Source: Geopsychrobacteraceae bacterium
GTDB taxonomy: Bacteria; Desulfobacterota; Desulfuromonadia; Desulfuromonadales; Geopsychrobacteraceae
Assembly: GCA_963664385.1 (NCBI GenBank)
Contig: OY761157.1
Coordinates: 1,207,634-1,271,633, forward strand
DNA length: 64,000 nucleotides
Direction: 5' to 3'
Each line of letters opens with the position of its first letter. Position 1 is the first letter of the stretch. Position numbers and translations under genes: made by a program. Below, piece after piece: positions 1 through 64,000 of the stretch. The notes beneath the pieces were generated by a model that worked only from the letters and a program-made list of their open reading frames with translations, searched no databases and was not told the DNA's origin.

Positions 1-92
1 AAACTCCATTCATCAAAGCTTCACGGACTCAGATTGATGACTTGGCGAAGAAGTTCGGCATTACTAAAGAAATCAACAGCATTTTTGAATAG
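1..92 (+). CDS. 3' end of a probable TRAP-type solute-binding protein gene (DctP family), cut by the window edge
   Basis: Frame 3 is open from the window edge to TAG at 90-92 (..TQIDDLAKKFGITKEINSIFE*). It lies 70 nt upstream of the DctQ/DctM-like genes, the usual P-Q-M order. Only 30 codons are visible, so the call is contextual. Confidence 0.4.
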   Translation, partial: TPFIKASRTQIDDLAKKFGITKEINSIFE

Positions 93-162
93 TTAAACGA
101 TATTCCGGTACCAGTTTCTAAGATTAATGAAGCTGGTATCGGTCGTTTCAGGGAGAGGTTCC

Positions 163-672
163 ATGAAAGCCATCGATAGATTTGAGAGTACCCTGTACAT
201 CGTCCTCTGCATCTTCCAGTTTATGCTCTCATTCACCATTTTTGTTGCCGTCGTCGCCAGGTATGTTTTCGGGTTTCCCTTACCCGAAGTCAATATCGTG
301 CAGAATTTTTCACTGGTGTGGCTCATTATGCTTGGCTCTGGTATTGCACTCAAAAACAAAGAGCATCTGGATATTGATATCCTGGGACCATATCTTTCAG
401 AAAGATCCAATGCCATTCGCGCATTCCTGATTGACGTTGTGGTACTAATGGCCATTATTTTGCTGCTGGCAGTCGGATACAAATCCTTCCTGGCCGGCTT
501 CTCCCGTACCGAACTGACTCCAATCCGGTTTCTTGACCACCGGATCACTCTGGTTTACTTCAACTCTGCATTCCTCTTTGGTGCCATTACCATGTTCATC
601 TATCAGGTCATTAACATTATTAAAACTTTTGCAAATATTAAAAACATGCAGGGAAATGGGGGCTCCAAATGA
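163..672 (+). CDS. TRAP transporter small permease (DctQ family)
   Basis: Small hydrophobic protein with about 4 TM helices. Start moved to ATG 163, preceded by GGGAGAGG. Its stop overlaps the next start (ATGA at 669-672), as is typical for a DctQ-DctM pair. Confidence 0.8.
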   Translation: MKAIDRFESTLYIVLCIFQFMLSFTIFVAVVARYVFGFPLPEVNIVQNFSLVWLIMLGSGIALKNKEHLDIDILGPYLSERSNAIRAFLIDVVVLMAIILLLAVGYKSFLAGFSRTELTPIRFLDHRITLVYFNSAFLFGAITMFIYQVINIIKTFANIKNMQGNGGSK

Positions 673-1970
673 TTCTGGCGGGCATTTTAACAATATTTCT
701 CGGCTTATTGGTTTTTGGCGTACCGGTCGTATTCAGTCTGGTTCTGGCCTCCGGTATTCCGTTGCTCTTTGACTCCCATGTTCATCTCAATCAAATGGCA
801 TCGATTGTCCTGCAGCAATTCCGAAGTTTTACCCTGTTGGCCATTCCTCTGTTTATTTTCTGCGGAAAACTTCTGCAGTTAAGTGATGTTGCTGATGACC
901 TGATCTATATGTCGCGTGCCTTCATCGGCAAACTGCGTGGTGACCTGGCTCATATTAATGTTATGACCAGTATCTTTTTTGCCGGGATATCAGGTTCATC
1001 CGTTGCCGATGTTGCGTCATTAGGATCCATCATTATTCCGGCCATGAAAAGAAAAGGTTACAGTCCCGAATTCAGCGCGACATTAACCTCAGCCTCAGCA
1101 ACCATCGGATCGATCATCCCTCCCAGTATTCTAATGATCGTTTATGGCTCAATCGCCCAAACCTCCATCGCGGCGTTATTTATCGGCGGAATTATTCCAG
1201 GTGTCGTAATTGGCCTGTCGCAGATGGTTTACTCCTATTTTTATGCAGTCAAAAACAACATCGGCCAAAGCTCTGGAGAAATAATTGGTGATGAACCGGT
1301 TGAAGAACTGTCGATCCTGACAGCTCTTAAAAAGGGGTTTTTCCCCATGTCGATCTTCCTGGTGATTATTGGCGGTATCCTGAGCGGCATCTTCACCCCA
1401 ACTGAAGCCGCTGGTATTTCGGTAATCTACATTTTACTGGTTAACATCATCTTCAAGAAGAAAAGAGACATTAAACAGTATTACGAAGTCACTAAAAAAT
1501 CAGTTATTGAATCTGCGACCATTTTTATCCTTATCGCTGTCGCCTCATTCTTTTCCTGGATCCTGACCTATTACAAGGTCATGATTCCGATCATAAACTC
1601 AGTAAAAAGCGCAGATCTGTCCGCTCCAGTATTCCTGATTATCGTTACCCTCATCTACCTGCTCATCGGCACCTTCATGGAACCTGCTTCAGCAATGCTG
1701 ATTTTCGTGCCTCTGTTAATGCCAGTCATGAATTTGCTGCAGATCAACCCTACGGTTGCCGGAATCATAACCGTTATGGCGATTCGCGTTGGCACTGTTA
1801 CACCGCCGTACGGATTATCCACATTGATGGCAGCCAAGATTGCGCAAACGTCGGTGGTCAAGATGATGCGCCACATCTGCCTGTTTGTCGGTGTCTACGT
1901 TTTGATGCTGGTCCTGATGATCTACTTCCAGGATATCATCCTTATTCTGCCGAGAATTTTCCTCGGGTAA
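669..1970 (+). CDS. TRAP transporter large permease (DctM family)
   Basis: 433-aa polytopic membrane protein of DctM length and composition, translationally coupled to the small permease. Confidence 0.9.
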   Translation: MILAGILTIFLGLLVFGVPVVFSLVLASGIPLLFDSHVHLNQMASIVLQQFRSFTLLAIPLFIFCGKLLQLSDVADDLIYMSRAFIGKLRGDLAHINVMTSIFFAGISGSSVADVASLGSIIIPAMKRKGYSPEFSATLTSASATIGSIIPPSILMIVYGSIAQTSIAALFIGGIIPGVVIGLSQMVYSYFYAVKNNIGQSSGEIIGDEPVEELSILTALKKGFFPMSIFLVIIGGILSGIFTPTEAAGISVIYILLVNIIFKKKRDIKQYYEVTKKSVIESATIFILIAVASFFSWILTYYKVMIPIINSVKSADLSAPVFLIIVTLIYLLIGTFMEPASAMLIFVPLLMPVMNLLQINPTVAGIITVMAIRVGTVTPPYGLSTLMAAKIAQTSVVKMMRHICLFVGVYVLMLVLMIYFQDIILILPRIFLG

Positions 1971-1985
1971 GCTGTTAAGGAATCA

Positions 1986-2738
1986 ATGATGCAATTGCTT
2001 AAAGGAAAAACCGCGATTATTACCGGGGCGACCCGGGGGATTGGCCTGGCTATCGCTACCATGTTCGCAGAGCATGGTGCCAACCTGGTTATCAATGGTA
2101 CGAATGTCGAGGTGATCAGGCAGAATGCGGTGGAGTTGGAAAAGCAGGGGATTTCATGTATTCCACTGGCAGGCGATATTTCGCAGCCGGAAACCAGTCG
2201 CAGACTTACCGCTGTCAGCATGGATCAATTTGGTCGCATTGATGTGTTGGTCAATAACTCCGGGGTCCTTAATCGGAGAAAATTTTCGGATTTCAATGAA
2301 GCAGAATGGCATCGGACACTAGCAATCAACCTTGATGGTATGACTTATACCTGCAGTCATGTCCTTGATGTCATGGTCCAGCAGGGGCATGGTAAAATCG
2401 TCAATATCCTGTCCAGTGCGGCAAAAAAACCGCATGCCAACGCCTCTGTTGAGTACGGGGTCTCGAAAGCCGGCGGACTGTATCTGACCCGCCATCTAGC
2501 ACTCGAATACGCACCGCACAACATCAATGTCAATGCCGTCTGCCCAGGGCCGATAGCCACCGAGATGGTCGATACCTGGGATGCTGATTACCGCCAGAAA
2601 GTCCTGCAGAAAATCCCCCTGGGGCGCCTGGGCAAACCTAAAGATGTCGCCTATGCAGCATTGTACCTGAGCAGCGGCCAGGCAGACTTTATTACTGGAG
2701 AAGCCATTAATATCAATGGCGGCTCATTTATGGACTAA
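1986..2738 (+). CDS. Short-chain dehydrogenase/reductase (FabG-like SDR)
   Basis: Rossmann motif TGATRGIGLAIA, NNSG, catalytic YGVSK (YxxxK) and the PGPI motif. AAGGA lies upstream of the ATGATG start. Confidence 0.9.
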   Translation: MMQLLKGKTAIITGATRGIGLAIATMFAEHGANLVINGTNVEVIRQNAVELEKQGISCIPLAGDISQPETSRRLTAVSMDQFGRIDVLVNNSGVLNRRKFSDFNEAEWHRTLAINLDGMTYTCSHVLDVMVQQGHGKIVNILSSAAKKPHANASVEYGVSKAGGLYLTRHLALEYAPHNINVNAVCPGPIATEMVDTWDADYRQKVLQKIPLGRLGKPKDVAYAALYLSSGQADFITGEAININGGSFMD

Positions 2739-2760
2739 CAATAAATCGGGAGCCTCTGTA

Positions 2761-3837
2761 ATGAAAATTATTGACGAAAAGCAGATTCCAACCCCATGCA
2801 GCAGCAATCATGCGTCCAACCTGCTGCAACTTGCCAACGGTAACCTGCTATGCACCTGGTTTGGCGGTAGCATGGAAGGCACCGCCGACGTGTGCATCTA
2901 CCTGTCCAGAATGGACAGTAAGACCGGAGTCTGGTCGGCAGCACAAAAAATGTCAGCCGACACTGCCCGCTCGGAACAGAACCCGGTCCTGTTTCAAAAA
3001 GCTCCTGCACAACTGTGGCTAATGTATACCGCTCAATTAAAAACCGATCAGGGAACAGCTCTTGTCCGCATCAGAAAGTCGTATGACGACGGACACACCT
3101 GGACCGAGACCACGGAACTGGTTCCCGATATCGGGACTTTTATCCGCCATGCCCCGGTGATTAATGCCGAAGGTCACGTACTGCTGCCGATCTGGCACAG
3201 CAACATCAAAGAAGCGTTTGGCAATGACAACAGCCTGGTCCTGGTTTCTGCAGATGACGGAACCAGCTGGAGCAGTACAGCAGTTCCTGACAGTACCGGT
3301 TGCGTACACATGAATATTCTGGATAATTGTCGAGTCGCTTTCTACCGGCGCCGTCAGGCCGACTATATATTCCGCAGTGTCTCCACGGACAACGGCTTGA
3401 CCTGGAGCAAGCCACAACCAACCGACCTGCCCAATAATAATTCCTCAATTCAGGCCAGGCTGTTACGCGACGGTCGCATAGTTATTATTTATAATGACAT
3501 TCATGCCACCGGTGGAGACAGGGAAAGCTCGATACCACCGTGGATACAGGACAAGGGTGAGTTTCTTGAAAAGTGTGGAAAATTGACCGACAAATGTGCC
3601 ATTTGGGGGGTCCCACGCAACCCGCTGGTGATTGCCAGTTCCGAGGATATGGGGCTGACCTGGAAACAGGAAATTGTCGTCGAAACCGATGCGACCCTGC
3701 GTTCATCCCACGACGAGAAAGGCTCTTTTATCGGTGACTACTCATACCCCTCGATCATCGAAACCGCTGACGGCAATCTGCAGATCAGCTATTCCTATCT
3801 GCGCGACTACATAAAGCATGTCACCCTGTGCCCTTAA
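2761..3837 (+). CDS. BNR/Asp-box repeat protein, sialidase (exo-alpha-sialidase) superfamily, no signal peptide
   Basis: Four Asp-box motifs SxDxGxTW (SYDDGHTW, SADDGTSW, STDNGLTW, SEDMGLTW). Start set to ATG 2761, with GGGAG 8 nt upstream. The N-terminus is not hydrophobic. Confidence 0.75.
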   Translation: MKIIDEKQIPTPCSSNHASNLLQLANGNLLCTWFGGSMEGTADVCIYLSRMDSKTGVWSAAQKMSADTARSEQNPVLFQKAPAQLWLMYTAQLKTDQGTALVRIRKSYDDGHTWTETTELVPDIGTFIRHAPVINAEGHVLLPIWHSNIKEAFGNDNSLVLVSADDGTSWSSTAVPDSTGCVHMNILDNCRVAFYRRRQADYIFRSVSTDNGLTWSKPQPTDLPNNNSSIQARLLRDGRIVIIYNDIHATGGDRESSIPPWIQDKGEFLEKCGKLTDKCAIWGVPRNPLVIASSEDMGLTWKQEIVVETDATLRSSHDEKGSFIGDYSYPSIIETADGNLQISYSYLRDYIKHVTLCP

Positions 3838-3878
3838 GATAAATCATCCCTGAGGATGATCCGCAAACAGCCATTCAT

Positions 3879-3902
3879 CCCGGCAGCTCCTCAGCTGTCG
3901 GG
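3879..3902. terminator. Hairpin between convergent gene ends (possible bidirectional terminator)
   Basis: 10-bp stem CCCGGCAGCT/AGCTGTCGGG with one mismatch and a 4-nt loop, followed by ATCTTTTA. It sits between the stops at 3837 (+) and 3908 (-). Confidence 0.5.
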
Positions 3903-3907
3903 ATCTT

Positions 3908-5794
3908 TTAATTCAGGGCTTGGGATTTTTTCATCCAGCGCTTTACGGTGTTGCGATCAACCTTCAGTCGCTCTGCGGTTTTGCTGATGTTTTCCCCCTC
4001 ATGGTGATAAGCCTGCATAACCGCGGCTTTAATGATGTCATCAAGGCTTTCAAGTCCCGGCTCCGGGTTCACTGTGGCAGGAGTTTCGTTTAGAGATTTC
4101 AATATAATTTGCTCTGCGGCATTCACGTCCAGAACACCTTGCAAGGCCGTATATTTTTCAACAACATTTTCCAGCTCACGAACATTGCCAGGCCAGGCAT
4201 AACGCTCCAAGACCTCCTGGAATGCTGTCGAAGGCATCACCGGACTTTTATGAGCATCACTTTCGACGGTTCTGTTCAAGTAGTACTCAAAGAGATAGAG
4301 AATGTCTTCGCGGCGCTCTGGCAATGATGGAATCTTCAGATCCAGAACGTTAAGTCGATAGAACAGGTCGGCACGAAAATGTCCCGCATTGACTTCTTCC
4401 AGAGGTGCTTTATTCGTCGCAGAAATGACTCTGACATTAATCGGGATTATCTTGTTATCACCAATACGCATAATCTCATGAGACTGTAACGCTCTGAGCA
4501 ATTTTGATTGCAGGTAAATATCGATTTCCGTAATCTCATCGAGAAACAATGTTCCCCCGTTGGCCAGTTCAAAAAGACCAGTCTTTCCAGAACGCAATGC
4601 TCCCGTAAATGCCCCGGGAGCATAACCGAACAACTCACTTTCAAGAAGAGAACCAGTCAGGGCGGCGCAGTTTACCGCCACAAACGGGCCATCATTCAGA
4701 GGACTGGCGTTATGAATACTCTGAGCAAATAACTCTTTTCCCGTTCCCGTCTCCCCTTGAAGCATGATATTGCTACTCGACAGACTATATTGCTTTGCAA
4801 CGTCAATCAGCTGCTTCATTTCACGACACCGATGAACGATGTCAACAAAGGTAAATTTAGCGTAGAAGCCCTTGTCCCGTAGTTTCTTCTGCAGGATATT
4901 GCCGGCTTCCTGAATTTTTTCGACCTGCTGAAAACGAATAACCGCGGTACTTTCGGTATTTTCCGGGCTGATAACGATATAGTCGGCAGCAAACCTTTTC
5001 CCCGCAAAAGACAGAATGATATTTTTTTCAGTACGCAAAGCGTTGGCGGCACTGAACAGTTCTGAAGACTGGAAAAATTTGGTATAGGGCTGATTGATGA
5101 TATCCACCCTGAGCAGATTCAAAGCGCCGCAGGCCTTTTGATTAATCTCCTCGATAATCCCATCACGATTGACCAGTATCGCCCCTTCCTTGGTGTAATT
5201 AAGAACGACAGCAAGTTTTTCAGCATTGGCGATATGTTTTTTCAGATTTTTAAGAACCAGCATCCCCCGTTCGAAAGCTTCCTCCAGGGTTTCCATACTC
5301 GATTCAATGAGATGATAATTAATGGAGTACTGCTGCGCGGTAAGAACCGATACGGCATCCCCAATGACCACATCTGGCTGCCAGGCCACAACCTTTTCAA
5401 AAGCTTCATCCATCCGGTGGATATCTTTGACTTCAAAAGTGCGATGTTCACGCTTTAAAATGTCGCAAACAGGTTGGCCCAAATTGAGAAACGGCCGAAA
5501 CCCGACTATCGCAATCCGACTGGTGGCAGTCGTTTCCTCAAAGATATAGGAGAGTAACTGTAAGTAGGAGGCATTGACTTCGATAACTTCAACATTTAAC
5601 TGCTCTCGAATCAGCCTGGCGGTCCCGCCCCGACTGATAATAATATGCGCCCCCTCAGCAATGGCCTGACGAGCTACCTCAACCCCTTCCTGTAAATTAC
5701 CCAGATAACTTTTAGCCGGGTAACCATTCGTTGCAATGATACTGCGGGCCTTATCCTGAATAATCTGATATGGAGCAATAAAGGCTATTTCCAT
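3908..5794 (-). CDS. Sigma-54-dependent transcriptional activator with a PrpR-type N-terminal sensor domain
   Basis: PrpR_N-like N-domain (IISRGGTA, IAIVGF). Intact EBP core (GETGTGKE, GAFTGA, GGTLFLDEI, PERREDI). C-terminal Fis-type HTH (ISKTAERLKVDRNTVKRW). Start set to ATG 5794, with GAGAGAGGA 7 nt upstream. Confidence 0.9.
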   Translation of the reverse strand: MEIAFIAPYQIIQDKARSIIATNGYPAKSYLGNLQEGVEVARQAIAEGAHIIISRGGTARLIREQLNVEVIEVNASYLQLLSYIFEETTATSRIAIVGFRPFLNLGQPVCDILKREHRTFEVKDIHRMDEAFEKVVAWQPDVVIGDAVSVLTAQQYSINYHLIESSMETLEEAFERGMLVLKNLKKHIANAEKLAVVLNYTKEGAILVNRDGIIEEINQKACGALNLLRVDIINQPYTKFFQSSELFSAANALRTEKNIILSFAGKRFAADYIVISPENTESTAVIRFQQVEKIQEAGNILQKKLRDKGFYAKFTFVDIVHRCREMKQLIDVAKQYSLSSSNIMLQGETGTGKELFAQSIHNASPLNDGPFVAVNCAALTGSLLESELFGYAPGAFTGALRSGKTGLFELANGGTLFLDEITEIDIYLQSKLLRALQSHEIMRIGDNKIIPINVRVISATNKAPLEEVNAGHFRADLFYRLNVLDLKIPSLPERREDILYLFEYYLNRTVESDAHKSPVMPSTAFQEVLERYAWPGNVRELENVVEKYTALQGVLDVNAAEQIILKSLNETPATVNPEPGLESLDDIIKAAVMQAYHHEGENISKTAERLKVDRNTVKRWMKKSQALN

Positions 5795-5971
5795 CAAACC
5801 ATCCTCTCTCTGGTGCCATCGGCAACGGGGCATCTCACGCTTGATCATGAAGCATCATTATACTCAAGTTGGTGCAGATTTCACCACTCCTGATGCAAAA
5901 CATTCAAGACTCAACCTTTAACAGCGCCTGTTTTTATCCATTTCTACTGTAATAACAGATGATTACCTTTT

Positions 5972-5986
5972 TGGCACCGTGGTTGC
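5972..5986 (+). promoter_or_regulatory. Sigma-54 (-24/-12) promoter
   Basis: TGGCACcgtggTTGC matches the TGGCAC-N5-TTGC consensus exactly. It is 67 nt upstream of the pdxA-family ATG and divergent from the EBP gene. Confidence 0.8.
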
Positions 5987-6052
5987 TAAAGATTATTAGA
6001 AAAGCAAACTTGGTGGAATTTCAAACCTCATCAATAAGATTGGTAGATTAAT

Positions 6053-7102
6053 ATGAGTACAAAGCCTTTACTTGGTATCACCATGGGAGATCCTGCCGGG
6101 ATCGGACCCGAGATCATCGTTAAATCCTTACTGGATCAACATATTTATGATATCTGCACACCCGTTGTCGTTGGTGATCCAACCATTATCGAAATGGCCG
6201 TCAAAGATATCGTCAAAAGTGACCAGAAAATCAATATCCTGGATGCTCCTGCGGATGCACGTGGCAGCCTTGGTATCATTGATGTCCTACCCTTGACGGG
6301 CATAGATTTAAGTGATTTTGCCTACGGTAAACTCAGCGCCAAGTGTGGCGAAGCAGCCTTCCGATCCGTGGAAACAGCAATAAGGCTGGCTTTGGACGGT
6401 CAGCTGGACGGTACCGTGACCGCTCCTCTCAACAAAGAGGCCATGAACCTCGCCGGTCATCACTATGATGGGCATACCGAGATTTACGCCAAATACACAG
6501 GTACCGATAAGTATTCAATGATGCTGGCCGATGGCAATCTGAGGGTGGTTCACGTAACGACTCATATGCCGCTGGTCAAAGTCAGCGAGAAACTCACGAT
6601 TGACCGGGTTCTCGACGTGATCCGCCTTGGTAATAACGCCTGCCAGCAATTGGGAATTGCCAAACCCCGTCTCGGGGTTGCCGGATTCAATCCGCATGCC
6701 GGTGAAAATGGCCTGTTCGGCACAGAAGAGCAGACCGCCATTACTCCCGCAATTGAATCAGCTCAAGCTGAGGGTATTGATGCTCAAGGCCCGTACCCTC
6801 CAGATACGGTTTTCTGTAAGGCCGCTGGAGGAGGCTTTGACCTGGTAGTCGCCATGTATCACGACCAGGGCCATATTCCATTGAAAATGCAAAGCTTCAT
6901 TTACGATGATAAAACTGGAAAATGGTCGGGCATGACCGGTGTGAATGTCACCCTTGGCCTGCCGATTGTACGTGCTTCGGTTGACCACGGAACCGCCTTT
7001 GAAAACGCAGGAAAAAATGTTGCCAGTGCCCAGAGCATGACCAATGCCATTGAATACGGTGCCATGCTGGCCCAAGGTCGCAAAACCGCAAACCAAGTCT
7101 GA
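6053..7102 (+). CDS. PdxA-family NAD-dependent hydroxy-acid (phosphate) dehydrogenase
   Basis: PdxA family signatures GDPAGIGPEI, GHTE, HDQGHIP and DHGTAF. Confidence 0.85.
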   Translation: MSTKPLLGITMGDPAGIGPEIIVKSLLDQHIYDICTPVVVGDPTIIEMAVKDIVKSDQKINILDAPADARGSLGIIDVLPLTGIDLSDFAYGKLSAKCGEAAFRSVETAIRLALDGQLDGTVTAPLNKEAMNLAGHHYDGHTEIYAKYTGTDKYSMMLADGNLRVVHVTTHMPLVKVSEKLTIDRVLDVIRLGNNACQQLGIAKPRLGVAGFNPHAGENGLFGTEEQTAITPAIESAQAEGIDAQGPYPPDTVFCKAAGGGFDLVVAMYHDQGHIPLKMQSFIYDDKTGKWSGMTGVNVTLGLPIVRASVDHGTAFENAGKNVASAQSMTNAIEYGAMLAQGRKTANQV

Positions 7103-7114
7103 CGGAGGTACGAA

Positions 7115-8263
7115 ATGATAAAGCAATTTAAAAGCCTGTTACCATCCCGTGTTGATTTCGGGCCAGGAAAGATTCAGGGCCTTACCGATATAGTGAAAGG
7201 AAAAACGGTCCTGCTGCTCAGTGACCAGGGCGTCAAACAATGTGGTATCACGGGTAAGATCTATGATCTATGTACCGATGACGCTCTCTCAGTTCAGGAA
7301 TTTTCCAATGTTCCTCCTGAACCAACAGAAGATGAAGTTAATCTGGTTGTCAGCTCCCTGACTGATCTCTCCATCGACGTCATCCTGGCCGTTGGTGGTG
7401 GCAGCGTTATGGATACGGCAAAACTGGTATCGGTCATGGTCGGAGCCGGATCCACACTGGAGCAGATGTTTGCCGGTGATCTCCCTACCAACCGACAAGC
7501 CACACTGGTCATGATTCCGACGACAGCAGGAACCGGATCTGAAAGCACCCCTAATGCTATCGTCTTCCGCCCGAGCCAAAACCTGAAGGTCGGTATCGTC
7601 TGCGATATTTTCATGCCGGACAAAGTTATCCTGGACCCCGATCTGCTCCTCGGGCTACCTGCCAGCATTACCGCTGCCACCGGTATGGATGCCTTGTGCC
7701 ATGCCCTTGAATGCTATATCTGTAATAAAGCCAACCTGCTCAGTGATATGATGGCCATCGAAGCGACGCGCCTGATATTCAAAAGCCTCAAACGTTGTGT
7801 GGAAGACGGCAGCGACCTCGAAGCACGAGCCGACCTGTTGTTTGCAGCATTCCTTGGGGGCGCGTGTATCGCTGCATCCGGAACTAACGGCGTGCATGCC
7901 CTGTCCTACCCCCTGGGGGGCCGCTACCGGATTCCCCATGGCATTTCCAATGCCATCCTGCTCGCTCCGGTCTTTGCCTTCAATAAAGATTGCTGCGTTG
8001 ACAAGTTGGCAGCGATTGCTCATCTCACCGGGAGCGATGTCAGTGGCCTTGACAACACTCAAAAAGCTGATGTCCTGGTCACCGCCCTTTATGATCTGAG
8101 CAGGGCACTGGATATACCTGAAAAAATGAGCGCACTTGGTGTTCCGGCAGAAGACCTTGAATCGATTGTCGATGCCGCCCTGCAAGTGAAACGTTTACTG
8201 GATAACAATCCGAAGGTTATGAGCCGTGAGGATATCCGTAGCATTTATCAGACGATTCTCTGA
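7115..8263 (+). CDS. Iron-containing (group III) alcohol dehydrogenase family protein
   Basis: GGGSVMDTAK nucleotide-binding motif and a metal-binding His pattern (CHALECY, HALSYPLGG, PHGISNA). Confidence 0.85.
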   Translation: MIKQFKSLLPSRVDFGPGKIQGLTDIVKGKTVLLLSDQGVKQCGITGKIYDLCTDDALSVQEFSNVPPEPTEDEVNLVVSSLTDLSIDVILAVGGGSVMDTAKLVSVMVGAGSTLEQMFAGDLPTNRQATLVMIPTTAGTGSESTPNAIVFRPSQNLKVGIVCDIFMPDKVILDPDLLLGLPASITAATGMDALCHALECYICNKANLLSDMMAIEATRLIFKSLKRCVEDGSDLEARADLLFAAFLGGACIAASGTNGVHALSYPLGGRYRIPHGISNAILLAPVFAFNKDCCVDKLAAIAHLTGSDVSGLDNTQKADVLVTALYDLSRALDIPEKMSALGVPAEDLESIVDAALQVKRLLDNNPKVMSREDIRSIYQTIL

Positions 8264-8280
8264 TTTTCCCGGAGGTTTAC

Positions 8281-9168
8281 ATGAAAGAAATTCTGCCCTT
8301 TGTCGCCCTGGTGACCTGTTTTGACGATAACGAAGCTATCGACTATGCAGCAGTGCGCAAGCAAGTCCGACGCCAGGTGAACGCCGGCAATAACCTGCTG
8401 GTCTGCGGGACCAACGGTGATTTCACCAGCCTGACGTTTCAGGAAAAGGTTCGCGTTTGTGCAGAAGTTGTCGAGGAAGCAGGTGAACAGGTCAAGGTGT
8501 TTGCCAACGCCGGAACCCCTTCCACCTACGAAACCGTATTACTCAGCAAAGAACTGGTAGCCGTCGGTGTTGATGCCCTGGCTGTCATAACCCCGTACTT
8601 CATCGGCTGCACCCAGGATGGGTTGATCAACCACTTTTCAAAGGTTGCAGACAGTGTCGATAAGCCCGTCTACCTTTATGATATTCCTGCCCGGACCCAG
8701 AATCATATCGAACCGGAAACAGCAGCGCAGCTGGCCGAACATCCCAATATCCTTGGCATTAAAGACAGTGGCGGCAGCAAAGAATCTATTGATGCCTACC
8801 TCGAGGTCGCTAACAGTCGTAACGATTTTGACGTTCTCTCCGGCCCCGATTCCCTGATTTATTATGCCCTGTCGAATGGTGCGTTAGGATGTATTTCCGG
8901 CCTTGGCAATGTCATGCCCAATACGGTAAACGCCATCTGTAAAGAATTTGCCCAAGGCAATCTGGCGGCCGCACAGGAACAGCAGGAGGCTTTTACCCAA
9001 TTACGCGTTGATCTTTACGGTCTCGGCTATCCCCCTGCCATGGTCAAACGCGCTCTCTATCTAATGGACAGCAGCGTTGGTGCCAGCCGCCAACCAGCCC
9101 TGATATCAACTCTCGATCTGGACCAGAAAATAAAAGCTATTCTCGAAAAACATCACATCACCATGTAA
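8281..9168 (+). CDS. DapA/NanA-family class I aldolase (dihydrodipicolinate synthase family)
   Basis: GTNGDFTSLTFQEK matches the GTTGE-type motif. The Schiff-base lysine context GIKDSGGS is present. Size is 295 aa. Confidence 0.8.
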   Translation: MKEILPFVALVTCFDDNEAIDYAAVRKQVRRQVNAGNNLLVCGTNGDFTSLTFQEKVRVCAEVVEEAGEQVKVFANAGTPSTYETVLLSKELVAVGVDALAVITPYFIGCTQDGLINHFSKVADSVDKPVYLYDIPARTQNHIEPETAAQLAEHPNILGIKDSGGSKESIDAYLEVANSRNDFDVLSGPDSLIYYALSNGALGCISGLGNVMPNTVNAICKEFAQGNLAAAQEQQEAFTQLRVDLYGLGYPPAMVKRALYLMDSSVGASRQPALISTLDLDQKIKAILEKHHITM

Positions 9169-9180
9169 TAAGACCCACAG

Positions 9181-9204
9181 GTCCGGCAGCTCCCCCTGCC
9201 GGAC
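9181..9204 (+). terminator. Weak hairpin after the aldolase gene
   Basis: 8-bp stem GTCCGGCA/TGCCGGAC with an 8-nt loop, 13 nt after the stop. There is no U-run, so terminator function is uncertain. Confidence 0.35.
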
Positions 9205-9429
9205 CTGCCAGGAGCTATCAAAATGGCTGATGATGTTAACGGGCTTATCGCGTGTCACCGACGAAGCACGCGGCCCTGGTGTGAATATTGTCCGATTACT
9301 TGCTGAAAACGCCCCCCCCTGGACACGTTGAAACCAAGCGGGAGCGCGGAGGCGTAGGACTTTACGCCGCACAAGCGACTGTGCAGGCTGACGCAGAGAT
9401 TGCGGAAAAGGGCGATTTCTGGGCAGAAA

Positions 9430-10287
9430 CTAAAGGTAGGATCGGCCACCAACATATGTCCGGCGAAAATAGGTGCTGGAAAGACTGGAAATCCGAATAG
9501 TTTTGCCGGTTCGGGGCGCGTGAATAAAGTTACCGTCACCAACATACATACCAACATGGGTAACCCGAGTTCCACCTTTGGTGGCAAAAAACACCAGGTC
9601 CCCCTGCTGCAGTTGAGCTTTTTTAACCGACCGACCAGCCTGGTACTGGGCTCTTGAGTTACGGGGCAGTTTCAGGCCGTTAAGTCGGTAGCTGACCATA
9701 GTCAGGCCACTGCAGTCAAAACCATTTTTACTGTCCTCACCACCCCAACGATAGGGCACACCGATAAAACGCTTAGCCGTTTTCACCAGTTCATAACGAA
9801 CTCCTCCCACAGTGGCAGGCGTCGATTTAGCTATGGCATAGTCCTGAGGAGTAACAATAAAGAAGCGTCCGATAGCTCCTTGTGACTGCAGTTGCTCTGC
9901 TTCATCCCTGGCACTTTGATAGTCACTGTGATCCCCGAAGCGAACCTTGTACAGCCCCGAATCATCAAGAAATGAAAAAGCGTCAAGGCCACGTGACTTA
10001 AGATTCTGTTCAAGTCTTACAGCATTTTCCTGCTGAGAGAAGGCGCCAACCTGAACAGAAAAGCCAATTGCGGTCAAAGACTCCTGCTCAGGATTAACAG
10101 AAGTCACAGGAGTTTCAGATGGAACAATCAGAGTCGCGATAGGATCTACAGGTGTTGCTTCAGAATACGCGTCAGAAGAACTTACCAGAGGTTTCCCGGC
10201 CGGGGCACAGGAGGTCAGAACGGTGAGGATAACTGCCACCAAAAGAAGGGAGATCCAGGAAGTTAAGGAGGTAGAGATCTTCATCAT
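9430..10287 (-). CDS. Lipoprotein with a SPOR domain and a C-terminal NlpC/P60 peptidoglycan endopeptidase domain
   Basis: Lipobox LTSC, SPOR-like segment (FSVQVGAFSQQENA..YKVRFG) and NlpC/P60 motifs (YRWGGEDSKNGFDCSGL .. HVGMYVG). Confidence 0.85.
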   Translation of the reverse strand: MMKISTSLTSWISLLLVAVILTVLTSCAPAGKPLVSSSDAYSEATPVDPIATLIVPSETPVTSVNPEQESLTAIGFSVQVGAFSQQENAVRLEQNLKSRGLDAFSFLDDSGLYKVRFGDHSDYQSARDEAEQLQSQGAIGRFFIVTPQDYAIAKSTPATVGGVRYELVKTAKRFIGVPYRWGGEDSKNGFDCSGLTMVSYRLNGLKLPRNSRAQYQAGRSVKKAQLQQGDLVFFATKGGTRVTHVGMYVGDGNFIHAPRTGKTIRISSLSSTYFRRTYVGGRSYL

Positions 10288-10304
10288 AGCGACAGGCTCA
10301 AAAA

Positions 10305-10661
10305 CTACAGATCTTTTAATTTCAGATCATATTCAGTGACATGCAGAAGCAGTTTTATCCGCAAGGTCTCCGCTAATTCTTTACTGCTGATTTTTTCAGC
10401 CAGCCAATCATTCTGCAAGGCGGTAATATAGCGTGCCAGCTGCGCGTGCTCTTCACGGTGATCTTCCGGAAAACTGTGGCCGAGCTCGATGATGACCTTC
10501 TCCTCATGCCTGAAATGACGGATTAACCCGGCAATGGCATTCTTTAATGCCGCCTCGGGGACATGTCCGGTAAAACACAATTCCAGCAGAGCATCGATAT
10601 TTTGATGATCCATATCGATTTCGGAAATCCCGATCTGAGTCGCACTATACCACATAAACAT
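10305..10661 (-). CDS. Hemerythrin-like metal-binding protein (bacteriohemerythrin family)
   Basis: His/Glu/Asp spacing typical of hemerythrin HHE domains (IDMDHQNID, HFRHEE, HREEH, LLLHVTEYD). Size is about 118 aa. Confidence 0.7.
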   Translation of the reverse strand: MFMWYSATQIGISEIDMDHQNIDALLELCFTGHVPEAALKNAIAGLIRHFRHEEKVIIELGHSFPEDHREEHAQLARYITALQNDWLAEKISSKELAETLRIKLLLHVTEYDLKLKDL

Positions 10662-10682
10662 CCTATCAGCAGGGCCCGGAAT

Positions 10683-12038
10683 TCAGCTTTTTTGCCCCTC
10701 TCCAGCTAAAACACGGCCAAAAATAACAAACAGAACCAACCCAAGCAGGAAGAAATAACCGAGGAACCAGGGAAGGGATTCAACAAAAATAGAATTTTTC
10801 AGCATCTCCACTGATAATGACACATCTGGATCATGATTATAACGGAGAAAAGCGAGTAATGCTCCGTAAAGAACGCCAATAATTCCATAACCTGCGTTTA
10901 AAAACAACCCCTTGAAACTCAACACGGTGGCCCGCTGTTGTGAGCTGGTGAGGTTATTTAAATAAAAGCTCAACATAAAACCTGTCAGGTTCATGGAAGC
11001 AAACAGAATCAGGGCTGGGACAACACCCCACACCGGCCAGGCGCAGGCAATTCCAGCCAACCCCAGCACAATAAATAAAGCAATGACCAGGAAATTAACC
11101 AGCATGGAAAAGCGCCCCACCAGCCGTCTTGCCAACATCGGCATAACAAACCCAAAAAGGGCCAGTACCGACCCCAGAATACCAAACCAGGCTTCGGGGA
11201 TATCAATAGCACGATAATATTGGCTCGCCATGGTCAGGATCATGCGGACAACGCTGTCGTACAGCAGTCCAAACAGAATGATCCCGATAACCAACGGGGA
11301 ATGAAAGATCCAAACTCCAGCCTGCCAGACCAGCCGTAAAGCCTCTCCACTCATCGTCCAAAAAGCTTGCCGAATATCTTTGCTTCCGGAGGAGACTTCC
11401 TGCATACGTAAGGTGGTGAACAAGGTCAGTAAAGCTGTGACCAAGGTCCCGTAGATGGGTAACCGCAACGTTAAATCTTTTGAAAAGGTAACGGCGACAC
11501 CGAACCAACCCATAATGCGCGACATTAACTCGGGATCGTACATCACTCCCCCCAGGGTCATAGCAACAACGAATCCGGCAGCCTGTAACTGCCCTTGCCG
11601 TTCAAGAACCACCCCCCAGTCAGCGGTCTTTCCTGCCAGCGCCAGGCTGTCATACGCCAAGGCCTCATCCGCACCACTAGCTGCCGCCTCAGCCATACCG
11701 CTGAGAATCCGGTTAAGCACAAAAACCCAGAAGAGTAAGGTCAAATTCTGCCGTGGGACAAAAGCCCACAGGCCAATCTCAACGACCATCAGTATACTGG
11801 CCATAACCAACAGGTTCCGGCGCCCGAGAATGTCTGCCAAAGCCCCTGACGGAACTTCACAAACCACAATTGTCGCTGCCCAAACCGCGTTAAGTATGGC
11901 AAACTGAGAGAGAGTCAGCCCAAAATCGAGAAATAATATAGAAAAAATGGGATAATAAAAGCGGGCATTAAATAGAACCCGAAAAGTCAGAAACAATCTG
12001 ATATTGGTAATAGCAAACGGGGATTCGACATTAGCCAT
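10683..12038 (-). CDS. MFS transporter, substrate unknown
   Basis: Hydrophobic profile of about 12 TM helices. Start set to ATG 12038 (MANVESPF). No clear SD, so the start is uncertain. Confidence 0.75.
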   Translation of the reverse strand: MANVESPFAITNIRLFLTFRVLFNARFYYPIFSILFLDFGLTLSQFAILNAVWAATIVVCEVPSGALADILGRRNLLVMASILMVVEIGLWAFVPRQNLTLLFWVFVLNRILSGMAEAAASGADEALAYDSLALAGKTADWGVVLERQGQLQAAGFVVAMTLGGVMYDPELMSRIMGWFGVAVTFSKDLTLRLPIYGTLVTALLTLFTTLRMQEVSSGSKDIRQAFWTMSGEALRLVWQAGVWIFHSPLVIGIILFGLLYDSVVRMILTMASQYYRAIDIPEAWFGILGSVLALFGFVMPMLARRLVGRFSMLVNFLVIALFIVLGLAGIACAWPVWGVVPALILFASMNLTGFMLSFYLNNLTSSQQRATVLSFKGLFLNAGYGIIGVLYGALLAFLRYNHDPDVSLSVEMLKNSIFVESLPWFLGYFFLLGLVLFVIFGRVLAGEGQKS

Positions 12039-12063
12039 AATATAAAACCCAGCAGGAACAGAT

Positions 12064-13155
12064 GTGAAACCACACAAAATCTATGGCAAGAATATTGAGC
12101 AGCAAGCGCTTGATCAATTTTACAGTGCTTTAGCCCAGGAGTACAGTGTTCGCGGCGCCCTGATGCCAGATGCCCACACCGGCTATTCATTGCCGATCGG
12201 CGCAGTGATCGCCACGGATGAGGTTATCCTCCCCTCATGGGTTGGCTATGATATCGGCTGTGGTATGTGTGCCTTACCCACCAGTTTCGCAAAAAATGAT
12301 ATTGCTCATCACGCCAAAGATATATTTCAGAGCATCTATTCCTTCATTCCAACTGGTTTTGCCCACAATCGCAGGGATAGCCAGTGGTCATATACCCAGT
12401 ATCCACGTTCTGAAGTGCTCGATACCCTATTCCGCAAAAATGGCCTCAAACAGCTCGGATCGTTGGGCAGCGGGAATCACTTTATTGAAATTGGCTACAG
12501 TGAAAATAACCAGATATGGGTCATCATTCACTCAGGGTCGCGCAATGTGGGTCATTCTATCGCCAGCCACTACATGAAACTTGCCGCAGGAGGAAAAGCC
12601 CGTGAAGGACACTTTGGTTTTGCAGTGAAAAGCCGCAACGGTCAAGACTATATCAAAGATCTCACCTTCTGCCTGAACTTCGCCCTGGCAAACCGAAAAG
12701 AGATGATGCAGCGGGTGGTCACGACCATTGCAAGCTATTGCCCCGGCGATGCAGACTGGTCGCAACTGATTAATCGTAATCATAATCACGCTGAGAACAA
12801 GGACGGCCTGTGGATTCACCGCAAAGGTGCAACCCATGCCGAAGCGGGTATGCGTGGTGTCATTCCCGGCAACATGCGCGACGGATCCTTTATTGTCGAA
12901 GGGAAAGGAAACCCCGAAGCCCTTTGGTCAAGTTCCCATGGAGCGGGGCGGGTCATGAGCCGCAAAGCTGCCAAACGGGACATCAAGCTTAAACTGTTTA
13001 AAGACAGTATGTATGGCATTACCGCCAAAGTTGATCAGCAGACCATCGATGAGGCTCCCTTTGCCTATAAAAATATAACTGAGGTCATGGCGCTGCAAAA
13101 AAGCATGGTTCGTGTTCTTCACCACGTGCGACCGCTCATTAACATCAAGGGGTAA
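12064..13155 (+). CDS. rtcB: RNA 3'-phosphate ligase RtcB (short form)
   Basis: RtcB signatures MPDAHTGY, GCGMC, GSGNHFIE, HSGSRNVGH, NHNHA and SSHGAGR. GTG start at 12064 with AGGAA upstream. Confidence 0.9.
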   Translation: MKPHKIYGKNIEQQALDQFYSALAQEYSVRGALMPDAHTGYSLPIGAVIATDEVILPSWVGYDIGCGMCALPTSFAKNDIAHHAKDIFQSIYSFIPTGFAHNRRDSQWSYTQYPRSEVLDTLFRKNGLKQLGSLGSGNHFIEIGYSENNQIWVIIHSGSRNVGHSIASHYMKLAAGGKAREGHFGFAVKSRNGQDYIKDLTFCLNFALANRKEMMQRVVTTIASYCPGDADWSQLINRNHNHAENKDGLWIHRKGATHAEAGMRGVIPGNMRDGSFIVEGKGNPEALWSSSHGAGRVMSRKAAKRDIKLKLFKDSMYGITAKVDQQTIDEAPFAYKNITEVMALQKSMVRVLHHVRPLINIKG

Positions 13156-13226
13156 GTTAATTTGTAAAAATCTGGATCTCATTTGACCCAGGGGAGCTGA
13201 AACGCTAACATGCGCATCTAGTGCGC

Positions 13227-13400
13227 ATGAGGATGAAAATTCTGAATCCAATAATTCAAATTGAAGGTGAAGACTTTATCCTTATGACTCACCTGCTGGC
13301 AGCAATTCCTGCCATAACCTTAAAAAAGAAAGTTGGTTCAGCAACATTCCAACGTGACAGAATTATTGCCTCTCTTGATTTTCTCTTTACCGATATTTAA
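13227..13400 (+). CDS. Hypothetical 57-aa ORF (possible gene remnant)
   Basis: ATG 13227 or 13233 to TAA 13398-13400 (MRMKILNPIIQIEGEDFILMTHLLAAIPAITLKKKVGSATFQRDRIIASLDFLFTDI). It is below the ORF-track cutoff and has no convincing SD. It weakly resembles the N-terminal third of CheW-like domains. Confidence 0.2.
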   Translation: MRMKILNPIIQIEGEDFILMTHLLAAIPAITLKKKVGSATFQRDRIIASLDFLFTDI

Positions 13401-13507
13401 GTTTCTCAAATAAAATTCAAAAATCGGTAGTTTTGAAACCGCATCCGGCAATTAAGGGTGCGACATTATCTTTTACTGTTTGCCAGGTCAAATATCGATT
13501 TTCACAG

Positions 13508-15046
13508 TTAATTGCGCAACATATCCAGCTGAAACGCCTGCTTCAGCAGCCCCTGAAAAGACTTCACCACTTCCAGCGCTTGCCGTAAGCGCCCCTGCTC
13601 GACGCGGTTCAGCGCTCCTGGATAGATGTGGTTGGTAATTTCACGGCCGTTGACCATGGCATCCACCTGACCCCGGATGCGCAGGAACATCAGCAGGTTA
13701 AAGCTGGCATCAATATCGTCAAATTGCTGCCCTGTTAAATGCCTACGTTCACGCATGAGAACCAGCTTGTCATGAGTGCTTCCCCCCATAATGCCATGGC
13801 TCAGGGCGAGGGTTTTCACCCCTTCAGTCAGGGCAAAGATTCCGGCTTTTTTCAGATCGAGCTGTCCGGCATATCTGGGATTTTTCTCCGTCTTTATCCG
13901 TCCGAACATGCCAAGAGGCGGGGAAAAGCGACATACATTGGCCGCCATACGGGCCAGAAAGATGGTGTTTTCCTCTGCGCGCTGAATAATATGAGCACGC
14001 AGACGCTGTTCGAGAGAAGCGTTTCCACACAGGCTGCGCATATCGGAAAACATACTGAAGTTGAGAATATTCTCACTACTTGGGGACGCTATCCAGCCAT
14101 CAATAGCATGTTGCCATTCTCCCAATGATCTACGCCAGAAGGGATTACGTGCCATAATCCCTCCCGGGCACTCCGGCACACCAATTTCTATCAAGGCTGC
14201 TATAACCTGCTGAGAAAAATCATCAATGGCAGAGAGTTCTTCGGCAGGTGTATCATTCTCATAAATGATGGCATTATCCTGGTCCGTTTTCAGAGTCTGC
14301 TCCCGTCGCCCTTCACTCCCCAAAACCAGAAAAGCACTGTTCCCTCCTAAAGGTGCAAAACGCCCCTGTTTAAGGAGTGAAATCAGCTTGTCAGAGAGTT
14401 GATCATTCACCAAGGCAATCAAACGCACCAGCTCATTGGCTTTCACTCCACTGCGGTAGAGAAAAACGATAAGCTGATCACTTTCACTGTGGATGGTTTT
14501 AAGCTCGGCAATCGATTGCGCTTCATCGATGGCACGCAACAAGCGCTGCGGTGAACGATCCTGCAGCCGAATAATATCCGACTCATTGATCAGGCCAACC
14601 AGAGAATTGGTGGCATCGATCACACCTACGCGGTGGATGCGGTGACGCGACATACAATAAAGGACTTCAAACAGGGTATCTTCTTCACGCACGGAAATCA
14701 CCGGAGAGGTCATCACATCAGCAACCTGCAATGTCGAAGGATCGAGACCAGCGGCGACGACCTTACTGCGAAGATCGCGATCTGTCATAATACCAATAGG
14801 CTTACTTTCATTATTACAGACAACCAGGCTTGATATTTTTTTATCTCTCATCACCTGTGCAGCGCCGACCACACTGTCATCAGTCTGACAGGTAATCAAA
14901 CCCCGGTGACAATAATCTTTGACGGGCAGGAAAAAAATCGATTCTTCGGGCATAAGCAGCTCCCTTGCTGCTGTCATTGTTGACAGGGAAGAGTCAATAA
15001 CGGCAATGCTCGAATATCGAGAGAGGAAAAAGTCGCTCGATATCAA
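13508..15046 (-). CDS. CBS-pair plus DUF294 nucleotidyltransferase-domain protein
   Basis: Tandem CBS motifs in the N-terminal half. These are followed by a nucleotidyltransferase signature (GSEGRREQTLKTDQDNAII) and a DUF294_C-like helical domain. Confidence 0.75.
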   Translation of the reverse strand: MISSDFFLSRYSSIAVIDSSLSTMTAARELLMPEESIFFLPVKDYCHRGLITCQTDDSVVGAAQVMRDKKISSLVVCNNESKPIGIMTDRDLRSKVVAAGLDPSTLQVADVMTSPVISVREEDTLFEVLYCMSRHRIHRVGVIDATNSLVGLINESDIIRLQDRSPQRLLRAIDEAQSIAELKTIHSESDQLIVFLYRSGVKANELVRLIALVNDQLSDKLISLLKQGRFAPLGGNSAFLVLGSEGRREQTLKTDQDNAIIYENDTPAEELSAIDDFSQQVIAALIEIGVPECPGGIMARNPFWRRSLGEWQHAIDGWIASPSSENILNFSMFSDMRSLCGNASLEQRLRAHIIQRAEENTIFLARMAANVCRFSPPLGMFGRIKTEKNPRYAGQLDLKKAGIFALTEGVKTLALSHGIMGGSTHDKLVLMRERRHLTGQQFDDIDASFNLLMFLRIRGQVDAMVNGREITNHIYPGALNRVEQGRLRQALEVVKSFQGLLKQAFQLDMLRN

Positions 15047-15175
15047 TCAGTTTAACCGATTCTTCAAAAAAGCGCAGTGCGAAACCACTTGCTTTCACAA
15101 TTGCTATAAATCAATATGTGCACGGGGGCAGGCCTGGCCATTACGAAAATGCCTGCCGAATGAAGGGAAAATGAC

Positions 15176-15718
15176 ATGAGAGCAATAAAGTGTTGGGCGG
15201 GCACTTTGGTCATACTGATGCTTTCAGTATGTTGCAGCCAACCATCAAAAGCAGCAGACAATCTTGAAACGGCAGGGGATATTGGCCGCGTATTAATACC
15301 AGCAATTGCCTACGGAACCACCTTTTACCTGCATGACAGTGAAGGGCGGGACCAATTCTACTGGTCCCTTTTCACCAATCTCTCGGTGACAACCGCTTTA
15401 AAATATTCTATCGACAAGCAACGCCCCAACGGCGAAGAACATTCATTCCCCTCCGGGCATACCTCCATGGCCTTTCAGGGAGCGACCTTCATCCATAAAC
15501 GTTACGGCTGGCAATACGCTATTCCGGCTTATCTGGGTGCCGCTTTTGTTGGTTACAGCCGGGTTGAGACAGATAATCACTACGTTGAAGATGTGCTTGC
15601 AGGAGCCGCAATCGGCGCTATCAGCAGTTATTATTTCACAGACAGGTACGAGGGAATGGCGGTCAGCCCGTTAGTTGGCAAGGACTTCCTTGGTCTCTGT
15701 CTGAGTAAACGCTGGTAA
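15176..15718 (+). CDS. PAP2-family phosphatase, probable lipoprotein
   Basis: PAP2 motifs KYSIDKQRP, PSGHTS and SRVETDNHYVED. Signal peptide with LSVCCS. Confidence 0.85.
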   Translation: MRAIKCWAGTLVILMLSVCCSQPSKAADNLETAGDIGRVLIPAIAYGTTFYLHDSEGRDQFYWSLFTNLSVTTALKYSIDKQRPNGEEHSFPSGHTSMAFQGATFIHKRYGWQYAIPAYLGAAFVGYSRVETDNHYVEDVLAGAAIGAISSYYFTDRYEGMAVSPLVGKDFLGLCLSKRW

Positions 15719-15765
15719 ATGTAAAACTAAGATCAGACAACTCAACTACCAGACAACCCCACCTG

Positions 15766-17250
15766 TTATTTGCTTAACCCGGCCAACACCGCTCTGAAAC
15801 TGGTTAATCCTGCCTCAAGGTTTTCAATAATCTGTTCAGCCAAATCATCCGGCTCGGGCAGATTATCCAGATCGGTCAGACTCTTGTCCTTAAGCCAGAA
15901 AATATCGAGGCTGGTTTTGTCGCGGGAGATAAGCTCCTCATAAGCATACTTGCGCCAGCGCCCTTCCGGATTGGTTTCAGCGTGCCAGGTTTCCTGCCGT
16001 TCATGGCGGGCTTGCGGCTGGTAACAGGCGATAAAATCCTGCAGATCCTCAAAGCGCAGCGGCTTTTTCTTCAGGGTGTGGTGGATATTGGTGCGGTAGT
16101 CGTAGAACCAGACCTCTTTGGTCCAGGGTTCGGGACTGGCCGGATGGTTGTCGAAAAACAGCACATTGGCCTTCACCCCCTGGGCGTAAAAGATGCCGGT
16201 CGGCAGGCGCAGAATGGTGTGCAGGCTGGTGTTTTCCAGCAGCTTATTGCGCACCGTTTCCCCCGCGCCCCCTTCAAACAAAACGTTATCCGGAACGACA
16301 ACGGCGGCCTTGCCGGTGGTTTTCAGCATACTGCGGATATGCTGGACAAAGTTGAGCTGCTTGTTCGAAGTCGTCGCCCAGAAATCCTGACGGTTGTAGG
16401 TCAGCTCTTCGGTCTCCTGTTCCCCTTCCTCGTTGGTAAAGCTCATGGAGCTCTTTTTACCGAAGGGGGGATTGGCCAGCACGTAATCGACACTGACACT
16501 GCTCTGGGCGACCAGGGCATCATTGGGGGAGATCAGGCTCTCGCCGTCGATTTCACCGATGTTATGCAGGAACATGTTCATCAGGCACAAACGGCGGGTG
16601 TTGGCGACAATCTCGTTGCCGTAAAAGGTGCTGTGCTTGAGAAACTGCTTCTGCTCTTTGTCCAGCTGATAGTTTTCCGGATTGGTCAGAAAGTCATAAG
16701 CCGCCAGAAAAAAACCGCCAGTCCCGCAGGATGGATCAGCAATGGTCTTGCCCGGTTCTGGCCGGACGCATTCAACCATGGCGCGGATCAGTGCCCGCGG
16801 GGTAAAGTACTGCCCGGCACCCGACTTGGTATCCTCGGCGTTGCGTTCCAGCAGCCCTTCGTAGATATCCCCTTTGACATCAGCGCCCATAATCAGCCAG
16901 CTGGTGCTGTTGATCATGTCGATGAGGCGGAACAGTTTGGCCGGGTCCTGAATCTTGTTCTGCGCCTTGGTGAAAATCTGCCCGAGCATGCCGCTCTGCT
17001 TGCCCAGCTCGCGCAGCAGCTCGACATACAGCACCTCCAGCTCCGCCCCCTTCTTGCTGCACAGCGCCTGCCAGCTGTATTCAGCCGGAATACCGACATT
17101 GCGGCTGTAGGGCGGCCGGGAATATTCATCGGCCATTTTCAGGAAGATCAGGTAGGTCAGCTGCTCCAGGTAATCGCCATAGCCGACGCCGTCATCGCGC
17201 AGAGTGGTGCAGAAGCTCCAGACACGGGAGACAATGGAAGAGGTATTCAT
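15766..17250 (-). CDS. hsdM: Type I restriction-modification system methyltransferase subunit
   Basis: HsdM N-terminal domain. MTase motif I is DPSCGTGGF and motif IV is NPPFG. Confidence 0.95.
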   Translation of the reverse strand: MNTSSIVSRVWSFCTTLRDDGVGYGDYLEQLTYLIFLKMADEYSRPPYSRNVGIPAEYSWQALCSKKGAELEVLYVELLRELGKQSGMLGQIFTKAQNKIQDPAKLFRLIDMINSTSWLIMGADVKGDIYEGLLERNAEDTKSGAGQYFTPRALIRAMVECVRPEPGKTIADPSCGTGGFFLAAYDFLTNPENYQLDKEQKQFLKHSTFYGNEIVANTRRLCLMNMFLHNIGEIDGESLISPNDALVAQSSVSVDYVLANPPFGKKSSMSFTNEEGEQETEELTYNRQDFWATTSNKQLNFVQHIRSMLKTTGKAAVVVPDNVLFEGGAGETVRNKLLENTSLHTILRLPTGIFYAQGVKANVLFFDNHPASPEPWTKEVWFYDYRTNIHHTLKKKPLRFEDLQDFIACYQPQARHERQETWHAETNPEGRWRKYAYEELISRDKTSLDIFWLKDKSLTDLDNLPEPDDLAEQIIENLEAGLTSFRAVLAGLSK

Positions 17251-18794
17251 CAGTTTTTATCCTTCGCGGCAAGCAATTGCTTGCCGAATGTGGTTACGCG
17301 ATATTTTTGCGTCGGGCTACGCGGTGAATCCGGCTGCGTCATTTCGATAAGCCCCTGCTGCAACGCAGGATCCAGGTATGTTTTCCGAAAGTTGACCCGG
17401 TCTTTTAAATTCAAAGCATCCATCAACTCTGCACGATTCATCTCCTGAGTACAGGCGTTAAGCAATGCAAGTACTTGATGGGTTACTTGATGGGTTACTT
17501 GATGGGTCTCTTCGGGGGTAACATCCTCCAGCTGCTCAAAACCCTCATGCACCGGCAACCGAATCAGGAAATAACTGCGGTCTTCATCAGATTCAAAAAC
17601 CGGCACTGGCGAGCCGTTGGCGCGCATCACCCGCAGAATTTTCGGCACACCGGTCGAGCGCCCCTCAGTCAAATCAAGTTCTTTCAGAAATTCACCGATG
17701 CGACGGTTCCGGTAACGGCGGCTCACCGCTTTTCCGGCCTGCAGGTCAGTCAAGGCGATTGAACGATCCGGGCCTGGGAAGCTCAGAACCACCAGCTCTT
17801 GCGGATCGATCCGGATCTCAATCGGTTCGCGGATTTCATAGGAACGGTGATAGACGGCATTGACCACCGCTTCTTCGATAGCAGCGAGCGGATAGTTCCA
17901 GAATCGCTCCGCTTCCGGGCGGTCCGGGTGTTTGATCACCGCCTCTTGCAAGTAGAGGCTTTCGATATAATTCAGGGCATTACGGGTCATCCGCCCCAAC
18001 GGCCCCTTGAAGATTTTTTCCTCAAAGCGGTCACCCCCGGCCCCGTCAGGGAAATAGACGACATCGATCTGGGTCGCAGGAAAGAAGGTTTCCGGTTGTT
18101 CGTTGAAGAACAGCAGCCCGACATTCTTCGGGAAGGCCATCTCCACCGGACCACCCACCACGTTCATTCGGCGCCCCAGCGCTTCGATATCCAGCTCACG
18201 CGCCTCTGTCGCCAGTTCACTGTGGATCTCATGCAGGAAATCGCGCATCAGGTAGGGGGAAAGGTCATTAAGGCTGGCGGTTTGGCGATAGCGATCATCA
18301 AAGGGGACGGTCGCGGCCAGACTCAACAGTTCACGTTCATCTTCACCAGTTGCTTTGACCGTACTGGTGTGCTTGCGCAGGTAATAGGCCCAGTCACTTT
18401 TTTTACCGCTCAAGCTGGTTTTGGCTTTATAAGGACGGGTTTCGCCCCCCGGTGCCCAAAGAACCAGAATGGTTTTCCCCTGAATCTCGTAGGTCGCTGT
18501 CAGCGGATGGAAATGGGGCGCAATAGCGGAATTACCCAGATTGAGCAGCTCTTTCTGAATCGCATCGATCTGCTCGGGCTGCAGCCCCACAGGCGGTAAT
18601 TGCGGCTGACCGTTCTCCTCCGCCACGCCAATCACCACATAACCGCCACCCAGGTTATGAAAGTCGTTGGCAAAAGCGCAAAGGCTGTGCAGAACCACTT
18701 CCGGGTTCCAGCCAGCTTTGTATTCGATGCGTTCGCTCTCCACCGTGCGGCGGCGGAGCAGATCGTTGATATTGATAGGAAGTTTGGGCATCAT
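17250..18794 (-). CDS. AlbA_2/Schlafen-type domain protein with an ATPase-like middle region and a C-terminal wHTH (COG2865-like), embedded in the R-M operon
   Basis: N-terminal ESERIEYKAGW..LCAFANDF..GGYVVIGV pattern of AlbA_2 domains. The start overlaps the hsdS stop (ATGA) and the stop shares a base with the hsdM start. Confidence 0.8.
   Translation of the reverse strand: MMPKLPININDLLRRRTVESERIEYKAGWNPEVVLHSLCAFANDFHNLGGGYVVIGVAEENGQPQLPPVGLQPEQIDAIQKELLNLGNSAIAPHFHPLTATYEIQGKTILVLWAPGGETRPYKAKTSLSGKKSDWAYYLRKHTSTVKATGEDERELLSLAATVPFDDRYRQTASLNDLSPYLMRDFLHEIHSELATEARELDIEALGRRMNVVGGPVEMAFPKNVGLLFFNEQPETFFPATQIDVVYFPDGAGGDRFEEKIFKGPLGRMTRNALNYIESLYLQEAVIKHPDRPEAERFWNYPLAAIEEAVVNAVYHRSYEIREPIEIRIDPQELVVLSFPGPDRSIALTDLQAGKAVSRRYRNRRIGEFLKELDLTEGRSTGVPKILRVMRANGSPVPVFESDEDRSYFLIRLPVHEGFEQLEDVTPEETHQVTHQVTHQVLALLNACTQEMNRAELMDALNLKDRVNFRKTYLDPALQQGLIEMTQPDSPRSPTQKYRVTTFGKQLLAAKDKN
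17472..17507 (-). repeat. Perfect 12-nt tandem repeat x3 inside the CDS
   Basis: tacttgatgggt occurs three times in a row and encodes (THQV)x3 in the linker before the C-terminal wHTH. Confidence 0.95.
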
Positions 18795-20311
18795 TCGACC
18801 TCCCCCTTCTTCTTACGCCCACGTTTTCCAGCCCCTGCCTTTGCCTGCGCCTGGGCAGCCGCTTTTTCGGCTTTGATACGCGCCAGCAGGGCGCTGGCCG
18901 GTTCGTCGCCCTCGTCTTGCGGGACCAGCTGGCCGGAGAAGGCTTTTTTCAGGATGGATTGGCGGAGGGTTTCAGCTTTGGCGAGCTGTTGATCAATTTC
19001 ATCAACGGTATGATCGATTGCATCCGTTTTGCTTATTGCCACACTTACAACAATCTCCTGCTCTTCGAATGAGCACATAGGAAGAAAGGCATTCCCTACG
19101 TCTGTTTGATTTATACTTGCCTGATTTACAGCATGTTTCGCGTTTTTACAAAGCTCTTGTCTACCCAATCTACTGTTAAGAAAAAAAGTAACAAACTCCT
19201 TTGATATGTGCCCATCGACAAATTCACACCTCATGATGTTACTCTCAAAGACAGTAGGTTCGTCCAAATCCCTTATAAGAGCCGATTTTCCTAAGTACTC
19301 AATGCTATTGACGCGATTGACTATTAATTCACCGATACTTAACCCGTATGTTTCTACTTCTTCATTAGTAGCTGCAAGCCTTTTTAATTTTTGGATATCA
19401 ACAACAGACCCATCGTAAAAATTATCTATCCTGATTATTTTGCAACCAGAGCCGTAATCGGAAGAGGGCTTGTATAGCCCATTCTGTGGTGAGCTTTGCA
19501 AAACGTCACTAAGTTTCACCCAACACCAACCGCAGGGCAAATCTCCCAAGGTTTTGGCAGCTAACTCAGGAGCTAATTCAGACACTTTTGGCAAAGTTGG
19601 TTTCCCCGGCTTCTTCCCTTCCTTCCCATTCACTTCCCACTCTTTAACCGCAACCTTCCACTCGGCTAGTTGCTGCTGGTAGCGGGCTTCGCGTTCCTTT
19701 TGAATACGGGCAAGGAGCTGTTCCGGGGTTTCCAGTTTATCGGCATTTTCTTCCCGCCAGGTGGCTGTGAGTTTTCCTTCAAAAGCATGCTTGAGCACCG
19801 CCTGACGGTAGACCTTGAGCTGTTCACGGGCGGTTTTCAGGGCTGCGATGCCGTTGTCGAGTTCGGAGAAGAGTTCTTCGATTTTGGCGACGATTCGTTT
19901 TTGTTCGTTGAGGGGTGGGAGAGCAATTTTCAGCCGATACGCGTCATCCCTATTCAGCCCTGGAATAGCTGTAGAGGTTTCAAACTGATTAAGACGTAAA
20001 CTCCTGAGGAGATAATAAGAAAATTTTGAATCAACAATATCAATGTTGTTAATAAAATAGGTCGTATCGATTGGCCAACAGTTATCGCTGCAATAGTGAA
20101 CTGCCCCGGCTGCGCCTTTTCGCCCGACAATAACCTTCGGCCCTTGCACAATATACTCATCATGAAAGCCAACGACACCGCTAGAACCATAAACAGGGAA
20201 TGCGCCCGATTCTTTCCGAGCGTTTTTTACCAGCCCTTTTCCATAGGCAAATTCAAAAATTTCACCGACCGTTGTGGCCAACCAGCCTTTCGGCAATCGC
20301 TCTTCCATCAA
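18791..20311 (-). CDS. hsdS: Type I R-M specificity subunit
   Basis: Two variable target-recognition regions separated by conserved helical repeats (LPPLNEQKRIVAKIEELFSELD.. and ..LRQSILKKAFSGQLV). ATGA overlap with hsdR. Unusual Lys/Ala-rich C-terminal tail. Confidence 0.9.
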   Translation of the reverse strand: MMEERLPKGWLATTVGEIFEFAYGKGLVKNARKESGAFPVYGSSGVVGFHDEYIVQGPKVIVGRKGAAGAVHYCSDNCWPIDTTYFINNIDIVDSKFSYYLLRSLRLNQFETSTAIPGLNRDDAYRLKIALPPLNEQKRIVAKIEELFSELDNGIAALKTAREQLKVYRQAVLKHAFEGKLTATWREENADKLETPEQLLARIQKEREARYQQQLAEWKVAVKEWEVNGKEGKKPGKPTLPKVSELAPELAAKTLGDLPCGWCWVKLSDVLQSSPQNGLYKPSSDYGSGCKIIRIDNFYDGSVVDIQKLKRLAATNEEVETYGLSIGELIVNRVNSIEYLGKSALIRDLDEPTVFESNIMRCEFVDGHISKEFVTFFLNSRLGRQELCKNAKHAVNQASINQTDVGNAFLPMCSFEEQEIVVSVAISKTDAIDHTVDEIDQQLAKAETLRQSILKKAFSGQLVPQDEGDEPASALLARIKAEKAAAQAQAKAGAGKRGRKKKGEVE

Positions 20312-23112
20312 GCCACCAATTCTCGGTTCATCTCATCCATAACCCAATCCATCCTATCCCCAAACAGCTGATACATCCCCATCAACCCGCCCTTGGCGTC
20401 AAACGGGGTCATCTCGAAATCATCCCGATCCAGGTGCAACGAGCTGGAAATATGGTCACGAATGGCGTGCAGCCAGGCCATCTGCTGATCGTTGAACTTG
20501 TCACTGCCACCGGCATGGTATTTCATAATCCAATCCTGAAAATTCTTTCTTACCGTTGCGCCAAAGGTTTTAAGCTGGCTATCTATACCACAAACGCGGC
20601 GGATCAGGGCGACCAATGCGGTCAGTTCGCTTAGGGGGTTGTCCCCCTGGTAATTATCCAGGTGAGCATAAGCCTGCCAGATGCGTAAGGGGGCAAGTTT
20701 GGGGCGTTCTGTTTTGAGCTTTTCGAGCAGGTCTTTAATCTGCCGGTAGGTGACCTCGCTGCGCCTTGCGGGGGTCTGAAAATAGATGGTCAGGGCATCA
20801 ATTTCAAGGGTTTGTTCCTGTAAATACTCGGAAAACTCTTTGACCAGGATTTTGGCGTTCTCCTCGGTTTCACCGGCCCATTCAGCTTTGAGCAGGGTAT
20901 CGAGATCGTCATGGACGATGGTCTGCTCTTTACTGCGGCGAATGGTGTCGAGCAGTTCGATCAGTTCACCGTTAAAAACATTGGCTGCCTGGCTGACCAG
21001 CTGTTGCTGGGCCTGATTACGGGCGGTTTCGCCGGGGTCGCTGCCGACGGGCAGGCTGGTCTGCTCCAGCGCTTTTTGTTCAACCTTATCGCCGTCGATG
21101 GCGTTAAACAGGTTGGCAACAATACTGTGCAGCGGTTTTCCCGCTTTTTGGGCAATCTGATCACGTTCTTTATCATCCAACTGCTTATTCAGCCGCGCCA
21201 GACGACCAGCGAGGCTGGAGACCGTATCACAATCACTGGCCCCCAACATCACTCCCATGGCCAGATCTTTCAGGGACACACTCGGCTTGGTGATCAGCGG
21301 TTGGCTGGCGGTTTTCACCGAACGGGTGACACCGATGGCATCGACAATGACATAGTGGGTTTTGGCGCTCGGGGCAGACGGTGTGACTTTCTGCAAACTG
21401 TCTTTATCTAATGTACGCGTACCACGCCCCTTCATCTGTTCGAAGTAATTCTTGCTTTTGACATCACGCATGAAGAGCAGGCATTCCAGCGCTTTGACAT
21501 CGGTACCGGTAGCGATCATATCAACAGTCACGGCAATGCGTGGATAGTAATCGTTACGGAACTGGGCCAGCACCGATTTGGGATCTTCCCCTTTTTCGGT
21601 GATCTTGCCCGCGGCATCCAGCTTGTCGTTGGCAACGCGGTAGGTGACCTTTTTGCAGAACTGGTTCCCTTCACCAAACTCCTCGCGCACAGTCTGGATA
21701 ATGTCATCGGCATGGCTATCGGTCTTGGCGAAGATGAGGGTTTTGGGGACTTCCTTGCGGCCGGGGAAGATGGTTGGTAAAGCGTCTTTGAAGGTACGAA
21801 CAACGGTACGGATCTGGTCGGGGTTGACGATATCGCGGTCGAGCTGTTTACCGCTGTAGTTTTCGTCTTCGTCCTGAGTTTCCCAGCGCTTGCGGCGGGT
21901 GGTGCGTTCACGCCGTTCGACCTGTTGCTTGGCGGCGATGGTGCCACCGTCCTTGGTCTTTTCCGTTTCGATGACAAAGATCTCGTTACCGACATTGACG
22001 CCATCGGCCACGGCTTTTTCGTGGTCGTACTCGCTGACGACGTTTTTGCGGAAGAAACCATAGGTGCGGTTGTCCGGTGTCGCGGTCAGGCCGACCAGGT
22101 AGGCATCAAAATATTCCAGTACCTGCCGCCACAGGTTGTAGATGGAACGATGACATTCGTCGATGATGATGACATCGAAATACTCCGGCGGGATTTTCGG
22201 GTTATAAACAACGGGCAGCGGTTCTTTGGGGCGTGTGTACTGTTCGGCCGGATTCTGTTCTTCCAGGGCTTCATCCAGCGGTTCATCTTTTAAAATGGAA
22301 TACATGCGCTGAATGGTGCTGATGCAGACCTGGGCATCGCTGGCGATGTACTGATTTTTCAGACGCTGGACATTGTAGAGCTCGGTAAATTTTCGGTTAT
22401 CGTCGTTGGGAACAAAGCTCATGAATTCCTGCTCGGCCTGTTCCCCCAGGTTCTTGGTATCGACGAGAAAGAGAATACGGCTGGCGTTGACCGGTTCCTT
22501 CAGCAGCCGGTAGCTAGCGGTAATGGCGGTAAAGGTTTTGCCAGAGCCGGTCGCCATCTGCACCAGAGCGCGGGGTTTATCCTGTTTGAGGGAAGCTTCC
22601 AGCTTGGTGATAGCGGTAATCTGGCAGTCGCGCAGACCGTCGGTTTTCAGTTCCGGCAGATCCTGCAAGCGGTCACGCAGACTTTTCTTTTCCCTCAATT
22701 CTTTGGCTAGGGTTGCCGGGCGGTGAAAATTAAACAGCTCACGAGAGCGGGGGTGGGGATCGATGCCATCGGTAAAACGGGTGATAACGCCGGTGCTTTC
22801 ATAGATAAACCGCAACGGCTCACTGTTGTTGACCCACTTTAGTGCAGCGTTCGCGTAACCGGCCGATTGCTCTTCAACGGTGGTAATCTTCTCCCCCCAG
22901 CTTTCCGGCTTAGCCTCAATGACTCCAACGGCCTGCTTATCAACAAACAGTACATAATCGGCCGGCCCCACAGCGGTCTGGTATTCGCGGATAGCCACCC
23001 CTTGAGCTGCAGAAAAATTGATTTTACTCTTATCCTGCACCACCCAGCCCGCTTTGGTAAGCAGAGAGTCTATTTCATCGCGAGCTTTTTGTTCCGGATT
23101 CTGGTTGACCAT
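20308..23112 (-). CDS. hsdR: Type I R-M restriction endonuclease/translocase subunit
   Basis: 934 aa with SF2 helicase motifs MATGSGKT, DECHRS and TATP, plus an N-terminal nuclease-like region. Confidence 0.95.
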   Translation of the reverse strand: MVNQNPEQKARDEIDSLLTKAGWVVQDKSKINFSAAQGVAIREYQTAVGPADYVLFVDKQAVGVIEAKPESWGEKITTVEEQSAGYANAALKWVNNSEPLRFIYESTGVITRFTDGIDPHPRSRELFNFHRPATLAKELREKKSLRDRLQDLPELKTDGLRDCQITAITKLEASLKQDKPRALVQMATGSGKTFTAITASYRLLKEPVNASRILFLVDTKNLGEQAEQEFMSFVPNDDNRKFTELYNVQRLKNQYIASDAQVCISTIQRMYSILKDEPLDEALEEQNPAEQYTRPKEPLPVVYNPKIPPEYFDVIIIDECHRSIYNLWRQVLEYFDAYLVGLTATPDNRTYGFFRKNVVSEYDHEKAVADGVNVGNEIFVIETEKTKDGGTIAAKQQVERRERTTRRKRWETQDEDENYSGKQLDRDIVNPDQIRTVVRTFKDALPTIFPGRKEVPKTLIFAKTDSHADDIIQTVREEFGEGNQFCKKVTYRVANDKLDAAGKITEKGEDPKSVLAQFRNDYYPRIAVTVDMIATGTDVKALECLLFMRDVKSKNYFEQMKGRGTRTLDKDSLQKVTPSAPSAKTHYVIVDAIGVTRSVKTASQPLITKPSVSLKDLAMGVMLGASDCDTVSSLAGRLARLNKQLDDKERDQIAQKAGKPLHSIVANLFNAIDGDKVEQKALEQTSLPVGSDPGETARNQAQQQLVSQAANVFNGELIELLDTIRRSKEQTIVHDDLDTLLKAEWAGETEENAKILVKEFSEYLQEQTLEIDALTIYFQTPARRSEVTYRQIKDLLEKLKTERPKLAPLRIWQAYAHLDNYQGDNPLSELTALVALIRRVCGIDSQLKTFGATVRKNFQDWIMKYHAGGSDKFNDQQMAWLHAIRDHISSSLHLDRDDFEMTPFDAKGGLMGMYQLFGDRMDWVMDEMNRELVA

Positions 23113-23261
23113 AGCGCTGTCCTTGCTGATGAAAGAAGGAGAATAAACAGACTGCTAACAGGCGTGGTCTATATTAGAAATGATATGGGCAGATTACAAA
23201 TAAAATGTTGAATTTATGGGGATTTAGGATGGAGGGATTGCAATGCCGTACCCCATATATT

Positions 23262-23357
23262 ATTCCCTCTACCTGTGGGAGAGGGCCAGGTGAGGGGGAA
23301 ACGCTCAAAAATCTCCCTCATCCGGCCTTCGGCCACCTTCTCCCATGGGGAGAAGGA
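23262..23357. repeat. Cluster of short GC-rich hairpins (REP-like intergenic element)
   Basis: Three hairpins: CCCTCT..AGAGGG (23265-70 / 23280-85), GGCCttcGGCC, and a perfect 9-bp hairpin CCTTCTCCCatgGGGAGAAGG (23337-57). The element lies 40 nt downstream of the ureG stop. Confidence 0.45.
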
Positions 23358-23397
23358 AAACCATTTGGCATATAGTTTATTTATTGGTGTTAAAGAA

Positions 23398-24003
23398 TCA
23401 GGCCAAACCACCCTTATCGGCAATAAAATCAATAATCGCCTGTAACCCCTCCCCCTTTTTCAGGTTGGAGAAGACAAAGGGGCGTTCACCGCGCATTTTC
23501 TTGCTGTCACGATCCATAACATCCAAGTCAGCTCCTACCAACGGCGCCAGGTCGGTTTTATTGATGACCAGCAGATCGGATCGCGTGATTCCAGGCCCAC
23601 CTTTACGGGGAATTTTATCACCGGCGGAAACATCGATAACATAGATACACAGGTCGGCTAATTCAGGTGAAAAGGTCGCGGCAAGGTTGTCACCGCCCGA
23701 TTCGATAAAAACCACTTCCAAGTCCGGAAATGCCGTACATAATTCGTCAACAGCTGCCAGGTTGATGGAGGCATCTTCACGGATGGCTGTATGGGGGCAG
23801 CCTCCGGTCTCGACACCACGGATGCGGTCGGCGGTCAGAGCTTCGGAACGAACCAGGAACTGATAGTCTTCACTGGTATAGATATCATTGGTGATCGCGG
23901 CGATCTGGTACTTTTCGCGCATTGCTTTGCACAATGCATCAAGCAGTGCCGTTTTACCTGACCCAACCGGGCCACCAATGCCAACGCGTAATGGAGAACT
24001 CAT
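23398..24003 (-). CDS. ureG: Urease accessory GTPase
   Basis: P-loop GPVGSGKT and UreG-specific ESGGDNL and NKTDL motifs. Size is 201 aa. Confidence 0.95.
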
Positions 24004-24713
24004 GATCTGAATAACCTCGTATATTGGGTTTCGTGACTGATGGAGGTCCAGTCAACCATCGGTGTTGCGGCACCGATATCGTTTATGTCAGTGTGCAGTG
24101 CTTTGTTCGCAGCTTTCAGGATAACCTCTTCCAGAGCTGCAGTTGTCATCTGCCCGGCGGTTTGCCCCAGGGGAACCAGGCGCACACCAGCCGAGATCAG
24201 GTTGACTGCTGTCGCGTGCAGATAGGCGTTTAAGGCCGCTGCCAAGGGGATATCACTATAGGCTGCTGCCAAAGCGACAGCTAAAGGATAAGCCGGTTTA
24301 CGCTGTTCCTGTTGCAGCCGCTGCTGCCATGGCAGCAAGCGTTCGTCAGGCCAAACCTTCATCAACATCTGCCAGAAAGCCGCGCCCTGGGCACTACTTT
24401 CGAGGGCCATTTCCTTACTGCCGCGCATGACATCAGCCAATTCAAACAGGGTCCATAGCTGCTCAGCATCCTCAGCCCCAGCTGCCTCATAACCACGGGC
24501 GAACAAAACGGCATCGGTCTGAGCCGAGCCATAAAGCAGAACCGTTTTCAACCAGGCCGTCAGGCTGACGTCATCTTTAACCAGACCGACATCCACAGCG
24601 TACTCAACGCCATGGGAATAGGTATAGGCACCAACCGGAAATGACGGCGATAACCAGGTCATAAGACGCAGCAGGGAAACACCCTGCACCGTAAGATCAG
24701 TGGGCATGCTCAT
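24000..24713 (-). CDS. ureF: Urease accessory protein UreF
   Basis: UreF pattern [24 protein letters not shown]. Start trimmed to ATG 24713 (MSMPTDL), overlapping the ureE 3' end. The start is uncertain. Confidence 0.85.
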
Positions 24714-25206
24714 GGTTGTGTTCGTGCTGGTGCTCATGACTATGAGCGTGGCCATGACCACTGCTGTAAGCGCCACCTTCAGGAGCGAAAGGTGCCTGAT
24801 TCGGTGTCAGCTCGGCGCCCAACCCTTCCAACATCTGCCCCAGAACATGATCGGCTGCGATACGTAGATGGGTCGCATCGAGAACCTGCACCGGAGCATG
24901 CCGATTTCCGATGTGCCAGGCGACTTTCGCAGTGTGGACAGGGGATTGGCAGCTAATATCGATGACATCCTCAACCGCTGCACAAACCTTGATAAAACTG
25001 CCATCTTCAAGTTGCAAGGCACCCCCGTCATCGAGCCGGGTCGCATGGGGGAGATCGAGCAGAAACGACTCGCCACTATCGTCGTTCAAACGAATCCTAC
25101 GCTTGTGGCGATCATCATAAATAAGGGTCAGGGTTGCACTATGGCAACCCTGCCAGGTGTGAGGTAAATAATATTGAATAGCACGTCTCATGGCAAAATC
25201 TTTCAT
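24697..25206 (-). CDS. ureE: Urease accessory metallochaperone UreE
   Basis: UreE fold-length protein with a His-rich tail ([20 protein letters not shown]). The start is ambiguous (25233, 25206 or 25191). Confidence 0.85.
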   Translation of the reverse strand: MKDFAMRRAIQYYLPHTWQGCHSATLTLIYDDRHKRRIRLNDDSGESFLLDLPHATRLDDGGALQLEDGSFIKVCAAVEDVIDISCQSPVHTAKVAWHIGNRHAPVQVLDATHLRIAADHVLGQMLEGLGAELTPNQAPFAPEGGAYSSGHGHAHSHEHQHEHNHEHAH

Positions 25207-25236
25207 TTGTGCAGTGGCATCAAAAATTACCACGGG

Positions 25237-25341
25237 AGGTCTTCAGAGGCTTCCTTGGAAGGGTGTCTATCGCCCGGATGGCGATAGTCAAGCCCCACGG
25301 ATGGGTTCATGCGTCCCTGGAAAGGGAGCCTCTGAAGGCCT
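25237..25341. repeat. 105-bp imperfect inverted-repeat element between ureC and ureE
   Basis: About 27-nt arms (AGGTCTTCAGAGGCTTCCTTGGAAGGG / CCCTGGAAAGGGAGCCTCTGAAGGCCT) enclose a perfect 8-bp hairpin, CTATCGCCcggatGGCGATAG. Confidence 0.7.
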
Positions 25342-25354
25342 TGCTTCGCAAAAG

Positions 25355-27064
25355 CTAAAATAAGAAATATCTTTGTGCCATAGGCACAACCGTTGCTGGT
25401 TGACAGGTCAGTAGTTGACCATCAGCCCGCACCTCGTAAGTTTCCGGATCGACCTCAATTTTAGGCAGATAACTGTTTAACAGCAGATCCTTTTTACCGA
25501 TATTGCGAGTATTCCTGACCGCCAGCAACGTCTTGTTCAGACCCAGCTGCTGGGCCAACCCGGCATCCAGCCCGGCCTGGGAGACAAAGGTTACGGAACT
25601 GGCCTGCAAGGAACGACCGAAGCTACCGAACATGGGTCGGTAATGGACCGGTTGTGGCGTCGGAATTGAAGCGTTCGGATCGCCCATGGCCGCAGCGGCA
25701 ATGGTTCCCGATTTCAGGACAATATCCGGCTTGACACCAAAGAACATCGGTTTCCACAACACCAGGTCAGCCAGCTTACCGACTTCAATGGAGCCGACAT
25801 AATCGGCGATACCATGGGTGATAGCCGGGTTAATCGTGTACTTGGCAATGTAGCGCTTGACCCGGAAATTATCGTTCCCGGCACCATCTTCAGGCAAAGA
25901 ACCGCGCTGCTGCTTCATCTTGTCGGCAGTTTGCCAGGTGCGGATAATCACCTCACCGATACGCCCCATGGCCTGGCTGTCAGAAGCGATAATCGAAAAA
26001 GCACCCAGATCATGCAAAATATCCTCGGCAGCGATGGTTTCACGGCGGATACGACTTTCGGCGAAAGCGACATCCTCCTGAATCCGACTATCGAGATGAT
26101 GACAGACCATCAGCATGTCGAGGTGTTCATCCAGGGTATTAACGGTAAAGGGTCGGGTCGGGTTGGTGGATGATGGCAACACATTGGCCAGCCCACACAG
26201 CTTGATAATATCAGGAGCATGACCGCCGCCAGCACCTTCGGTATGGAAGGTGTGAATGACCCGGTCCTTGAAAGCAGCCGCGGTCGTCTCGACAAAGCCC
26301 GACTCATTCAGGGTATCGGTGTGAATGGCCACCTGCACGTCAAACTTGTCTGCAACACTCAGACAGTTATCGATGGCCGCAGGAGTTGTGCCCCAGTCTT
26401 CATGCAGTTTCAGACCACAGGCACCGGCGCGAATCTGTTCTTCCAGAGACGCAGGCAAAGTAGCGTTCCCCTTACCGAAAAAGCCCAGATTGATAGGTAA
26501 TCCTTCGGCCGCCTGCAGCATGCGCCCCAGGTGCCAGGCTCCCGGTGTACAGGTGGTTGCATTGGTCCCTTCTGCAGGACCGGTACCACCACCAAGCATG
26601 GTTGTGACCCCTGAATAGAGGGCATCGTCAACCTGCTGAGGGCAGATAAAATGGATATGAGAATCGATGCCGCCAGCCGTCAGGATGCGCCCTTCACCGG
26701 CAATCGCTTCGGTACCCGGACCGATAATAATATCGACTCCTTGCTGGGTATCGGGATTACCAGCCTTGCCGATACCACAGATGCGGCCATCCTTAATGCC
26801 GACATCCGCCTTGATAATCCCCCAGGTATCGATAATTAAAGCATTGGTAATAACGGTGTCCACCGCGCCCTGCTCACGGCTGACCTGGGACTGTCCCATG
26901 CCGTCACGGATAACCTTACCACCACCGAATTTGACCTCGTCACCATAGCAGGTGCGATCTTCTTCCACTTCGATGATCAGGCCGGTATCGGCCAGACGGA
27001 CTTTATCGCCAACAGTCGGGCCGAACATTGCTGCATATTCGGCACGTTCAATCTGATATGCCAT
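25355..27064 (-). CDS. ureC: Urease alpha subunit
   Basis: 569 aa with the urease active-site region ([11 protein letters not shown], carbamylated-Lys context [16 protein letters not shown]). Confidence 0.97.
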
Positions 27065-27067
27065 CGC

Positions 27068-27379
27068 TTACCCCTCCAGCTTGCCGTTGACCAGACCGTT
27101 AAAACCGTAAATGGTTCCAGTTCCAGCAACTTTAACTAATTGCACTTCCCGGCTCTGTCCTGGCTCAAAACGAACGGCGGTTCCGGCGGGAATATCAAGG
27201 CGGAAACCACGCGCCTGCTCGCGATCAAATTGAAGCGCTGCATTGGTTTCATAAAAGTGATAGTGAGACCCGACCTGAACGGGGCGATCACCGGTATTGG
27301 CAACCGTCACAGTCAGTGTTTCGCGGCCACCATTAAGCTCGATTGTGCCAGCTTGAGTGATAACTTCACCTGGTATCAT
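27068..27379 (-). CDS. ureB: Urease beta subunit
   Basis: 103 aa, MIPGE.. start, [13 protein letters not shown] motif. Confidence 0.95.
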
Positions 27380-27389
27380 TAGTGGCCTC

Positions 27390-27692
27390 CTAGCGGATCG
27401 GGTTATGGACGGTCACCAACTTGGTGCCATCGGGAAAGGTCGCTTCGACCTGAACATCATGAATCATTTCCGCGACCCCTTCCATAACCTGCTCACGGGT
27501 CAGCACTGTGGCACCGTCACGCATTAACTCGGCAACCGTTTTGCCATCACGAGCCCCCTCTACGACATAGTCGGTGATCAGCGCAATTGCTTCCGGGTAG
27601 TTCAGTTTTACACCCCGTTCCAAGCGGCGTCTGGCTACAACCGCAGCCATGGCAACCAGCAGTTTATCTTTTTCTCTCGGACTTAAATTCAC
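27390..27692 (-). CDS. ureA: Urease gamma subunit
   Basis: 100 aa, [12 protein letters not shown].. canonical UreA N-terminus. Confidence 0.95.
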
Positions 27693-27785
27693 GGATGCTC
27701 TCCTGTGCGCTTACGCTGTTCGCGATTTCAGATTTGAAATTTCAGATCTCAGACAAAAGCGGAATATCTATTTCTTCTATTCTTC

Positions 27786-27845
27786 AACGCAAAGGCGACT
27801 TGCTCTGCGCCTTCTCGTTACTCTGCGTCTCTGCGTTAAAAAAAT
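27786..27845. repeat. REP-like intergenic repeat, copy A
   Basis: ACGCAAAGGCG ... GCGTCTCTGCGTTAAAAAA. The 19-nt right end is identical to 37145-37163 and the 11-nt left end is identical to 37054-37064. The two ends are imperfect inverted repeats of each other. Confidence 0.7.
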
Positions 27846-27863
27846 TCTTTAGTAGCTAAAAAA

Positions 27864-28736
27864 CTAAATCTGCCACAAGCGCGGTAACTTCTCTGGCAAC
27901 CCAGCAACTTTATGCCTGAACGCTGCCCAGAAACGACCATAGTGTTGCCGTAGCAATAATGGGTCTTGTCCCAGCCAGCGCATCAGCAGTAAACCATCCA
28001 GACAGGTCGCACCTACTTTCAAGCTTTCAGGTACTCCCATCAGCTCGCGTGCCGTTTCAAGCTGTTCAGCGGCATCAGGAGCGGCATAGATCGCTGTCGC
28101 GCAAGCGCGTTGCCCGGCAAACCCGGCCGGGCTGTCAAGGACACGGGCAATGTCCTGATCGAGCAGCAACGCATCGGCCCAGACCAGGCGTTCATTAACC
28201 CGCACTTCCCAGGCATCGCGCAGTAGTCCTTCACTGAACTGCTCACCCCCAGCCAGACGCCCCAGAACCAGCATTTCACCGGCTAACAGTTTGGCATCAG
28301 CGGCCATGGTGACCTTGGTTTTACGCCGCAACCGCGCCTGTTCAAAAACAATTGTCTCCTGCGGTAGCCATTCAAGCCAACTGTTACTATTAGCCATCAA
28401 CTCAACATCAATATGGCTGTCAGGGCCACTGGAGCGGTAGACTTTTTCAGCCGCCTGCACCGTCGCCATAGCGGCACAATCACTGCCGACATCAAGGCGG
28501 ATATCGAGCCGATCACCACCAACCAGGCCGCCTGCGGTTGATGAGATAACCGCCACCGGGATATCCTGAGCCGCCGGGTGTGGAAACAGGACGCGCAGCG
28601 GATCGCTCTGATACAGGTGCAGTAAACGGGTCTGCCCGGTTTTGAAGGCGAACCCTATCTCTGCGACACCATGCACTTCGATGGCGCGTTGAGACTGCCC
28701 CCCTTGGGGTTTAGACTGTGAGATAGCTACGGACAT
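27864..28736 (-). CDS. ureD: Urease accessory protein UreD/UreH
   Basis: 290 aa in the UreD position with the family pattern (..LYQSDPLRVLFPHP..). Overlaps the urtE 3' end. Confidence 0.85.
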   Translation of the reverse strand: MSVAISQSKPQGGQSQRAIEVHGVAEIGFAFKTGQTRLLHLYQSDPLRVLFPHPAAQDIPVAVISSTAGGLVGGDRLDIRLDVGSDCAAMATVQAAEKVYRSSGPDSHIDVELMANSNSWLEWLPQETIVFEQARLRRKTKVTMAADAKLLAGEMLVLGRLAGGEQFSEGLLRDAWEVRVNERLVWADALLLDQDIARVLDSPAGFAGQRACATAIYAAPDAAEQLETARELMGVPESLKVGATCLDGLLLMRWLGQDPLLLRQHYGRFWAAFRHKVAGLPEKLPRLWQI

Positions 28737-29406
28737 CTTGTGCGTTCAGATCCTCTTTTTTCCCGGCCATGACCACTTCACCACGATCCATGACAACATA
28801 AGTATCGGCCAGTTCCTGGGCAAAATCAAAGTACTGTTCAACCAGTAGAATGGCCATATCACCACGATCAGCAAGCAGCCGGATTACGCGACCGATATCC
28901 TTGATGATTGACGGCTGAATCCCTTCGGTTGGTTCATCCAAAACCAGCAACCGCGGCCGGGTTACCAGGGCCCGGGCAATAGCCAGCTGTTGCTGCTGAC
29001 CACCGGACAAGTCACCGCCACGGCGGCCAAGCATTTCCTTTAAAACCGGAAACAGTTCGAAAATCTCATCCTGAACATGGCGCAAGGAACGCGGTACACA
29101 AGCAAATCCCGTACGCAGGTTTTCTTCAACGGTGAGCAGGGGAAAAATTTCACGCCCCTGAGGGACAAAAGCAATCCCCTTGGCGGCTCGTTCATAGGGA
29201 GGCATTTTGGTAATATCGTTAGCTTCCCACAGGATTTGACCATTGTGCACCGGGTGCTGGCCAACAACCCCGCGCATCAGGCTGGTTTTACCTACCCCAT
29301 TACGCCCGAGCACACAGGTCACCTCACCAATATTCGCTTCGCAACTGACGCTTTTCAGCGCCTGGCTGGCACCATAATAAAGATCGATATTTTTTACTTT
29401 CAACAT
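28711..29406 (-). CDS. urtE: Urea ABC transporter ATP-binding protein UrtE
   Basis: Walker A GRNGVGKTS, signature LSGGQQQ, Walker B LLVLDEP. Start set to ATG 29406 (MLKVKNIDLYYG), 2 nt after the urtD stop. Confidence 0.9.
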   Translation of the reverse strand: MLKVKNIDLYYGASQALKSVSCEANIGEVTCVLGRNGVGKTSLMRGVVGQHPVHNGQILWEANDITKMPPYERAAKGIAFVPQGREIFPLLTVEENLRTGFACVPRSLRHVQDEIFELFPVLKEMLGRRGGDLSGGQQQQLAIARALVTRPRLLVLDEPTEGIQPSIIKDIGRVIRLLADRGDMAILLVEQYFDFAQELADTYVVMDRGEVVMAGKKEDLNAQDVRSYLTV

Positions 29407-29408
29407 GA

Positions 29409-30197
29409 TTAACGCCCCAGATAAACTTCGATAACGCGCTCGTCGTTCTGTACCTTGTCCAGGGAGCCTTCTGCCAGGACACTCCCTTCGTGCATAACCG
29501 TAACCCGACAATCAAGAGCCCGCACAAAGTCCATATCGTGCTCAACAACCACGACAGAGCGTTGCTCTTTTTCAGCAATACGTTTCAGCAGGATCGCTGT
29601 CTGTTCGGTTTCAGCATCGGTCATTCCGGCGACCGGCTCGTCAACCAGAAGGAGTTCCGGCTCCTGCATCAGCAACATGCCGATCTCAAGCCACTGTTTC
29701 TGACCGTGAGAAAGATCACCCGCCATTTTCTGACATTGTTCTGTCAAGGCAATCGTCTGCAGAACCTCTTCGATACGATCACGCTGTTTCCCTTTCAATT
29801 TGAACCAGAGTGACTCAAAAACACCACGCTGTCCGGCCAGGGCAAGTTCCAGATTATCAAAAACACTTAAGGTTTCAAATACCGTCGGCTTCTGAAATTT
29901 ACGGCCAATGCCAAGGTTGGCCACCTCTGCTTCATCGAGGCGGGTCAAATCGATATTATTGCGATAGACAACGCGCCCTAGGTCAGGGCGGGTTTTACCG
30001 GTAATAACATCCATCATGGTCGTTTTGCCCGCCCCGTTGGGACCAATGATCGCCCGCATCTTGCCGGTTTTGACATAAAAGCTGAGGTCATTTAAAGCTT
30101 TGAAACCATCGAAGGACACGGTCACCCCGTCCAGATAGAGAATTGTATCTCCGGCAGCGTCAAAATCAGTCTTCTTTAACAGCACACTCGCTTCCAT
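29409..30197 (-). CDS. urtD: Urea ABC transporter ATP-binding protein UrtD
   Basis: Walker A GPNGAGKTT, signature LSHGQKQ, Walker B LLLVDEP. Confidence 0.9.
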   Translation of the reverse strand: MEASVLLKKTDFDAAGDTILYLDGVTVSFDGFKALNDLSFYVKTGKMRAIIGPNGAGKTTMMDVITGKTRPDLGRVVYRNNIDLTRLDEAEVANLGIGRKFQKPTVFETLSVFDNLELALAGQRGVFESLWFKLKGKQRDRIEEVLQTIALTEQCQKMAGDLSHGQKQWLEIGMLLMQEPELLLVDEPVAGMTDAETEQTAILLKRIAEKEQRSVVVVEHDMDFVRALDCRVTVMHEGSVLAEGSLDKVQNDERVIEVYLGR

Positions 30198-31354
30198 CAG
30201 TGACCTCCTTCTTCCTGAACCGATGAGCCACCACTGTCATTCGAACGCGCATGCTTCTTTTTGTAGAGGTCAAACAAACCCACCACACCGCGGGGTAAAA
30301 ACAGAGTTGCGACAATAAACAATCCACCCAGGGCATACAACCACATCTCGGGCAGGGCGCCAGTGAAATAGGTTTTCCCGTAATTGACCAGCAATGCTCC
30401 CAGAGCCGCACCAAATAAAGTGCCACGTCCGCCGACAGCAACCCAGATGACTATTTCTATGGAGTTGGCCGGGGCAAATTCGCTGGGGTTGATAATCCCG
30501 ACCTGGGGAACATAAAGGGCACCGGCGATACCGGCCATAACTCCAGACACCACAAAAACAAACAGCTTGTATTTTTCAACCCGGTAACCGAGAAAGCGAA
30601 TGCGACTTTCGGCATCGCGCACCGCGACAAGAACGCGCCCCAAGCGGGAATTTACGATAATCCGGCAACCAATATAGCATAGAGCCAGGGCCAGGGCGGA
30701 GGCGACAAACAAGGCAATCCGGGTCCCGTCGGCCTGTAAGTTAAAGCCAAGAATATCTTTAAAATCGGTCAGGCCATTGTTGCCACCGAACCCCATATCG
30801 TTGCGGAAGAAGGCCAGCAACAGAGCATAGGTCAGAGCCTGGCTGATGATTGACAGGTAAACACCGGTGACCCGGGAGCGGAATGCGAACCAGCCGAAAA
30901 CAAAAGCCAGAATTCCGGGGATGACCATGACCATCACCATGGCAAAAATAAAATTATCAAATCCGTACCAGTACCAGGGCAACTCCTTCCAGTTCAAGAA
31001 GACCATAAAGTCTGGGAGGATGGGATTACCATAAACACCACGGTCACCGATCTGACGCATCAGGTACATCCCCATGGCGTAGCCACCCAGAGCGAAAAAA
31101 GCACCATGCCCCAGACTCAGAATGCCGCAGAAGCCCCAGATCAGGTCGACACTTAAAGCCAACAGAGCAAAGGTCAGGTACTTGCCACACAAGCTGACCA
31201 GGTAGGTGGGGATATGCAATGCCGAACCTTCAGGCACCAGCAGATTACAAACCGGGACGACCACGGCAACCAGGGCCAGAAAACCAAGCAGGATCAATCC
31301 GCCACGATCAGAACGCAGCAGCTTCGAAGGATTGTTCGCTAAAGCCATGATCAA
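30197..31354 (-). CDS. urtC: Urea ABC transporter permease UrtC (LivM-type)
   Basis: Polytopic branched-chain-type permease in the conserved urt gene order. Confidence 0.9.
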   Translation of the reverse strand: MIMALANNPSKLLRSDRGGLILLGFLALVAVVVPVCNLLVPEGSALHIPTYLVSLCGKYLTFALLALSVDLIWGFCGILSLGHGAFFALGGYAMGMYLMRQIGDRGVYGNPILPDFMVFLNWKELPWYWYGFDNFIFAMVMVMVIPGILAFVFGWFAFRSRVTGVYLSIISQALTYALLLAFFRNDMGFGGNNGLTDFKDILGFNLQADGTRIALFVASALALALCYIGCRIIVNSRLGRVLVAVRDAESRIRFLGYRVEKYKLFVFVVSGVMAGIAGALYVPQVGIINPSEFAPANSIEIVIWVAVGGRGTLFGAALGALLVNYGKTYFTGALPEMWLYALGGLFIVATLFLPRGVVGLFDLYKKKHARSNDSGGSSVQEEGGH

Positions 31355-32994
31355 TTCTCCACTGCACGCCCCTTAAGAGCAAATAAGCCTCTTGGACGTT
31401 TTTGAATAAACAGGATTATCAGGACCAGAATCAGAATCTTGCCAAGTACGGCACCGGCGTAAGGCTCAAGAAATTTATTACCAAGCCCTAAGGAGAACGC
31501 CCCGATCAGGGTCCCCCACAGGTTACCAACGCCACCGAAAACCACCACCATGAAGGAATCAATAATGTAGGACTGGCCAAGGTTCGGGCTGACGTTATCG
31601 ATCTGACTCAGGGCGACCCCGGCCATGCCGGCGATACCGGAGCCTAAGCCGAAGGTCAAAGCATCAACACGACCGGTACGGGTTCCCATCGACTGCGCCA
31701 TGCGCCGATTTTGGGTGACTGCTCGCATCTGCAGTCCAAAATAGCTGCGCCGCAGCAACAATCCAATGGCACCAAGAACAACCAGGCTAAAGAGAATGAT
31801 CCAGATGCGGTTATAGGTGAGTACCAGGCCACTGTCAAAGGTCATCGCCCCACTCATCCATGAAGGGTTACTGACTTCCTGATTGGTCGGGCCGAAAATT
31901 GAACGGATCAACTGCTGCAGGATCAGACTGACCCCCCAGGTTGCCAGCAGGGTTTCAAGGCTACGTCCATAGAGAAAGCGGATAACACCACGCTCAATGA
32001 CGATCCCGACCATTCCGGCGACCAGAAAGGCCGCCGGAATGGCCAGAATCAAAGCCCAATCAATTGCGCCAGGGAAATAGTTATGGAACAACTGCTGGAC
32101 CATGTAAGTGGTATAGGCACCGATCATAACCATTTCGCCATGGGCCATATTGATAACCCCCATAACCCCAAAAGTTATAGCCAGGCCGATGGCCGCAAGC
32201 AGTAAAACCGAACCAAGGCTTAACCCCCGGAACAGATGGCCAACACCGTTCCAAAAAGACAGGCGCAGTTCGATTTTCTGAATCGCTTTCTTGGCAGCGT
32301 TGAAAACTGCGCTATCGGTTTCTACAGGTTTGCCTTCATTATCCAGCGCCGTTACCTGGAGCAGGAGGTTTTTTATTTCCGGATTGGGATTTTCTGCCAG
32401 CACAGCAACGGCAGCAACCCTCTCTGTGGTTACGCTGGATGAAAACAGCTGAATTGCGGCCATGGTCAATTCCAGCTGATTTTTAATCTCCGCAACCTCT
32501 TCCCGGTCATAAGCCTTTTTCAACAGGGGAAGCATCTCCGGCGAACGGGTTTTAAACAATGCATCAATAGATTCCAAACGACGGGCCGGGTCTTTACTCA
32601 TCAAGCTCAAGCCGCCAATTGCACCTCTGAGCACACCACGCAGACGATTATTGACCCGAACTTTTGTCAGTTCGTTTTTCGGTAATTGTTCCAGTTCGGT
32701 CATTGTCAACGGATCGATCAGCACAATAATCTGCCCCTGGGCATCACCGATAACCACCCGGTCATCACTCTTTCTGGTGTACAGGTTGCCAGCGAGCATT
32801 GCTTCAAGAATAGGGACAGCCCGATCGTCACCCGTTTCTGCAAGGGTTTCGACGGCATCACCTTTCTTGCTATAACTCCCCTCGGCCAGCGCGGCGACCT
32901 GATCGGCAAAATCAGCCCACACAGAAGAGCTTGCCAACAGCAGCACGACCCAGCAGCACATCAATATTCTGATCATTTTATTTATCTGAGGCAT
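31351..32994 (-). CDS. urtB: Urea ABC transporter permease UrtB (LivH-type with a long N-terminal periplasmic extension)
   Basis: Signal/TM segment, then about 250 aa of soluble extension, then a LivH-like permease core. Start trimmed to ATG 32994 or 32976, because the TTG-initiated extension would run through an intercistronic hairpin. Confidence 0.85.
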   Translation of the reverse strand: MPQINKMIRILMCCWVVLLLASSSVWADFADQVAALAEGSYSKKGDAVETLAETGDDRAVPILEAMLAGNLYTRKSDDRVVIGDAQGQIIVLIDPLTMTELEQLPKNELTKVRVNNRLRGVLRGAIGGLSLMSKDPARRLESIDALFKTRSPEMLPLLKKAYDREEVAEIKNQLELTMAAIQLFSSSVTTERVAAVAVLAENPNPEIKNLLLQVTALDNEGKPVETDSAVFNAAKKAIQKIELRLSFWNGVGHLFRGLSLGSVLLLAAIGLAITFGVMGVINMAHGEMVMIGAYTTYMVQQLFHNYFPGAIDWALILAIPAAFLVAGMVGIVIERGVIRFLYGRSLETLLATWGVSLILQQLIRSIFGPTNQEVSNPSWMSGAMTFDSGLVLTYNRIWIILFSLVVLGAIGLLLRRSYFGLQMRAVTQNRRMAQSMGTRTGRVDALTFGLGSGIAGMAGVALSQIDNVSPNLGQSYIIDSFMVVVFGGVGNLWGTLIGAFSLGLGNKFLEPYAGAVLGKILILVLIILFIQKRPRGLFALKGRAVEN

Positions 32995-33025
32995 GTTCGT
33001 TAACCAATTGATTGAGTCAAGTTTA

Positions 33026-33051
33026 GAAGGGGAACCAGAAGGCTCCCCTTC
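33026..33051 (-). other. Intercistronic stem-loop between urtA and urtB
   Basis: Perfect 8-bp stem GAAGGGGA/TCCCCTTC with a 10-nt loop. The position is typical of mRNA-stabilising hairpins after binding-protein genes. Confidence 0.5.
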
Positions 33052-33092
33052 AGACAACTTTCGTTTGTCAAATTCTTGCTTTCTACAGAATT

Positions 33093-34373
33093 TTACTTTG
33101 CTTCATAAACGGGTTTTTCACAGTTGCCACACACCCAGGGGTAGGTCCAGTCAGCGGTCAGCTTGGCACTTTCCGGAATAAAGTCACTCCAGGCATCGCC
33201 GACGACAACACCGTCAGTGCTCCAGACGGTATCCATCTGGCCATCAGCCTGGATTTCACCAATCAGAACCGGCTTGGACAGGTGATGGTTGGTATTCATG
33301 ACCGCAACACCACCGGTGAGGTTTTTAACTTTTTGGCCGTACATGGCTTGGCGAACAGCGTCCACATTGGTGGTACCGGCCTGCTTAACAGCTTGAACCC
33401 ACATGTTGAAACCAATGTAATGAGCTTCCATAGGGTCGTTGGTAACGCGCTTGTCATCTTTAATAAAGGCATGCCATTTCTTGATGAAGGCAGCGTTTTC
33501 AGGGGTATCAACCGACATGAAGTAGTTCCAGGCAGTCAGGTGGCCAACCAATGGTTCGGTATCAAGGCCGGCAAGTTCTTCTTCACCGACGGAGAAAGCA
33601 ACAACCGGGATCTCCTCAGCGCTGATTCCCTGGTTAGCAAGTTCTTTGTAGAATGGGACGTTGGCATCACCGTTAATGGTTGAAACAACGGCGGTCTTTT
33701 TACCGGCAGAAGCAAATTTCTTAACGTCGGCGACAATGGTCTGCCAGTCGGAATGACCGAATGGTGTGTAGTTTTCCATGATGTCAGCATCTTTTACCCC
33801 TTTGGAGTGGAGGTAAGAGCGCAAAATCTTGTTGGTGGTACGAGGATAAACATAGTCAGTACCGAGCAGAACCCAACGCTTGGCAGCGCCACCGTCTTCG
33901 CTCATCAGGTAATCAACAGCAGGAACGGCCTGCTGATTTGGAGCAGCACCGGTGTAGAATACGTTGCGAGAGCTCTCTTCACCTTCGTACTGAACCGGGT
34001 AAAACAGCAGGCTGTTCAGTTCTTCAAAAACTGGCAGGACAGATTTACGTGATACTGAAGTCCAGCAACCGAAAACAACGTCAACCTTGTCCTTCTCGAT
34101 CAATTCACGTGCTTTTTCAGCGAACAGTGGCCAGTTAGAAGCCGGGTCAACAACAACAGCTTCAACTTTCTTGCCAAGCAAGCCACCGTTTTTATTGAGA
34201 TCATCAACTAGCATCAGCATGGTATCCTTAAGAGTTGTTTCACTGATAGCCATAGTGCCTGACAGAGAATGCAGAACACCTACCTTGATGGTATCGGCAG
34301 CAAATACCTGCTGACTGAACACTGTTGCGAGAACCAGCAGCACAAGAATCAATCCTTTACCGAATGTCTTCAT
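33093..34373 (-). CDS. urtA: Urea ABC transporter substrate-binding protein UrtA
   Basis: Signal peptide MKTFGKGLILVLLVLATVFSQQVFA. Type I PBP with GCWTSVSRKSVLPVFEE..FYPVQYEG and GAAPNQQ. Start at ATG 34373, with AAAGGAGAAA upstream. Confidence 0.93.
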   Translation of the reverse strand: MKTFGKGLILVLLVLATVFSQQVFAADTIKVGVLHSLSGTMAISETTLKDTMLMLVDDLNKNGGLLGKKVEAVVVDPASNWPLFAEKARELIEKDKVDVVFGCWTSVSRKSVLPVFEELNSLLFYPVQYEGEESSRNVFYTGAAPNQQAVPAVDYLMSEDGGAAKRWVLLGTDYVYPRTTNKILRSYLHSKGVKDADIMENYTPFGHSDWQTIVADVKKFASAGKKTAVVSTINGDANVPFYKELANQGISAEEIPVVAFSVGEEELAGLDTEPLVGHLTAWNYFMSVDTPENAAFIKKWHAFIKDDKRVTNDPMEAHYIGFNMWVQAVKQAGTTNVDAVRQAMYGQKVKNLTGGVAVMNTNHHLSKPVLIGEIQADGQMDTVWSTDGVVVGDAWSDFIPESAKLTADWTYPWVCGNCEKPVYEAK

Positions 34374-34608
34374 CACACCTTTTCTCCTTTTAACGTTGAG
34401 TGATTTATGGAACCTGTTGTCCGCCTCTGCGAACTTTAAATAATAAAAAACCCACACCAACCCTCTTCGGGTCGATGTGGGCGCCATTGCCCTGATCTTA
34501 CCGGGAATCAGAATCTCAATGATTTGATTCTGAACCTTTTCTCTATGGGACAGTTGTATCACCTTTACGGCAACCAGCAATCGAGTGATGCACTGGTCCC
34601 AGTATTGA

Positions 34609-34623
34609 GCAACAGGTGTGCCA
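34609..34623 (-). promoter_or_regulatory. Sigma-54 (-24/-12) promoter of the urt-ure array
   Basis: The minus strand reads TGGCACacctgTTGC, an exact consensus, 236 nt upstream of the urtA ATG. Confidence 0.8.
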
Positions 34624-34766
34624 AGTTACAAAATTATTATTCGTGCTACTTATGGTTTTAAAAATGGCCCAAGTCTTGCTTTATTTATATAAGATATAAA
34701 GGGAATGCGCAGAAATAGAGCTGTTCATCAGAGCTTGATGACGGGACAATTTAGCAAAAGTAGCGC

Positions 34767-34780
34767 GGGACACATGTCCC
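34767..34780. promoter_or_regulatory. Perfect 14-bp palindrome, candidate activator/repressor site
   Basis: GGGACAcaTGTCCC lies 145-160 bp upstream of the -24 element. An extra GGGACA half-site is at 34743-48, and a second palindrome TCATCA-N5-TGATGA is at 34725-41. Confidence 0.4.
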
Positions 34781-34893
34781 ACACAGGCAGCGTTCAACCT
34801 TCAGAAAACATGACACAATCGATCAATAAATAGGCAGAAATCATGTCATTGGCGATTTTTTAAACACCAGAAGCCATTGCCAGGAGCAATATA

Positions 34894-37011
34894 ATGAGTA
34901 ACAAAAACAACCGTCCGGTCAAAATCGGGCTCATCTTCTCAACGACCGGAACAACGTCTATTGTTGAAGAAGGACAGTTACAAGCGTGCCTCCTGGGCAT
35001 TGATGAAGTCAATAACCGTGGCAATATCCGCTTTAAAGCCATTATTGAAGATATCAAGTCCAATCCGCAAATCGCGGCAGAAAAAGCCCATAAACTGTTA
35101 ACCGAAGATCATGTTGATCTGCTGATTGGCTGCTGGACTTCTGCTTGCCGCAAGGCGGTATTACCTGTCCTGGAAGAAACAGGTGGTTTACTCCTTTATC
35201 CAAATAATTATGAAGGGCTCGAATCGCACCCCCAGGTCTTTTATCTTGGCGCCGTACCAAACCAACAAGTTGAGTCCATCCTGAGTTGGGTTGTCGCCAA
35301 CCTGGCGAGTCGCTTTATTTTACTTGGATCTGATTATATCTACCCACGTTCAGCAAATCAGCAGGTTCGTCAATGGGTTGAGCGCATCGATCCGGAAATG
35401 ATTATTCACGAACAATACTTCCCCCTGGGGCATTCCGACTTCGGCAATTTCATTCATGATCTCTCCCCACTACTGACAGATGACAAGCCCGTCGTCATTG
35501 TCTCTAATCTGGTCGGATCGAGTGTTGTCGATTTTTATCGCCAGTACCATCAGGCCGGATTCAACGCCCCGATCATCAGTCCGATCACTTCCGAACGCGA
35601 GATTGCAGCCATCGGATCTGAGGCCGCTTCAGGCCATTATTGCACCTCTGGATACTTCCAGGCTTTGAGTAATGAAGAAAATAAACGGTTTATCAGTCAC
35701 TATTATTCACGCTTTGGAGAAACCACCATCAATGGCGCCATGGAGTTCGCCTACGATGCTATCCGGCTCCTTGAACAAACCTATGACCAGGACCTGCTGA
35801 AGATTACTGAGCCTCAACAGCGCAATGAACTATTGCGCGAACGCTTGAAGCACCAGTCCCTTGATGCGCCCCAGGGAAAACTGATCGTCGATCCGCAAAA
35901 CCAGCACCTTTGGCTGTGGTCGCGGATTGGCAAGATTAAAAATGACAGCAGCATCGATGTTGTCTGGGAATCTGCCGGGCCAATTCCCCCTTATCCCTTT
36001 AGTGACACTCAGAAGACGAGCGGACAGCAACCGGCTTACCACTATAAACGCGACCCATTCAATACGATTCTTGGCCGCAACCCGAAACTGCGCGAGACCA
36101 AGCGGGTTGCCGAAGTCGCATCAAAAACCCGCTCCAACGTTCTGCTTGAAGGGGAAACCGGCTGTGGAAAATGCCTTTTCGCTAAAGCGATACACCAGGG
36201 CAGCATTCTGGCAAACGAGCCCTTCGTAGAACAACCCTGTGCCGGTTTCAGTGAAGTGGAATTACAGATTCAACTCTTTGGGGACGCATCGGGTAAAAAC
36301 CCAGGAGCACTTGAGCTTGCCAACGGGGGGACGCTGCTGCTTAAGAATATTGGCGAACTCCCTCTGACCATTCAGCAGCAGTTGCTCGACACCCTTCAAA
36401 AAGGACAGCTTCTACGTCATGGTGAAGAGCATTTAAGGCCTCTTGAAATCCGTATCATTTCAACAACAACCAGAGATCTACTACAGGAAATCGCGTTTAA
36501 TGGTACTTTTTTAAGTGATCTCTTCAACCATCTGGCTGTATTTACCATCACCCTGCCGGCGTTACGTGAATTTAGCGATGATATTCCGGAGTTGTGCTCC
36601 CATTTTTTAAGGCAACTTAACCAGAAAAATTCATCCCACAAGCAGCTTGCCGCAGAAACAATTACTGCATTAATGAGCTACTCCTGGCCCGGCAACATTC
36701 ATGAACTGATCATTACCATCGAACGCGCTTTTTACTTATCCCTTGATCAGGAAATTATCCGCCTTGGGCAATTGCCTGCACCAATCGCAAATAGCTGCAC
36801 CCAACGCAACCAGACAATACGACCAGTGGCTTCCGACCTAAAAAAGAAAACATCGCCCAACGCTGATTACAGCCTCATAGAACAAGCCATACGAGATGCT
36901 GACTACAACATGAGTCAGGCCGCCAAACAGCTGGGTATTTCTCGCAGCACCCTGTATCGGAAAATTGAAAAATTACAGATCAAGCTTAAAGCGGAAATTG
37001 TACGGAGGTGA
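34894..37011 (+). CDS. Regulator: cytoplasmic AmiC/UrtA-like ligand-binding domain fused to a degenerate sigma-54-EBP AAA+ domain and a Fis-type HTH
   Basis: The N-terminal ~375 aa carry AmiC/UrtA motifs (RPVKIGLIFSTTGTT, GCWTSACRKAVLPVLEE, GSDYIYPRSAN, DAPQGKLIVDPQNQH) and no signal peptide. The AAA+ region has GETGCGKC, GGTLLLKNI in place of the Walker B DE, and no GAFTGA. The HTH is MSQAAKQLGISRSTLYRKI. Confidence 0.85.
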   Translation: MSNKNNRPVKIGLIFSTTGTTSIVEEGQLQACLLGIDEVNNRGNIRFKAIIEDIKSNPQIAAEKAHKLLTEDHVDLLIGCWTSACRKAVLPVLEETGGLLLYPNNYEGLESHPQVFYLGAVPNQQVESILSWVVANLASRFILLGSDYIYPRSANQQVRQWVERIDPEMIIHEQYFPLGHSDFGNFIHDLSPLLTDDKPVVIVSNLVGSSVVDFYRQYHQAGFNAPIISPITSEREIAAIGSEAASGHYCTSGYFQALSNEENKRFISHYYSRFGETTINGAMEFAYDAIRLLEQTYDQDLLKITEPQQRNELLRERLKHQSLDAPQGKLIVDPQNQHLWLWSRIGKIKNDSSIDVVWESAGPIPPYPFSDTQKTSGQQPAYHYKRDPFNTILGRNPKLRETKRVAEVASKTRSNVLLEGETGCGKCLFAKAIHQGSILANEPFVEQPCAGFSEVELQIQLFGDASGKNPGALELANGGTLLLKNIGELPLTIQQQLLDTLQKGQLLRHGEEHLRPLEIRIISTTTRDLLQEIAFNGTFLSDLFNHLAVFTITLPALREFSDDIPELCSHFLRQLNQKNSSHKQLAAETITALMSYSWPGNIHELIITIERAFYLSLDQEIIRLGQLPAPIANSCTQRNQTIRPVASDLKKKTSPNADYSLIEQAIRDADYNMSQAAKQLGISRSTLYRKIEKLQIKLKAEIVRR

Positions 37012-37051
37012 AATCCTTCGATGAATCAAGAAATTTTGCGGATAGGCCTAT

Positions 37052-37164
37052 CGACGCAAAGGCGCTGAGAATTGTAGAGACCGCAGAGATTTTTAAGGTT
37101 TAAAACTAACCCCAAGGTTCTGTCTGCGTTTCTTTGCGTCCTTCGCGTCTCTGCGTTAAAAAAT
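37052..37164. repeat. REP-like intergenic repeat, copy B (longer)
   Basis: Shares ACGCAAAGGCG (37054-64) and GCGTCTCTGCGTTAAAAAA (37145-63) with copy A. Sits between the convergent stops of the regulator and mobB. Confidence 0.7.
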
Positions 37165-37170
37165 CAATTT

Positions 37171-37692
37171 TCACAAAGACCGGGTAATTCCCAGATAGCC
37201 GAGAATAAAATCAACAACCTGCTGCGGATCGTTAAGATCGAGCATGGGCAGACCGGTGGCACAGGGGGCATCACTGACAATAGCAACGATGTTGCGATGG
37301 GTCCCTTCTTCAGCCAGGGTTTGCGGTGGGCAATGGGCCTGGCGATGGACTTCTATCTTGGGCAGACTGCTGTCCTTGAACCCTTCAACAACAACCAGAT
37401 CAAGGCCGGTACAATACTGCTCCAGCAGAACCTCGAGCGCTGGAGGCTCAAGGTTCTGCTTAACCACAGCAGTCTTTTCCTTAGAGGCGATAATCGTAGT
37501 TGCAGCCCCTGCAGCGGTAAAGCGATAACTGTCCTTACCTGGCTTATCAATCTCAAAGTCATGAGCATCATGCTTAATGGCACCAACGCGATAACCTCGG
37601 CTGGACAGAATTTTGATGACTGCCTCAACCAGCGTTGTTTTACCAGTACCAGATAACCGGGCCACAAATGATATCGCTTTAGTCATGGACAT
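37171..37692 (-). CDS. mobB: Molybdopterin-guanine dinucleotide biosynthesis adapter protein MobB
   Basis: P-loop SGTGKTT and MobB motif GAIKHDAHDFEIDKPGKDS. Confidence 0.85.
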   Translation of the reverse strand: MSMTKAISFVARLSGTGKTTLVEAVIKILSSRGYRVGAIKHDAHDFEIDKPGKDSYRFTAAGAATTIIASKEKTAVVKQNLEPPALEVLLEQYCTGLDLVVVEGFKDSSLPKIEVHRQAHCPPQTLAEEGTHRNIVAIVSDAPCATGLPMLDLNDPQQVVDFILGYLGITRSL

Positions 37693-37700
37693 TAACCCAA

Positions 37701-38075
37701 TCAGGCTTCAGCAGCCAGGAGTTCTTCTTTTGAAACAGCTTCAGACTTGATCTTATCCAGCAACTCGGATAGTGCCGCCTTAACATTTTCGCGAATATCG
37801 CCAGCCACCAGAATGTACAACAAATCATCGCCCGGTTTCAGATCACCGCCGAAAGCTTTAACCGCGACACGATAAATCCCTGGAGCATTTTTTTCAAAAT
37901 CGGCACGAATCTCTTCAATCTTGTCATAATCAGGGGTGACCCGTACGCCAACGACTTCTTTTTTATCGCCACGGCTGGTTCCACGTACGATCCCATTATG
38001 ACAGAGAATCATCCCGACGTTTTTAATAAATTCCGGATCCTGCTTCCACGCATTGATCTGTTCCTGCATATTCAT
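37701..38075 (-). CDS. MoaE-like (molybdopterin synthase catalytic-subunit family) small protein
   Basis: The 124-aa protein aligns by eye with the MoaE core (HNGIVRG.., ..LKPGDDLLYILVAGDIRENVKAA..DKIK). It is shorter than E. coli MoaE. The call also rests on context among Moco genes. Confidence 0.5.
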   Translation of the reverse strand: MNMQEQINAWKQDPEFIKNVGMILCHNGIVRGTSRGDKKEVVGVRVTPDYDKIEEIRADFEKNAPGIYRVAVKAFGGDLKPGDDLLYILVAGDIRENVKAALSELLDKIKSEAVSKEELLAAEA

Positions 38076-38100
38076 GACAGCTCCTATATCTTCTCGATAC

Positions 38101-39315
38101 TCAATTTAAGGCTGAGGCAAAATCCATAACCTTTACCTCAGTTCCTGCGTCCAAACCACTACATTTATCATCAAGAATAATTAAACCATCAGCATGAGCC
38201 ATACTGATGTACTGTGAAGTCATCTGTTTTGTAACCGGAGTTGCGGTCACCACCGCCCCGTCATTTTCAAGCTTTACCCTGACAAAGTCCCAGCGCTTTT
38301 CGCGCCCCTTTACGGGTTGTGCCAAGCGGGCGATACGCCCTGCCGGGTGAATGTCCTGGATTCCGCTCAGCTTTCGCAAGACCGGTATCAGGTAAGCCAT
38401 AATGTTGGTCAAGAATGCCGCCGGGTAACCAGGCATTCCCAAAAATAATTTCTGATCACGGCGGGCCACCAACATTGGCCGCCCCGGCTTAATTCTGGTA
38501 CGATCAACCAGCAGGTCAAAACCACTCTGTTGCAGCAACGGCCTGATATAATCAAATTGTCCCATGGAAACACCGCCGGAAGTGACCACCAGATCATTCT
38601 GCCAGGCTAATTGGTCAAGCACCTTGGCAATTACCTCAGGCTTATCCTCAACCGGACCCCGGACGACAACATCCATCCCAAGCTGACGCAGGATATTGCT
38701 CAGCACATAGCTGTTACTTTCGTAGACCATTCCTGGCCGATGGCGCTCTCCAGGCTTAAGCAGTTCATTGCCGGTTATCAAAACGCCAACCCGAGGGCGC
38801 CGGTAGACCTTGACGCGATCGAGACCCAGATAGCACAGAACGCTATGCCGCACAGCATCGAGCCGCACCCCGGCTGGCAACACCAACTGCCCCTTGGCGA
38901 ATTCTTCGCCAATACGATTAATGTTATCACCCGGCTCAGGGGTTTCCTGAATCGTTACCCGCTGTTCTTGCAATGAGGTACTCTCAACGCGAATAACCGC
39001 CTGGGATCCTTCAGGGACTGTTGCGCCAGTCATTACCGCAACAGCATTTGGTCCACTGAGTTCTGCCCGCGGCAGATCCTCGGCGGCTAGCGTATCGAGC
39101 AAATTAAATTCGGAAACATCCAGCGAACCAAGGGCATAGCCGTCGACCGCGCTGCGCATGGTATCAGGAAAAGGGCGTGGTGTTTTTATCTCTGTCGCCA
39201 ACACATGCCCAAAGGTATCACCAATGTCAAGGCTGGTGGTTTCAACGGGTTGAACAGCGTCGAGCAACCGCGCCAGAGCAACAGGATAGGAAAGACTTTG
39301 AACCTCAGCACTCAT
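38101..39315 (-). CDS. moeA: Molybdopterin molybdotransferase MoeA
   Basis: 404 aa with MoeA N/linker domains and a MoCF_biosynth domain (VGVLITGNEL .. TSGGVSMG). Confidence 0.9.
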   Translation of the reverse strand: MSAEVQSLSYPVALARLLDAVQPVETTSLDIGDTFGHVLATEIKTPRPFPDTMRSAVDGYALGSLDVSEFNLLDTLAAEDLPRAELSGPNAVAVMTGATVPEGSQAVIRVESTSLQEQRVTIQETPEPGDNINRIGEEFAKGQLVLPAGVRLDAVRHSVLCYLGLDRVKVYRRPRVGVLITGNELLKPGERHRPGMVYESNSYVLSNILRQLGMDVVVRGPVEDKPEVIAKVLDQLAWQNDLVVTSGGVSMGQFDYIRPLLQQSGFDLLVDRTRIKPGRPMLVARRDQKLFLGMPGYPAAFLTNIMAYLIPVLRKLSGIQDIHPAGRIARLAQPVKGREKRWDFVRVKLENDGAVVTATPVTKQMTSQYISMAHADGLIILDDKCSGLDAGTEVKVMDFASALN

Positions 39316-39320
39316 GGTGA

Positions 39321-40340
39321 TTAACTCCTCCCGAACGGGCAGATTGGATAGTGGCAGACTTTACAGAAGTGACATAACCCGCCATGCCCGGAACGGGCGA
39401 TAGCATCAGGGGAAATTTTTTCTCCAGCGACAATCCTTGGCAGGAAAATGTCAAAGGCAGTGGCCGCAAAAACAAGAGCTGCAGCCGGAATGGCACATAC
39501 GGTCTTTTCCCCGACGTAGCCAATTGTGAAATTGTTGCCTGGTTGAACCGGGTTCCCCTTCTGCGAGAAAGTGATACCGGCATCTTTCATGGCCTGGGTC
39601 GTGACATCATCCGGATCAACCGAGGTTCCACCGGTAATCATCAGCAGATCACTTTTTTCAAGCGCTGAAGTTATCGCCTGACTGATAGTCTCCTGATTAT
39701 CCGGCAAGATATCAGCAACCGTAACCTCAATCCCGAGGGAGGCCATTTTCTTCTTCAATTTAGGGGTAAAACCATCCTTGATCTTACCGCTATAGACTTC
39801 ACTACCGGTGACCAGGATAGCTGCGGTTTTGACCCGATAAGGATCAACCGTTAACAGCGGTTCACTGAGTTCAGCTTTAATCTGATCAAATACCTCTCGG
39901 GGACAGGTCAGGGGGATAATACGGAAGGCTGCAACCTGCTTTCCATCACTAACCGGAAAGTCGGTATGAATAGTTGGCAGGGAGGGAATAGCAAGACGGT
40001 TGATGCGCTCAAGGCGCTCAGGATCGACGCGAAAAATTCCAGGACAAGTCGCATAAAAGCCAATTTTCCCCTCTTTGGGCTCTGCATCATAACGAATATT
40101 TGGCCCGGCGATAAGAGGAGCCAGGCTGCAGGCAGCTTCATTTTCATGAATCTCAACCTCATTCCCCTCCCAGACATAGATATTCTGCTTACCAAGACGA
40201 GCAAGAACCTCAAGATCCTCTTTTTCAATCACATGACCACGGCTGAACGCTACCCCCTTGACCCCTTTATCCACATCAACCACGGTTATGTCGTAGCCTA
40301 AAACCTGCCCTTCTGCCTGTGCCAGAGGTACCTTGATCAT
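39321..40340 (-). CDS. MoeA-related molybdopterin-binding (MoCF_biosynth) protein with a Cys-rich C-terminus
   Basis: MoCF_biosynth core (AAILVTGSEVYSGKIKD .. LLMITGGTSVDPDD) and a C-terminal GHGGLCHFCKVCHYPICPFG. Confidence 0.7.
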   Translation of the reverse strand: MIKVPLAQAEGQVLGYDITVVDVDKGVKGVAFSRGHVIEKEDLEVLARLGKQNIYVWEGNEVEIHENEAACSLAPLIAGPNIRYDAEPKEGKIGFYATCPGIFRVDPERLERINRLAIPSLPTIHTDFPVSDGKQVAAFRIIPLTCPREVFDQIKAELSEPLLTVDPYRVKTAAILVTGSEVYSGKIKDGFTPKLKKKMASLGIEVTVADILPDNQETISQAITSALEKSDLLMITGGTSVDPDDVTTQAMKDAGITFSQKGNPVQPGNNFTIGYVGEKTVCAIPAAALVFAATAFDIFLPRIVAGEKISPDAIARSGHGGLCHFCKVCHYPICPFGRS

Positions 40341-40664
40341 CTTTATTATCTCCTGTCTTCATGATGATGCCAGCTATGCCAACAGCGTTGTCACGATGCG
40401 GCCATTGCACCATTTATTCACCAATCTATGGTTAATCAGATAGCGATAACTATGCCAACTGCCAGATGACTATTCATCTGACGACACGTCTTTATAGCAG
40501 ACTAAAAAACGGAGAGAAACAGGTTGTTCGTAAATTATTTAACAGAAAAGTCTTAAGGAAGATAAATTGAGAGCAGCAGGGATTTCTCATATTGACCCCA
40601 GGCCATGCCAGAATGAGACAAGCGGACAGGAAAAACTCATGCGTATGATTTTATTAACGATATT

Positions 40665-40691
40665 CCCCCGCATCCTTGATAGAATGCGGGG
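40665..40691 (-). terminator. Hairpin after the chemoreceptor gene
   Basis: 8-bp stem CCCCGCAT/ATGCGGGG, 33 nt downstream of the stop. The U-tract is weak. Confidence 0.45.
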
Positions 40692-40723
40692 AACCTTCAT
40701 TCATACAGAACGACTGAATTTGC

Positions 40724-42718
40724 TTAATCCAACAACAACGAACTTCTACCACCGGCAAATCCAGAACTACTCTGACCTTCCAGCCTAAACCGTTTGAGCA
40801 TTTCCTGCAGTCTCTCTGCCTGGCCGGAAAGCTCCTCTGCCGAGGCGGCACTTTCCTCCGCCATAGCCATGTTCTGCTGCGTAACCCGATCAATTTGCTC
40901 TAGGCCGATATTAACCTGCCTGACCCCTTCAGCCTGCTCTTCAGACACAATGGCAATCTCAGCAACCAGGTCGTTTACCTTGTTAACCTCATTCACAATA
41001 TTTTCCAGTTCTTCAGCTGTCTGCCCAGCGATGGTTGATCCTTCAGCGGTAAGATCTGCCGAACCTTCAATCAACTCAGCAGTTTCCCGCGCGGCCTTGG
41101 CGCTTCTGGCTGCCAGATTACGAACTTCTTCTGCAACGACGGCAAAACCTTTCCCGTGCTGACCCGCCCGGGCAGCCTCAACCGCAGCATTAAGAGCCAA
41201 CAGATTGGTCTGAAAGGCAATTTCATCTATGGTTTTGATTATCTTAGAGATATTCTGACTAGAATCCTGGATTTTTGCCATGGCCCGGACCATCTCTTTC
41301 ATACGCTCATTTCCTTCGCCGGCGTATTTTTGAGCACTGGTCGACAATTCCCTGGCCTGACGAGCATTCTCTGCATTGGAACTACTCTGAGAAGCCATCT
41401 CAGTCACTGAAGAAGTAATCTCTTCCAGAGAGGCTGCGGACTCTGAACCACCTTGCGATAATGACTGTGAAGCACCGGCAATTTCAGTACTCCCGGCGTT
41501 GACCCTCTCACTGGCCATGGAAACTTCTGCCATCATTTGATTAAGGTTTTTCAACATCGATTGAAGCGCCTGCCCCAAGGTATCTTTCTCTGAGGATAAG
41601 TTAACATGAACAGTCAAATCTCCCTGAGCAACCTTTTCGACAAGTTCAGCCCTCTCACTCATACTATCAGCCATTTCATTAAGAGCTCTGCTTAAATCTC
41701 CCAATTCATCACTGCGGGTCAGATCAAGACGCTGCGAGGTATCCCCTTCCTTAACTGCTGTCGCAAACGATACTCCGCGTTTGAGGGTTTTGACAATTGG
41801 GGACACCAGCAGGAACAGGAACAGGGCAACCACGACAGCCAGTACCAGAGTGCTGTATAAATTCACATTTCTCACGGTAATCACCGATGAGTAAATATCT
41901 TCAGGAGAAGCAGTGACACCAATTGTCCAACCCGTATATGGCTCAATACCAAACACCAGAATTTTCTCTTCCCCATTCAGTTCATATGAAACAACTTTAC
42001 CGGCATTTTGGGTTTTCATCATTTCTTTGCCAATAGCATAATCTCTGGTATTGACCTTCAATATCCGTTGTTTATCGGGATGAGCAATCAGGACGCCATC
42101 CTTGTCTGTGACAAATCCATACCCCTCCTTACCAATTTTTAACGGATCGATGAATACCTCAGAGAACCCCGAAAGATCGACGGCCGCAAAAATCACTCCG
42201 ATAACCTTTCCATTAGCCTCAACCGGAATCCCAGCAACAAATATCGGATTACCCGTCGAACGGCTGGCGACCGGCTTGGAAATAGACGTCTTGCCAGCCA
42301 TACCATCCTGGAAGTAAGCACGTGTTTTCAGGTTAAGTTTGCCAATGACTGCGACTTCACTCCCTGAAATAACCAACCCATCCTTATTTAGTACTCCGAG
42401 ATTTTCGTAGGCCGGATAATTCGATTTCAAGGTCTGCAGTATTGCATTGGCCGCCTCAACGCCTTCTCCTGTTTGCAAGACCCTTATAACTTCAGCACTC
42501 TTTGACCATGACGACAGGTCAGCTACAATATCGGTTACCCAAGCATCTATTTGCTTATTCGAGGCATCGATGGTCGCTACCATACTATCACTGACAATCT
42601 GGGTAATTGCCTCTTTCGAGTTCCGGTAAGATATAAGCGCAGTTATTAACATGCCGATAATCATAACCACTGTAACCGGTATCAATATTCTGTTTCTTAG
42701 GTTCATTCTAACTTGCAT
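40724..42718 (-). CDS. Methyl-accepting chemotaxis protein with a double-Cache-type periplasmic sensor
   Basis: TM, about 270 aa of Cache-like ectodomain, TM, HAMP, then an MA domain with the conserved hairpin [38 protein letters not shown]. Start set to ATG 42718, with GAGAGGA 9 nt upstream. Confidence 0.9.
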
Positions 42719-42970
42719 TGCGCAGGATCCTCTCTTGCATTCGCAGATCATGGACGTCCTACTCGCATAAACAATCTGTAGAATGTCCACTAAAGGGTTA
42801 ATATTGCATAACTTTAAGGTGTGTTTTTCGTGATATCCAAGGACCTCTCCCCGTGGATACACATGTGCGCTGAGCCGTATTAGGAATGAATAGGATGGGA
42901 TTCATTGATTAGGCCTTGTTAATTTATTAAGAATTAACAATTTTGTCAATCGCCTTCTCCATATTAAGAG

Positions 42971-43009
42971 AAAAAAAATCCCGACCTTCTGGGAAGATCG
43001 GGATTTTTT
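42971..43009 (-). terminator. Rho-independent terminator (A-run / stem / T-run, potentially bidirectional)
   Basis: AAAAAAAATCCCGAccttctgggaagaTCGGGATTTTTT, 56 nt downstream of the MFS stop. Confidence 0.75.
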
Positions 43010-43064
43010 ACAAGGCCTGCAATAAGCCACCTGACAGATCGTTTTTTGGTCTTAAAATTAAAGA

Positions 43065-44411
43065 CTAAACTTCGCCAGCGGCTGTCGTACGCATATAATT
43101 TTGCAGGATCATGACAATCCCGAAAATGATCAGTGCACCAATACTGTTTACAGTACACATTTTCTGGACCCCCCAGCCGGCTTGCAAACTTAGCCCACCG
43201 ACTAACGGCGCGACCAGAGTTCCGATCTTTCCGACGCCATACGCAAAGCCAATACCACTACCACGCATTTCAGCAGGGTATACAGAAGAAGCCAGCCCCA
43301 TTAGTGACGAGTTGCCACCGTTAACAAACATGCCGGTAAAAATTGACACAACCAGAACAATCAGGAAAGCATGTGAAGCGAAATACCCAAAAGCATTCAG
43401 AGCAATAAAAGCTCCTATGAATAGATACTTTACGACATTAAGCTTGTTGAATTTAGACATACAGCGGCCGATACACAGACAGGCGATGACCGATCCAAGA
43501 TGAATAAAAGCAAACCCGATACTGAATTGCTGAGTTGTAGCACCAGCATCTTTGAGCAATTTTGGCACCCATGAGAACAGGATCCACAACAGGTAGAAAC
43601 TTAAGAAAAACAGAATCCACAGCAGAGTCGTGGTTTTTGCGTACTCTCCGGAGAACATTCCTTTGATTCCGCCGCTTTTCTGTTTACCTTCAGCTTGCTC
43701 CTGAACACTTAAATCAACGGTAGAAAGGTCAATAGCCTGGTCCTTGTCAATCTTTCGGACAATCCCTTTGGCCTTTTCCTGATGGCCACTCTTTACCAGG
43801 TGACTCAAAGATTCAGGAAGCATAACCAGGACCAGAAAAGCAATAACGATAGGAGCCAGACCGCCAACATAGAAGACCGATTGCCAGCCCCAGTGAGGCA
43901 AAAGATAAGATGCAGAGAAAGCAGCAATCATAGCGCCAGTTGGCATACCACCCCACATATAAAGGGACAGGCCAGCACGTAACCGGGAAGGAGCATATTC
44001 GCTACCGAATGCCAGGGCATTGGGGATAACACCGCCCATACCAAGGCCAGCAAGAAAGCGGTAGACACCAAGCTCTGTACAGGTCGTGATATGAACAGTC
44101 ATATAGGTAAAAAAACCAAAAACGAGAGCCGAAAAGAACATGGTCTTTTTGCGGCCATATTTATCAGCGACCATCCCTAAAATAACTGCACCTATCATTG
44201 GTCCGAGTTGCCCGGCACTAACAGCAGCACCGATTTCAGCGGGAGAAACGCTGAGATGAGCCATCATTCCAGGAATAGCAACGCCAATGACAGTCAGATC
44301 AAATCCATCAAAAAAGACGACGATAAAACATAAAACGCAGATACCGATTTGATAAGCGGAAAAAGGAAGATCGTCAAATACCTCATTTACATCAATTGTC
44401 TTCTCCATCAT
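43065..44411 (-). CDS. MFS transporter, aromatic-acid:H+ symporter-like
   Basis: 12-TM MFS. The N-terminal pattern FSAYQIGICVLCFIVVFFDGFDL and the 448-aa length resemble PcaK/BenK-type transporters. The subfamily call is tentative. Confidence 0.7.
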   Translation of the reverse strand: MMEKTIDVNEVFDDLPFSAYQIGICVLCFIVVFFDGFDLTVIGVAIPGMMAHLSVSPAEIGAAVSAGQLGPMIGAVILGMVADKYGRKKTMFFSALVFGFFTYMTVHITTCTELGVYRFLAGLGMGGVIPNALAFGSEYAPSRLRAGLSLYMWGGMPTGAMIAAFSASYLLPHWGWQSVFYVGGLAPIVIAFLVLVMLPESLSHLVKSGHQEKAKGIVRKIDKDQAIDLSTVDLSVQEQAEGKQKSGGIKGMFSGEYAKTTTLLWILFFLSFYLLWILFSWVPKLLKDAGATTQQFSIGFAFIHLGSVIACLCIGRCMSKFNKLNVVKYLFIGAFIALNAFGYFASHAFLIVLVVSIFTGMFVNGGNSSLMGLASSVYPAEMRGSGIGFAYGVGKIGTLVAPLVGGLSLQAGWGVQKMCTVNSIGALIIFGIVMILQNYMRTTAAGEV

Positions 44412-44498
44412 GTAATCTCCTTGAGATTGAAGAACGGATCATGAACAGATGTCTGTTACGTCGCATCATTGCGACGGGCTTTATATTCAAAAAGTAAT

Positions 44499-45083
44499 TT
44501 AATATGCAATCTTTCTCCTGGCGGTATCAGCAAAGACTCCGTAAATCAGAATATCAATCGTTTGTTCCATGGTACTTTGAAAAGTACTGTTGTTTTGAGT
44601 CAAAAACTGATAATCCCCGAGTTCATTAATAGAACCCCGATAAATCTTCCATAAAACCTTCATATTGACGGAACGGAAAACACCCGCACTTACCCCCTGT
44701 TGCAATATTTCTGCAACGCGCTGCCACCTGTCTTCAAAAAAATTTTCGTAGTTTTGCCATTCATCAGGGAGATGACGTTTAATATCAGTGATTGCTCTGG
44801 CACTTAACGGTCCAAGAGCTTTAGGTGACGCCATCATCAGCGCTTTTAACTTATCAATAATATTTAAATTTTCTCTTGCTGTAATGTCAGTAACCTGCTG
44901 CTTTAAATCGCGCAATATCTCATCCAGGACAGCTCCAACCAACTCGTCTTTGGAATCGAAAAGTTCATAAATCTTCCGCTTACTGACGGCCAACTGTGAA
45001 GCGAGCTGGGCCAGGGTAAAACTCAGGCCCTGCTCGTTCATCAGCTGTAGTGTTTCAGACAAGAATCTTTCACGCATAAACAA
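44499..45083 (-). CDS. TetR-family transcriptional regulator
   Basis: N-terminal TetR HTH (FTLAQLASQLAVSKRKIYELFDSKDEL). Size is 194 aa. Confidence 0.9.
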   Translation of the reverse strand: MFMRERFLSETLQLMNEQGLSFTLAQLASQLAVSKRKIYELFDSKDELVGAVLDEILRDLKQQVTDITARENLNIIDKLKALMMASPKALGPLSARAITDIKRHLPDEWQNYENFFEDRWQRVAEILQQGVSAGVFRSVNMKVLWKIYRGSINELGDYQFLTQNNSTFQSTMEQTIDILIYGVFADTARRKIAY

Positions 45084-45099
45084 ACCGATCCGATCCTAC

Positions 45100-45127
45100 G
45101 GTACCCAAATCGTTCCTCGGGTACCGG
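45100..45127. promoter_or_regulatory. Inverted repeat CGGTACCC-N12-GGGTACCG upstream of the TetR gene (candidate operator)
   Basis: Perfect 8-bp arms at 45100-07 and 45120-27, 17 nt upstream of the TetR start codon. Each arm contains the self-palindromic GGTACC. Confidence 0.35.
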
Positions 45128-45158
45128 TTTAAAAAATAGTAAAAGAGTCAGCCAGGCC
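45122..45158 (-). terminator. Hairpin after the OFA-type transporter gene
   Basis: 9-bp stem AAAAGAGTC/GACTCTTTT with a 9-nt loop. On the minus strand a T-rich tract follows (ACTATTTTTTA). Confidence 0.5.
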
Positions 45159-45236
45159 GACTCTTTTACTTAAATGTCAGATATTTGCTTATTCGAAAAA
45201 AGGCTCAAATCCTAGCATATTACAAGAGCCAACCTA

Positions 45237-46490
45237 TCAAGACTTAGCAACTTTAGCGCCAGCGGGATAAGCTTCTGCAGAGCGCTTGTCCATCATCCGG
45301 AAAACAGCAGCAGCAACCAGACCGACGACATTAACACCCAGAGCAATCCAGAAAGCCTGATTGTAATCACCGGTAGCAGCACGAACCTTACCGGCCAACA
45401 GTGGTCCGGACAGGGCAGCAAGACTGAAACCGATGAAGGTTACACCATAGTTAACCCCAAAGTTCTTCATGCCGTAACGCTCACTGATAATCGATGGCAT
45501 AAGACCCATGAAACCACCAAAAACAGCACCGACACCAACACCAGAGGCGACAAAACCAGCGATAGAACCGGTAAATGTCAGATTCAACATAGATACTGCA
45601 GATACGATATACATGATCATCATGGTATTGGAGCGGCCGATTTTATCAGACAAGCCACCAAAACCGATACGACCCACAGCATTAGCAAGAGTAATAACAC
45701 TGACAAAGAAAGCAGCCTTCATTGGTGTCAGATTGAACATTAACTGACCAATTGGTGAAGCATGAGCCAAAACCATCAGACCAGACATGGCACCGCAATA
45801 CAGCATAACCAGGATAACCCACCAGATACCTTCACTAAGCATCTTGGTCCAAGTCACATCATTACCAGAAGGTCTAGCAGCACTAACGGCAGGAGGAGTC
45901 CAACCGGCAGGGGCATAACCGGCTGGTGCCCGCTTGGTGACGGTCAGAGCCAAAGCAATAATGACAAAGAACGCGATACCTAGAATCTGGAAGCAAGCAA
46001 GAATGCCATAAGCAGTGATCAATTTGGCCGCGATAGGTGCCATAACCATAGCACCGCAACCATAACCGGCTGAACAGATACCGGCAGCCAAACCGCGCTT
46101 ATCGGGGAAGAACTTAACGGTGTTAGCTACAGTACCGGCATAAACAACACCACCACCAACACCTGCAATAGTACTGTATGTCAGATACAAAGTACCGATA
46201 GCACCTGAATTGAAACCAGTTAGAACCAAACCGATGGTAAACATCAAACCACCAACAACGATAGTCGCTTTAGATCCGAGTTTATCCTGGATATAGCCGC
46301 CACCAATCATGGAGACAGGGCTTAATCCATGGTTAATAGAGAAAGCTAAACCGAGAGCAGCAGGAGCCCAACCGAACAAGGCTCCGAGAGGTTTAGCGAA
46401 AACACTCCATGCATACAGAGTACCGATACAAAGATTGATAATGACCGCAGCGACGAGAATCAGCCAACGATTATAATTTTGATCTGACAT
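45237..46490 (-). CDS. MFS transporter, oxalate/formate antiporter (OFA)-like
   Basis: 12 TM. The N-terminal NRWLILVAAVIINLCIGTLYAWSVF pattern is typical of OFA-family members. Start set to ATG 46490 (MSDQNYNRW). Confidence 0.8.
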   Translation of the reverse strand: MSDQNYNRWLILVAAVIINLCIGTLYAWSVFAKPLGALFGWAPAALGLAFSINHGLSPVSMIGGGYIQDKLGSKATIVVGGLMFTIGLVLTGFNSGAIGTLYLTYSTIAGVGGGVVYAGTVANTVKFFPDKRGLAAGICSAGYGCGAMVMAPIAAKLITAYGILACFQILGIAFFVIIALALTVTKRAPAGYAPAGWTPPAVSAARPSGNDVTWTKMLSEGIWWVILVMLYCGAMSGLMVLAHASPIGQLMFNLTPMKAAFFVSVITLANAVGRIGFGGLSDKIGRSNTMMIMYIVSAVSMLNLTFTGSIAGFVASGVGVGAVFGGFMGLMPSIISERYGMKNFGVNYGVTFIGFSLAALSGPLLAGKVRAATGDYNQAFWIALGVNVVGLVAAAVFRMMDKRSAEAYPAGAKVAKS

Positions 46491-46733
46491 CTTTCTGTCC
46501 TCTTGTCTAGAGTTGATAGTCCAGAGCTGAGCATTCAAATAAAATAAATTAAATTCCTACGACTTCGCAGATGAGAAGCAGCAGGATACAGGAACATGCA
46601 AAACTCCTCAAAAACATTCAAATTAGATCTAATAAAACTGACACTATTCAAAATGGGCAGATTTTCAACAGTGCTAGAATTTTTGAGCTGTCATTTTTAG
46701 AACGTATTATTTTATAAGTTTCCCGATAAGGAA

Positions 46734-46796
46734 TAAAAAAATTCCTGCCTGCTTTTTTAATATTAGTCATCAACAAATAAATAAAAGTCAGGCAGG
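46734..46796 (-). terminator. Stem-loop plus T7 tract downstream of the small ORF
   Basis: On the minus strand, CCTGCCTGAC..(loop)..GCAGGCAGG is followed by AATTTTTTT, 34 nt after the small-ORF stop. Confidence 0.45.
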
Positions 46797-46829
46797 TAAT
46801 TGCATCCTCAAGGAACTTACAAACAAATA

Positions 46830-46976
46830 TTACTTCTTGTCTTCTTCTTTAAAAGTAATATTTCCGCCTTCATACTCTTTTGAAGGCTTAAATTTGGTAG
46901 AACCATAGTTCTGACCTGGTTTAGCTGCGAGTGGATCGATAGGCTTTTTAACTTTTTTAGGTGTGTTTTCTGACAT
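46830..46976 (-). CDS. Hypothetical 48-aa Lys-rich small protein
   Basis: ATG 46976 is preceded by AAAAGGAGATTAAAA, a strong SD with 7-nt spacing. Product is MSENTPKKVKKPIDPLAAKPGQNYGSTKFKPSKEYEGGNITFKEEDKK. A terminator-like hairpin follows. It is below the ORF-track cutoff and I recognise no family. Confidence 0.5.
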   Translation of the reverse strand: MSENTPKKVKKPIDPLAAKPGQNYGSTKFKPSKEYEGGNITFKEEDKK

Positions 46977-47472
46977 TTTTAATCTCCTTTTTGTTAAATA
47001 ACTATTTGTTGTTGATGATTAAGTTATTTGCAAAAAAGCATCACTACATCAAATAGAATACTGATTTTGTATCGAATAACAATGATAATTTTACAAATAC
47101 AAAACCATTCTTTCATCAGATCAGAAGTGATAATCTGTGTTTTCTAATTCATGATGTGCCGATAATAAACAATAAAACTATTAAATATTTAAGTTCTATA
47201 ACATTTAATAAGATAGAAATGAAAACTTCAGGAAATGGATAAAACCATTACCTGAAAGTAAAAAACACAACCAACTATGTGCCTTTATATTAGTGAGATA
47301 TGTGCTAATCCTTGTCAGCTTCATAAATAATAATAGATAGAAACTGACTAATAAGATCTCTTTTCAAATGGCACTTCCAGTTGAGTCATTTACCTTTCAA
47401 ATCGGTCTCTAAGACTCAAGTCACAATGTGAACTAATAAACACCGATTAAAATCATCTTACTGACAAACTAA

Positions 47473-47502
47473 CCCTGGAAACCTCGATTGAGGTCTCCAG
47501 GG
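47473..47502 (-). terminator. Hairpin after the mini-ferredoxin gene
   Basis: 13-bp stem with one mismatch (CCCTGGAAACCTC/GAGGTCTCCAGGG) and a 4-nt loop, 12 nt after the stop. Confidence 0.5.
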
Positions 47503-47513
47503 AAACATTCCAA

Positions 47514-47849
47514 TTAAGGAACGAAGATAGTAGTTTTTGGACCCAGTTCAGCAGCTCTTTGAGCCAATTCTTCGAGGGTACCATACTCCATGCACTGTGA
47601 CAGGCAGTGATGCACGCAAGAAGGTTTCTTGCCAGCAGCAGTACGATCTGCACACAGGTCACAAAGCTGAGTTGGAACAGCAACATAATCCCACTCAAAT
47701 TTGCCAGGGGTAACTTCCCATGGGCCATTTTCTACGAGCTTGATGCCCCACTTGCCGATTGGCAGCTTGAGATGATTCTTACATGCGACCTCACAGCTGT
47801 GGCAGCCAGTACACCATTGGTAATTAATCAACAATCCGTTTTTGGACAT
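47514..47849 (-). CDS. Small (111-aa) 4Fe-4S ferredoxin-like electron-transfer subunit
   Basis: CTGCHSCEVAC (CxxCxxCxxxC) plus a second Cys group, CDLC..C..C..C. Sits directly downstream of the molybdopterin oxidoreductase gene. Confidence 0.8.
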   Translation of the reverse strand: MSKNGLLINYQWCTGCHSCEVACKNHLKLPIGKWGIKLVENGPWEVTPGKFEWDYVAVPTQLCDLCADRTAAGKKPSCVHHCLSQCMEYGTLEELAQRAAELGPKTTIFVP

Positions 47850-47973
47850 TTTGTTCCTCCAATCATCATAGTTTTCGGTTCGGAAGCAACTTCCGTTCCC
47901 TCAAGCGTTGCCGGTCCGGGTCGAACAGTATCGGCCCGAGACCGGCCAATCAAATGCAAACAGACTCTGTTTC

Positions 47974-50268
47974 TTAAGCAGTAATTACGACGTCGTCGAA
48001 GTTCTGCAGTCTGGATGCCTTACAGATCATTTGCTTGAGCGGAGCACCGAAACCAAGCTTACCGATATGCTTATGGGGCACCATGTTGTTGACGTTGGAC
48101 TGCCATACGCCGAACAGGTTTGGCTCTTCGCCATCTTGCTCTGGGAACCACCAGCCGTGAGTTGCGTGAACAACTTTTGGATGGATGGTTGGGGTGACTT
48201 TGGCTTTCATCTTAGCCTTGCCGAACATGTTCTCGAGCAGGACCCAGTCACCTTCTTTGATACCCAAGTCTTCAGCGGTAGTTGGGTGAAGCTCAACTAC
48301 TGGCCAAGGATCGATCTCACGCAGAGTAGCGATCTGACGGTGCTCTGAGTGGAAAGAGGTAACCTTACGTGCACCAGTGGTCAGAACCAGTGGATATTCT
48401 TTCCACAGTTCAGGAGTACTGATTGGGCTGTATGGTGGTTCTTTGAAGTATGGGAGAGCATCGTCGCCCCAAGCTTCGAACAGAGTTGAAGACAGCTCGA
48501 CCATACCGGTAACAGTATTGAAACCAGGCTCGCCATCACCACGGAGCAGACCTTTTTCATATTTCTTGTAGGTATACTTCGGAGTGTAAACACCCATTTC
48601 TCTCAGGCCGTTGAAGTCAACGCCCAGCTCAGGCTGGAGCTGCTGGGTAAAGAAGTCTTCAACATCTTCACATTCCCACATATCTGGGTGAAGTTTTTTA
48701 CCAAGTTCGATACAAACTTCGATATCGGAACGGGTATCACCAACACGCAGAGCCTGATTGATAGGACCAAGGGTAACTGAGTTACGGCCGAAGTGAGTAA
48801 TAACAACACCGTTGTGCTCAGCGAAGGTTGGCAGTGGCAGGAAGACATCACCGAAAGCCATAGCAGTTGGAGTCATGAAGCAGTCCTGAACAACGTTGAA
48901 TTCCAGGGTCTTCAGAGCATGATACCAACGGTCACATTGGACGGCACAAGTTGGGGTGATGAAGTTGGAGCTGTTGAACCAACCCATGCGCAGACGGTAA
49001 GGCTTGCCACTTTCGAGAGTGTCAAGAGTTTCGTCAGGGTGAGTAGTAGCCAGAGCAGTACTGAGTGCTGGCCATTCCTTAGCACCAATACGCTTGTCCC
49101 ACAGCTCGTCAGACAGGTTACGACGAGTCTCAACACGCCATTTACCCAACAGAGCAGCTGGAGGTCCGAGGGTGATACCACCAGGAACGTCGAGGTTACC
49201 AGTGATGGCAGCAAGTGACAGGATGGCATGACCCATCTGAACACCGTTAGGGTTCTCGTCAGTTGCCAGACCCCATTGGATGGAGCAAGGCTTGGAGTTA
49301 GCGATCATACGTGCACAACGGATGATCTGGTCTTCAGGTACCCAGGTAATGCCAGCAACTTTTGCTGGTGGGTATTCCTGAACACGCTCTTTCAACTCAT
49401 CAAAGCCGTAGGTCCAGTTTTCGGTGAACTCTTTATCATACAGTTCTTCGTTGATGATAACGTTCAGGAAGGCCAGAGCCAGGGCGGAGTCAGTACCAGG
49501 ACGCAGCTGACATACTTCAGCACAACGGGTACCCAACCAGGTGATCCGTGGGTCGATATGGATCATCTTGGTGCCGCGCTTCATCATATCGATGAGGGCA
49601 TGACCGAAGAAACCATCAGGGTTTGAATAAAGGGCATTTTTACCCCATTCAACGATCAGTTCAGGCAAGGTGAAGCCTGGATCGTCAAAACGCTTCTCGA
49701 AGTAACCGGCGTAGTCGATTTCAGGATAACCTGCACCGAGGATGTAATCGGTAATAGCACAGCGTGGGCCGTAGCATGACCAACCACTCAGTGGGTAACA
49801 TACGTTCGGGGTTCCGATTGAAGCAAACCCGAGAGGATAGTAGTAAAGACAAGCCTGGCGGCCGGTACCACCGAAAACGATGATAGACTCAGCGCCGTGC
49901 TTCTCTTTGTATTCTTTGATTTTAGGAACAATGATATCCCAAGCTTCATCCCAAGAGATCTTGGTCCACTTGTTCTTACCACGATCTTCCAGTTTACGTT
50001 TCATCGGGGTGGTGATACGTGAAGGGTGATGAACGTACTCTGGGAGTGACAGACATCTGACGCAAAGACGTCCGTTAGTAATTGGGTGCTCTTCGTCGCC
50101 TTCAACTTCGATGAGCTTGCCACCCTTAACAGTCAGTTTCATACCACAACCAACTGGGTGATCCCCTGGAGGTGACCAGCCACAAGTCCTTACTGTAACG
50201 GAGCCATCCTCATTTTCAGTTTTCCACTCTTTCTTCATTCGATCTTCCATTGCCATTGAATTACCCAT
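47974..50268 (-). CDS. Molybdopterin (Mo/W-bisPGD) oxidoreductase catalytic subunit, cytoplasmic, module 1
   Basis: 764 aa with DMSO-reductase-superfamily domain order and motifs (..YDKEFTENWTYGFDELKERVQEYP.., EYPLVLTTG, C-terminal beta-barrel). No twin-arginine signal. Atypical N-terminal Cys pattern. The start is ambiguous among ATGs at 50268, 50256, 50250 and 50238. Confidence 0.9.
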   Translation of the reverse strand: MGNSMAMEDRMKKEWKTENEDGSVTVRTCGWSPPGDHPVGCGMKLTVKGGKLIEVEGDEEHPITNGRLCVRCLSLPEYVHHPSRITTPMKRKLEDRGKNKWTKISWDEAWDIIVPKIKEYKEKHGAESIIVFGGTGRQACLYYYPLGFASIGTPNVCYPLSGWSCYGPRCAITDYILGAGYPEIDYAGYFEKRFDDPGFTLPELIVEWGKNALYSNPDGFFGHALIDMMKRGTKMIHIDPRITWLGTRCAEVCQLRPGTDSALALAFLNVIINEELYDKEFTENWTYGFDELKERVQEYPPAKVAGITWVPEDQIIRCARMIANSKPCSIQWGLATDENPNGVQMGHAILSLAAITGNLDVPGGITLGPPAALLGKWRVETRRNLSDELWDKRIGAKEWPALSTALATTHPDETLDTLESGKPYRLRMGWFNSSNFITPTCAVQCDRWYHALKTLEFNVVQDCFMTPTAMAFGDVFLPLPTFAEHNGVVITHFGRNSVTLGPINQALRVGDTRSDIEVCIELGKKLHPDMWECEDVEDFFTQQLQPELGVDFNGLREMGVYTPKYTYKKYEKGLLRGDGEPGFNTVTGMVELSSTLFEAWGDDALPYFKEPPYSPISTPELWKEYPLVLTTGARKVTSFHSEHRQIATLREIDPWPVVELHPTTAEDLGIKEGDWVLLENMFGKAKMKAKVTPTIHPKVVHATHGWWFPEQDGEEPNLFGVWQSNVNNMVPHKHIGKLGFGAPLKQMICKASRLQNFDDVVITA

Positions 50269-50457
50269 CCTTTCATTCTCGAATGTGAATACACAAAAAC
50301 AATCCGCAGGGTTTTTCTCTTTCGCACCTCCTTTATGCTTTTATGAATTACGGTAAATCGAAACCACGTCGCCTTCCGAATACTGTTTGTTTTCATGCAA
50401 CCTGGCAGGCTACAGCTTCGGACAACCCGGGTTCCGGTTTTGACTATGATTACAAAT

Positions 50458-50472
50458 GCTACTTATGTGCCA
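50458..50472 (-). promoter_or_regulatory. Sigma-54 promoter of module 1
   Basis: The minus strand reads TGGCACataagTAGC. The -24 element is perfect, the -12 GC is conserved, and the GG-N10-GC spacing is correct. It lies about 190 nt upstream of the ORF. Confidence 0.65.
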
Positions 50473-50531
50473 ACCGTGAATGATTTTCGGCAATTCGGTA
50501 AATACCTGTTTTTACTTGACTTTCAAAAGAT

Positions 50532-50555
50532 AGAGATTTTTTCTCAAAAATCTCT
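50532..50555. promoter_or_regulatory. Perfect 10-bp-arm palindrome upstream of the module-1 promoter
   Basis: AGAGATTTTTtctcAAAAATCTCT lies 60-83 bp upstream of the -24 element. It could be an activator or bending-protein site. Confidence 0.3.
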
Positions 50556-50884
50556 TTTTGGGATGATATTTTGAACTCTTCTTGGCTTATCAAATCATAA
50601 ACTACTGTTTTTACTATGTTCTTATTTTAAAACTAGTTATCATTTTAGGACTGTATTTATTTGCCACTGATCAATCTTCAAGATTAGAATTCGGGGAAAC
50701 AATTACGCCCCAGAATTCCTGATTTAATTGCCCAACAAGGATAAAGGTGTCACCTACCTAACTCCTGAACAAAACCTGAAACTCCTCACATCCAAGGCCG
50801 TCAACCGTTCCATGCTGGTTAAGATAAACAGTGTTTCCATCGTCCAAGCGAAAAGCACAGGCCGCACAGGAAAATCTTAACGGT

Positions 50885-50914
50885 AAAAAAAGCCTGCCGA
50901 ATAAACGGCAGGCT
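50885..50914 (-). terminator. Rho-independent terminator after the radical SAM gene
   Basis: On the minus strand, AGCCTGCCGtttattCGGCAGGCT is followed by TTTTTTT, 32 nt after the stop. Confidence 0.8.
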
Positions 50915-50945
50915 CTCAACACTCAGATTCGGACAACAAGAAGCA

Positions 50946-52259
50946 TTAAAAATTAAGATGTTTTTGCCCATGACAATTGGTCAACTGGTAGGAACAGAAC
51001 GGCACCAATCTCCCTTCCGGCCCGGCAACTGTCATACTACACTGCTGCAGACGCTTCAGATCCATACTGTCAGCATCCATATAATTCATAATCAGAATGG
51101 AAACACCTGGCTCAATATCAGGATACATACGTGCAGCGATATCCGGCATGACTGAGCCCTGAGGGCTGGACGGATCAAAATGATCAAGATACTCATCAAT
51201 ACTGATCTGCCGACTCACAGGTTGAAAGCCATCAGGTGTTCGCACCACATAGGTGGTGGAATCGCATAACGGGTGAGAACAACCGGTCGGCCAGAAATCG
51301 TAAGGTTCAACAATTCCATCACTCTGCTCGGATAACTTGAAAACAACATCACCCATGGTCAGTGGTGGATTATCATGAACATCAAAGCGTCCTGAACCAA
51401 ATGCCGGCTGATACGCGACACCAGCAATAACATCACGATTTTCGAGAGCAAATTTTAAAACATCTCCCATCTGCTCTTCATTGGTTCCACTGATAACTGC
51501 CATAGCCAGAACCACCTGAATCCCGGCTGCCCGGCAATTTTCAATCGCCCGAAGCTTCAGCTTGGCAAGATTAGCGCCTCGCACTTTACGGAACACCTCA
51601 TCAGTCAAGCCATCGAACTGCATATAGATACCGGTAATACCGGCATCGATAAGCTTTTGCAAAAAATCGGGATTACGACCGATCACAACACCATTGGTGT
51701 TAACCTCAATAGCGCTGAAACCAATCTCACGACAAAGACGCACAATGTCAGGCAGATCCTCACGCACGGTTGGCTCACCACCGGTCAATTGAATACTGGT
51801 ATTGGCTCCACTCTGCTCGAGGATACTACGCAATTGGGCCTCGATAACGTCAAGAGACAAATCGGTATTGATGGCAGTCTCATTGCCATCAGCGGCCATG
51901 AAACAGACCGGACAACGTAAATTACAGCGCTGAGTAAGTTCAATTTCAACCAGGCGAGGATGGTGTTGATGCTTGTTGCACAGGCCACACGCTGAAGGGC
52001 ACTCTTCGGTAGATTGATGCACTTTTTCCGGTGCTACATGGGGAAATTTAAAGTTTTTCAGCCAGACATAATGCTCTTCATCAGGCCAGAGGTAGGTAGA
52101 GTAAAAACCATGTTCAGGGCACTCCTTATCCATAAACACAGTATTATCACGAACAACAATCTGAGCAGTAAGAACCTTGAGACATTCAGGACATACGCTT
52201 TGTGTTGTTTCGAGAACCTTAAGCGATTGCGACACTTTATTAACGACTGCTGTTGACAT
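50946..52259 (-). CDS. Radical SAM enzyme with an N-terminal Cys-rich (zinc-ribbon-like) extension
   Basis: CNLRCPVCF (CxxxCxxC) radical SAM motif. N-terminal CPEC..(x19)..CPEHG and CPSACGLC. AAGGAAG lies 8 nt upstream of the ATG. The gene is bracketed by two terminators. Confidence 0.85.
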   Translation of the reverse strand: MSTAVVNKVSQSLKVLETTQSVCPECLKVLTAQIVVRDNTVFMDKECPEHGFYSTYLWPDEEHYVWLKNFKFPHVAPEKVHQSTEECPSACGLCNKHQHHPRLVEIELTQRCNLRCPVCFMAADGNETAINTDLSLDVIEAQLRSILEQSGANTSIQLTGGEPTVREDLPDIVRLCREIGFSAIEVNTNGVVIGRNPDFLQKLIDAGITGIYMQFDGLTDEVFRKVRGANLAKLKLRAIENCRAAGIQVVLAMAVISGTNEEQMGDVLKFALENRDVIAGVAYQPAFGSGRFDVHDNPPLTMGDVVFKLSEQSDGIVEPYDFWPTGCSHPLCDSTTYVVRTPDGFQPVSRQISIDEYLDHFDPSSPQGSVMPDIAARMYPDIEPGVSILIMNYMDADSMDLKRLQQCSMTVAGPEGRLVPFCSYQLTNCHGQKHLNF

Positions 52260-52479
52260 AACAACAACTTCCTTGAAGAGAAATAGCAGCGAACTGCTTC
52301 ATTTAATAAACAACCAGAACGACAAGATACAGATGATATTAAATATCAGTAAATTTTGACCCGTATTGCATAATCGGAGGAGGGCAAGCGTTTGAGCGGA
52401 GGCATAACAAGGTATACCGCACAGACAAAGGCGAAGCCCGGCACCAATTCGCAACAAAAGGGCTTTTCAGATTAAAAGT

Positions 52480-52527
52480 AAAAAAAGGGCGTTACCGGAA
52501 AGAAGGGGATAGAGGTCCGGTAACGCC
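52480..52527 (-). terminator. Rho-independent terminator of the module-2 operon
   Basis: Perfect 12-bp stem GGCGTTACCGGA/TCCGGTAACGCC, then CTTTTTTT on the minus strand, 22 nt after the membrane-subunit stop. Confidence 0.85.
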
Positions 52528-52548
52528 ATCGACATTACAGCAAAACTA

Positions 52549-53478
52549 TTACATCCAGGCTTTTTTCAAAAAGTCTTCCTGCCCTTGAGGTAACCGGCTA
52601 CGGTACTTCAATTCACCAGGCATGAAGGTCCGGTCGGTACCACTCTGAACGGTCATCATCCGCATAGTAACGCCGCCGAACAGTACGAACAAAGCGCCGA
52701 TAGCAGCAGTAGCAGTAAATGGAATAATCGTCAGGACCAAAGGAACGACGGTACCAAGAACCAGAAAAGAGATCTTGAAACTGGAGGCCATATCACCACT
52801 GATCCAGCGCTGAGCGGCAGCACTTTCTACCGTAGTGGTACCAGTTTGCTTAATCCACAGATAACCGATCCACAGAACGGCCTGTGCAAACAGCAATGCA
52901 GCCATAATACCAGGCATGGCAGCCCATACCTGCTCAGAAACAGGAGCAGAGACCAGCAGGCCACAGATATAGTGAGCAGCAGCGGCCGTCACCAGGGAAG
53001 ACAGCAGGAACAAAGCCATGATGCCAGGACCAGTCCAGAAGGGACGCCCTTTATGGCGACCAAGCAGAACCCCGGGATAGGTCGCAACAACCAGCCCGGT
53101 AACAACATTGACAATCGCCAGCAGGACCCTTAAAAAGCCCCAGTCACGCCAGAAGAACAGAGCCCAATCGATACCGAAAGAGGCATAGATAAATCCGGAA
53201 ATAATAGCAAATGTCATCATCCAGGCGCCAAAGGTCAGAATCGCCTTAGGATTCATAAAGACACGCCAGGCCTGCAGCGGCCGACCCAATTCAAGAATCA
53301 GGAAACCACAGCCCACGCACATGCAGAGAGGACCAACAATATTACCCAACAGGGATGTCATTCCTGGTCCGACAAACAGATCCGTCAATCCGGCAATGAT
53401 CAGCATAGCGCCACCCATTCCCGCAAAGAAGAAATCGACGGCCAGCATCCAGCCCCAAGTTTGATGTTTCTCGCTCAT
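52549..53478 (-). CDS. NrfD/PsrC/DmsC-type integral membrane quinone-interacting subunit
   Basis: 309 aa with about 8 TM helices. The N-terminal WGWMLAVDFFFAGMGGA pattern is typical of NrfD-family anchors. Confidence 0.8.
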   Translation of the reverse strand: MSEKHQTWGWMLAVDFFFAGMGGAMLIIAGLTDLFVGPGMTSLLGNIVGPLCMCVGCGFLILELGRPLQAWRVFMNPKAILTFGAWMMTFAIISGFIYASFGIDWALFFWRDWGFLRVLLAIVNVVTGLVVATYPGVLLGRHKGRPFWTGPGIMALFLLSSLVTAAAAHYICGLLVSAPVSEQVWAAMPGIMAALLFAQAVLWIGYLWIKQTGTTTVESAAAQRWISGDMASSFKISFLVLGTVVPLVLTIIPFTATAAIGALFVLFGGVTMRMMTVQSGTDRTFMPGELKYRSRLPQGQEDFLKKAWM

Positions 53479-53494
53479 CGTAAATCTCCCCTAG

Positions 53495-54037
53495 TTAAAT
53501 AAGGTAATAAACAGCGGGTTGCGTATTCAGCTCAGGAAGCATCTGAATATACTGATTTTCTTTAATCAGCTTATAAACCTCGCTGTTCTCATCTTCAATA
53601 TCACCAAAGATCCGGGCCTTCTGGTGACAGGTTGCCACACAGTGTGGAACCATACCCTGATCTACACGGTCCATACAGAAGTTGCATTTGTTAACAGCGC
53701 CAGTCTCATGGTTATGATAACGAGCACCATAAGGACAAGCCATTACACAGGATAAGCAACCAACACACTTCTTGTCCTCAACATGGACAATGCCGTCTTC
53801 GCGCTGCACTGAAGCACCGGTAGGACAGGCATCAACGCATGGCGAATTATCACAATGCATACAGATCAGTGGCAAAAACCGTGAATGGAGGTTCGGGAAA
53901 GTCCCGTGGGGGCCATCCTGAACAACTGGATTGTACACCATATCTGTAGGCAGTTCGTTATGAACCTTACAAGCGACAGTACAGGAGTGGCAACCAATAC
54001 AGCGCCGGGTATCCATGACAATTACGTAACGGGCCAT
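53495..54037 (-). CDS. Four-cluster 4Fe-4S ferredoxin subunit (DmsB/PsrB/NrfC type)
   Basis: Four Cys groups (CIGCHSCTVAC, CMHCDNSPCVDAC, CVGCLSCVMAC, CNFCMDR..C..C). No signal peptide. Confidence 0.9.
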   Translation of the reverse strand: MARYVIVMDTRRCIGCHSCTVACKVHNELPTDMVYNPVVQDGPHGTFPNLHSRFLPLICMHCDNSPCVDACPTGASVQREDGIVHVEDKKCVGCLSCVMACPYGARYHNHETGAVNKCNFCMDRVDQGMVPHCVATCHQKARIFGDIEDENSEVYKLIKENQYIQMLPELNTQPAVYYLI

Positions 54038-54038
54038 C

Positions 54039-56282
54039 TTAATTTACCTCCTTGCTGTCAACCTTGTAGACACGACACAGCAGACCACGGTTCGCCCATG
54101 AGCCACTATACGGATCACAGTGCTCATCAGCAGTACTGGTCAGCATATTTCCGTTTGACTCCAATGCGCCGCCAAGTTCACCACCCAGAGGGATATCGCG
54201 CATATCTTTTTCAGGGAACCACCAGCAGCGTTGAGTGTAGATCACTTTTGGATGGATCGCTTCTGTCAGGTTAGCGCGCTGCTTCATACGTCCACGTGCA
54301 GTTTCAACCCAGCACCAGTCACCATCTTCGATACCCATCTCGGCGGCAGTGCGGGGGTTGATATCAAGGAACGGAGAATGCTTGATAAAGCGCATATCCT
54401 TGATCTGATAGTGCTCGGAATGGTGGAATGGCATGAATCCACCACCTGTGGTGAGGACCAATGGATATTTTTCAGCCAGCTCAGGATGGTCAATCTCATT
54501 CTCGGTAGGGCCGACATATTCTGGCAATGGTGGATAGCCTAACTCTTTAAGAGTTGTGGAATAAAGCTCAACCTTACCAGACGGAGTTGCGAAGCCCTGG
54601 CGCTTATACTTGTAGTACTCACGCTCAGGGAAGTGGAAACGAATATTCTCAACAAATTCGTCCCAGCTCGAGACCGGATGGCCAATCGGCTCAATGGCAC
54701 TGTAGTAAGCTTCTTCAACAGTTTTCCATGGCCAGTTTTCTTCCTGACCAAGCGCAACACCAAGATCGCGCCAGAAGTTGAAGTCGTTACGCCGCTCATA
54801 CATGGGCTGAATAGCACGCTGAGAACCGAGCATGAAGTCAGCACAACCATAACTGTTGGTAATAATTGGCCGCTCAAGAGCACCAGCAATCGGCATGATG
54901 TAGTCAGCAAACATTGCTGACGGAGTCACCCAGTAATCACAGGCAACCATAAAATCGACCTTCCGCAGAGCCTCAAGAACGACTGGAGTCTCACCGTAAG
55001 AAGCCAATGGATTGGTTGCTGAAATCATCAAAGCCTTGACCGGGTAGGGGTCACCGGTAGCGATGGCACGGAATACTGATGGTGGGTGAGCCTCACACAT
55101 CCATTCCGCAGTCGGTACCTTACCCCAGGTTTTTCTGGTCAGTTCACTGATTTTGCTGTAACCCGGCCAGGTAACCAATTTAAATTTATCGGAACCGATC
55201 TGCTTGGCGCGCTGCTCTTCAGGCAGGAACTTGTTCCCTTCCATCTCCTCATCGGTTAGATAATCCTGAGAAGGCCCGGTCAACAGGTCAGCACCAGGAC
55301 AATCAAGGTTACCGGTCAACGCACGCAGCAGCGCACGGGCATGCATGGTGGCACCAGCAGGACGACCGATCTGGTCGACGGAAGTACCCCACTGAATATT
55401 ACCCGGCTTATTCATGGCGTACATGTGAGCACCTTCACGAATCTGGTCAGGGGTCAACCAGGTCAGCTCGGCAGCCCACTCAGGTGAGAAGTCAACAACG
55501 TGTTCAGCCAACTCCTGGAAGCCTTCACAGTGCTCAAGAACAAACTCCTGATCCATCAGACCTTCATAGATAATGACATGAATCCAGGCCAGCGCCAGAG
55601 CCAAGTCAGAACCTGGCCGCAGCGGCAACCACAGATCAGCCTTTTCAGCAGATTCGGTAAAACGAGGATCGATAACAATAACCTTCATCCCCTTAGCCTG
55701 AAGGTCGTGGATATGATGTGCTTCCGGCATGCCTGAAGCACCGGGGTTCTGCCCCCACAAAACAATACAACGACTCTGACCGATATCCAGGTCAAATGGG
55801 CACCAACCGTAAATAGCAGTTTCCACCATAAAGGTTGGAATCCAGCACAAGTGCGCATTATGGAAACCGTTTGGACTACCAAACAGGTTCATAAAACGCC
55901 GCCGTGCCCAGTCGTCGGTACGCTGAGTACCGCCAGCAGTGGCAACAGCTTCTGCGCCGAATTGCTCACGAATAGAAGACAGCTTGGCAGCGATTTCGGA
56001 AATCGCTTGATCCCAGGGAATCTGCTCCCATTTTCCCTCACCACGCTTACCAACACGCTTAAGCGGATGATTGACCCGATCAGGGTGATTCAGGTGCTTA
56101 AGTGCGATATTACCGCGGCAGCACAGTCCCCCCTGGTTGGTCGGGAATTCAGGATCGCCTTCAATCTTCAGAACTTCGTTGTCTTTGACGTAGGCCAAAA
56201 CGCCGCAATTCTGGTGACAGAAATAGCAGGCTGACTTTTTAACCTCTACGCCCTCTTGATTCAAATCCACTTGTGTACTCAT
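54039..56282 (-). CDS. Molybdopterin (Mo/W-bisPGD) oxidoreductase catalytic subunit, no Tat signal, module 2
   Basis: Canonical N-terminal 4Fe-4S motif CYFCHQNC..(x27)..C, starting 19 residues from the ATG at 56282 (GAGAGGA upstream). Paralogous to module 1 (EKYPLVLTTGG etc.). Confidence 0.9.
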   Translation of the reverse strand: MSTQVDLNQEGVEVKKSACYFCHQNCGVLAYVKDNEVLKIEGDPEFPTNQGGLCCRGNIALKHLNHPDRVNHPLKRVGKRGEGKWEQIPWDQAISEIAAKLSSIREQFGAEAVATAGGTQRTDDWARRRFMNLFGSPNGFHNAHLCWIPTFMVETAIYGWCPFDLDIGQSRCIVLWGQNPGASGMPEAHHIHDLQAKGMKVIVIDPRFTESAEKADLWLPLRPGSDLALALAWIHVIIYEGLMDQEFVLEHCEGFQELAEHVVDFSPEWAAELTWLTPDQIREGAHMYAMNKPGNIQWGTSVDQIGRPAGATMHARALLRALTGNLDCPGADLLTGPSQDYLTDEEMEGNKFLPEEQRAKQIGSDKFKLVTWPGYSKISELTRKTWGKVPTAEWMCEAHPPSVFRAIATGDPYPVKALMISATNPLASYGETPVVLEALRKVDFMVACDYWVTPSAMFADYIMPIAGALERPIITNSYGCADFMLGSQRAIQPMYERRNDFNFWRDLGVALGQEENWPWKTVEEAYYSAIEPIGHPVSSWDEFVENIRFHFPEREYYKYKRQGFATPSGKVELYSTTLKELGYPPLPEYVGPTENEIDHPELAEKYPLVLTTGGGFMPFHHSEHYQIKDMRFIKHSPFLDINPRTAAEMGIEDGDWCWVETARGRMKQRANLTEAIHPKVIYTQRCWWFPEKDMRDIPLGGELGGALESNGNMLTSTADEHCDPYSGSWANRGLLCRVYKVDSKEVN

Positions 56283-56458
56283 AGTTCCTCTCTTCAGGTC
56301 ATCCAGGTTCTTATTGAAAAGATCTTTCCATGCTGACCATAGTGAACCTGACAGCATAAAAATTTCCTGCCCAGCACATTCGGGTTATTGCTCATCAATC
56401 ATCACAAAATCAAAATAACCTTTTGGTGGCGATCAGAACGATACCGCGCTGGTATTGT

Positions 56459-56473
56459 GCAACTTGCAGGCCA
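56459..56473 (-). promoter_or_regulatory. Sigma-54 promoter of module 2
   Basis: The minus strand reads TGGCCTgcaagTTGC. GG-N10-GC spacing is correct, the -12 TTGC is perfect and the -24 element has two mismatches. It lies about 175 nt upstream of the ATG and just downstream of the EBP terminator. Confidence 0.55.
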
Positions 56474-56667
56474 AAGACTTTTAATCAGCCATTTCCAGGT
56501 ATGGTAAAAATTTGGGGAAGTATCAGAGGGATAAGGAAAAACCGGCAGTAAAACATGATTAGACCACCCTTTTTTCCGGCCAGGAAAGGCTCGTAAAGGG
56601 CACTTGAAAACAACAAGGATAAATCTTTTTTTGCGATCCCAGTTTCATTTTGAGACCTTGTCACCAT

Positions 56668-56704
56668 AAAAAAACGACCCGTGATAAAAGCTTTTCAGGG
56701 TCGC
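56668..56704 (-). terminator. Terminator after the EBP gene
   Basis: On the minus strand, CGACCC..(17-nt loop)..GGGTCG is followed by TTTTTTT, 36 nt after the stop. Confidence 0.6.
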
Positions 56705-56739
56705 CCTTAAAGTACTTCAAAGCAATTTCAGAGAGGGGA

Positions 56740-58896
56740 TCAGACCACCTCGATCTTGTATTCCTTCAACTTCCGGTACAGGGTCGAACGGCTCAGACCA
56801 ACCATTTCAGCGGCCGTCGGAATGCAATTATTAGCTCGCAGCAACGCGGCCTCAATAGCAGCTTTTTCAATATTCTTAAGACACAGATTCTCACTCCCAA
56901 AACCACTGAAACTGGAGATATCATCAGCCTTGACCGGACTGGAATCCATAAGAATATAACGAGGAAGATTATGCGGCTCGATAACACTGCCGGTAACCGT
57001 ATTAATGGCGTGATGCATAGCGTTCTGCAACTGACGAACATTCCCTGGCCAGCGGTATTCATTGAGGATCCGCTCAACTTCAGAGCTGATTTCCGGCACC
57101 TCCCACCCTTGTTTCTGGCAGTAGGCATCGACAAAAGACTTCCCAAGCAGAGAGACATCCTTGTGCCGCTCACGCAAGGCGGGAATATACACAGTCAGAA
57201 CCGATATCCGATAATAAAGGTCTTCCCGGAAGGTCCCTTCCTCGACCATCTTCATCAGATCCTTATTGGTTGCAGCCAATAACCGAAAATCAACCTCTTT
57301 ATAGCGATTACCACCAATCCGCATGACCTTCTTGTCCTGCAGAGTTCTCAGCAGGATAGCCTGATGCTCGAGGGGCATATCACCAATCTCATCAAGGAAC
57401 AGAGTCCCGCCATGAGACAATTCTATCTTACCCGCCTTACCACAGCGCTCAGCACCGGTAAAACTGCCCCCCTCGTAACCGAATAGTTCGCTACCGACCA
57501 GCTCCCGGGGCAAAGCAGCGCAGTTAACGGCCATGAACGGGCCATCAGGCCGGAAGGTGTTATGGATGGAATGAGCAAACAGCTCTTTGCCGGTCCCGCT
57601 TTCACCAATGAGCAGAATATTTTCCGGAGACCCGGCAAAACGCTTAGCCTGAGCTATGGAGGTCTTAATTTCAGGGCTTTCACCCTGAATATCATTAAAG
57701 GTATAAGTTGCGGAACGCCCGGAACGGCTGTTGATCTGAGTGGCCAGCTTCTCACAGTTTATGAACTTGAGAATAACAACGTCCAGCTCCTTGGTATACT
57801 GGTTCATAACTGGCCGTGCGGAGATGCGATAAGCCTTGGCCTTATTACTTCCGACCTTGACACACTCCTCAAGAGTGAAACTCTCCCCCTTCTGAGCGCG
57901 CCGCATAATCATCGATTCGGCACCAAGGAATTCCCGGATATTACGGTTACCAGCCTCTTCTGGACGAACCTTGAAAATCCGAATGGCCTCGTTATTTATC
58001 TGCAGAATTTTGCCGCGCTTATCAACCGCAACCATCCCCTCATCAATAAAAGCAAAAGAGGCTGTCAGGGTTTTATGCACGCTGACCATTTTATCCCGGG
58101 CATTCTGCAGTTCACCGTTAAGACGGTCAATGTCACGACAGGCACAATCATAATCGTTACCGGCTTTGATACATTTGAGCTGCGTCTCAACCGCAACCGC
58201 GAGAGAAGAAATCAGCCCCAGGGTATGCATATAAAGATGGTTGATATTGTCATCATCAAGGGAATCGATCAGTGGCGGACTGAGAATAACCAGGGCGGCA
58301 TTCACCTCGCCGTTGGCATCGATAACCGGTGCCGCAGAGGCGATCCGGTTCTGCAGGGGAATACAATAATTTTCAGGTCCCAGCAACTGCACAGGACGTT
58401 TCAGACGGATACACAGCTCATGGGCTGAGGTCCCCTGATTTTCTTCATCGGCCAGAATACCGATCCGCGACCCGGTCGCCGAGATTTCCGGATCTTCAGC
58501 CCACACCCCCTCATGAAGCAGAATCAGACCCGAACGGTCAAAAAGGTAAAACAGATAACCGCAATCGACCATCTGCGGCTTAAAAGGCTGGATAAGTTTA
58601 GTTGTAATATCAATAAGTTGGCGATGCTTATCGCGAACTTTTGAAAGCTTGTCCTCACTTGGAATGGTGGAAACCTTGTAGGGATTCACACCCAACCGCC
58701 GGGAACGCATCCATGAGGCAGCAACCTCCTGATCCATACAGGGGTTTTTGCTCGGATCTTCCATGCGGTTGTTGAAGAAGTCTTCTTTACAGCGAAGAAT
58801 TGCCTGCCATCGTTCTTTGGTCAGTTTTTCCCTGCTTGCTCTGGCAAAAAGAACCTGTGCTCCCAGAATATCTGAGATCTGCTCTTTTAAATCCAT
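56740..58896 (-). CDS. Sigma-54-dependent activator, AcoR-like (GAF-like N-domain + PAS + AAA+ + HTH)
   Basis: Intact EBP core (GESGTGKE, GSFTGA, GGTLFLDEI, RERHKD). C-terminal HTH (AAEMVGLSRSTLYRKL). The ~230-aa N-domain resembles AcoR-type sensors. Confidence 0.9.
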   Translation of the reverse strand: MDLKEQISDILGAQVLFARASREKLTKERWQAILRCKEDFFNNRMEDPSKNPCMDQEVAASWMRSRRLGVNPYKVSTIPSEDKLSKVRDKHRQLIDITTKLIQPFKPQMVDCGYLFYLFDRSGLILLHEGVWAEDPEISATGSRIGILADEENQGTSAHELCIRLKRPVQLLGPENYCIPLQNRIASAAPVIDANGEVNAALVILSPPLIDSLDDDNINHLYMHTLGLISSLAVAVETQLKCIKAGNDYDCACRDIDRLNGELQNARDKMVSVHKTLTASFAFIDEGMVAVDKRGKILQINNEAIRIFKVRPEEAGNRNIREFLGAESMIMRRAQKGESFTLEECVKVGSNKAKAYRISARPVMNQYTKELDVVILKFINCEKLATQINSRSGRSATYTFNDIQGESPEIKTSIAQAKRFAGSPENILLIGESGTGKELFAHSIHNTFRPDGPFMAVNCAALPRELVGSELFGYEGGSFTGAERCGKAGKIELSHGGTLFLDEIGDMPLEHQAILLRTLQDKKVMRIGGNRYKEVDFRLLAATNKDLMKMVEEGTFREDLYYRISVLTVYIPALRERHKDVSLLGKSFVDAYCQKQGWEVPEISSEVERILNEYRWPGNVRQLQNAMHHAINTVTGSVIEPHNLPRYILMDSSPVKADDISSFSGFGSENLCLKNIEKAAIEAALLRANNCIPTAAEMVGLSRSTLYRKLKEYKIEVV

Positions 58897-59630
58897 GCAG
58901 TCCTCCTTCTACTTTGAAGTACCTTGGATCTTGTTTTTCGCTACACCCTGAACCACATCGTTACTTTACGGCTGCAAACATTAAGCCTGAAAAACAATCA
59001 ATCTCTCCGATCAGCGATTCTTCATTTCAAAACACTATAAAAAATAGTTTATTTAAAGTGAAAAAATTTTCAAACAATATTTCAAATGCTCACTTAATCA
59101 GCAGAGGCGCCATTATAACATAAGAGTCATTGTTTACCATAAAAAGAAAGTAACAGGTAGGCATCGTGGACAAAAACAGAAAAAAACGCATTAAAATAGA
59201 TACTTAACAAAAACCTACAAAAACTAGATTAAAATAAGACAGAGGCCAAAGTCAATAAGATTTCAGACAAACAGGATTTAACCAGCTGACAGATTTACCC
59301 AAAAACGCCCTGTCTATCAAGAGCAACAAAGCAGTTTCAAAATGACACAGCCAGCGCGAGACATTCTCAAAATAACACACTTGCAGGCCAGCATCATCTA
59401 CGCAGCAGCCATCGTTTAATATGGCCACCGAATAATTACTTATCCCTTTCTGCAACCTATCTTTAGCTCATCACCTTCCCCCCTGCGACTCAAACCTGTC
59501 ACCTTCATACACATATTTTTATCGTCGTCAAAAACAGCTTCCAGATATTGGGAAATCAACAGGTTAACCTGCCAATTACTGAAAACACCAAAGCAATGCA
59601 AAGTCATTATCAATCCCCTCCCTGTCTCCG

Positions 59631-59645
59631 TGGCACCGTTTTTGC
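59631..59645 (+). promoter_or_regulatory. Sigma-54 promoter upstream of the GNAT gene
   Basis: TGGCACcgtttTTGC is an exact consensus, 159 nt upstream of ATG 59804. Confidence 0.7.
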
Positions 59646-59672
59646 TCATTCGTTACCTGTGAAAAATTCGAC

Positions 59673-59779
59673 CAGCGGCCAGCGCAAAAACGGTTAAGGA
59701 CAGGGTGACACTGCCTAGGAACAGGCTCTCTGCTCCTTAACAGTCAGTTAAAATGCGCTGGCGCTGAAACACCCTGTCC
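59673..59779 (+). other. Structured 5' leader with two mutually exclusive (crossing) long helices
   Basis: H1 pairs 59673-85 (CAGCGGCCAGCGC) with 59755-66 (GCGCTGGCGCTG). H2 pairs 59698-707 (GGACAGGGTG) with 59770-79 (CACCCTGTCC). The strand order is a-b-a'-b', and a local hairpin sits at 59718-38. Confidence 0.5.
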
Positions 59780-59803
59780 CGGCAATAGTTGCAGGAGTTA
59801 GCC

Positions 59804-60280
59804 ATGACCTACCAGGTCAGATTAGCCAACAGCGATGATGAAAACCGGCTTCAAGCCATTCTTCAGGCCAGTGACATGGACCTGGTAAGCGACATTGAAG
59901 ATCATGTTGTCATCACCGATGAACAGGGAGTCTGTGGAGGTGGCCTGATTTTCCAGATGGACGAAAATTATTTTCATCTGCTGACTATCGCTGTCCGCCA
60001 GGAAGAGCGCAGCCGGGGACTTGGCAGCATTTTGCTTAAACAAATCATGACTCAACCATGGACCTGCTGCAAAGACGCCGTATTCACCCCCGGGAGACCC
60101 TTTAAGGTAACCACCGTAGCACGTGGCAAAAGCCGGCGTTTTTATGAAAAAAACGGATTTTCCAGATGTGAGTTCAATGACCTCTTCCCGCCCTTTATTG
60201 ACCAGTGTGACAACTGTCCGGATGTGGCCGGGTGCAATGGTGCAGCAATGATCTTTACCCAGGCAGAACCTCATGAGTAG
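59804..60280 (+). CDS. GNAT-family N-acetyltransferase with a C-terminal Cys motif
   Basis: Acetyl-CoA motif VRQEERSRGLGSILL and a C-terminal CDNCPDVAGC..AAM tail. Start set to ATG 59804, with AGGAG 6 nt upstream. Confidence 0.8.
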   Translation: MTYQVRLANSDDENRLQAILQASDMDLVSDIEDHVVITDEQGVCGGGLIFQMDENYFHLLTIAVRQEERSRGLGSILLKQIMTQPWTCCKDAVFTPGRPFKVTTVARGKSRRFYEKNGFSRCEFNDLFPPFIDQCDNCPDVAGCNGAAMIFTQAEPHE

Positions 60281-61061
60281 CAGTTTCAAATTACTTGGCT
60301 CCAGTGCGGGTCCGGGGGTGCCGTCATTCTTCTGCGACTGTTGTGGCTGTCAGGAAGCCAGACAAAACCCCCAGCTTGCACGCACCCGCAGTGGCGCCCT
60401 GCTGGCGATCGGCTCCACCAATATATTAATTGACACCACCCCGGATTTAAGAACCCAACTGATCCGCGAACAAATAGACACCATCGACAGCATCTTTATG
60501 ACCCACTGGCACTTTGACCACTTTGGTGGCATCGGGGAGCTGGAATATTATGTCAAACTGGTGAGAAAACAACCCCTGAACCTGTATTTACCTCCTAGTG
60601 CAATCAAGGAGTTTGCTGCTGCATTTCCAGGACTCAGCGATATTTTCAAGGTTATCCCCTGGCAATTTGGTCATCCGCACAGCATAGAAGACCTGACGAT
60701 CACACCGTTACCAGCTATACACAGTGTCGAAACAGCCGGTTTTCTGATTGAGTCAACCACCAAGCGGCTCGCCTATTTCCCGGATACTGCCGGACTCGAA
60801 ACTGAAGTTAAACAGATACTGAAAGGTCTGGACTGGTTAATTTGTGATGCAACCTTTACTGGGGACAACTGGTTTCCCAACAGTCATATGTCCATTGACC
60901 AGGCCATAGCACTCGGCGCAGAAATCGCCGCACAATCGACTATTCTCACTCACCTGGCCGTGCACTACAGTCAGGCGATGACAGTTACAGAGTTACAGCA
61001 CCAGATCAAGCCTCATGCCCAGGTTCAACTCGGCTATGACGGCATGTGCCTCAAGCTGTAA
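60273..61061 (+). CDS. MBL-fold hydrolase, PhnP-like phosphodiesterase family
   Basis: HxHxDH motif (THWHFDHFGG) and an N-terminal Cys cluster CDCCGC, as in PhnP-type enzymes. Overlaps the GNAT 3' end by 8 nt. Confidence 0.8.
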   Translation: MSSSFKLLGSSAGPGVPSFFCDCCGCQEARQNPQLARTRSGALLAIGSTNILIDTTPDLRTQLIREQIDTIDSIFMTHWHFDHFGGIGELEYYVKLVRKQPLNLYLPPSAIKEFAAAFPGLSDIFKVIPWQFGHPHSIEDLTITPLPAIHSVETAGFLIESTTKRLAYFPDTAGLETEVKQILKGLDWLICDATFTGDNWFPNSHMSIDQAIALGAEIAAQSTILTHLAVHYSQAMTVTELQHQIKPHAQVQLGYDGMCLKL

Positions 61062-61076
61062 CAAGGAAAGGGGATT

Positions 61077-61676
61077 ATGATGAAAATGTCCTTAGGACCG
61101 GAAGCCCTGGCTATCCCTTCACCGGTCTGGGTTGTTGGTAGCTACGGTATAAATGAGCAACCGAATATCATGGTTGTCGCCTGGGGAGCGATCTGCTGTA
61201 CCACTCCCCCCTGTATATCCATTGCCTTAAAAAAGACCCGGGCAACCTATTCCAACATCATGGAACACGAAGCTTTCACCATCAGCATTCCATCGCGGGA
61301 ATATCTGATTGAAACTGATTATGTCGGCATGGTTTCCGGAATATCTCATGATAAATTTTCTACTGCCGGACTGACTCCGGTACGCAGTAATGTCGTCAAT
61401 GCTCCATATGTTCAGGAATTCCCACTCATTATGGAATGTTCCTTGCTACATATGCTTGAAATTGGCTCTCACACCCAGTTCATAGGACAAATTATGGACG
61501 TGAAAGCTGATGAAGAAGTTCTTGGTGATAACGGATTACCGATTGCACAGAAGATCGATCCGCTGATCAGCAGTGCCTGCGAAAGAGCTTACTATGGCCT
61601 TGGTGATTACGTTGAACAAGCCTGTCTGCTGGGTGGTAACCTGCTGGAACCACAATTAGAAGAAGAGATTGACTGA
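61077..61676 (+). CDS. Flavin reductase-like (FMN-binding split-barrel) protein
   Basis: Flavin_Reduct pattern PSPVWVVGSY..QPNIMVVAWG..PPCISIAL... Confidence 0.75.
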   Translation: MMKMSLGPEALAIPSPVWVVGSYGINEQPNIMVVAWGAICCTTPPCISIALKKTRATYSNIMEHEAFTISIPSREYLIETDYVGMVSGISHDKFSTAGLTPVRSNVVNAPYVQEFPLIMECSLLHMLEIGSHTQFIGQIMDVKADEEVLGDNGLPIAQKIDPLISSACERAYYGLGDYVEQACLLGGNLLEPQLEEEID

Positions 61677-61752
61677 ACTTGAGGATTGCGACAACTTATT
61701 GCTGAGCTGTCAACGCTGACACCTCAGCCAACCGCTGATAGTGAGGGACATC

Positions 61753-62733
61753 ATGCAACTTATTGATTCTTTCGGACGCCAGATCAACTATCTTCGCCTG
61801 TCAATTACTGATCGCTGTAACCTGCGCTGTTTTTACTGCATGCCAGAAGGCGGCGTACACTCATGCATGCACGAAGACGTCCTCTCCTATGAAGACTTGA
61901 AAATCATTTCAGAGACCGCCGTCAACCTGGGAATTGAAAAAATCAGGATTACCGGAGGTGAGCCTTTAGTACGTCAGGGGCTTGTCCCATTTTTGGCCCA
62001 ATTATCCGGGATTCCCGGATTGCACCACCTTGCCATCTCAACCAATGGCCTGCTCCTGCCCAAAATGGCGCGCGATCTGTACTTTTCAGGGGTTCAACGC
62101 CTGAACGTCAGCCTTGATTCACTGAAACCTGAAAAGTTCGAAAAAATCACCCGTGGCGGCAAGCTGAAAAACGTCCTGGATGGCCTGGAAGAAGCGGTCA
62201 AGGTTGGCTTCCCGGCTCCGAAGCTTAATATCGTCGCTATGCGCGGCATTAATGACGATGAAATCCTTGATTTTGTCGAAATGACCCGCACCCACGGCAA
62301 CTCCATTCGTTTTATCGAGTATATGCCAACCCTGAAAAAGAAAGGCTGGCGGGACAACTGGATTTCCGGGCAGGAGATTCTTGACCTGATCGCAACCCGC
62401 TACCCCCTGGAAGAGGTTGATAAAGGTCCATATGCCGGTCCATCTAAAGACTTCCGAATTCCTGGAGCACGGGGAACCATAGGGATCATTACTGCTATTT
62501 CAGGTCATTTCTGTGCCCAGTGCAACCGCATCAGGATCACCTCGCAGGGCAAAGCTAAAGGATGCCTTTTCTCAAACCACGAAGTCGATCTTTACCCGTG
62601 GCTGAAGAAAGGGGATCGCGCATCCGTAGCTTACCTGCTCCAGGATCTGGTTCTCAAGAAACCTGAACGTCACGGTATGTCGACAGAAGGGTACGAACAT
62701 AGTAATTTCATCATGTCTCAAGTCGGCGGCTGA
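61753..62733 (+). CDS. moaA: GTP 3',8-cyclase MoaA (radical SAM)
   Basis: LRLSITDRCNLRCFYCMPE, RITGGEPL, and the C-terminal second-cluster motif CAQCNRIRITSQGKAKGCLF. Start set to ATG 61753 rather than GTG 61741. Confidence 0.93.
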   Translation: MQLIDSFGRQINYLRLSITDRCNLRCFYCMPEGGVHSCMHEDVLSYEDLKIISETAVNLGIEKIRITGGEPLVRQGLVPFLAQLSGIPGLHHLAISTNGLLLPKMARDLYFSGVQRLNVSLDSLKPEKFEKITRGGKLKNVLDGLEEAVKVGFPAPKLNIVAMRGINDDEILDFVEMTRTHGNSIRFIEYMPTLKKKGWRDNWISGQEILDLIATRYPLEEVDKGPYAGPSKDFRIPGARGTIGIITAISGHFCAQCNRIRITSQGKAKGCLFSNHEVDLYPWLKKGDRASVAYLLQDLVLKKPERHGMSTEGYEHSNFIMSQVGG

Positions 62734-62808
62734 TGCTATCGGCTGAAGGGCTTAAGTCACATAGTCCCAAACGCAATTTATTCAAAGCAGGAAAGGAATG
62801 TAAAGCTG

Positions 62809-63180
62809 ATGTTCAAGACTAAATTTGAAGACAATGAAGTCAACATTTTCATGAGCAAAGAAATCGTTGAAATGCTGACCAACAGCGGCGTCAACTATGT
62901 TGAAGTTTTCCGTCTTATCGAAAGTTTTTCCCAGAAACTTCTGGTTAAAGGTGAAGATGGTGAAATCAGGATGGAAAATGATGACACCCGGGCCACGATT
63001 GACCTCAATGTAAAATGGGATCTCGAAGCCAAAAAAGTTCAGATCGATGTTGTTGAAGTTAACCTCAACGGCATGGGTCCAAGGGATATGCCGAAAATGC
63101 CCAGCGGCGCCAAAGTTGACCTCGGCCAATCTGCCAGCACCATGGAAGAAATGGCCAATGTATCAACCGAAGCCAATTAA
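62809..63180 (+). CDS. Hypothetical small acidic protein (123 aa)
   Basis: Reasonable SD (AAAGGAA, 10 nt). Acidic beta-rich sequence, possibly amphi-Trp-like, but I cannot confirm the family from sequence alone. Confidence 0.55.
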   Translation: MFKTKFEDNEVNIFMSKEIVEMLTNSGVNYVEVFRLIESFSQKLLVKGEDGEIRMENDDTRATIDLNVKWDLEAKKVQIDVVEVNLNGMGPRDMPKMPSGAKVDLGQSASTMEEMANVSTEAN

Positions 63181-63205
63181 AAAGATTATTTAACAGGCTC
63201 CCCTT

Positions 63206-63922
63206 ATGTCCGGTAATCTCAAGACAACCAGCCGCCAGGCACTCCTGCTGTTTACCCAGGAGTTCCGCAAAGAGCGGAAGAATCTTGGTTTTGGAAAGCA
63301 GATGGACCATTCGGTCCATCTGGCTTTGCAGTACCGGACTGCCGATCTGCTGAGTAAATTTGAGCAGACCGATATCGTTATCGTTCACGGCGGAACCGCT
63401 CCACAACTGGGTAACGCACACTATCTTCCGGAACGCGGCCAAGATTTTAACAGTCGCTTCATCCATGCCCTGCAGGATACTTTTGCTCTGGGCTATGAGC
63501 GGGTCGTTGCGGTTGGTGGTGATATTCCGGGGCTGCAAAGCGAAGATATCAGCGCAGCCCTTGCAACCGATGATCTGGTCATCGGCCCAACCCATGATGG
63601 CGGATTTTATCTTGCCGCCCTGACCCAAGAGGATATCCCCCTCTTTAACAACCTGCCCTGGCGTCAGCAGAATCTCCTCGACCAGTTGACCCAACGTCTC
63701 CACCAGACTCAACGCAATTATCTCCTGATTGCCCGGCGTAAAGATATCGACCATGCCGCTGACGCCCGGCGGACTGCGACTCTGTTAATCAAGCTAGTCC
63801 GGCAGTGGCTCAAATATCTGCGCCTGACCCAAAATGTCTCCCATTGTATCTTTCTCTACCTGACTGATCGCCTTCCCGAACCACGCTATCACTCACGACC
63901 ACCACCACAACGAATCCTCTGA
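63206..63922 (+). CDS. DUF2064 / TIGR04282-type nucleotidyl(glycosyl)transferase-like protein
   Basis: Motifs VGGDIPGL and GPTHDGGFYLAAL are characteristic of DUF2064 proteins. Confidence 0.65.
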   Translation: MSGNLKTTSRQALLLFTQEFRKERKNLGFGKQMDHSVHLALQYRTADLLSKFEQTDIVIVHGGTAPQLGNAHYLPERGQDFNSRFIHALQDTFALGYERVVAVGGDIPGLQSEDISAALATDDLVIGPTHDGGFYLAALTQEDIPLFNNLPWRQQNLLDQLTQRLHQTQRNYLLIARRKDIDHAADARRTATLLIKLVRQWLKYLRLTQNVSHCIFLYLTDRLPEPRYHSRPPPQRIL

Positions 63923-64000
63923 TTAACGTCTTATTTTACTTCTCCCGCACCCCATTGAGCAGCAACCAGCCCTGCCACGGTTTACTGCCTGCGCCATGGC

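Follow-up and report, generated by a model that had tools for sequence, protein, structure and literature searches.

In the usual view, nearly all control over a sigma-54 promoter rests with the ATPase that opens it, and the relatives of these ATPases that have no GAFTGA loop have shifted to sigma-70 promoters. The regulator gene described here, which lies in a 64,000-nucleotide stretch of Geopsychrobacteraceae DNA (the window), encodes an apparently dead relative that selection still maintains at two conserved sigma-54 promoters. What, then, could such a protein do there? Because the regulator is conserved, sits between two sigma-54 promoters and has lost all the activator parts with which such promoters are switched on, it probably gates the adjoining urea-uptake and urease genes and does not fire them.

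Domain layout and ligand pocket of the regulator

The regulator gene occupies exactly the reading frame first proposed (34894..37011, + strand; 705 amino acids) and is flanked by urtA and mobB. It was described by ORF, Pfam and NCBIfam searches and an AF2 model, and its product is 100% identical to a database entry (P0001). Pfam matches to all modules bear out the fusion of a binding-protein sensor to an EBP-type AAA+ module and a Fis-type helix-turn-helix (HTH). In order, the protein contains a cytoplasmic type-I binding-protein sensor domain (residues 9-374; 34918..36015, +), a degenerate sigma-54-interaction AAA+ core (residues 392-552; 36067..36549, +), an AAA+ lid domain (residues 558-638; 36565..36807, +; AAA_lid_14, E 1.8e-19), the Fis-type HTH (residues 660-694; 36871..36975, +; HTH_8, E 5e-13) and a clade-specific conserved C-terminal tail, (L)QIKLKAEIVRR (36976..37008, +), which is absent from intact relatives. 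The Sigma54_activat model (PF00158) matches the core with an E value of 1.7e-36 and the window's intact EBPs with values of 1e-62 to 1e-63. The AF2 model has a mean pLDDT of 85.8, with about 90 in the AAA+ part, whose fold gives Foldseek TM scores of 0.86-0.89 against the AAA+ domains of FleQ, FlrC and NtrC1. In the translation, the N-terminus (MSNKNNRPVKIG...) is without a hydrophobic signal segment, as expected for the proposed cytoplasmic sensor; the adjoining UrtA, by contrast, begins with a signal peptide (MKTFGKGLILVLLVLATVFSQQVFA followed by ADT).

The sensor domain is akin to AmiC and UrtA from end to end, as had been claimed. Peripla_BP_5 matches it with an E value of 2e-105 over model positions 1-362 of 363, Foldseek TM scores are 0.83-0.90 (0.90 for AmiC, 1pea), and every N-domain motif quoted for the likeness is found in the translation. 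Searches of the PDB with phmmer returned the urea-binding protein 8tg1 (1.7e-77), identified via Foldseek as a Caldicellulosiruptor protein, UrtA (1e-52) and AmiC (1pea, 3e-48); a literature search on 8TG1 yielded nothing relevant. The proposed paralogy to UrtA holds as relatedness, with 32% identity to the neighbouring UrtA, and fails as recent copying, since the sensors of other EBPs in the family are closer (49-62% identity); a recent duplication of the adjoining urtA is thereby ruled out. Nor is the regulator itself a UrtA: its TIGR03407 score of 301.6 bits is under the cutoff of 492.75, compared with 590.8 bits for the neighbouring UrtA, and it has no periplasmic signal peptide.

The conserved ligand pocket (W81, S83, Y102, N104, N105, E107, Y148, Y150, V207, I231 and T232) is chiefly AmiC-like, in that S83, Y102 and Y148/Y150 are conserved and V207 and T232 are as in AmiC. 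Two substitutions, W81 and N105, are UrtA-like (towards UrtA W120 and Q144) and are common to the urtA-linked intact sisters. UrtA contacts urea through W120, S122, Y141, Q144, E146, Y190, N246 and S274 (PMC10392092); at these positions the sensor keeps W, S, Y, E and Y, and has N for Q144, V for N246 and I for S274. The sensor is predicted to bind urea or a very small amide, urea itself being uncertain because the AmiC-like V207 and I231 replace the urea-contacting N246 and S274 of UrtA.

Decay and ancestry of the AAA+ module

Motifs of the AAA+ module were called from HMMER alignments to ZraR, NifA and NtrX and from a 30-sequence family alignment. The Walker A remnant GETGCGKC (36151..36174, +) keeps its Gly residues and Lys426, so that the motif survives in altered form, as noted before, and departs from the family consensus GE[ST]GTGKE. 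In the L1 loop remnant LFGDASGKNPGALEL (36274..36318, +), GAFTGA is replaced by GKNPGA and 7-8 residues are deleted in both the profile and family alignments; lacking the L1 sigma-54 contact loop, the regulator belongs with the GAFTGA-less EBPs. The Walker B remnant GGTLLLKNI (36325..36351, +) has KN in place of the DE of GGTLFLDEI, and FLSDLFNHL (36508..36534, +) stands where FRxDLYYRL is expected, with loss of both Arg fingers. The changes in Walker B, the GAFTGA/GSFTGA loop and FR(A/E)DL(F/Y)YR (FLSDLFNH here) had been read by eye; they recur in each of three independent alignments, made with profiles or multiple sequences, none of which reveals an intact Walker B or GAFTGA. A changed RERxxD, also listed as a lost signature, carries little weight, as this stretch is non-catalytic and varies in intact relatives too. 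The sensor II motif reads GNIHEL (36691-36708, +) for GNIREL, an Arg-to-His change overlooked in the sequence-only reading. The two other EBPs of the window (3908-5848 and 56740-58896) bear all canonical motifs, as had been stated. Of the features of an EBP activator, the regulator thus presents an AAA+ domain and an HTH with nearby putative sites, whereas GAFTGA, the Walker B DE, the Arg fingers and the sensor II Arg are absent, and its EBP module is predicted to be catalytically dead and sigma-54-blind, that is, a pseudo-EBP.

AmiC/UrtA-like sensors fused to an EBP are widespread: more than 100 protein clusters occur in Deltaproteobacteria, Chloroflexi and Firmicutes, nearly all with fully intact EBP modules. 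What stands out is one clade with lost motifs, a variant of the known GAFTGA-less EBPs. Of the earlier view that the architecture is unusual and uncharacterised, the first half does not hold for the fusion as such, the degenerate form being what is confined to one small clade; as to the second, a literature search found no paper characterising any AmiC/UrtA-sensor-EBP fusion. PexR (PMC12754779) was dismissed as a precedent, being a fully intact EBP whose 'AmiC' text matches are 'Amicon'. Intact fusions neighbour amidase, nitrile hydratase, formamidase or urt/ure operons, such as urtA (P0012 and P0013), amiS and an aliphatic amidase (L003), amidase and nitrile hydratase (L009) or formamidase (L085). 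This large, unstudied family of apparently amide/urea-sensing sigma-54 activators would have operons for urease, amidase, formamidase and nitrile hydratase under its control, both in anaerobes and in Firmicutes, and its members could serve as urea or amide biosensors.

The degenerate members form 11 clusters in one Geopsychrobacteraceae-like clade of single origin. Of 66 family members in the alignment, 53 carry the full canonical set and 2 more depart from it by single residues only, and no independent degeneration elsewhere in the fusion family was found among the aligned members. By these comparisons, the clade descends from a widespread family of presumed amide/urea-responsive sigma-54 activators with intact modules; as aligned, its AAA+ engine no longer has the sigma-54 contact loop, the acidic Walker B residues or the Arg fingers, and what has been kept is the general AAA+ fold together with the sensor and DNA-binding domains. 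The intact sisters therefore offer a natural before-and-after comparison for the conversion of an AAA+ activator into a non-catalytic regulator.

The reading frame is intact in all 11 degenerate clusters. In this clade, the AAA+ domain has a dN of 0.12, compared with 0.76-1.37 in the linkers, and an omega of about 0.06; omega is about 0.05 in the HTH and 0.3-1.0 in the linkers. The AAA+ domain is under purifying selection, and the regulator is not a pseudogene. The ratio of AAA to sensor identity is 0.73-0.82 in the degenerate clade versus 0.95-1.27 in intact EBPs, and constraint on the AAA+ domain is relaxed relative to intact EBPs. Decay was stepwise, with the Walker B Glu and the sensor II Arg lost in the crown group only, which argues for a nucleotide-independent function. 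It is hardly credible that the regulator is a functionless, decaying relic, or an ordinary sigma-54 activator that has been misaligned, as nothing other than the motif losses themselves speaks for this, and it is opposed by the agreement of three independent alignments, the 11 intact frames and an omega of about 0.05-0.06 in the folded domains against that of the linkers.

Promoters, leader and palindromes between urtA and the regulator gene

The regulator gene diverges, as proposed, from the operon urtABCDE-ureDABC(E)FG (23398..34373, -), which was assigned from TIGR03407, Pfam and sequence reading. urtA, with its signal peptide (33093-34373, -), scores 590 bits with TIGR03407, above the cutoff; UrtB-E, UreD, UreC and UreG were identified by Pfam, and ureA and ureB were read in the sequence. 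Facing urtA is the perfect consensus sigma-54 promoter reported earlier, TGGCACACCTGTTGCT (34608..34623, -), whose -24/-12 element is kept in six degenerate-clade loci and present in two sister loci too. Back to back with it lies a second, previously overlooked promoter of sigma-54 type, that of the regulator gene itself, TGGCCCAAGTCTTGCT (34665..34680, +), with one mismatch to the consensus; its GG/GC elements and their spacing are invariant in the six loci, in surroundings that are poorly conserved. As both divergent -24/-12 elements are kept in 6/6 loci, a sigma-54 activator appears to be still required.

This retention bears on the idea that the regulator is a sigma-54-independent activator or dual regulator at housekeeping-sigma promoters, like VpsR, NtrX, TyrR and the NtrC of Rhodobacter capsulatus and Caulobacter. 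All well-studied GAFTGA-less EBPs operate so (bioRxiv 10.1101/2023.06.06.543975; VpsR, PMC6158489), NtrX aligns gap-free over the L1 region, and weak -35/-10-like matches are present at 34633-34662. However, sigma-54 elements kept in every locus, with the urtA one perfect, make this role unlikely. Sigma-70 promoters were moreover rejected, as 3 matches were obtained versus 4.5 expected in shuffled sequence, in unconserved DNA, and no conserved -35/-10 was found in the six-locus alignment.

An attenuator (34440..34495, -), also overlooked before, lies in the urtA leader and was recognized by a terminator scan, folding and a match to the Geobacter GnfR site. An ANTAR/GnfR-type hairpin, GGC-AAUGGC-GCC (34480-34491), whose hexaloop starts with A and has G as its fourth base, overlaps the 5' arm of an intrinsic terminator composed of a 14-bp stem (34450-34482) and a U-tract (34440-34449). 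Eight loci keep the element, 8 of its 13 stem pairs show compensatory changes, and the full dual-hexaloop motif occurs in L079 and L080. An Rfam scan of the intergenic region gave chance-level matches only, with no curated family for the leader element. The Geobacter GnfR site has the consensus CAGGCAANGGCGCC and overlaps leader terminators (PMC2995071); the window leader carries the matching CAGGGCAAUGGCGCC. Since the ANTAR site and terminator match a characterised GnfR site and covary, the operon can be placed in a GnfM/GnfR-type nitrogen regulon.

Two palindromes of the pattern GGGACA-N2-TGTCCC bracket the promoters in the six clade loci; both had escaped the sequence-only reading. Palindrome 1, GGGACAGTTGTATC (34547..34560, unstranded), is perfect in L002, L079 and L080, lies outside the range formerly suggested for footprinting (34624-34893), and keeps a constant distance of 62-65 bp to where the -24 element of urtA starts, at about +43 in the urtA leader. 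Palindrome 2, GGGACACATGTCCC (34767..34780, unstranded), is the only perfect copy in the 64-kb window. Measured from the inferred start sites, its centre lies about 177 bp upstream for urtA and about 81 bp downstream for the regulator gene. Both putative operators are position-fixed in the six loci, the regulators of which are just 61-82% identical. The GACA-N2-TGTC core forms a tandem upstream array beside the intact sisters P0012 and P0013, which also face urtA; the palindrome is absent from the intergenic regions of the distant intact relatives L003-L011 and common to the nearest sisters only. Sharing of the core with the arrays of intact sisters suggests that the motif belongs to the lineage's own HTH, and the regulator is predicted to bind both palindromes. 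The layout of these candidate sites has shifted from an activator-like tandem array to bracketing of the promoters in the degenerate clade. A half-site is already present at the downstream position in intact sisters; therefore, a downstream site need not mean repression. Helical phasing was dropped as an argument for looping, as the spacings of the palindromes (218, 220, 223, 231, 234 and 239 bp) are not consistently in phase. RNA hairpins or terminators were also considered; one was flagged by the terminator scan, on the wrong strand, and a DNA operator reading is preferred because there is no U-tract in the transcribed sense.

The palindromes could instead be sites of another protein, such as a global nitrogen EBP, conceivably GnfM, with the dead protein at work away from DNA or at other sites, perhaps titrating a partner through its AmiC-like domain in the way AmiC titrates AmiR. 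The ANTAR-type attenuator would suit this arrangement, as AmiC is the textbook example of a ligand-controlled ANTAR inhibitor (1qo0). Such an arrangement is nevertheless quite improbable, given the strong conservation of the HTH, a core common to the tandem sites of intact sister activators that need their own site there, a perfect palindrome found nowhere else in the window, and no amiR-like gene adjacent at the locus.

No conserved site for a second activator was seen when the six loci were aligned, and conserved enhancer-like blocks were limited to the palindromes; this suits a scaffold or co-activator at least as well as a repressor. The dead protein, sitting on palindromes that are the true enhancers, would on urea recruit an active EBP or form a mixed AAA+ ring with it, a rather doubtful proposal overall. 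The accompanying split of labour, in which the dead subunit would provide DNA targeting and sensing and a siteless partner ATP hydrolysis and the GAFTGA contact, is to be held with similar reserve. Each palindrome lies 139-177 bp upstream of one sigma-54 promoter, and purifying selection on the AAA+ fold despite lost catalysis is consistent with a kept subunit interface. On the other hand, Arg fingers act in trans, and in a mixed ring the fingerless subunits should knock out the active sites next to them. None of the six loci has a linked partner gene, no intact family paralogue from the same large contigs occurs among the best 120 matches (which is weak evidence), and the tandem array, ring-nucleating in the sisters, is lost. 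Interacting or mixed EBP pairs are documented for RedR1/RedR2 (PMC10084136) and for PspF heterohexamers (PMC3467059).

Proposed gating and comparison with known systems

The favoured reading, which falls a little short of probable, is that of a urea-sensing pseudo-EBP gating sigma-54 promoters that are fired by another activator. The regulator would occupy the two palindromes around the promoters of urtABCDE-ure and of its own gene and, being unable to remodel sigma-54 polymerase, would act as a ligand-controlled gate. Most likely, both promoters would be held off without ligand, through bridging of the operators via the retained oligomerising AAA+ scaffold, occupancy at about +43 of urtA, or both, and urea in the sensor would relieve the hold-off. 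ATP-driven promoter opening would be provided in trans by another EBP, most plausibly a nitrogen-status regulator of the GnfM/NtrC type, and a GnfR/ANTAR-type antiterminator would decide whether transcription passes the terminator in the urtA leader. The genes would then be expressed only when nitrogen is limiting and substrate is present. Palindrome binding, oligomeric state, ligand identity, the sign of regulation and the identity of the trans-activator are all predicted elements of this scheme.

The roles suggested at the outset, namely a urea/amide-responsive repressor, an anti-activator or a partner of an NtrC-type activator, seem to remain the best supported, shorn of the rarity of the fusion and of a recent UrtA copy. 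The more general proposal that a ligand-sensing pseudo-EBP is parked at sigma-54 promoters, where it may gate, poison or recruit a different active EBP, is a tentative one. If true, sigma-54 transcription would provide the first known example of regulation by a pseudo-AAA+ protein, and the arrangement would equally be a natural split of 'where and when', contributed by a dead subunit through its site and urea sensing, from 'power', contributed in trans by a nitrogen-status ATPase. The locus makes the merging of substrate-specific and global nitrogen signals at a sigma-54 promoter testable.

Intact sensor-EBP activators resemble the regulator in their four-module architecture, their sensor (49-62% identical) and their position divergent from an amide/urea operon with a -24/-12 promoter, and the intact sisters further share the GACA-N2-TGTC core, the W81/N105 pocket and the ANTAR-type urtA leader. 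Unlike the window protein, intact relatives keep GESGTGKE, GAFTGA/GSFTGA, LFLDEI, FRxDLYYRL and GNVREL, and the sisters have a tandem upstream array in place of bracketing sites. The GAFTGA-less EBPs (NtrX, Rhodobacter capsulatus and Caulobacter NtrC, VpsR and TyrR) similarly have an EBP AAA+ domain with the L1 loop deleted or replaced, and NtrX is among the top Foldseek matches to the regulator. VpsR is without ATP-hydrolysis residues and does not need ATP (PMC6158489; bioRxiv 10.1101/2023.06.06.543975). These proteins differ in that they act at sigma-70-type promoters, whereas conserved sigma-54 promoters are found here, and in that most keep ATP binding or hydrolysis, whereas nearly the whole catalytic set is gone here; their receiver, ACT or PAS sensor contrasts with the AmiC-type binding-protein domain.

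At the pelA promoter of P. aeruginosa, FleQ binds two boxes and bends or distorts the intervening DNA in a ligand-switched manner, and the ligand relieves the distortion without dissociation, turning repression into activation (PMC3424551). The regulator would, by analogy, be an EBP-family protein with two predicted sites in one promoter region; however, FleQ is a competent sigma-54 activator elsewhere, needs FleN and senses c-di-GMP in its AAA+ domain, and the pelA promoter is not of the sigma-54 type. In the AmiC-AmiR system of P. aeruginosa, a cytoplasmic sensor whose AmiC fold the present domain shares (TM 0.87-0.90, E 3e-48), with a mostly similar pocket, governs a nitrogen-scavenging operon with an ANTAR-type terminator in its leader, as at the amide/urea operon here. 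AmiC, in contrast, stands alone and sequesters the antiterminator AmiR, whereas the present sensor is fused to a pseudo-EBP with no amiR adjacent. The GnfL/GnfM and GnfK/GnfR cascade of Geobacter sulfurreducens, also of the Desulfuromonadales, likewise combines sigma-54 promoters with leader terminators overlapped by the ANTAR-type site seen in the window leader, but it is described for nif, glnK and amtB, not urt/ure, and includes no substrate-specific pseudo-EBP (PMC2995071).

Domain architecture and motif losses of the regulator

The regulator gene (34894-37011, +) encodes 705 residues, in which Pfam places Peripla_BP_5 at residues 9-374 (E 2e-105, nearly the full model), Sigma54_activat at 392-552 (E 1.7e-36), AAA_lid_14 at 558-638 and HTH_8 at 660-694. 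Against the NCBIfam UrtA model the regulator scores 301.6 bits, under the cutoff of 492.75, whereas the product of the gene opposite it across the intergenic region reaches 590.8 bits and is a true periplasmic UrtA; an obvious signal peptide is present in that UrtA and absent from the regulator. The best solved relative of the sensor by sequence is the Caldicellulosiruptor urea-binding protein 8tg1 (1.7e-77), with cyanobacterial UrtA at ~1e-52 and AmiC at ~3e-48. In the AlphaFold model (mean pLDDT 85.8, flexible linkers 370-384 and 639-654), Foldseek superposition of the sensor on 8tg1, UrtA and AmiC gives TM 0.83-0.90, and the AAA+ core matches FleQ, FlrC and NtrC1 at TM 0.86-0.89; sequence and structure comparisons are concordant on the identity of the sensor.

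The AAA+ module is that of a sigma-54 enhancer-binding protein (EBP) with most of its signatures missing. Relative to the family consensus, Walker A GE[ST]GTGKE reads GETGCGKC, the L1 loop GAFTGA/GSFTGA has undergone a 7-8-residue deletion and is replaced by GKNPGA, Walker B GGTLFLDEI reads GGTLLLKNI, the Arg-finger stretch FRxDLYYRL reads FLSDLFNHL, and sensor II GNVREL reads GNIHEL. Misalignment does not account for these losses: HMMER alignments to ZraR, NifA and NtrX and family alignments of 30 and 66 sequences all agree on them. A sequence-only reading, which had described a sensor without signal peptide joined to an EBP module lacking intact Walker B, GAFTGA and Arg fingers, is thus borne out in architecture and motif losses, except that its further signature, loss of RERxxD, is non-diagnostic, since that stretch varies in intact relatives too. 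The regulator is predicted to be unable to contact sigma-54 or hydrolyse ATP.

The other two EBPs in the window, previously read as intact, are canonical throughout. In the module at 3908-5987, a PrpR_N-type EBP is divergent from the perfect sigma-54 promoter TGGCACCGTGGTTGCT (5972-5987) of pdxA-like and Fe-alcohol-dehydrogenase genes, and in the module at 56740-59646 a PAS-type EBP is divergent from the perfect promoter TGGCACCGTTTTTGCT (59631-59646) of GNAT and metallo-beta-lactamase-fold genes. Immediately downstream of the regulator and convergent with it lie mobB, moaE, moeA and a MoCF_biosynth gene (37171-40340, -). This synteny is kept at two related loci (L001, L082) and not at a third (L002), and no functional link of molybdenum-cofactor genes to urea control is evident.

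A degenerate clade within a sensor-EBP family

A search of 5.8 billion proteins found the sensor-EBP-HTH architecture in more than 110 clusters, which belong to Deltaproteobacteria, Chloroflexi and Firmicutes; in the last group the proteins are ~950 aa long and have an extra middle region. The survey also finds urt/ure neighbours, and the earlier view of the fusion as unique is wrong; the idea that the sensor arose locally from the neighbouring UrtA is unsupported. Nearly all clusters are canonical EBPs, and the degenerate exception is one clade of 11 clusters (P0001-P0011), with at least 61% identity to the window protein and located by genome matches in Geopsychrobacteraceae MAGs. The fusion is common and its degeneration uncommon. 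A literature search found no paper characterising any member of the fusion family. In Alphaproteobacteria (L013-L015, L019, L021-L023, L045), ~1000-aa proteins begin with the same AmiC/UrtA-like sensor domain and match query residues 1-371 only; they could represent a further signalling fusion of this sensor, cytoplasmic or in the membrane.

Intact members stand divergent from sigma-54 promoters that drive amiS and an aliphatic-amidase-type hydrolase (L003), an amidase and nitrile hydratase (L009), a formamidase and urea transporter (L085), or urtABCDE with or without urease (L006, L008, L011). This arrangement indicates an amide/urea-sensing sigma-54 activator as the ancestral function. The family pocket is basically AmiC-like, with Tyr at 81, a hydrophobic residue at 105, Val207 and Thr232. 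When compared with the urea contacts defined in Prochlorococcus UrtA (PMC10392092), the degenerate clade and its two intact urtA-linked sisters have changed to Trp81 (UrtA W120) and Asn105 (UrtA Q144), and this suggests that a shift of the sensor's tuning towards urea and away from amides preceded loss of the engine. Because UrtA N246 and S274 are unmatched in the pocket, urea is a likely but not certain ligand.

Substitution rates were compared among the window, L001 and L002, where synonymous sites are saturated. Non-synonymous divergence is 0.12 in the AAA+ core versus 0.76-1.37 in the two linkers, and omega, where computable, is ~0.06 in the core, ~0.05 in the HTH and 0.3-1.0 in the linkers; selection maintains the degenerate module. 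Its constraint is nevertheless relaxed relative to intact EBPs, the AAA/sensor identity ratio being 0.73-0.82 in the clade versus 0.95-1.27 in intact pairs. Decay is stepwise. None of the 11 degenerate clusters retains GAFTGA, the Asp of Walker B or either Arg finger; the crown group alone has additionally lost the Walker B Glu, and P0001-P0004 alone the sensor II Arg. All 11 also share a tail after the HTH, IKLKAEIV(R/S) (36976-37008, + in the window), which is missing from intact relatives and is a candidate gained function, for example an extra DNA or protein contact.

Cis-elements between urtA and the regulator

The cis-architecture, compared at six loci (window, L082, L001, L002, L080, L079) whose regulators are 61-82% identical, is the most informative result. 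Two divergent -24/-12 elements 40-48 bp apart are common to all six in otherwise poorly conserved intergenic DNA: the perfect urtA promoter TGGCAC-N5-TTGCT (34608-34623, -) and, back to back with it, a regulator-facing element (34665-34680, +) with invariant GG, GC and spacing. With this conserved promoter of its own, the sigma-54-blind regulator would itself be expressed in a sigma-54-dependent manner. A sigma-70-type role like that of VpsR, NtrX or Caulobacter NtrC is consistent with the protein itself, but it is at odds with these conserved elements.

At all six loci the promoter pair is bracketed by palindromes of the form GGGACA-N2-TGTCCC. One (34547-34560), on the urtA-leader side, keeps a constant distance of 62-65 bp from the start of the urtA -24 element and is centred at ~+43 in the urtA transcript and at ~-139 relative to the regulator promoter. 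The second (34767-34780), the sole perfect copy in the 64-kb window, lies 156-176 bp on the other side, centred at ~-177 of urtA and ~+81 of the regulator transcript. The genes of the intact sisters P0012 and P0013 (48-51% identity overall, AAA+ motifs wholly canonical) are divergent from a near-identical UrtA with a sigma-54 urtA promoter. Upstream of that promoter stand three tandem sites with a GACA-N2-TGTC core, 24 and 19 bp apart (L083), or three TGTCC(C/G) half-sites (L084), which is a classic enhancer array; the downstream position has a half-site only in both sisters. The shared core suggests that the palindrome is the DNA site of this lineage itself, and comparison of the layouts indicates that single palindromes bracketing the promoters replaced the tandem array upstream of them on the branch where the AAA+ engine died.

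In the main rival explanation, the regulator senses urea while bound to DNA and serves as a scaffold, either recruiting an active EBP or assembling together with one; this would explain why the six-locus alignment holds no further conserved block able to act as a separate enhancer. The lost trans-acting Arg fingers and tandem array tell against it, and we consider it less likely than the gate described below.

The urtA leader and a model for control

Downstream of urtA follow urtBCDE, ureD, ureA, ureB, ureC, ureE/F-like ORFs and ureG. UrtB (31351-33057, -) has a ~230-residue N-terminal extension with a HEAT-repeat match before the permease domain; in L082 the stretch corresponding to this extension is predicted as a 103-aa gene of its own. 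Directly downstream of ureG, a minus-strand type I restriction-modification system (hsdM 15766-17250, hsdS 18791-20311, hsdR 20308-23112), with a Schlafen/AlbA_2, HATPase_c_4 and Fic-like_C gene (17250-18794) inserted between hsdM and hsdS, may form a defence island (15766-23112).

Between the urtA promoter and start codon lies a terminator whose 14-bp GC-rich hairpin runs into a U-tract (34440-34482, -), within an ANTAR/GnfR-type leader element (34440-34495, -) whose small hairpin GGC-AAUGGC-GCC, in context CAGGGCAAUGGCGCC, overlaps the terminator 5' arm. It matches the consensus CAGGCAANGGCGCC, the RNA site to which GnfR, the ANTAR antiterminator of Geobacter sulfurreducens, has been shown to bind; there too the site overlaps terminators, in the leaders of nitrogen genes that are transcribed with sigma-54 and switched on by the EBP GnfM (PMC2995071). 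The element is present at all eight loci (the above six, L083 and L084), with covariation in 8/13 terminator stem pairs and a complete dual-hexaloop ANTAR substrate at L079 and L080; Rfam holds no family for it. The leader would assign the operon to a nitrogen regulon with two checkpoints and makes a GnfM/NtrC-type nitrogen regulator a plausible source of the missing ATPase. GnfR-type antitermination would gain a new class of targets in the genes for urea uptake and urease.

Because the regulator would neither contact sigma-54 nor hydrolyse ATP, yet both linked promoters are of the sigma-54 type, it would have to act through something else. The roles proposed from sequence, a urea/amide-responsive repressor, an anti-activator or a partner of an NtrC-type activator, remain live options. 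The reading we favour, quite possible though far from assured, is a ligand-controlled gate: the regulator would sit as dimers on the two operators, perhaps linked through the AAA+ scaffold that it has kept, and would silence both promoters until it binds urea, the power stroke coming from another EBP. FleQ at pelA, an EBP-family protein working via two promoter sites and switched by ligand, provides a precedent. The regulator belongs among the GAFTGA-less EBPs, a known kind, and is distinguished from them by catalytic decay that is almost complete although purifying selection persists, by its continued association with sigma-54 promoters and by a clear intact outgroup.

What the first reader, a model, noticed from the sequence alone, without database searches (positions are those of the whole stretch)
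47473..58896. Sigma-54/AcoR-type controlled island with two paralogous Tat-less Mo/W-bisPGD oxidoreductase modules of unknown substrate
All genes in the island are co-directional, in this order:
- an AcoR-like EBP
- a terminator
- a sigma-54 promoter (TGGCCTgcaagTTGC)
- a 747-aa bisPGD subunit, a four-cluster ferredoxin and an NrfD-type membrane subunit
- a strong terminator
- a stand-alone radical SAM gene
- a terminator
- a sigma-54 promoter (TGGCACataagTAGC)
- a 764-aa paralogous bisPGD subunit and a 111-aa mini-ferredoxin
- a terminator

From my recollection of family sequences (not a search), both catalytic subunits resemble the acetylene-hydratase / polysulfide-reductase-like clade. The resemblance rests on YDKEF.ENW.YGF.ELKERVQEYP and EYPLVLTTG. 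Neither subunit has a twin-arginine signal, which argues against the classical periplasmic respiratory reductases.

The island is flanked by an aromatic-acid-type MFS, a TetR regulator, an OFA-type MFS and Moco biosynthesis genes on both sides. Sigma-54 plus an AcoR-type sensor usually marks an inducible catabolic pathway for a small organic molecule. No substrate can be named from the sequence.
Basis: partly seen in the sequence, partly recalled or inferred. Interest (0 to 1): 0.72.

Follow-up and report, generated by a model that had tools for sequence, protein, structure and literature searches.

The report
Sigma-54-controlled catechol-dehydroxylase-like molybdoenzyme island
This is a real gene island, conserved across bacterial phyla and switched on through sigma-54, that encodes two cytoplasmic molybdenum/tungsten enzymes of the acetylene-hydratase / catechol-dehydroxylase clade; it most likely acts on an imported phenolic acid, so it is a new variant of a recently described enzyme class and not an unknown kind of system.

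Summary
The host is a Geopsychrobacteraceae (Desulfuromonadales) genome.

The 764-aa subunit and its 111-aa two-cluster ferredoxin fall, with 100% bootstrap support, in the clade of "Gordonibacter-type" catechol dehydroxylases (41% identity to Dodh and Cldh). They share that clade's sequence signatures and its operon layout: a cytoplasmic catalytic subunit, a small Fe-S protein, two MFS transporters and a regulator.

The 747-aa subunit belongs to a separate orthologous group nearer to acetylene hydratase, but it lacks that enzyme's catalytic Asp. It sits with a four-cluster ferredoxin and an NrfD anchor and has no Tat signal. It is linked to a Tes/HMPTM-family radical SAM gene in five phyla.

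Sigma-54 control is well supported. Promoter matches lie upstream of orthologues in 42 of 79 loci, against about 3 expected. Conserved upstream boxes are shared by three promoters.

The substrate remains unknown; a catecholic aromatic acid is the best guess. The class was already reported in Geobacter and Desulfitobacterium, so novelty is moderate. The radical SAM linkage and the cytoplasm-facing membrane module are the new parts.

The parts
56740..58896 (-). Sigma-54 enhancer-binding protein, 718 aa: uncharacterised N-terminal sensor region, PAS domain, AAA+ sigma-54 interaction domain and HTH_8
   Evidence: Pfam hits. The best NCBIfam matches, PrdR and DhaR, score below their cut-offs. The N-terminal 280 aa have no Pfam match. 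Orthologues at 47-57% identity sit next to bisPGD-2 orthologues in Bacillota.
56611..56655 (-). Candidate EBP-binding sites (UAS) upstream of P1: TCTCAAAATGAAAC and GATCGCAAAAAAAGATTT, plus the 13-mer TTTATCCTTGTTG
   Evidence: Both boxes are invariant or nearly so in six Desulfuromonadales loci. Related boxes lie upstream of P2 and P3.
56458..56473 (-). Sigma-54 promoter P1 (TGGCCTGCAAGTTGCA)
   Evidence: A -24/-12 match lies upstream of bisPGD-1 orthologues in 10 of 17 loci and is aligned.
54039..56282 (-). bisPGD-1, 747 aa: Mo/W bis-pyranopterin catalytic subunit with no Tat signal, a canonical CxxCHxxC..C cluster motif and a Cys metal ligand
53495..54037 (-). Four-cluster [4Fe-4S] ferredoxin subunit, 180 aa, with no Tat signal
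   Evidence: Fer4_11 in Pfam; similar to TtrB, DsrO and NrfC but below their cut-offs.
52549..53478 (-). NrfD/PsrC-type integral membrane subunit, 309 aa, the presumed quinol/quinone site
   Evidence: Pfam NrfD and NrfD_2.
52488..52527 (-). Intrinsic terminator after the NrfD gene
   Evidence: A 12-bp stem followed by a T-run; -21.1 kcal/mol, z -5.84.
50946..52259 (-). Radical SAM enzyme, 437 aa, of the Tes/GDGT-MAS, HMPTM and TrsS family: N-terminal zinc ribbon and two CxxxCxxC motifs. A stand-alone transcription unit with no sigma-54 promoter.
   Evidence: The closest solved structure is 7TOL at 257 bits. Orthologues at 55-88% identity. It is linked to bisPGD-1, the ferredoxin and NrfD. No sigma-54 motif lies upstream in any of 25 loci.
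50888..50917 (-). Intrinsic terminator after the radical SAM gene
   Evidence: -21.5 kcal/mol, z -5.69.
50548..50650 (-). Candidate UAS boxes upstream of P2: TCCTAAAATGATAAC and ATCCCAAAAAGAGATTT
   Evidence: Conserved blocks in the six-locus alignment; coordinates.
50457..50472 (-). Sigma-54 promoter P2 (TGGCACATAAGTAGCA)
   Evidence: A -24/-12 match lies upstream of bisPGD-2 orthologues in 42 of 79 loci, against a background of 0.04 per 610 nt.
47974..50268 (-). bisPGD-2: 764-aa ORF, with the likely start at 50238 giving 754 aa. Cytoplasmic catalytic subunit of the Gordonibacter-type catechol dehydroxylase clade.
47514..47849 (-). Mini-ferredoxin, 111 aa. It keeps only Cys groups I and IV of the DmsB-type four-cluster fold, which predicts two [4Fe-4S] clusters.
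   Evidence: Both ends match DmsB-type models. A homologue lies next to the bisPGD-2 orthologue, directly downstream in nearly all, in all but one of the fetched loci.
47473..47502 (-). Terminator after the mini-ferredoxin gene
   Evidence: -26.3 kcal/mol, z -6.4.
46830..46976 (-). Conserved 48-aa lysine-rich small ORF between the mini-ferredoxin and MFS genes
   Evidence: The protein is near-identical to one at the same position in Desulfuromonas acetoxidans.
45237..46538 (-). MFS transporter, 433 aa, of the OFA/monocarboxylate (SfMCT) type
   Evidence: NCBIfam SfMCT at 418 bits, above its cut-off of 320. Homologues lie in 41 loci.
44499..45083 (-). TetR-family regulator between the two transporter genes
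   Evidence: It is conserved at this position only in Desulfuromonadales.
43065..44411 (-). MFS transporter, 448 aa, of the aromatic-acid/H+ symporter type (similar to MhpT and PcaK)
   Evidence: TIGR00895 at 335 bits, MhpT at 272 and PcaK at 268, all below their cut-offs. Homologues lie in 42 loci.
40724..42862 (-). Methyl-accepting chemotaxis protein with a dCache sensor; a possible chemoreceptor for the same compound
   Evidence: Distant homologues (24-28% identity) sit beside the module in Sporomusa loci.
59335..59378 (+). Two UAS boxes, TTTCAAAATGACAC and TCTCAAAATAACAC, in the divergent intergenic region
   Evidence: Conserved in all aligned Desulfuromonadales loci.
59631..59646 (+).
   Evidence: Present upstream of the GNAT gene in 8 of 8 loci.
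59789..61676 (+). Divergent operon: GNAT acetyltransferase (163 aa), MBL-fold hydrolase (262 aa) and flavin-reductase-like protein (199 aa)
   Evidence: Pfam. Homologues of the MBL protein, the flavin reductase and the GNAT recur beside the module in Desulfitobacterium, Desulfosporosinus, Peptococcaceae, D. acetoxidans and Raoultibacter.
61741..63922 (+). MoaA and a DUF2064 protein, providing cofactor supply. DUF2064 recurs in related loci.
   Evidence: DUF2064 homologues appear in 14 loci and in L086.
37171..40340 (-). MobB, MoaE, MoeA and a MoCF-domain protein, for bis-MGD cofactor biosynthesis
   Evidence: The same genes flank the Dehalobacter locus.

Best explanation
The island is an inducible sigma-54 regulon for the anaerobic transformation of an imported phenolic compound, most likely a catecholic aromatic carboxylic acid, by molybdenum or tungsten bis-pyranopterin enzymes of the acetylene-hydratase / catechol-dehydroxylase clade.

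Shown:
- The gene content, the absence of Tat signals, and the clade placement.
- The shared active-site signatures.
- The cross-phylum synteny.
- Three conserved -24/-12 promoters with shared upstream boxes.

Inferred:
- The compound enters through the aromatic-acid/H+ type and monocarboxylate-type MFS transporters.
- It is sensed by the N-terminal/PAS region of the EBP. The EBP binds the TCTCAAAATGAAAC-like boxes and activates P1, P2 and P3.
- bisPGD-2 and its two-cluster mini-ferredoxin form a soluble cytoplasmic heterodimer. It removes a ring hydroxyl group reductively, as Gordonibacter Dodh, Cldh and Hcdh do. Its electrons possibly come from the co-regulated flavin-reductase-like protein.
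- bisPGD-1, the four-cluster ferredoxin and NrfD form a cytoplasm-facing membrane complex. It links a second, related oxygen-atom transfer on the same or the next intermediate to the menaquinone pool.
- The radical SAM enzyme is constitutively or separately expressed. It is an accessory to the bisPGD-1-type enzymes, either as a maturase or as a pathway step.

The exact substrate is not known.
For: Clade placement:
- bisPGD-2 is 41% identical to Dodh and Cldh (542 and 529 bits), against 32% and 266 bits to acetylene hydratase.
- A neighbour-joining tree puts bisPGD-2 orthologues with Cldh, Dodh and a third Gordonibacter-type sequence from the published alignment at 100% bootstrap support.

Shared signatures (reference sequences):
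- W[ST]xPGxH replaces the first half of the cluster motif.
- CxxPR follows the metal-ligand Cys.
- FHSEHR lies at the position of acetylene hydratase Phe611.
- bisPGD-1 also carries HSEH.

Architecture: a cytoplasmic catalytic subunit, a small Fe-S protein, two MFS transporters and a substrate-specific regulator. This matches the published description of Gordonibacter-type enzymes (PMC7028382; PMC11887054).

Other points:
- The bisPGD-2/mini-ferredoxin pair is present in all but one of the fetched loci.
- Sigma-54 promoters: 42 of 79 loci against about 3 expected; P3 in 8 of 8 loci.
- Conserved upstream boxes.
- The block of bisPGD-1, ferredoxin, NrfD and radical SAM gene is conserved in Desulfuromonadota, Bacillota, Chloroflexota and Actinomycetota.
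Against: - No member of either orthologous group has been characterised. Identity to characterised dehydroxylases is 41%, far below the roughly 72% at which substrates are shared (PMC11585353).
- bisPGD-1 groups with acetylene hydratase (86% bootstrap) and not with the dehydroxylases. It lacks the CxxPR motif.
- Some Coriobacteriia orthologues of bisPGD-2 have lost every cluster-ligand Cys. A purely redox role would not predict this.
- No downstream ring-reduction or ring-cleavage genes lie in the window. It is therefore unclear whether the compound is catabolised or only used as an electron acceptor.
- Nucleoside hydrolase and phosphodiesterase-type MBL neighbours in some loci could point to a non-phenolic substrate.
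- The tree is neighbour-joining on a small sample.
Confidence: 0.5

Rival explanations
1. Hydroxyl-shuffling catabolic pathway. bisPGD-1, its ferredoxin and NrfD work oxidatively. Like resorcinol hydroxylase, they would add a water-derived hydroxyl group to the ring and pass the electrons to menaquinone. bisPGD-2 removes another hydroxyl group. The net effect is a transhydroxylation that produces a resorcinol- or phloroglucinol-type ring that can be dearomatised. This would be an analogue of the sequential transhydroxylations reported, to my knowledge, for Pelobacter massiliensis, a relative of this organism.
For: - There are two different Mo/W enzymes in one regulon, one coupled to quinone and one soluble.
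- The host belongs to the Geopsychrobacteraceae. From my own knowledge, that lineage includes fermenters of trihydroxybenzenes.
- bisPGD-1 is phylogenetically separate from the reductive dehydroxylases.
- The cytoplasmic orientation suits a catabolic enzyme.
Against: - Known ring hydroxylases and transhydroxylases are only distant relatives. Pyrogallol transhydroxylase scores 48 bits against bisPGD-1.
- No downstream dearomatising genes lie in the window.
- The same gene set occurs in gut Coriobacteriia, which use such enzymes reductively (PMC11585353).
Confidence: 0.2
2. One or both enzymes are non-redox. They would be a hydratase or isomerase like acetylene hydratase, and the Fe-S subunits would be structural or regulatory, as in pyrogallol transhydroxylase.
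For: - Acetylene hydratase is the closest solved structure for both subunits.
- bisPGD-1 clusters with it.
- Several bisPGD-2 orthologues have lost all four cluster Cys while keeping the mini-ferredoxin.
Against: - The catalytic Asp13 of acetylene hydratase is His in bisPGD-1, and the position is deleted or replaced in bisPGD-2.
- The residues of the hydrophobic ring (Ile142, Phe611, Trp179 and Trp472 regions) are not conserved.
- bisPGD-1 has a complete electron-transfer chain to a quinone-site subunit.
- Characterised clade members of bisPGD-2 are viologen-dependent reductases (PMC11585353).
Confidence: 0.1
3. Respiratory or detoxifying reductases for an inorganic or small polar oxyanion or oxide (sulfur, selenium or arsenic species, N- or S-oxides), as the PhsA, PsrA, TtrB and NrfD family names would suggest.
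For: The best NCBIfam names are PhsA, TtrB and NrfD, and JGI labels some orthologues 'thiosulfate/polysulfide reductase chain A'.
Against: - Every one of these scores is far below its family cut-off.
- There is no Tat signal, so the active sites face the cytoplasm.
- Both subunits are much closer to acetylene hydratase and the dehydroxylases than to the polysulfide-reductase-type outgroup in the tree (24% and 23% identity).
- The conserved partners are aromatic-acid and monocarboxylate transporters.
Confidence: 0.05

Closest known systems
Gordonibacter-type catechol dehydroxylases (Dodh, Cldh, Gp Hcdh, Gs Vadh; Maini Rekdal et al. 2020, PMC7028382; Bae et al. 2024, PMC11585353; Dong et al. 2025, PMC11887054)
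   Same: - bisPGD-2 lies in their clade (100% bootstrap; 41% identity).
- It has the same unusual N-terminal W[ST]xPGxH motif, the CxxPR motif and the FHSEHR motif.
- It has no Tat signal and a similar size of about 750-800 aa.
- It is partnered with a small Fe-S protein, next to two MFS transporters, and under a dedicated regulator.
   Different: - The host is a Desulfuromonadota bacterium and not a gut actinobacterium.
- The regulator is a sigma-54 EBP in place of LuxR- or LysR-type regulators.
- The first cluster-ligand Cys is replaced by Asp36, and an extra Cys29 is present.
- Identity is too low to infer the substrate.
- The module is embedded in a larger conserved gene set: bisPGD-1, ferredoxin, NrfD, radical SAM enzyme, MBL-fold hydrolase and flavin reductase.
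Acetylene hydratase of Pelobacter (Syntrophotalea) acetylenicus (PDB 2E7Z)
   Same: - It is the best solved-structure match for both subunits. bisPGD-1 is 36% identical over the full length (433 bits by HMMER).
- It shares the Cys metal ligand, the [4Fe-4S] motif (bisPGD-1), the absence of a Tat signal and the size.
   Different: - Acetylene hydratase is a monomer with no partner subunits.
- Its essential Asp13 is His in bisPGD-1.
- Ile142 is Trp in bisPGD-1, and FQSCYH is HHSEHY there.
- The window enzymes have ferredoxin partners, and bisPGD-1 also has a membrane partner.
Eggerthella-type catechol dehydroxylases (Dadh, Hcdh, Cadh)
   Same: They have three subunits, as the bisPGD-1 module does: a catalytic subunit, a four-cluster ferredoxin and a membrane anchor. 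They share the HSEH motif.
   Different: - The Eggerthella enzymes carry Tat signals and are exported.
- Their catalytic subunits are 1000-1200 aa.
- They group with the bisPGD-2 side of the tree and not with bisPGD-1.
- Identity to bisPGD-1 is only about 28-31%, in separate segments.
PsrABC/PhsABC polysulfide/thiosulfate reductase and SoeABC-type cytoplasm-facing complexes
   Same: The bisPGD-1 module has the same A-B-C subunit plan with a haem-less NrfD-type anchor. From my own knowledge, SoeABC is also cytoplasm-facing and lacks a Tat signal.
   Different: The catalytic subunit is much closer to acetylene hydratase (433 against 265 bits). Psr and Phs are periplasmic and Tat-exported.
Tetraether lipid synthase Tes / GDGT-MAS (PDB 7TOL) and the methanopterin pterin methylase HMPTM
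   Same: The radical SAM protein shares the N-terminal zinc ribbon, the radical SAM core and 257 bits to 7TOL over residues 17-331.
   Different: It scores below the Tes and TrsS family cut-offs. It has a different C-terminal part. It is genetically tied to molybdoenzymes and not to lipid or methanopterin genes.

Membership tests
Acetylene hydratase (functional family) | Catalytic Asp13 next to the second cluster Cys (C-x2-C-D) | tested here: not met
   bisPGD-1 has CYFCHQNC, with His at that position. In bisPGD-2 this segment is replaced by WSPPGDHPVG.
Acetylene hydratase (functional family) | Cys141 as the metal ligand | tested here: met
   The Cys is aligned in both subunits: AHLCWIPT in bisPGD-1 and GWSCYGPR in bisPGD-2.
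Acetylene hydratase (functional family) | Hydrophobic ring around the substrate (Ile142, Trp179, Trp472, Phe611) | tested here: not met
   Ile142 is Trp in bisPGD-1 and Tyr in bisPGD-2. Phe611 is His in bisPGD-1, and although bisPGD-2 keeps Phe at that aligned position the following QSCYH is replaced by HSEHR. The Trp179 and Trp472 positions are not conserved.
Acetylene hydratase (functional family) | Monomeric enzyme with no electron-transfer partner | tested here: not met
   Both subunits are followed by ferredoxin genes, and bisPGD-1 also by NrfD.
Gordonibacter-type catechol dehydroxylase (for bisPGD-2) | The catalytic subunit falls in the Cldh/Dodh clade of bis-MGD enzymes | tested here: met
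   41% identity and 529-565 bits. The clade has 100% support in 200 neighbour-joining bootstraps.
Gordonibacter-type catechol dehydroxylase (for bisPGD-2) | No Tat signal, a smaller catalytic subunit, and a co-encoded small Fe-S protein | tested here: met
   The sequence. The 111-aa mini-ferredoxin accompanies the bisPGD-2 orthologue in all but one of the fetched loci.
Gordonibacter-type catechol dehydroxylase (for bisPGD-2) | Adjacent MFS transporters and a dedicated regulator | tested here: met
   The two MFS families occur in 41-42 loci. The regulator is an EBP or a LuxR-type protein depending on the phylum.
Gordonibacter-type catechol dehydroxylase (for bisPGD-2) | Clade-specific sequence signatures, derived here from the published alignment: W[ST]xPGxH, CxxPR and FHSE[HW]R | tested here: met
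   These signatures are my own reading of few sequences and are not a curated definition.
Gordonibacter-type catechol dehydroxylase (for bisPGD-2) | Reductive removal of a catechol hydroxyl group, demonstrated biochemically | not testable with these tools
   This needs an enzyme assay.
Gordonibacter-type catechol dehydroxylase (for bisPGD-2) | At least about 72% identity to a characterised member, the isofunctional cluster cut-off of Bae et al. 2024 | tested here: not met
   41% to Dodh and Cldh.
Catechol dehydroxylase, any type (for bisPGD-1) | Placement in the dehydroxylase clade and the CxxPR and HSEH motifs | tested here: inconclusive
   It groups with acetylene hydratase and the paralogues next to the radical SAM gene (86%), not with the dehydroxylases. 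It has HSEH but CWIPT in place of CxxPR.
Eggerthella-type catechol dehydroxylase (for bisPGD-1) | Tat signal peptide and an exported, membrane-anchored complex | tested here: not met
   Neither bisPGD-1, its orthologues nor the ferredoxin has a Tat motif.
Sigma-54-dependent operon | A -24 GG / -12 GC promoter with correct spacing, a cognate EBP gene nearby, and conservation in orthologous loci | tested here: met
   RpoN dependence itself has not been tested experimentally.
AcoR-type EBP | GAF-type N-terminal sensor as in AcoR and DhaR | tested here: inconclusive
   No Pfam domain is found in residues 1-280 even at E = 1. DhaR aligns over residues 50-717 at 306 bits, below its cut-off of 551.
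Tes / TrsS / HMPTM radical SAM families | Score at or above the curated NCBIfam cut-off | tested here: not met
   TrsS scores 382 against a cut-off of 490, and Tes scores 336 against 450. The family-level relationship is clear.

The most novel reading that the evidence does not exclude
The radical SAM enzyme is related to a pterin C-methylase (HMPTM) and to the C-C bond-forming Tes. In five phyla it travels with the bisPGD-1-type and 'third paralogue' molybdoenzymes, and often with DUF2064 and MobA-like nucleotidyltransferases.

The most novel reading is that it is a dedicated maturase that modifies the pyranopterin cofactor or the enzyme. Alternatively, it performs a radical C-H or C-C step on the aromatic substrate.

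Either way, the whole cluster would be an undescribed, widely distributed anaerobic pathway that rearranges ring hydroxyl groups through a cytoplasm-facing, quinone-coupled molybdoenzyme.
Probability: 0.15. Interest if true: 0.8.

Novelty: new variant of a known kind. Interest (0 to 1): 0.5.

Why it matters
Catechol dehydroxylases have so far been characterised only in gut Coriobacteriia. Their wide distribution in environmental anaerobes has been noted, but no environmental member has a known substrate.

This island shows that one specific orthologous pair, bisPGD-2 and its mini-ferredoxin, is kept at 55-98% identity from marine Desulfuromonadales to acetogens, organohalide respirers and gut actinobacteria. 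That degree of conservation argues for a single common substrate.

The island also links this pair to three further elements:
- A second molybdoenzyme lineage that is uncharacterised, cytoplasm-facing and coupled to quinone.
- A Tes-like radical SAM enzyme.
- A defined sigma-54 regulon with recognisable operator boxes.

Together these give a practical route to finding the inducer and substrate, for example with reporter fusions to P1, P2 and P3 in a genetically tractable Geobacter or Desulfitobacterium. The same route would test how a soluble dehydroxylase is supplied with electrons. If the substrate is a lignin- or tannin-derived phenolic acid, the system bears on anaerobic turnover of plant aromatics in sediments.

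Tried and rejected
- No curated equivalog applies. Every NCBIfam hit for the seven island proteins is below its cut-off, so the PhsA, TtrB, NrfD, TrsS and Tes names were rejected as assignments.
- An exact-sequence look-up of the window's bisPGD-2 found nothing.
- Literature searches for the Desulfitobacterium hafniense Y51 locus tags (DSY3525-3532), and for acetylene hydratase together with radical SAM and sigma-54, found nothing relevant. The TrsS search led only to a selenoprotein preprint with no bearing on this locus.
- An Rfam scan found no riboswitch or leader in the island.
- The small protein that follows the mini-ferredoxin in 25 other loci (cluster c5) has no homologue in the window.
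- A window-wide search for the upstream box is not significant on its own: 8 matches against 9 expected at three mismatches. The case for the boxes therefore rests on cross-species conservation.
- The 13-mer TTTATCCTTGTTG shared by the P1 and P2 upstream regions is not conserved in relatives, so I give it little weight.
- No sigma-54 promoter was found upstream of the radical SAM, MFS448, MBL or EBP genes.
- The first bootstrap run with Biopython timed out. I replaced it with a numpy Kimura-distance neighbour-joining bootstrap.
- I did not run structure prediction. The sequence evidence settled the clade question, and no dehydroxylase structure exists for comparison.

Full report
**1. Observation**

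| Gene | Coordinates | Size | Evidence |
|---|---|---|---|
| EBP | 58896..56740 | 718 aa | PAS, Sigma54_activat, AAA_lid_14, HTH_8 |
| bisPGD-1 | ORF from 56357; 747-aa form from 56282 to 54039 | 747 aa | Molybdop_Fe4S4, Molybdopterin, Molydop_binding |
| Ferredoxin | 54037..53495 | 180 aa | Fer4_11, four-cluster type |
| NrfD | 53478..52549 | 309 aa | NrfD, NrfD_2 |
| Radical SAM | 52259..50946 | 437 aa | Radical_SAM plus HMPTM-type zinc ribbon |
| bisPGD-2 | 50268..47974 | 764 aa | same three domains as bisPGD-1 |
| Mini-ferredoxin | 47849..47514 | 111 aa | matches only the two ends of DmsB-type models |

- The 747-aa start of bisPGD-1 matches the 743-750 aa of its orthologues.
- Orthologues of bisPGD-2 start at Met11.
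- The mini-ferredoxin keeps Cys groups I and IV, so I predict two [4Fe-4S] clusters.
- Both quoted -24/-12 strings are present, at 56473..56458 and 50472..50457.
- The hairpins after NrfD, the radical SAM gene and the mini-ferredoxin are strong: -21.1, -21.5 and -26.3 kcal/mol, all with z below -5.6. The one after the EBP is weak.
- None of the catalytic or ferredoxin N-termini has a twin-arginine motif.
- The flanks are as described.

**2. Organism and conservation**

A scan of one genome per species found more than 560 relatives of bisPGD-2. The best match (98%) is a Geopsychrobacteraceae MAG chromosome.

bisPGD-2 orthologues (55-98% identity) occur in these groups:
- Desulfuromonadales
- Sporomusa and Selenomonadales
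- Desulfitobacterium and Desulfosporosinus
- Peptococcaceae
- Moorellaceae
- Syntrophomonas
- Coriobacteriia

In all but one of the fetched loci a homologue of the 111-aa ferredoxin lies beside the bisPGD-2 orthologue, in nearly all cases directly downstream. Two MFS families accompany the pair in 41-42 loci.

The regulator differs by phylum. It is a sigma-54 EBP at 47-57% identity in Bacillota and Desulfuromonadota. It is a membrane LuxR/GerE-type protein in Coriobacteriia, where no sigma-54 EBP or conserved -24/-12 site accompanies the genes (from my own knowledge, Actinobacteria lack sigma-54).

bisPGD-1 is a second, equally conserved orthologous group (62-89% identity). It always has the four-cluster ferredoxin and NrfD with it. 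It is linked to the radical SAM gene in all of these:
- Desulfitobacterium hafniense
- Desulfuromonas acetoxidans
- Dehalobacter
- an Anaerolineales MAG
- Coriobacteriia

Coriobacteriia orthologues carry a C-terminal extension but still have no Tat signal. In Bacillota, Chloroflexota and Coriobacteriia a third bisPGD paralogue follows or lies near the radical SAM gene. The window lacks it and has a 677-bp spacer there.

**3. Family placement**

No NCBIfam model reaches its cut-off for any of the seven proteins. Among solved structures, acetylene hydratase 2E7Z is best for both subunits, at 433 and 267 bits. The Thermus polysulfide/thiosulfate reductase is next, at 265 and 174 bits.

The literature describes a clade of catechol dehydroxylases whose nearest characterised relative is acetylene hydratase. 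It includes cytoplasmic, two-subunit 'Gordonibacter-type' enzymes encoded next to MFS transporters. Homologues were already noted in Geobacter and Desulfitobacterium (PMC7028382; PMC11887054; PMC11585353).

I recovered the Cldh, Dodh, Dadh and acetylene hydratase sequences from the published alignment. The transcribed acetylene hydratase is 730 aa, which, to my knowledge, is the published length of the enzyme. BLASTP results:

| Query | Reference | Identity | Bits |
|---|---|---|---|
| bisPGD-2 | Dodh | 41.3% | 542 |
| bisPGD-2 | Cldh | 40.7% | 529 |
| bisPGD-2 | third Gordonibacter-type sequence | 41.3% | 565 |
| bisPGD-2 | acetylene hydratase | 31.7% | 266 |
| bisPGD-1 | acetylene hydratase | 35.6% | 408 |
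| bisPGD-1 | Gordonibacter-type enzymes | 32-34% | 348-374 |

A neighbour-joining tree (715 columns, 200 bootstraps) gave these groupings:
- bisPGD-2 orthologues form a clade (99%).
- That clade joins Cldh, Dodh and their relative at 100%, and Dadh at 94%.
- bisPGD-1 orthologues form a clade (100%).
- That clade joins the paralogues next to the radical SAM gene (100%) and acetylene hydratase at 86%.

**4. Active-site signatures**

| Feature | Acetylene hydratase | bisPGD-1 | bisPGD-2 | Dehydroxylases |
|---|---|---|---|---|
| N-terminal cluster motif | C-x2-C-D-x2-C | C-x2-C-H-x2-C (Asp13 is His) | W-S-P-P-G-D-H insertion replaces C-x2-C | W-[ST]-x-P-G-C-H in Cldh and Dodh |
| After the metal-ligand Cys | CIGNT | CWIPT | CYGPR | CxxPR in Cldh, Dodh and Dadh |
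| At the Phe611 position | FQSCYH | HHSEHY | FHSEHR | FHSE[HW]R |

- The metal-ligand Cys is kept in all of them.
- The paralogues next to the radical SAM gene lack the HSEH motif.
- Neither window enzyme is an acetylene hydratase.
- bisPGD-2 meets every sequence and context criterion I could test for the Gordonibacter-type dehydroxylases, except closeness to a characterised member.
- bisPGD-1 shares only part of the signature, so its chemistry is less certain.
- In bisPGD-2 the possible cluster ligands are Cys29 or Asp36, Cys41, Cys69 and Cys72. Some Coriobacteriia orthologues have lost all of them.

**5. Regulation**

The -24/-12 pattern occurs upstream of bisPGD-2 orthologues in 42 of 79 loci, that is, in most of the non-actinobacterial loci. 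The background is 0.04 per equivalent stretch, or about 3 expected. It occurs upstream of bisPGD-1 orthologues in 10 of 17 loci.

It lies 158 bp upstream of a divergent operon encoding a GNAT acetyltransferase, an MBL-fold hydrolase and a flavin-reductase-like protein. It is present in 8 of 8 loci that have the GNAT gene.

Alignment of six Desulfuromonadales loci shows conserved boxes 150-200 bp upstream of the promoters:
- P1: TCTCAAAATGAAAC and GATCGCAAAAAAAGATT.
- P2: TCCTAAAATGATAC-like and ATCCCAAAAAGAGAAT-like.
- P3: two copies, TTTCAAAATGACAC and TCTCAAAATAACAC.

I take these to be the EBP-binding sites. This is an inference.

The radical SAM gene has terminators on both sides and no sigma-54 promoter in any of 25 loci. 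It is therefore expressed separately. The EBP's first 280 residues match no Pfam domain, so 'AcoR-type' is unproven.

**6. Accessory genes**

The following recur beside the modules in Bacillota and Coriobacteriia:
- the MBL-fold hydrolase
- the flavin-reductase-like protein
- the GNAT
- DUF2064
- CCG-domain (HdrD-like) proteins
- DUF169-Fer4 proteins
- in some loci, a nucleoside hydrolase

In the window it runs from about 43065 (or 40724 if the chemoreceptor is counted) to at least 61676. Cofactor genes extend it to 37171 and 63922.

The MFS448 transporter is of the aromatic-acid/H+ type, similar to MhpT and PcaK. MFS433 passes the SfMCT monocarboxylate model.

The radical SAM protein's closest structure is the tetraether synthase 7TOL (257 bits). 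It has two CxxxCxxC motifs and a zinc ribbon.

**7. Most likely mechanism and rivals**

The best-supported reading (confidence about 0.5) has these steps:
- An imported phenolic acid induces the three promoters through the EBP.
- The soluble bisPGD-2/mini-ferredoxin heterodimer removes a ring hydroxyl group reductively.
- The membrane-bound bisPGD-1 complex faces the cytoplasm and couples a related oxygen-atom transfer to the quinone pool.
- The radical SAM enzyme is an accessory.

The rivals are:
- An oxidative role for bisPGD-1 in a hydroxyl-shuffling pathway (0.2).
- Non-redox chemistry like that of acetylene hydratase (0.1).
- Inorganic oxyanion reduction (0.05).

No ring-reduction or ring-cleavage genes lie elsewhere in the window.

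**8. Novelty and verdict**

The enzyme class and its presence in Geobacter and Desulfitobacterium are published. What appears new is:
- The recognition of two tightly conserved cross-phylum orthologous groups.
- The Tat-less, NrfD-anchored module.
- Its linkage to a Tes-like radical SAM enzyme.
- The three-promoter sigma-54 regulon with shared upstream boxes.

I rate the island a new variant of a known kind, with interest 0.5.

Noticed in passing
window 46830-46976 (-): A 48-aa lysine-rich ORF (MSENTPKKVKKPIDPLAAKPGQNYGSTKFKPSKEYEGGNITFKEEDKK) lies in the AT-rich spacer between the mini-ferredoxin and MFS433 genes. It is almost identical to a 47-aa ORF at the same position in Desulfuromonas acetoxidans (L083:14643-14786). 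It is probably a real small gene of unknown function.
   Followed up: partly
window 50321-50334 (-) and the roughly 200-nt leader of bisPGD-2: The block AAAGGAGGTGC(G/A)A, about 70 nt upstream of the bisPGD-2 start codon, is invariant in six Desulfuromonadales loci, as is the stretch just before the start. It looks like a strong ribosome-binding site with no obvious ORF behind it. No Rfam family matches.
   Followed up: partly
window 56611-56623 (-) and 50733-50745 (-): The exact 13-mer TTTATCCTTGTTG occurs upstream of both P1 and P2 in the window (chance about 0.004), but it is not conserved in related genomes.
   Followed up: partly
window 50269-50945; loci L017, L019-L021, L084, L085, L086: In Bacillota, Chloroflexota and Coriobacteriia a third bisPGD paralogue follows or lies near the radical SAM gene. 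It forms its own 100%-supported clade, sister to acetylene hydratase, and lacks the HSEH motif. The window has only a 677-bp spacer there, so this lineage has lost it or never had it.
   Followed up: partly
window 40724-42862 (-): A dCache-type methyl-accepting chemotaxis protein sits between the transporter genes and the cofactor genes. Distant homologues sit beside the bisPGD-2 module in several Sporomusa genomes, which hints at chemotaxis towards the same compound.
   Followed up: no
window 26622-26911 (+): An Rfam match to the Helicobacter 5' ureB sRNA (107 bits) lies antisense inside the urease alpha-subunit gene (25355-27064, minus strand). It most likely reflects conservation of the urease coding sequence and not an sRNA.
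   Followed up: no
window 27864-37011: A urease accessory gene and a urea/branched-chain-type ABC transporter operon lie divergent from a second sigma-54 EBP, whose sensor is a periplasmic-binding-protein-like domain (34894-37011, plus strand). Back-to-back -24/-12 matches lie at 34623 (-) and 34665 (+).
   Followed up: no
window 3908-8263: A third sigma-54 EBP, with a PrpR_N sensor (3908-5848, minus strand), lies divergent from a PdxA-like dehydrogenase and an iron-type alcohol dehydrogenase. A -24/-12 match at 5972 (+) lies 80 nt upstream of the first of these genes.
   Followed up: no
window 15766-23112 (-): A complete type I restriction-modification system is present: HsdM, two specificity-type ORFs and HsdR.
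   Followed up: no
loci L001, L014, L084: An inosine-uridine-type nucleoside hydrolase gene sits inside the conserved cluster in Desulfitobacterium, Desulfosporosinus and Dehalobacter, but is absent from the window. A phenolic-acid substrate does not explain it.
   Followed up: no
proteins P0108 and P0120, and loci L056-L082: Many Coriobacteriia orthologues of bisPGD-2 have lost all four putative [4Fe-4S] ligands in the catalytic subunit while keeping the mini-ferredoxin partner. This raises the question of how electrons reach the metal centre.
   Followed up: partly
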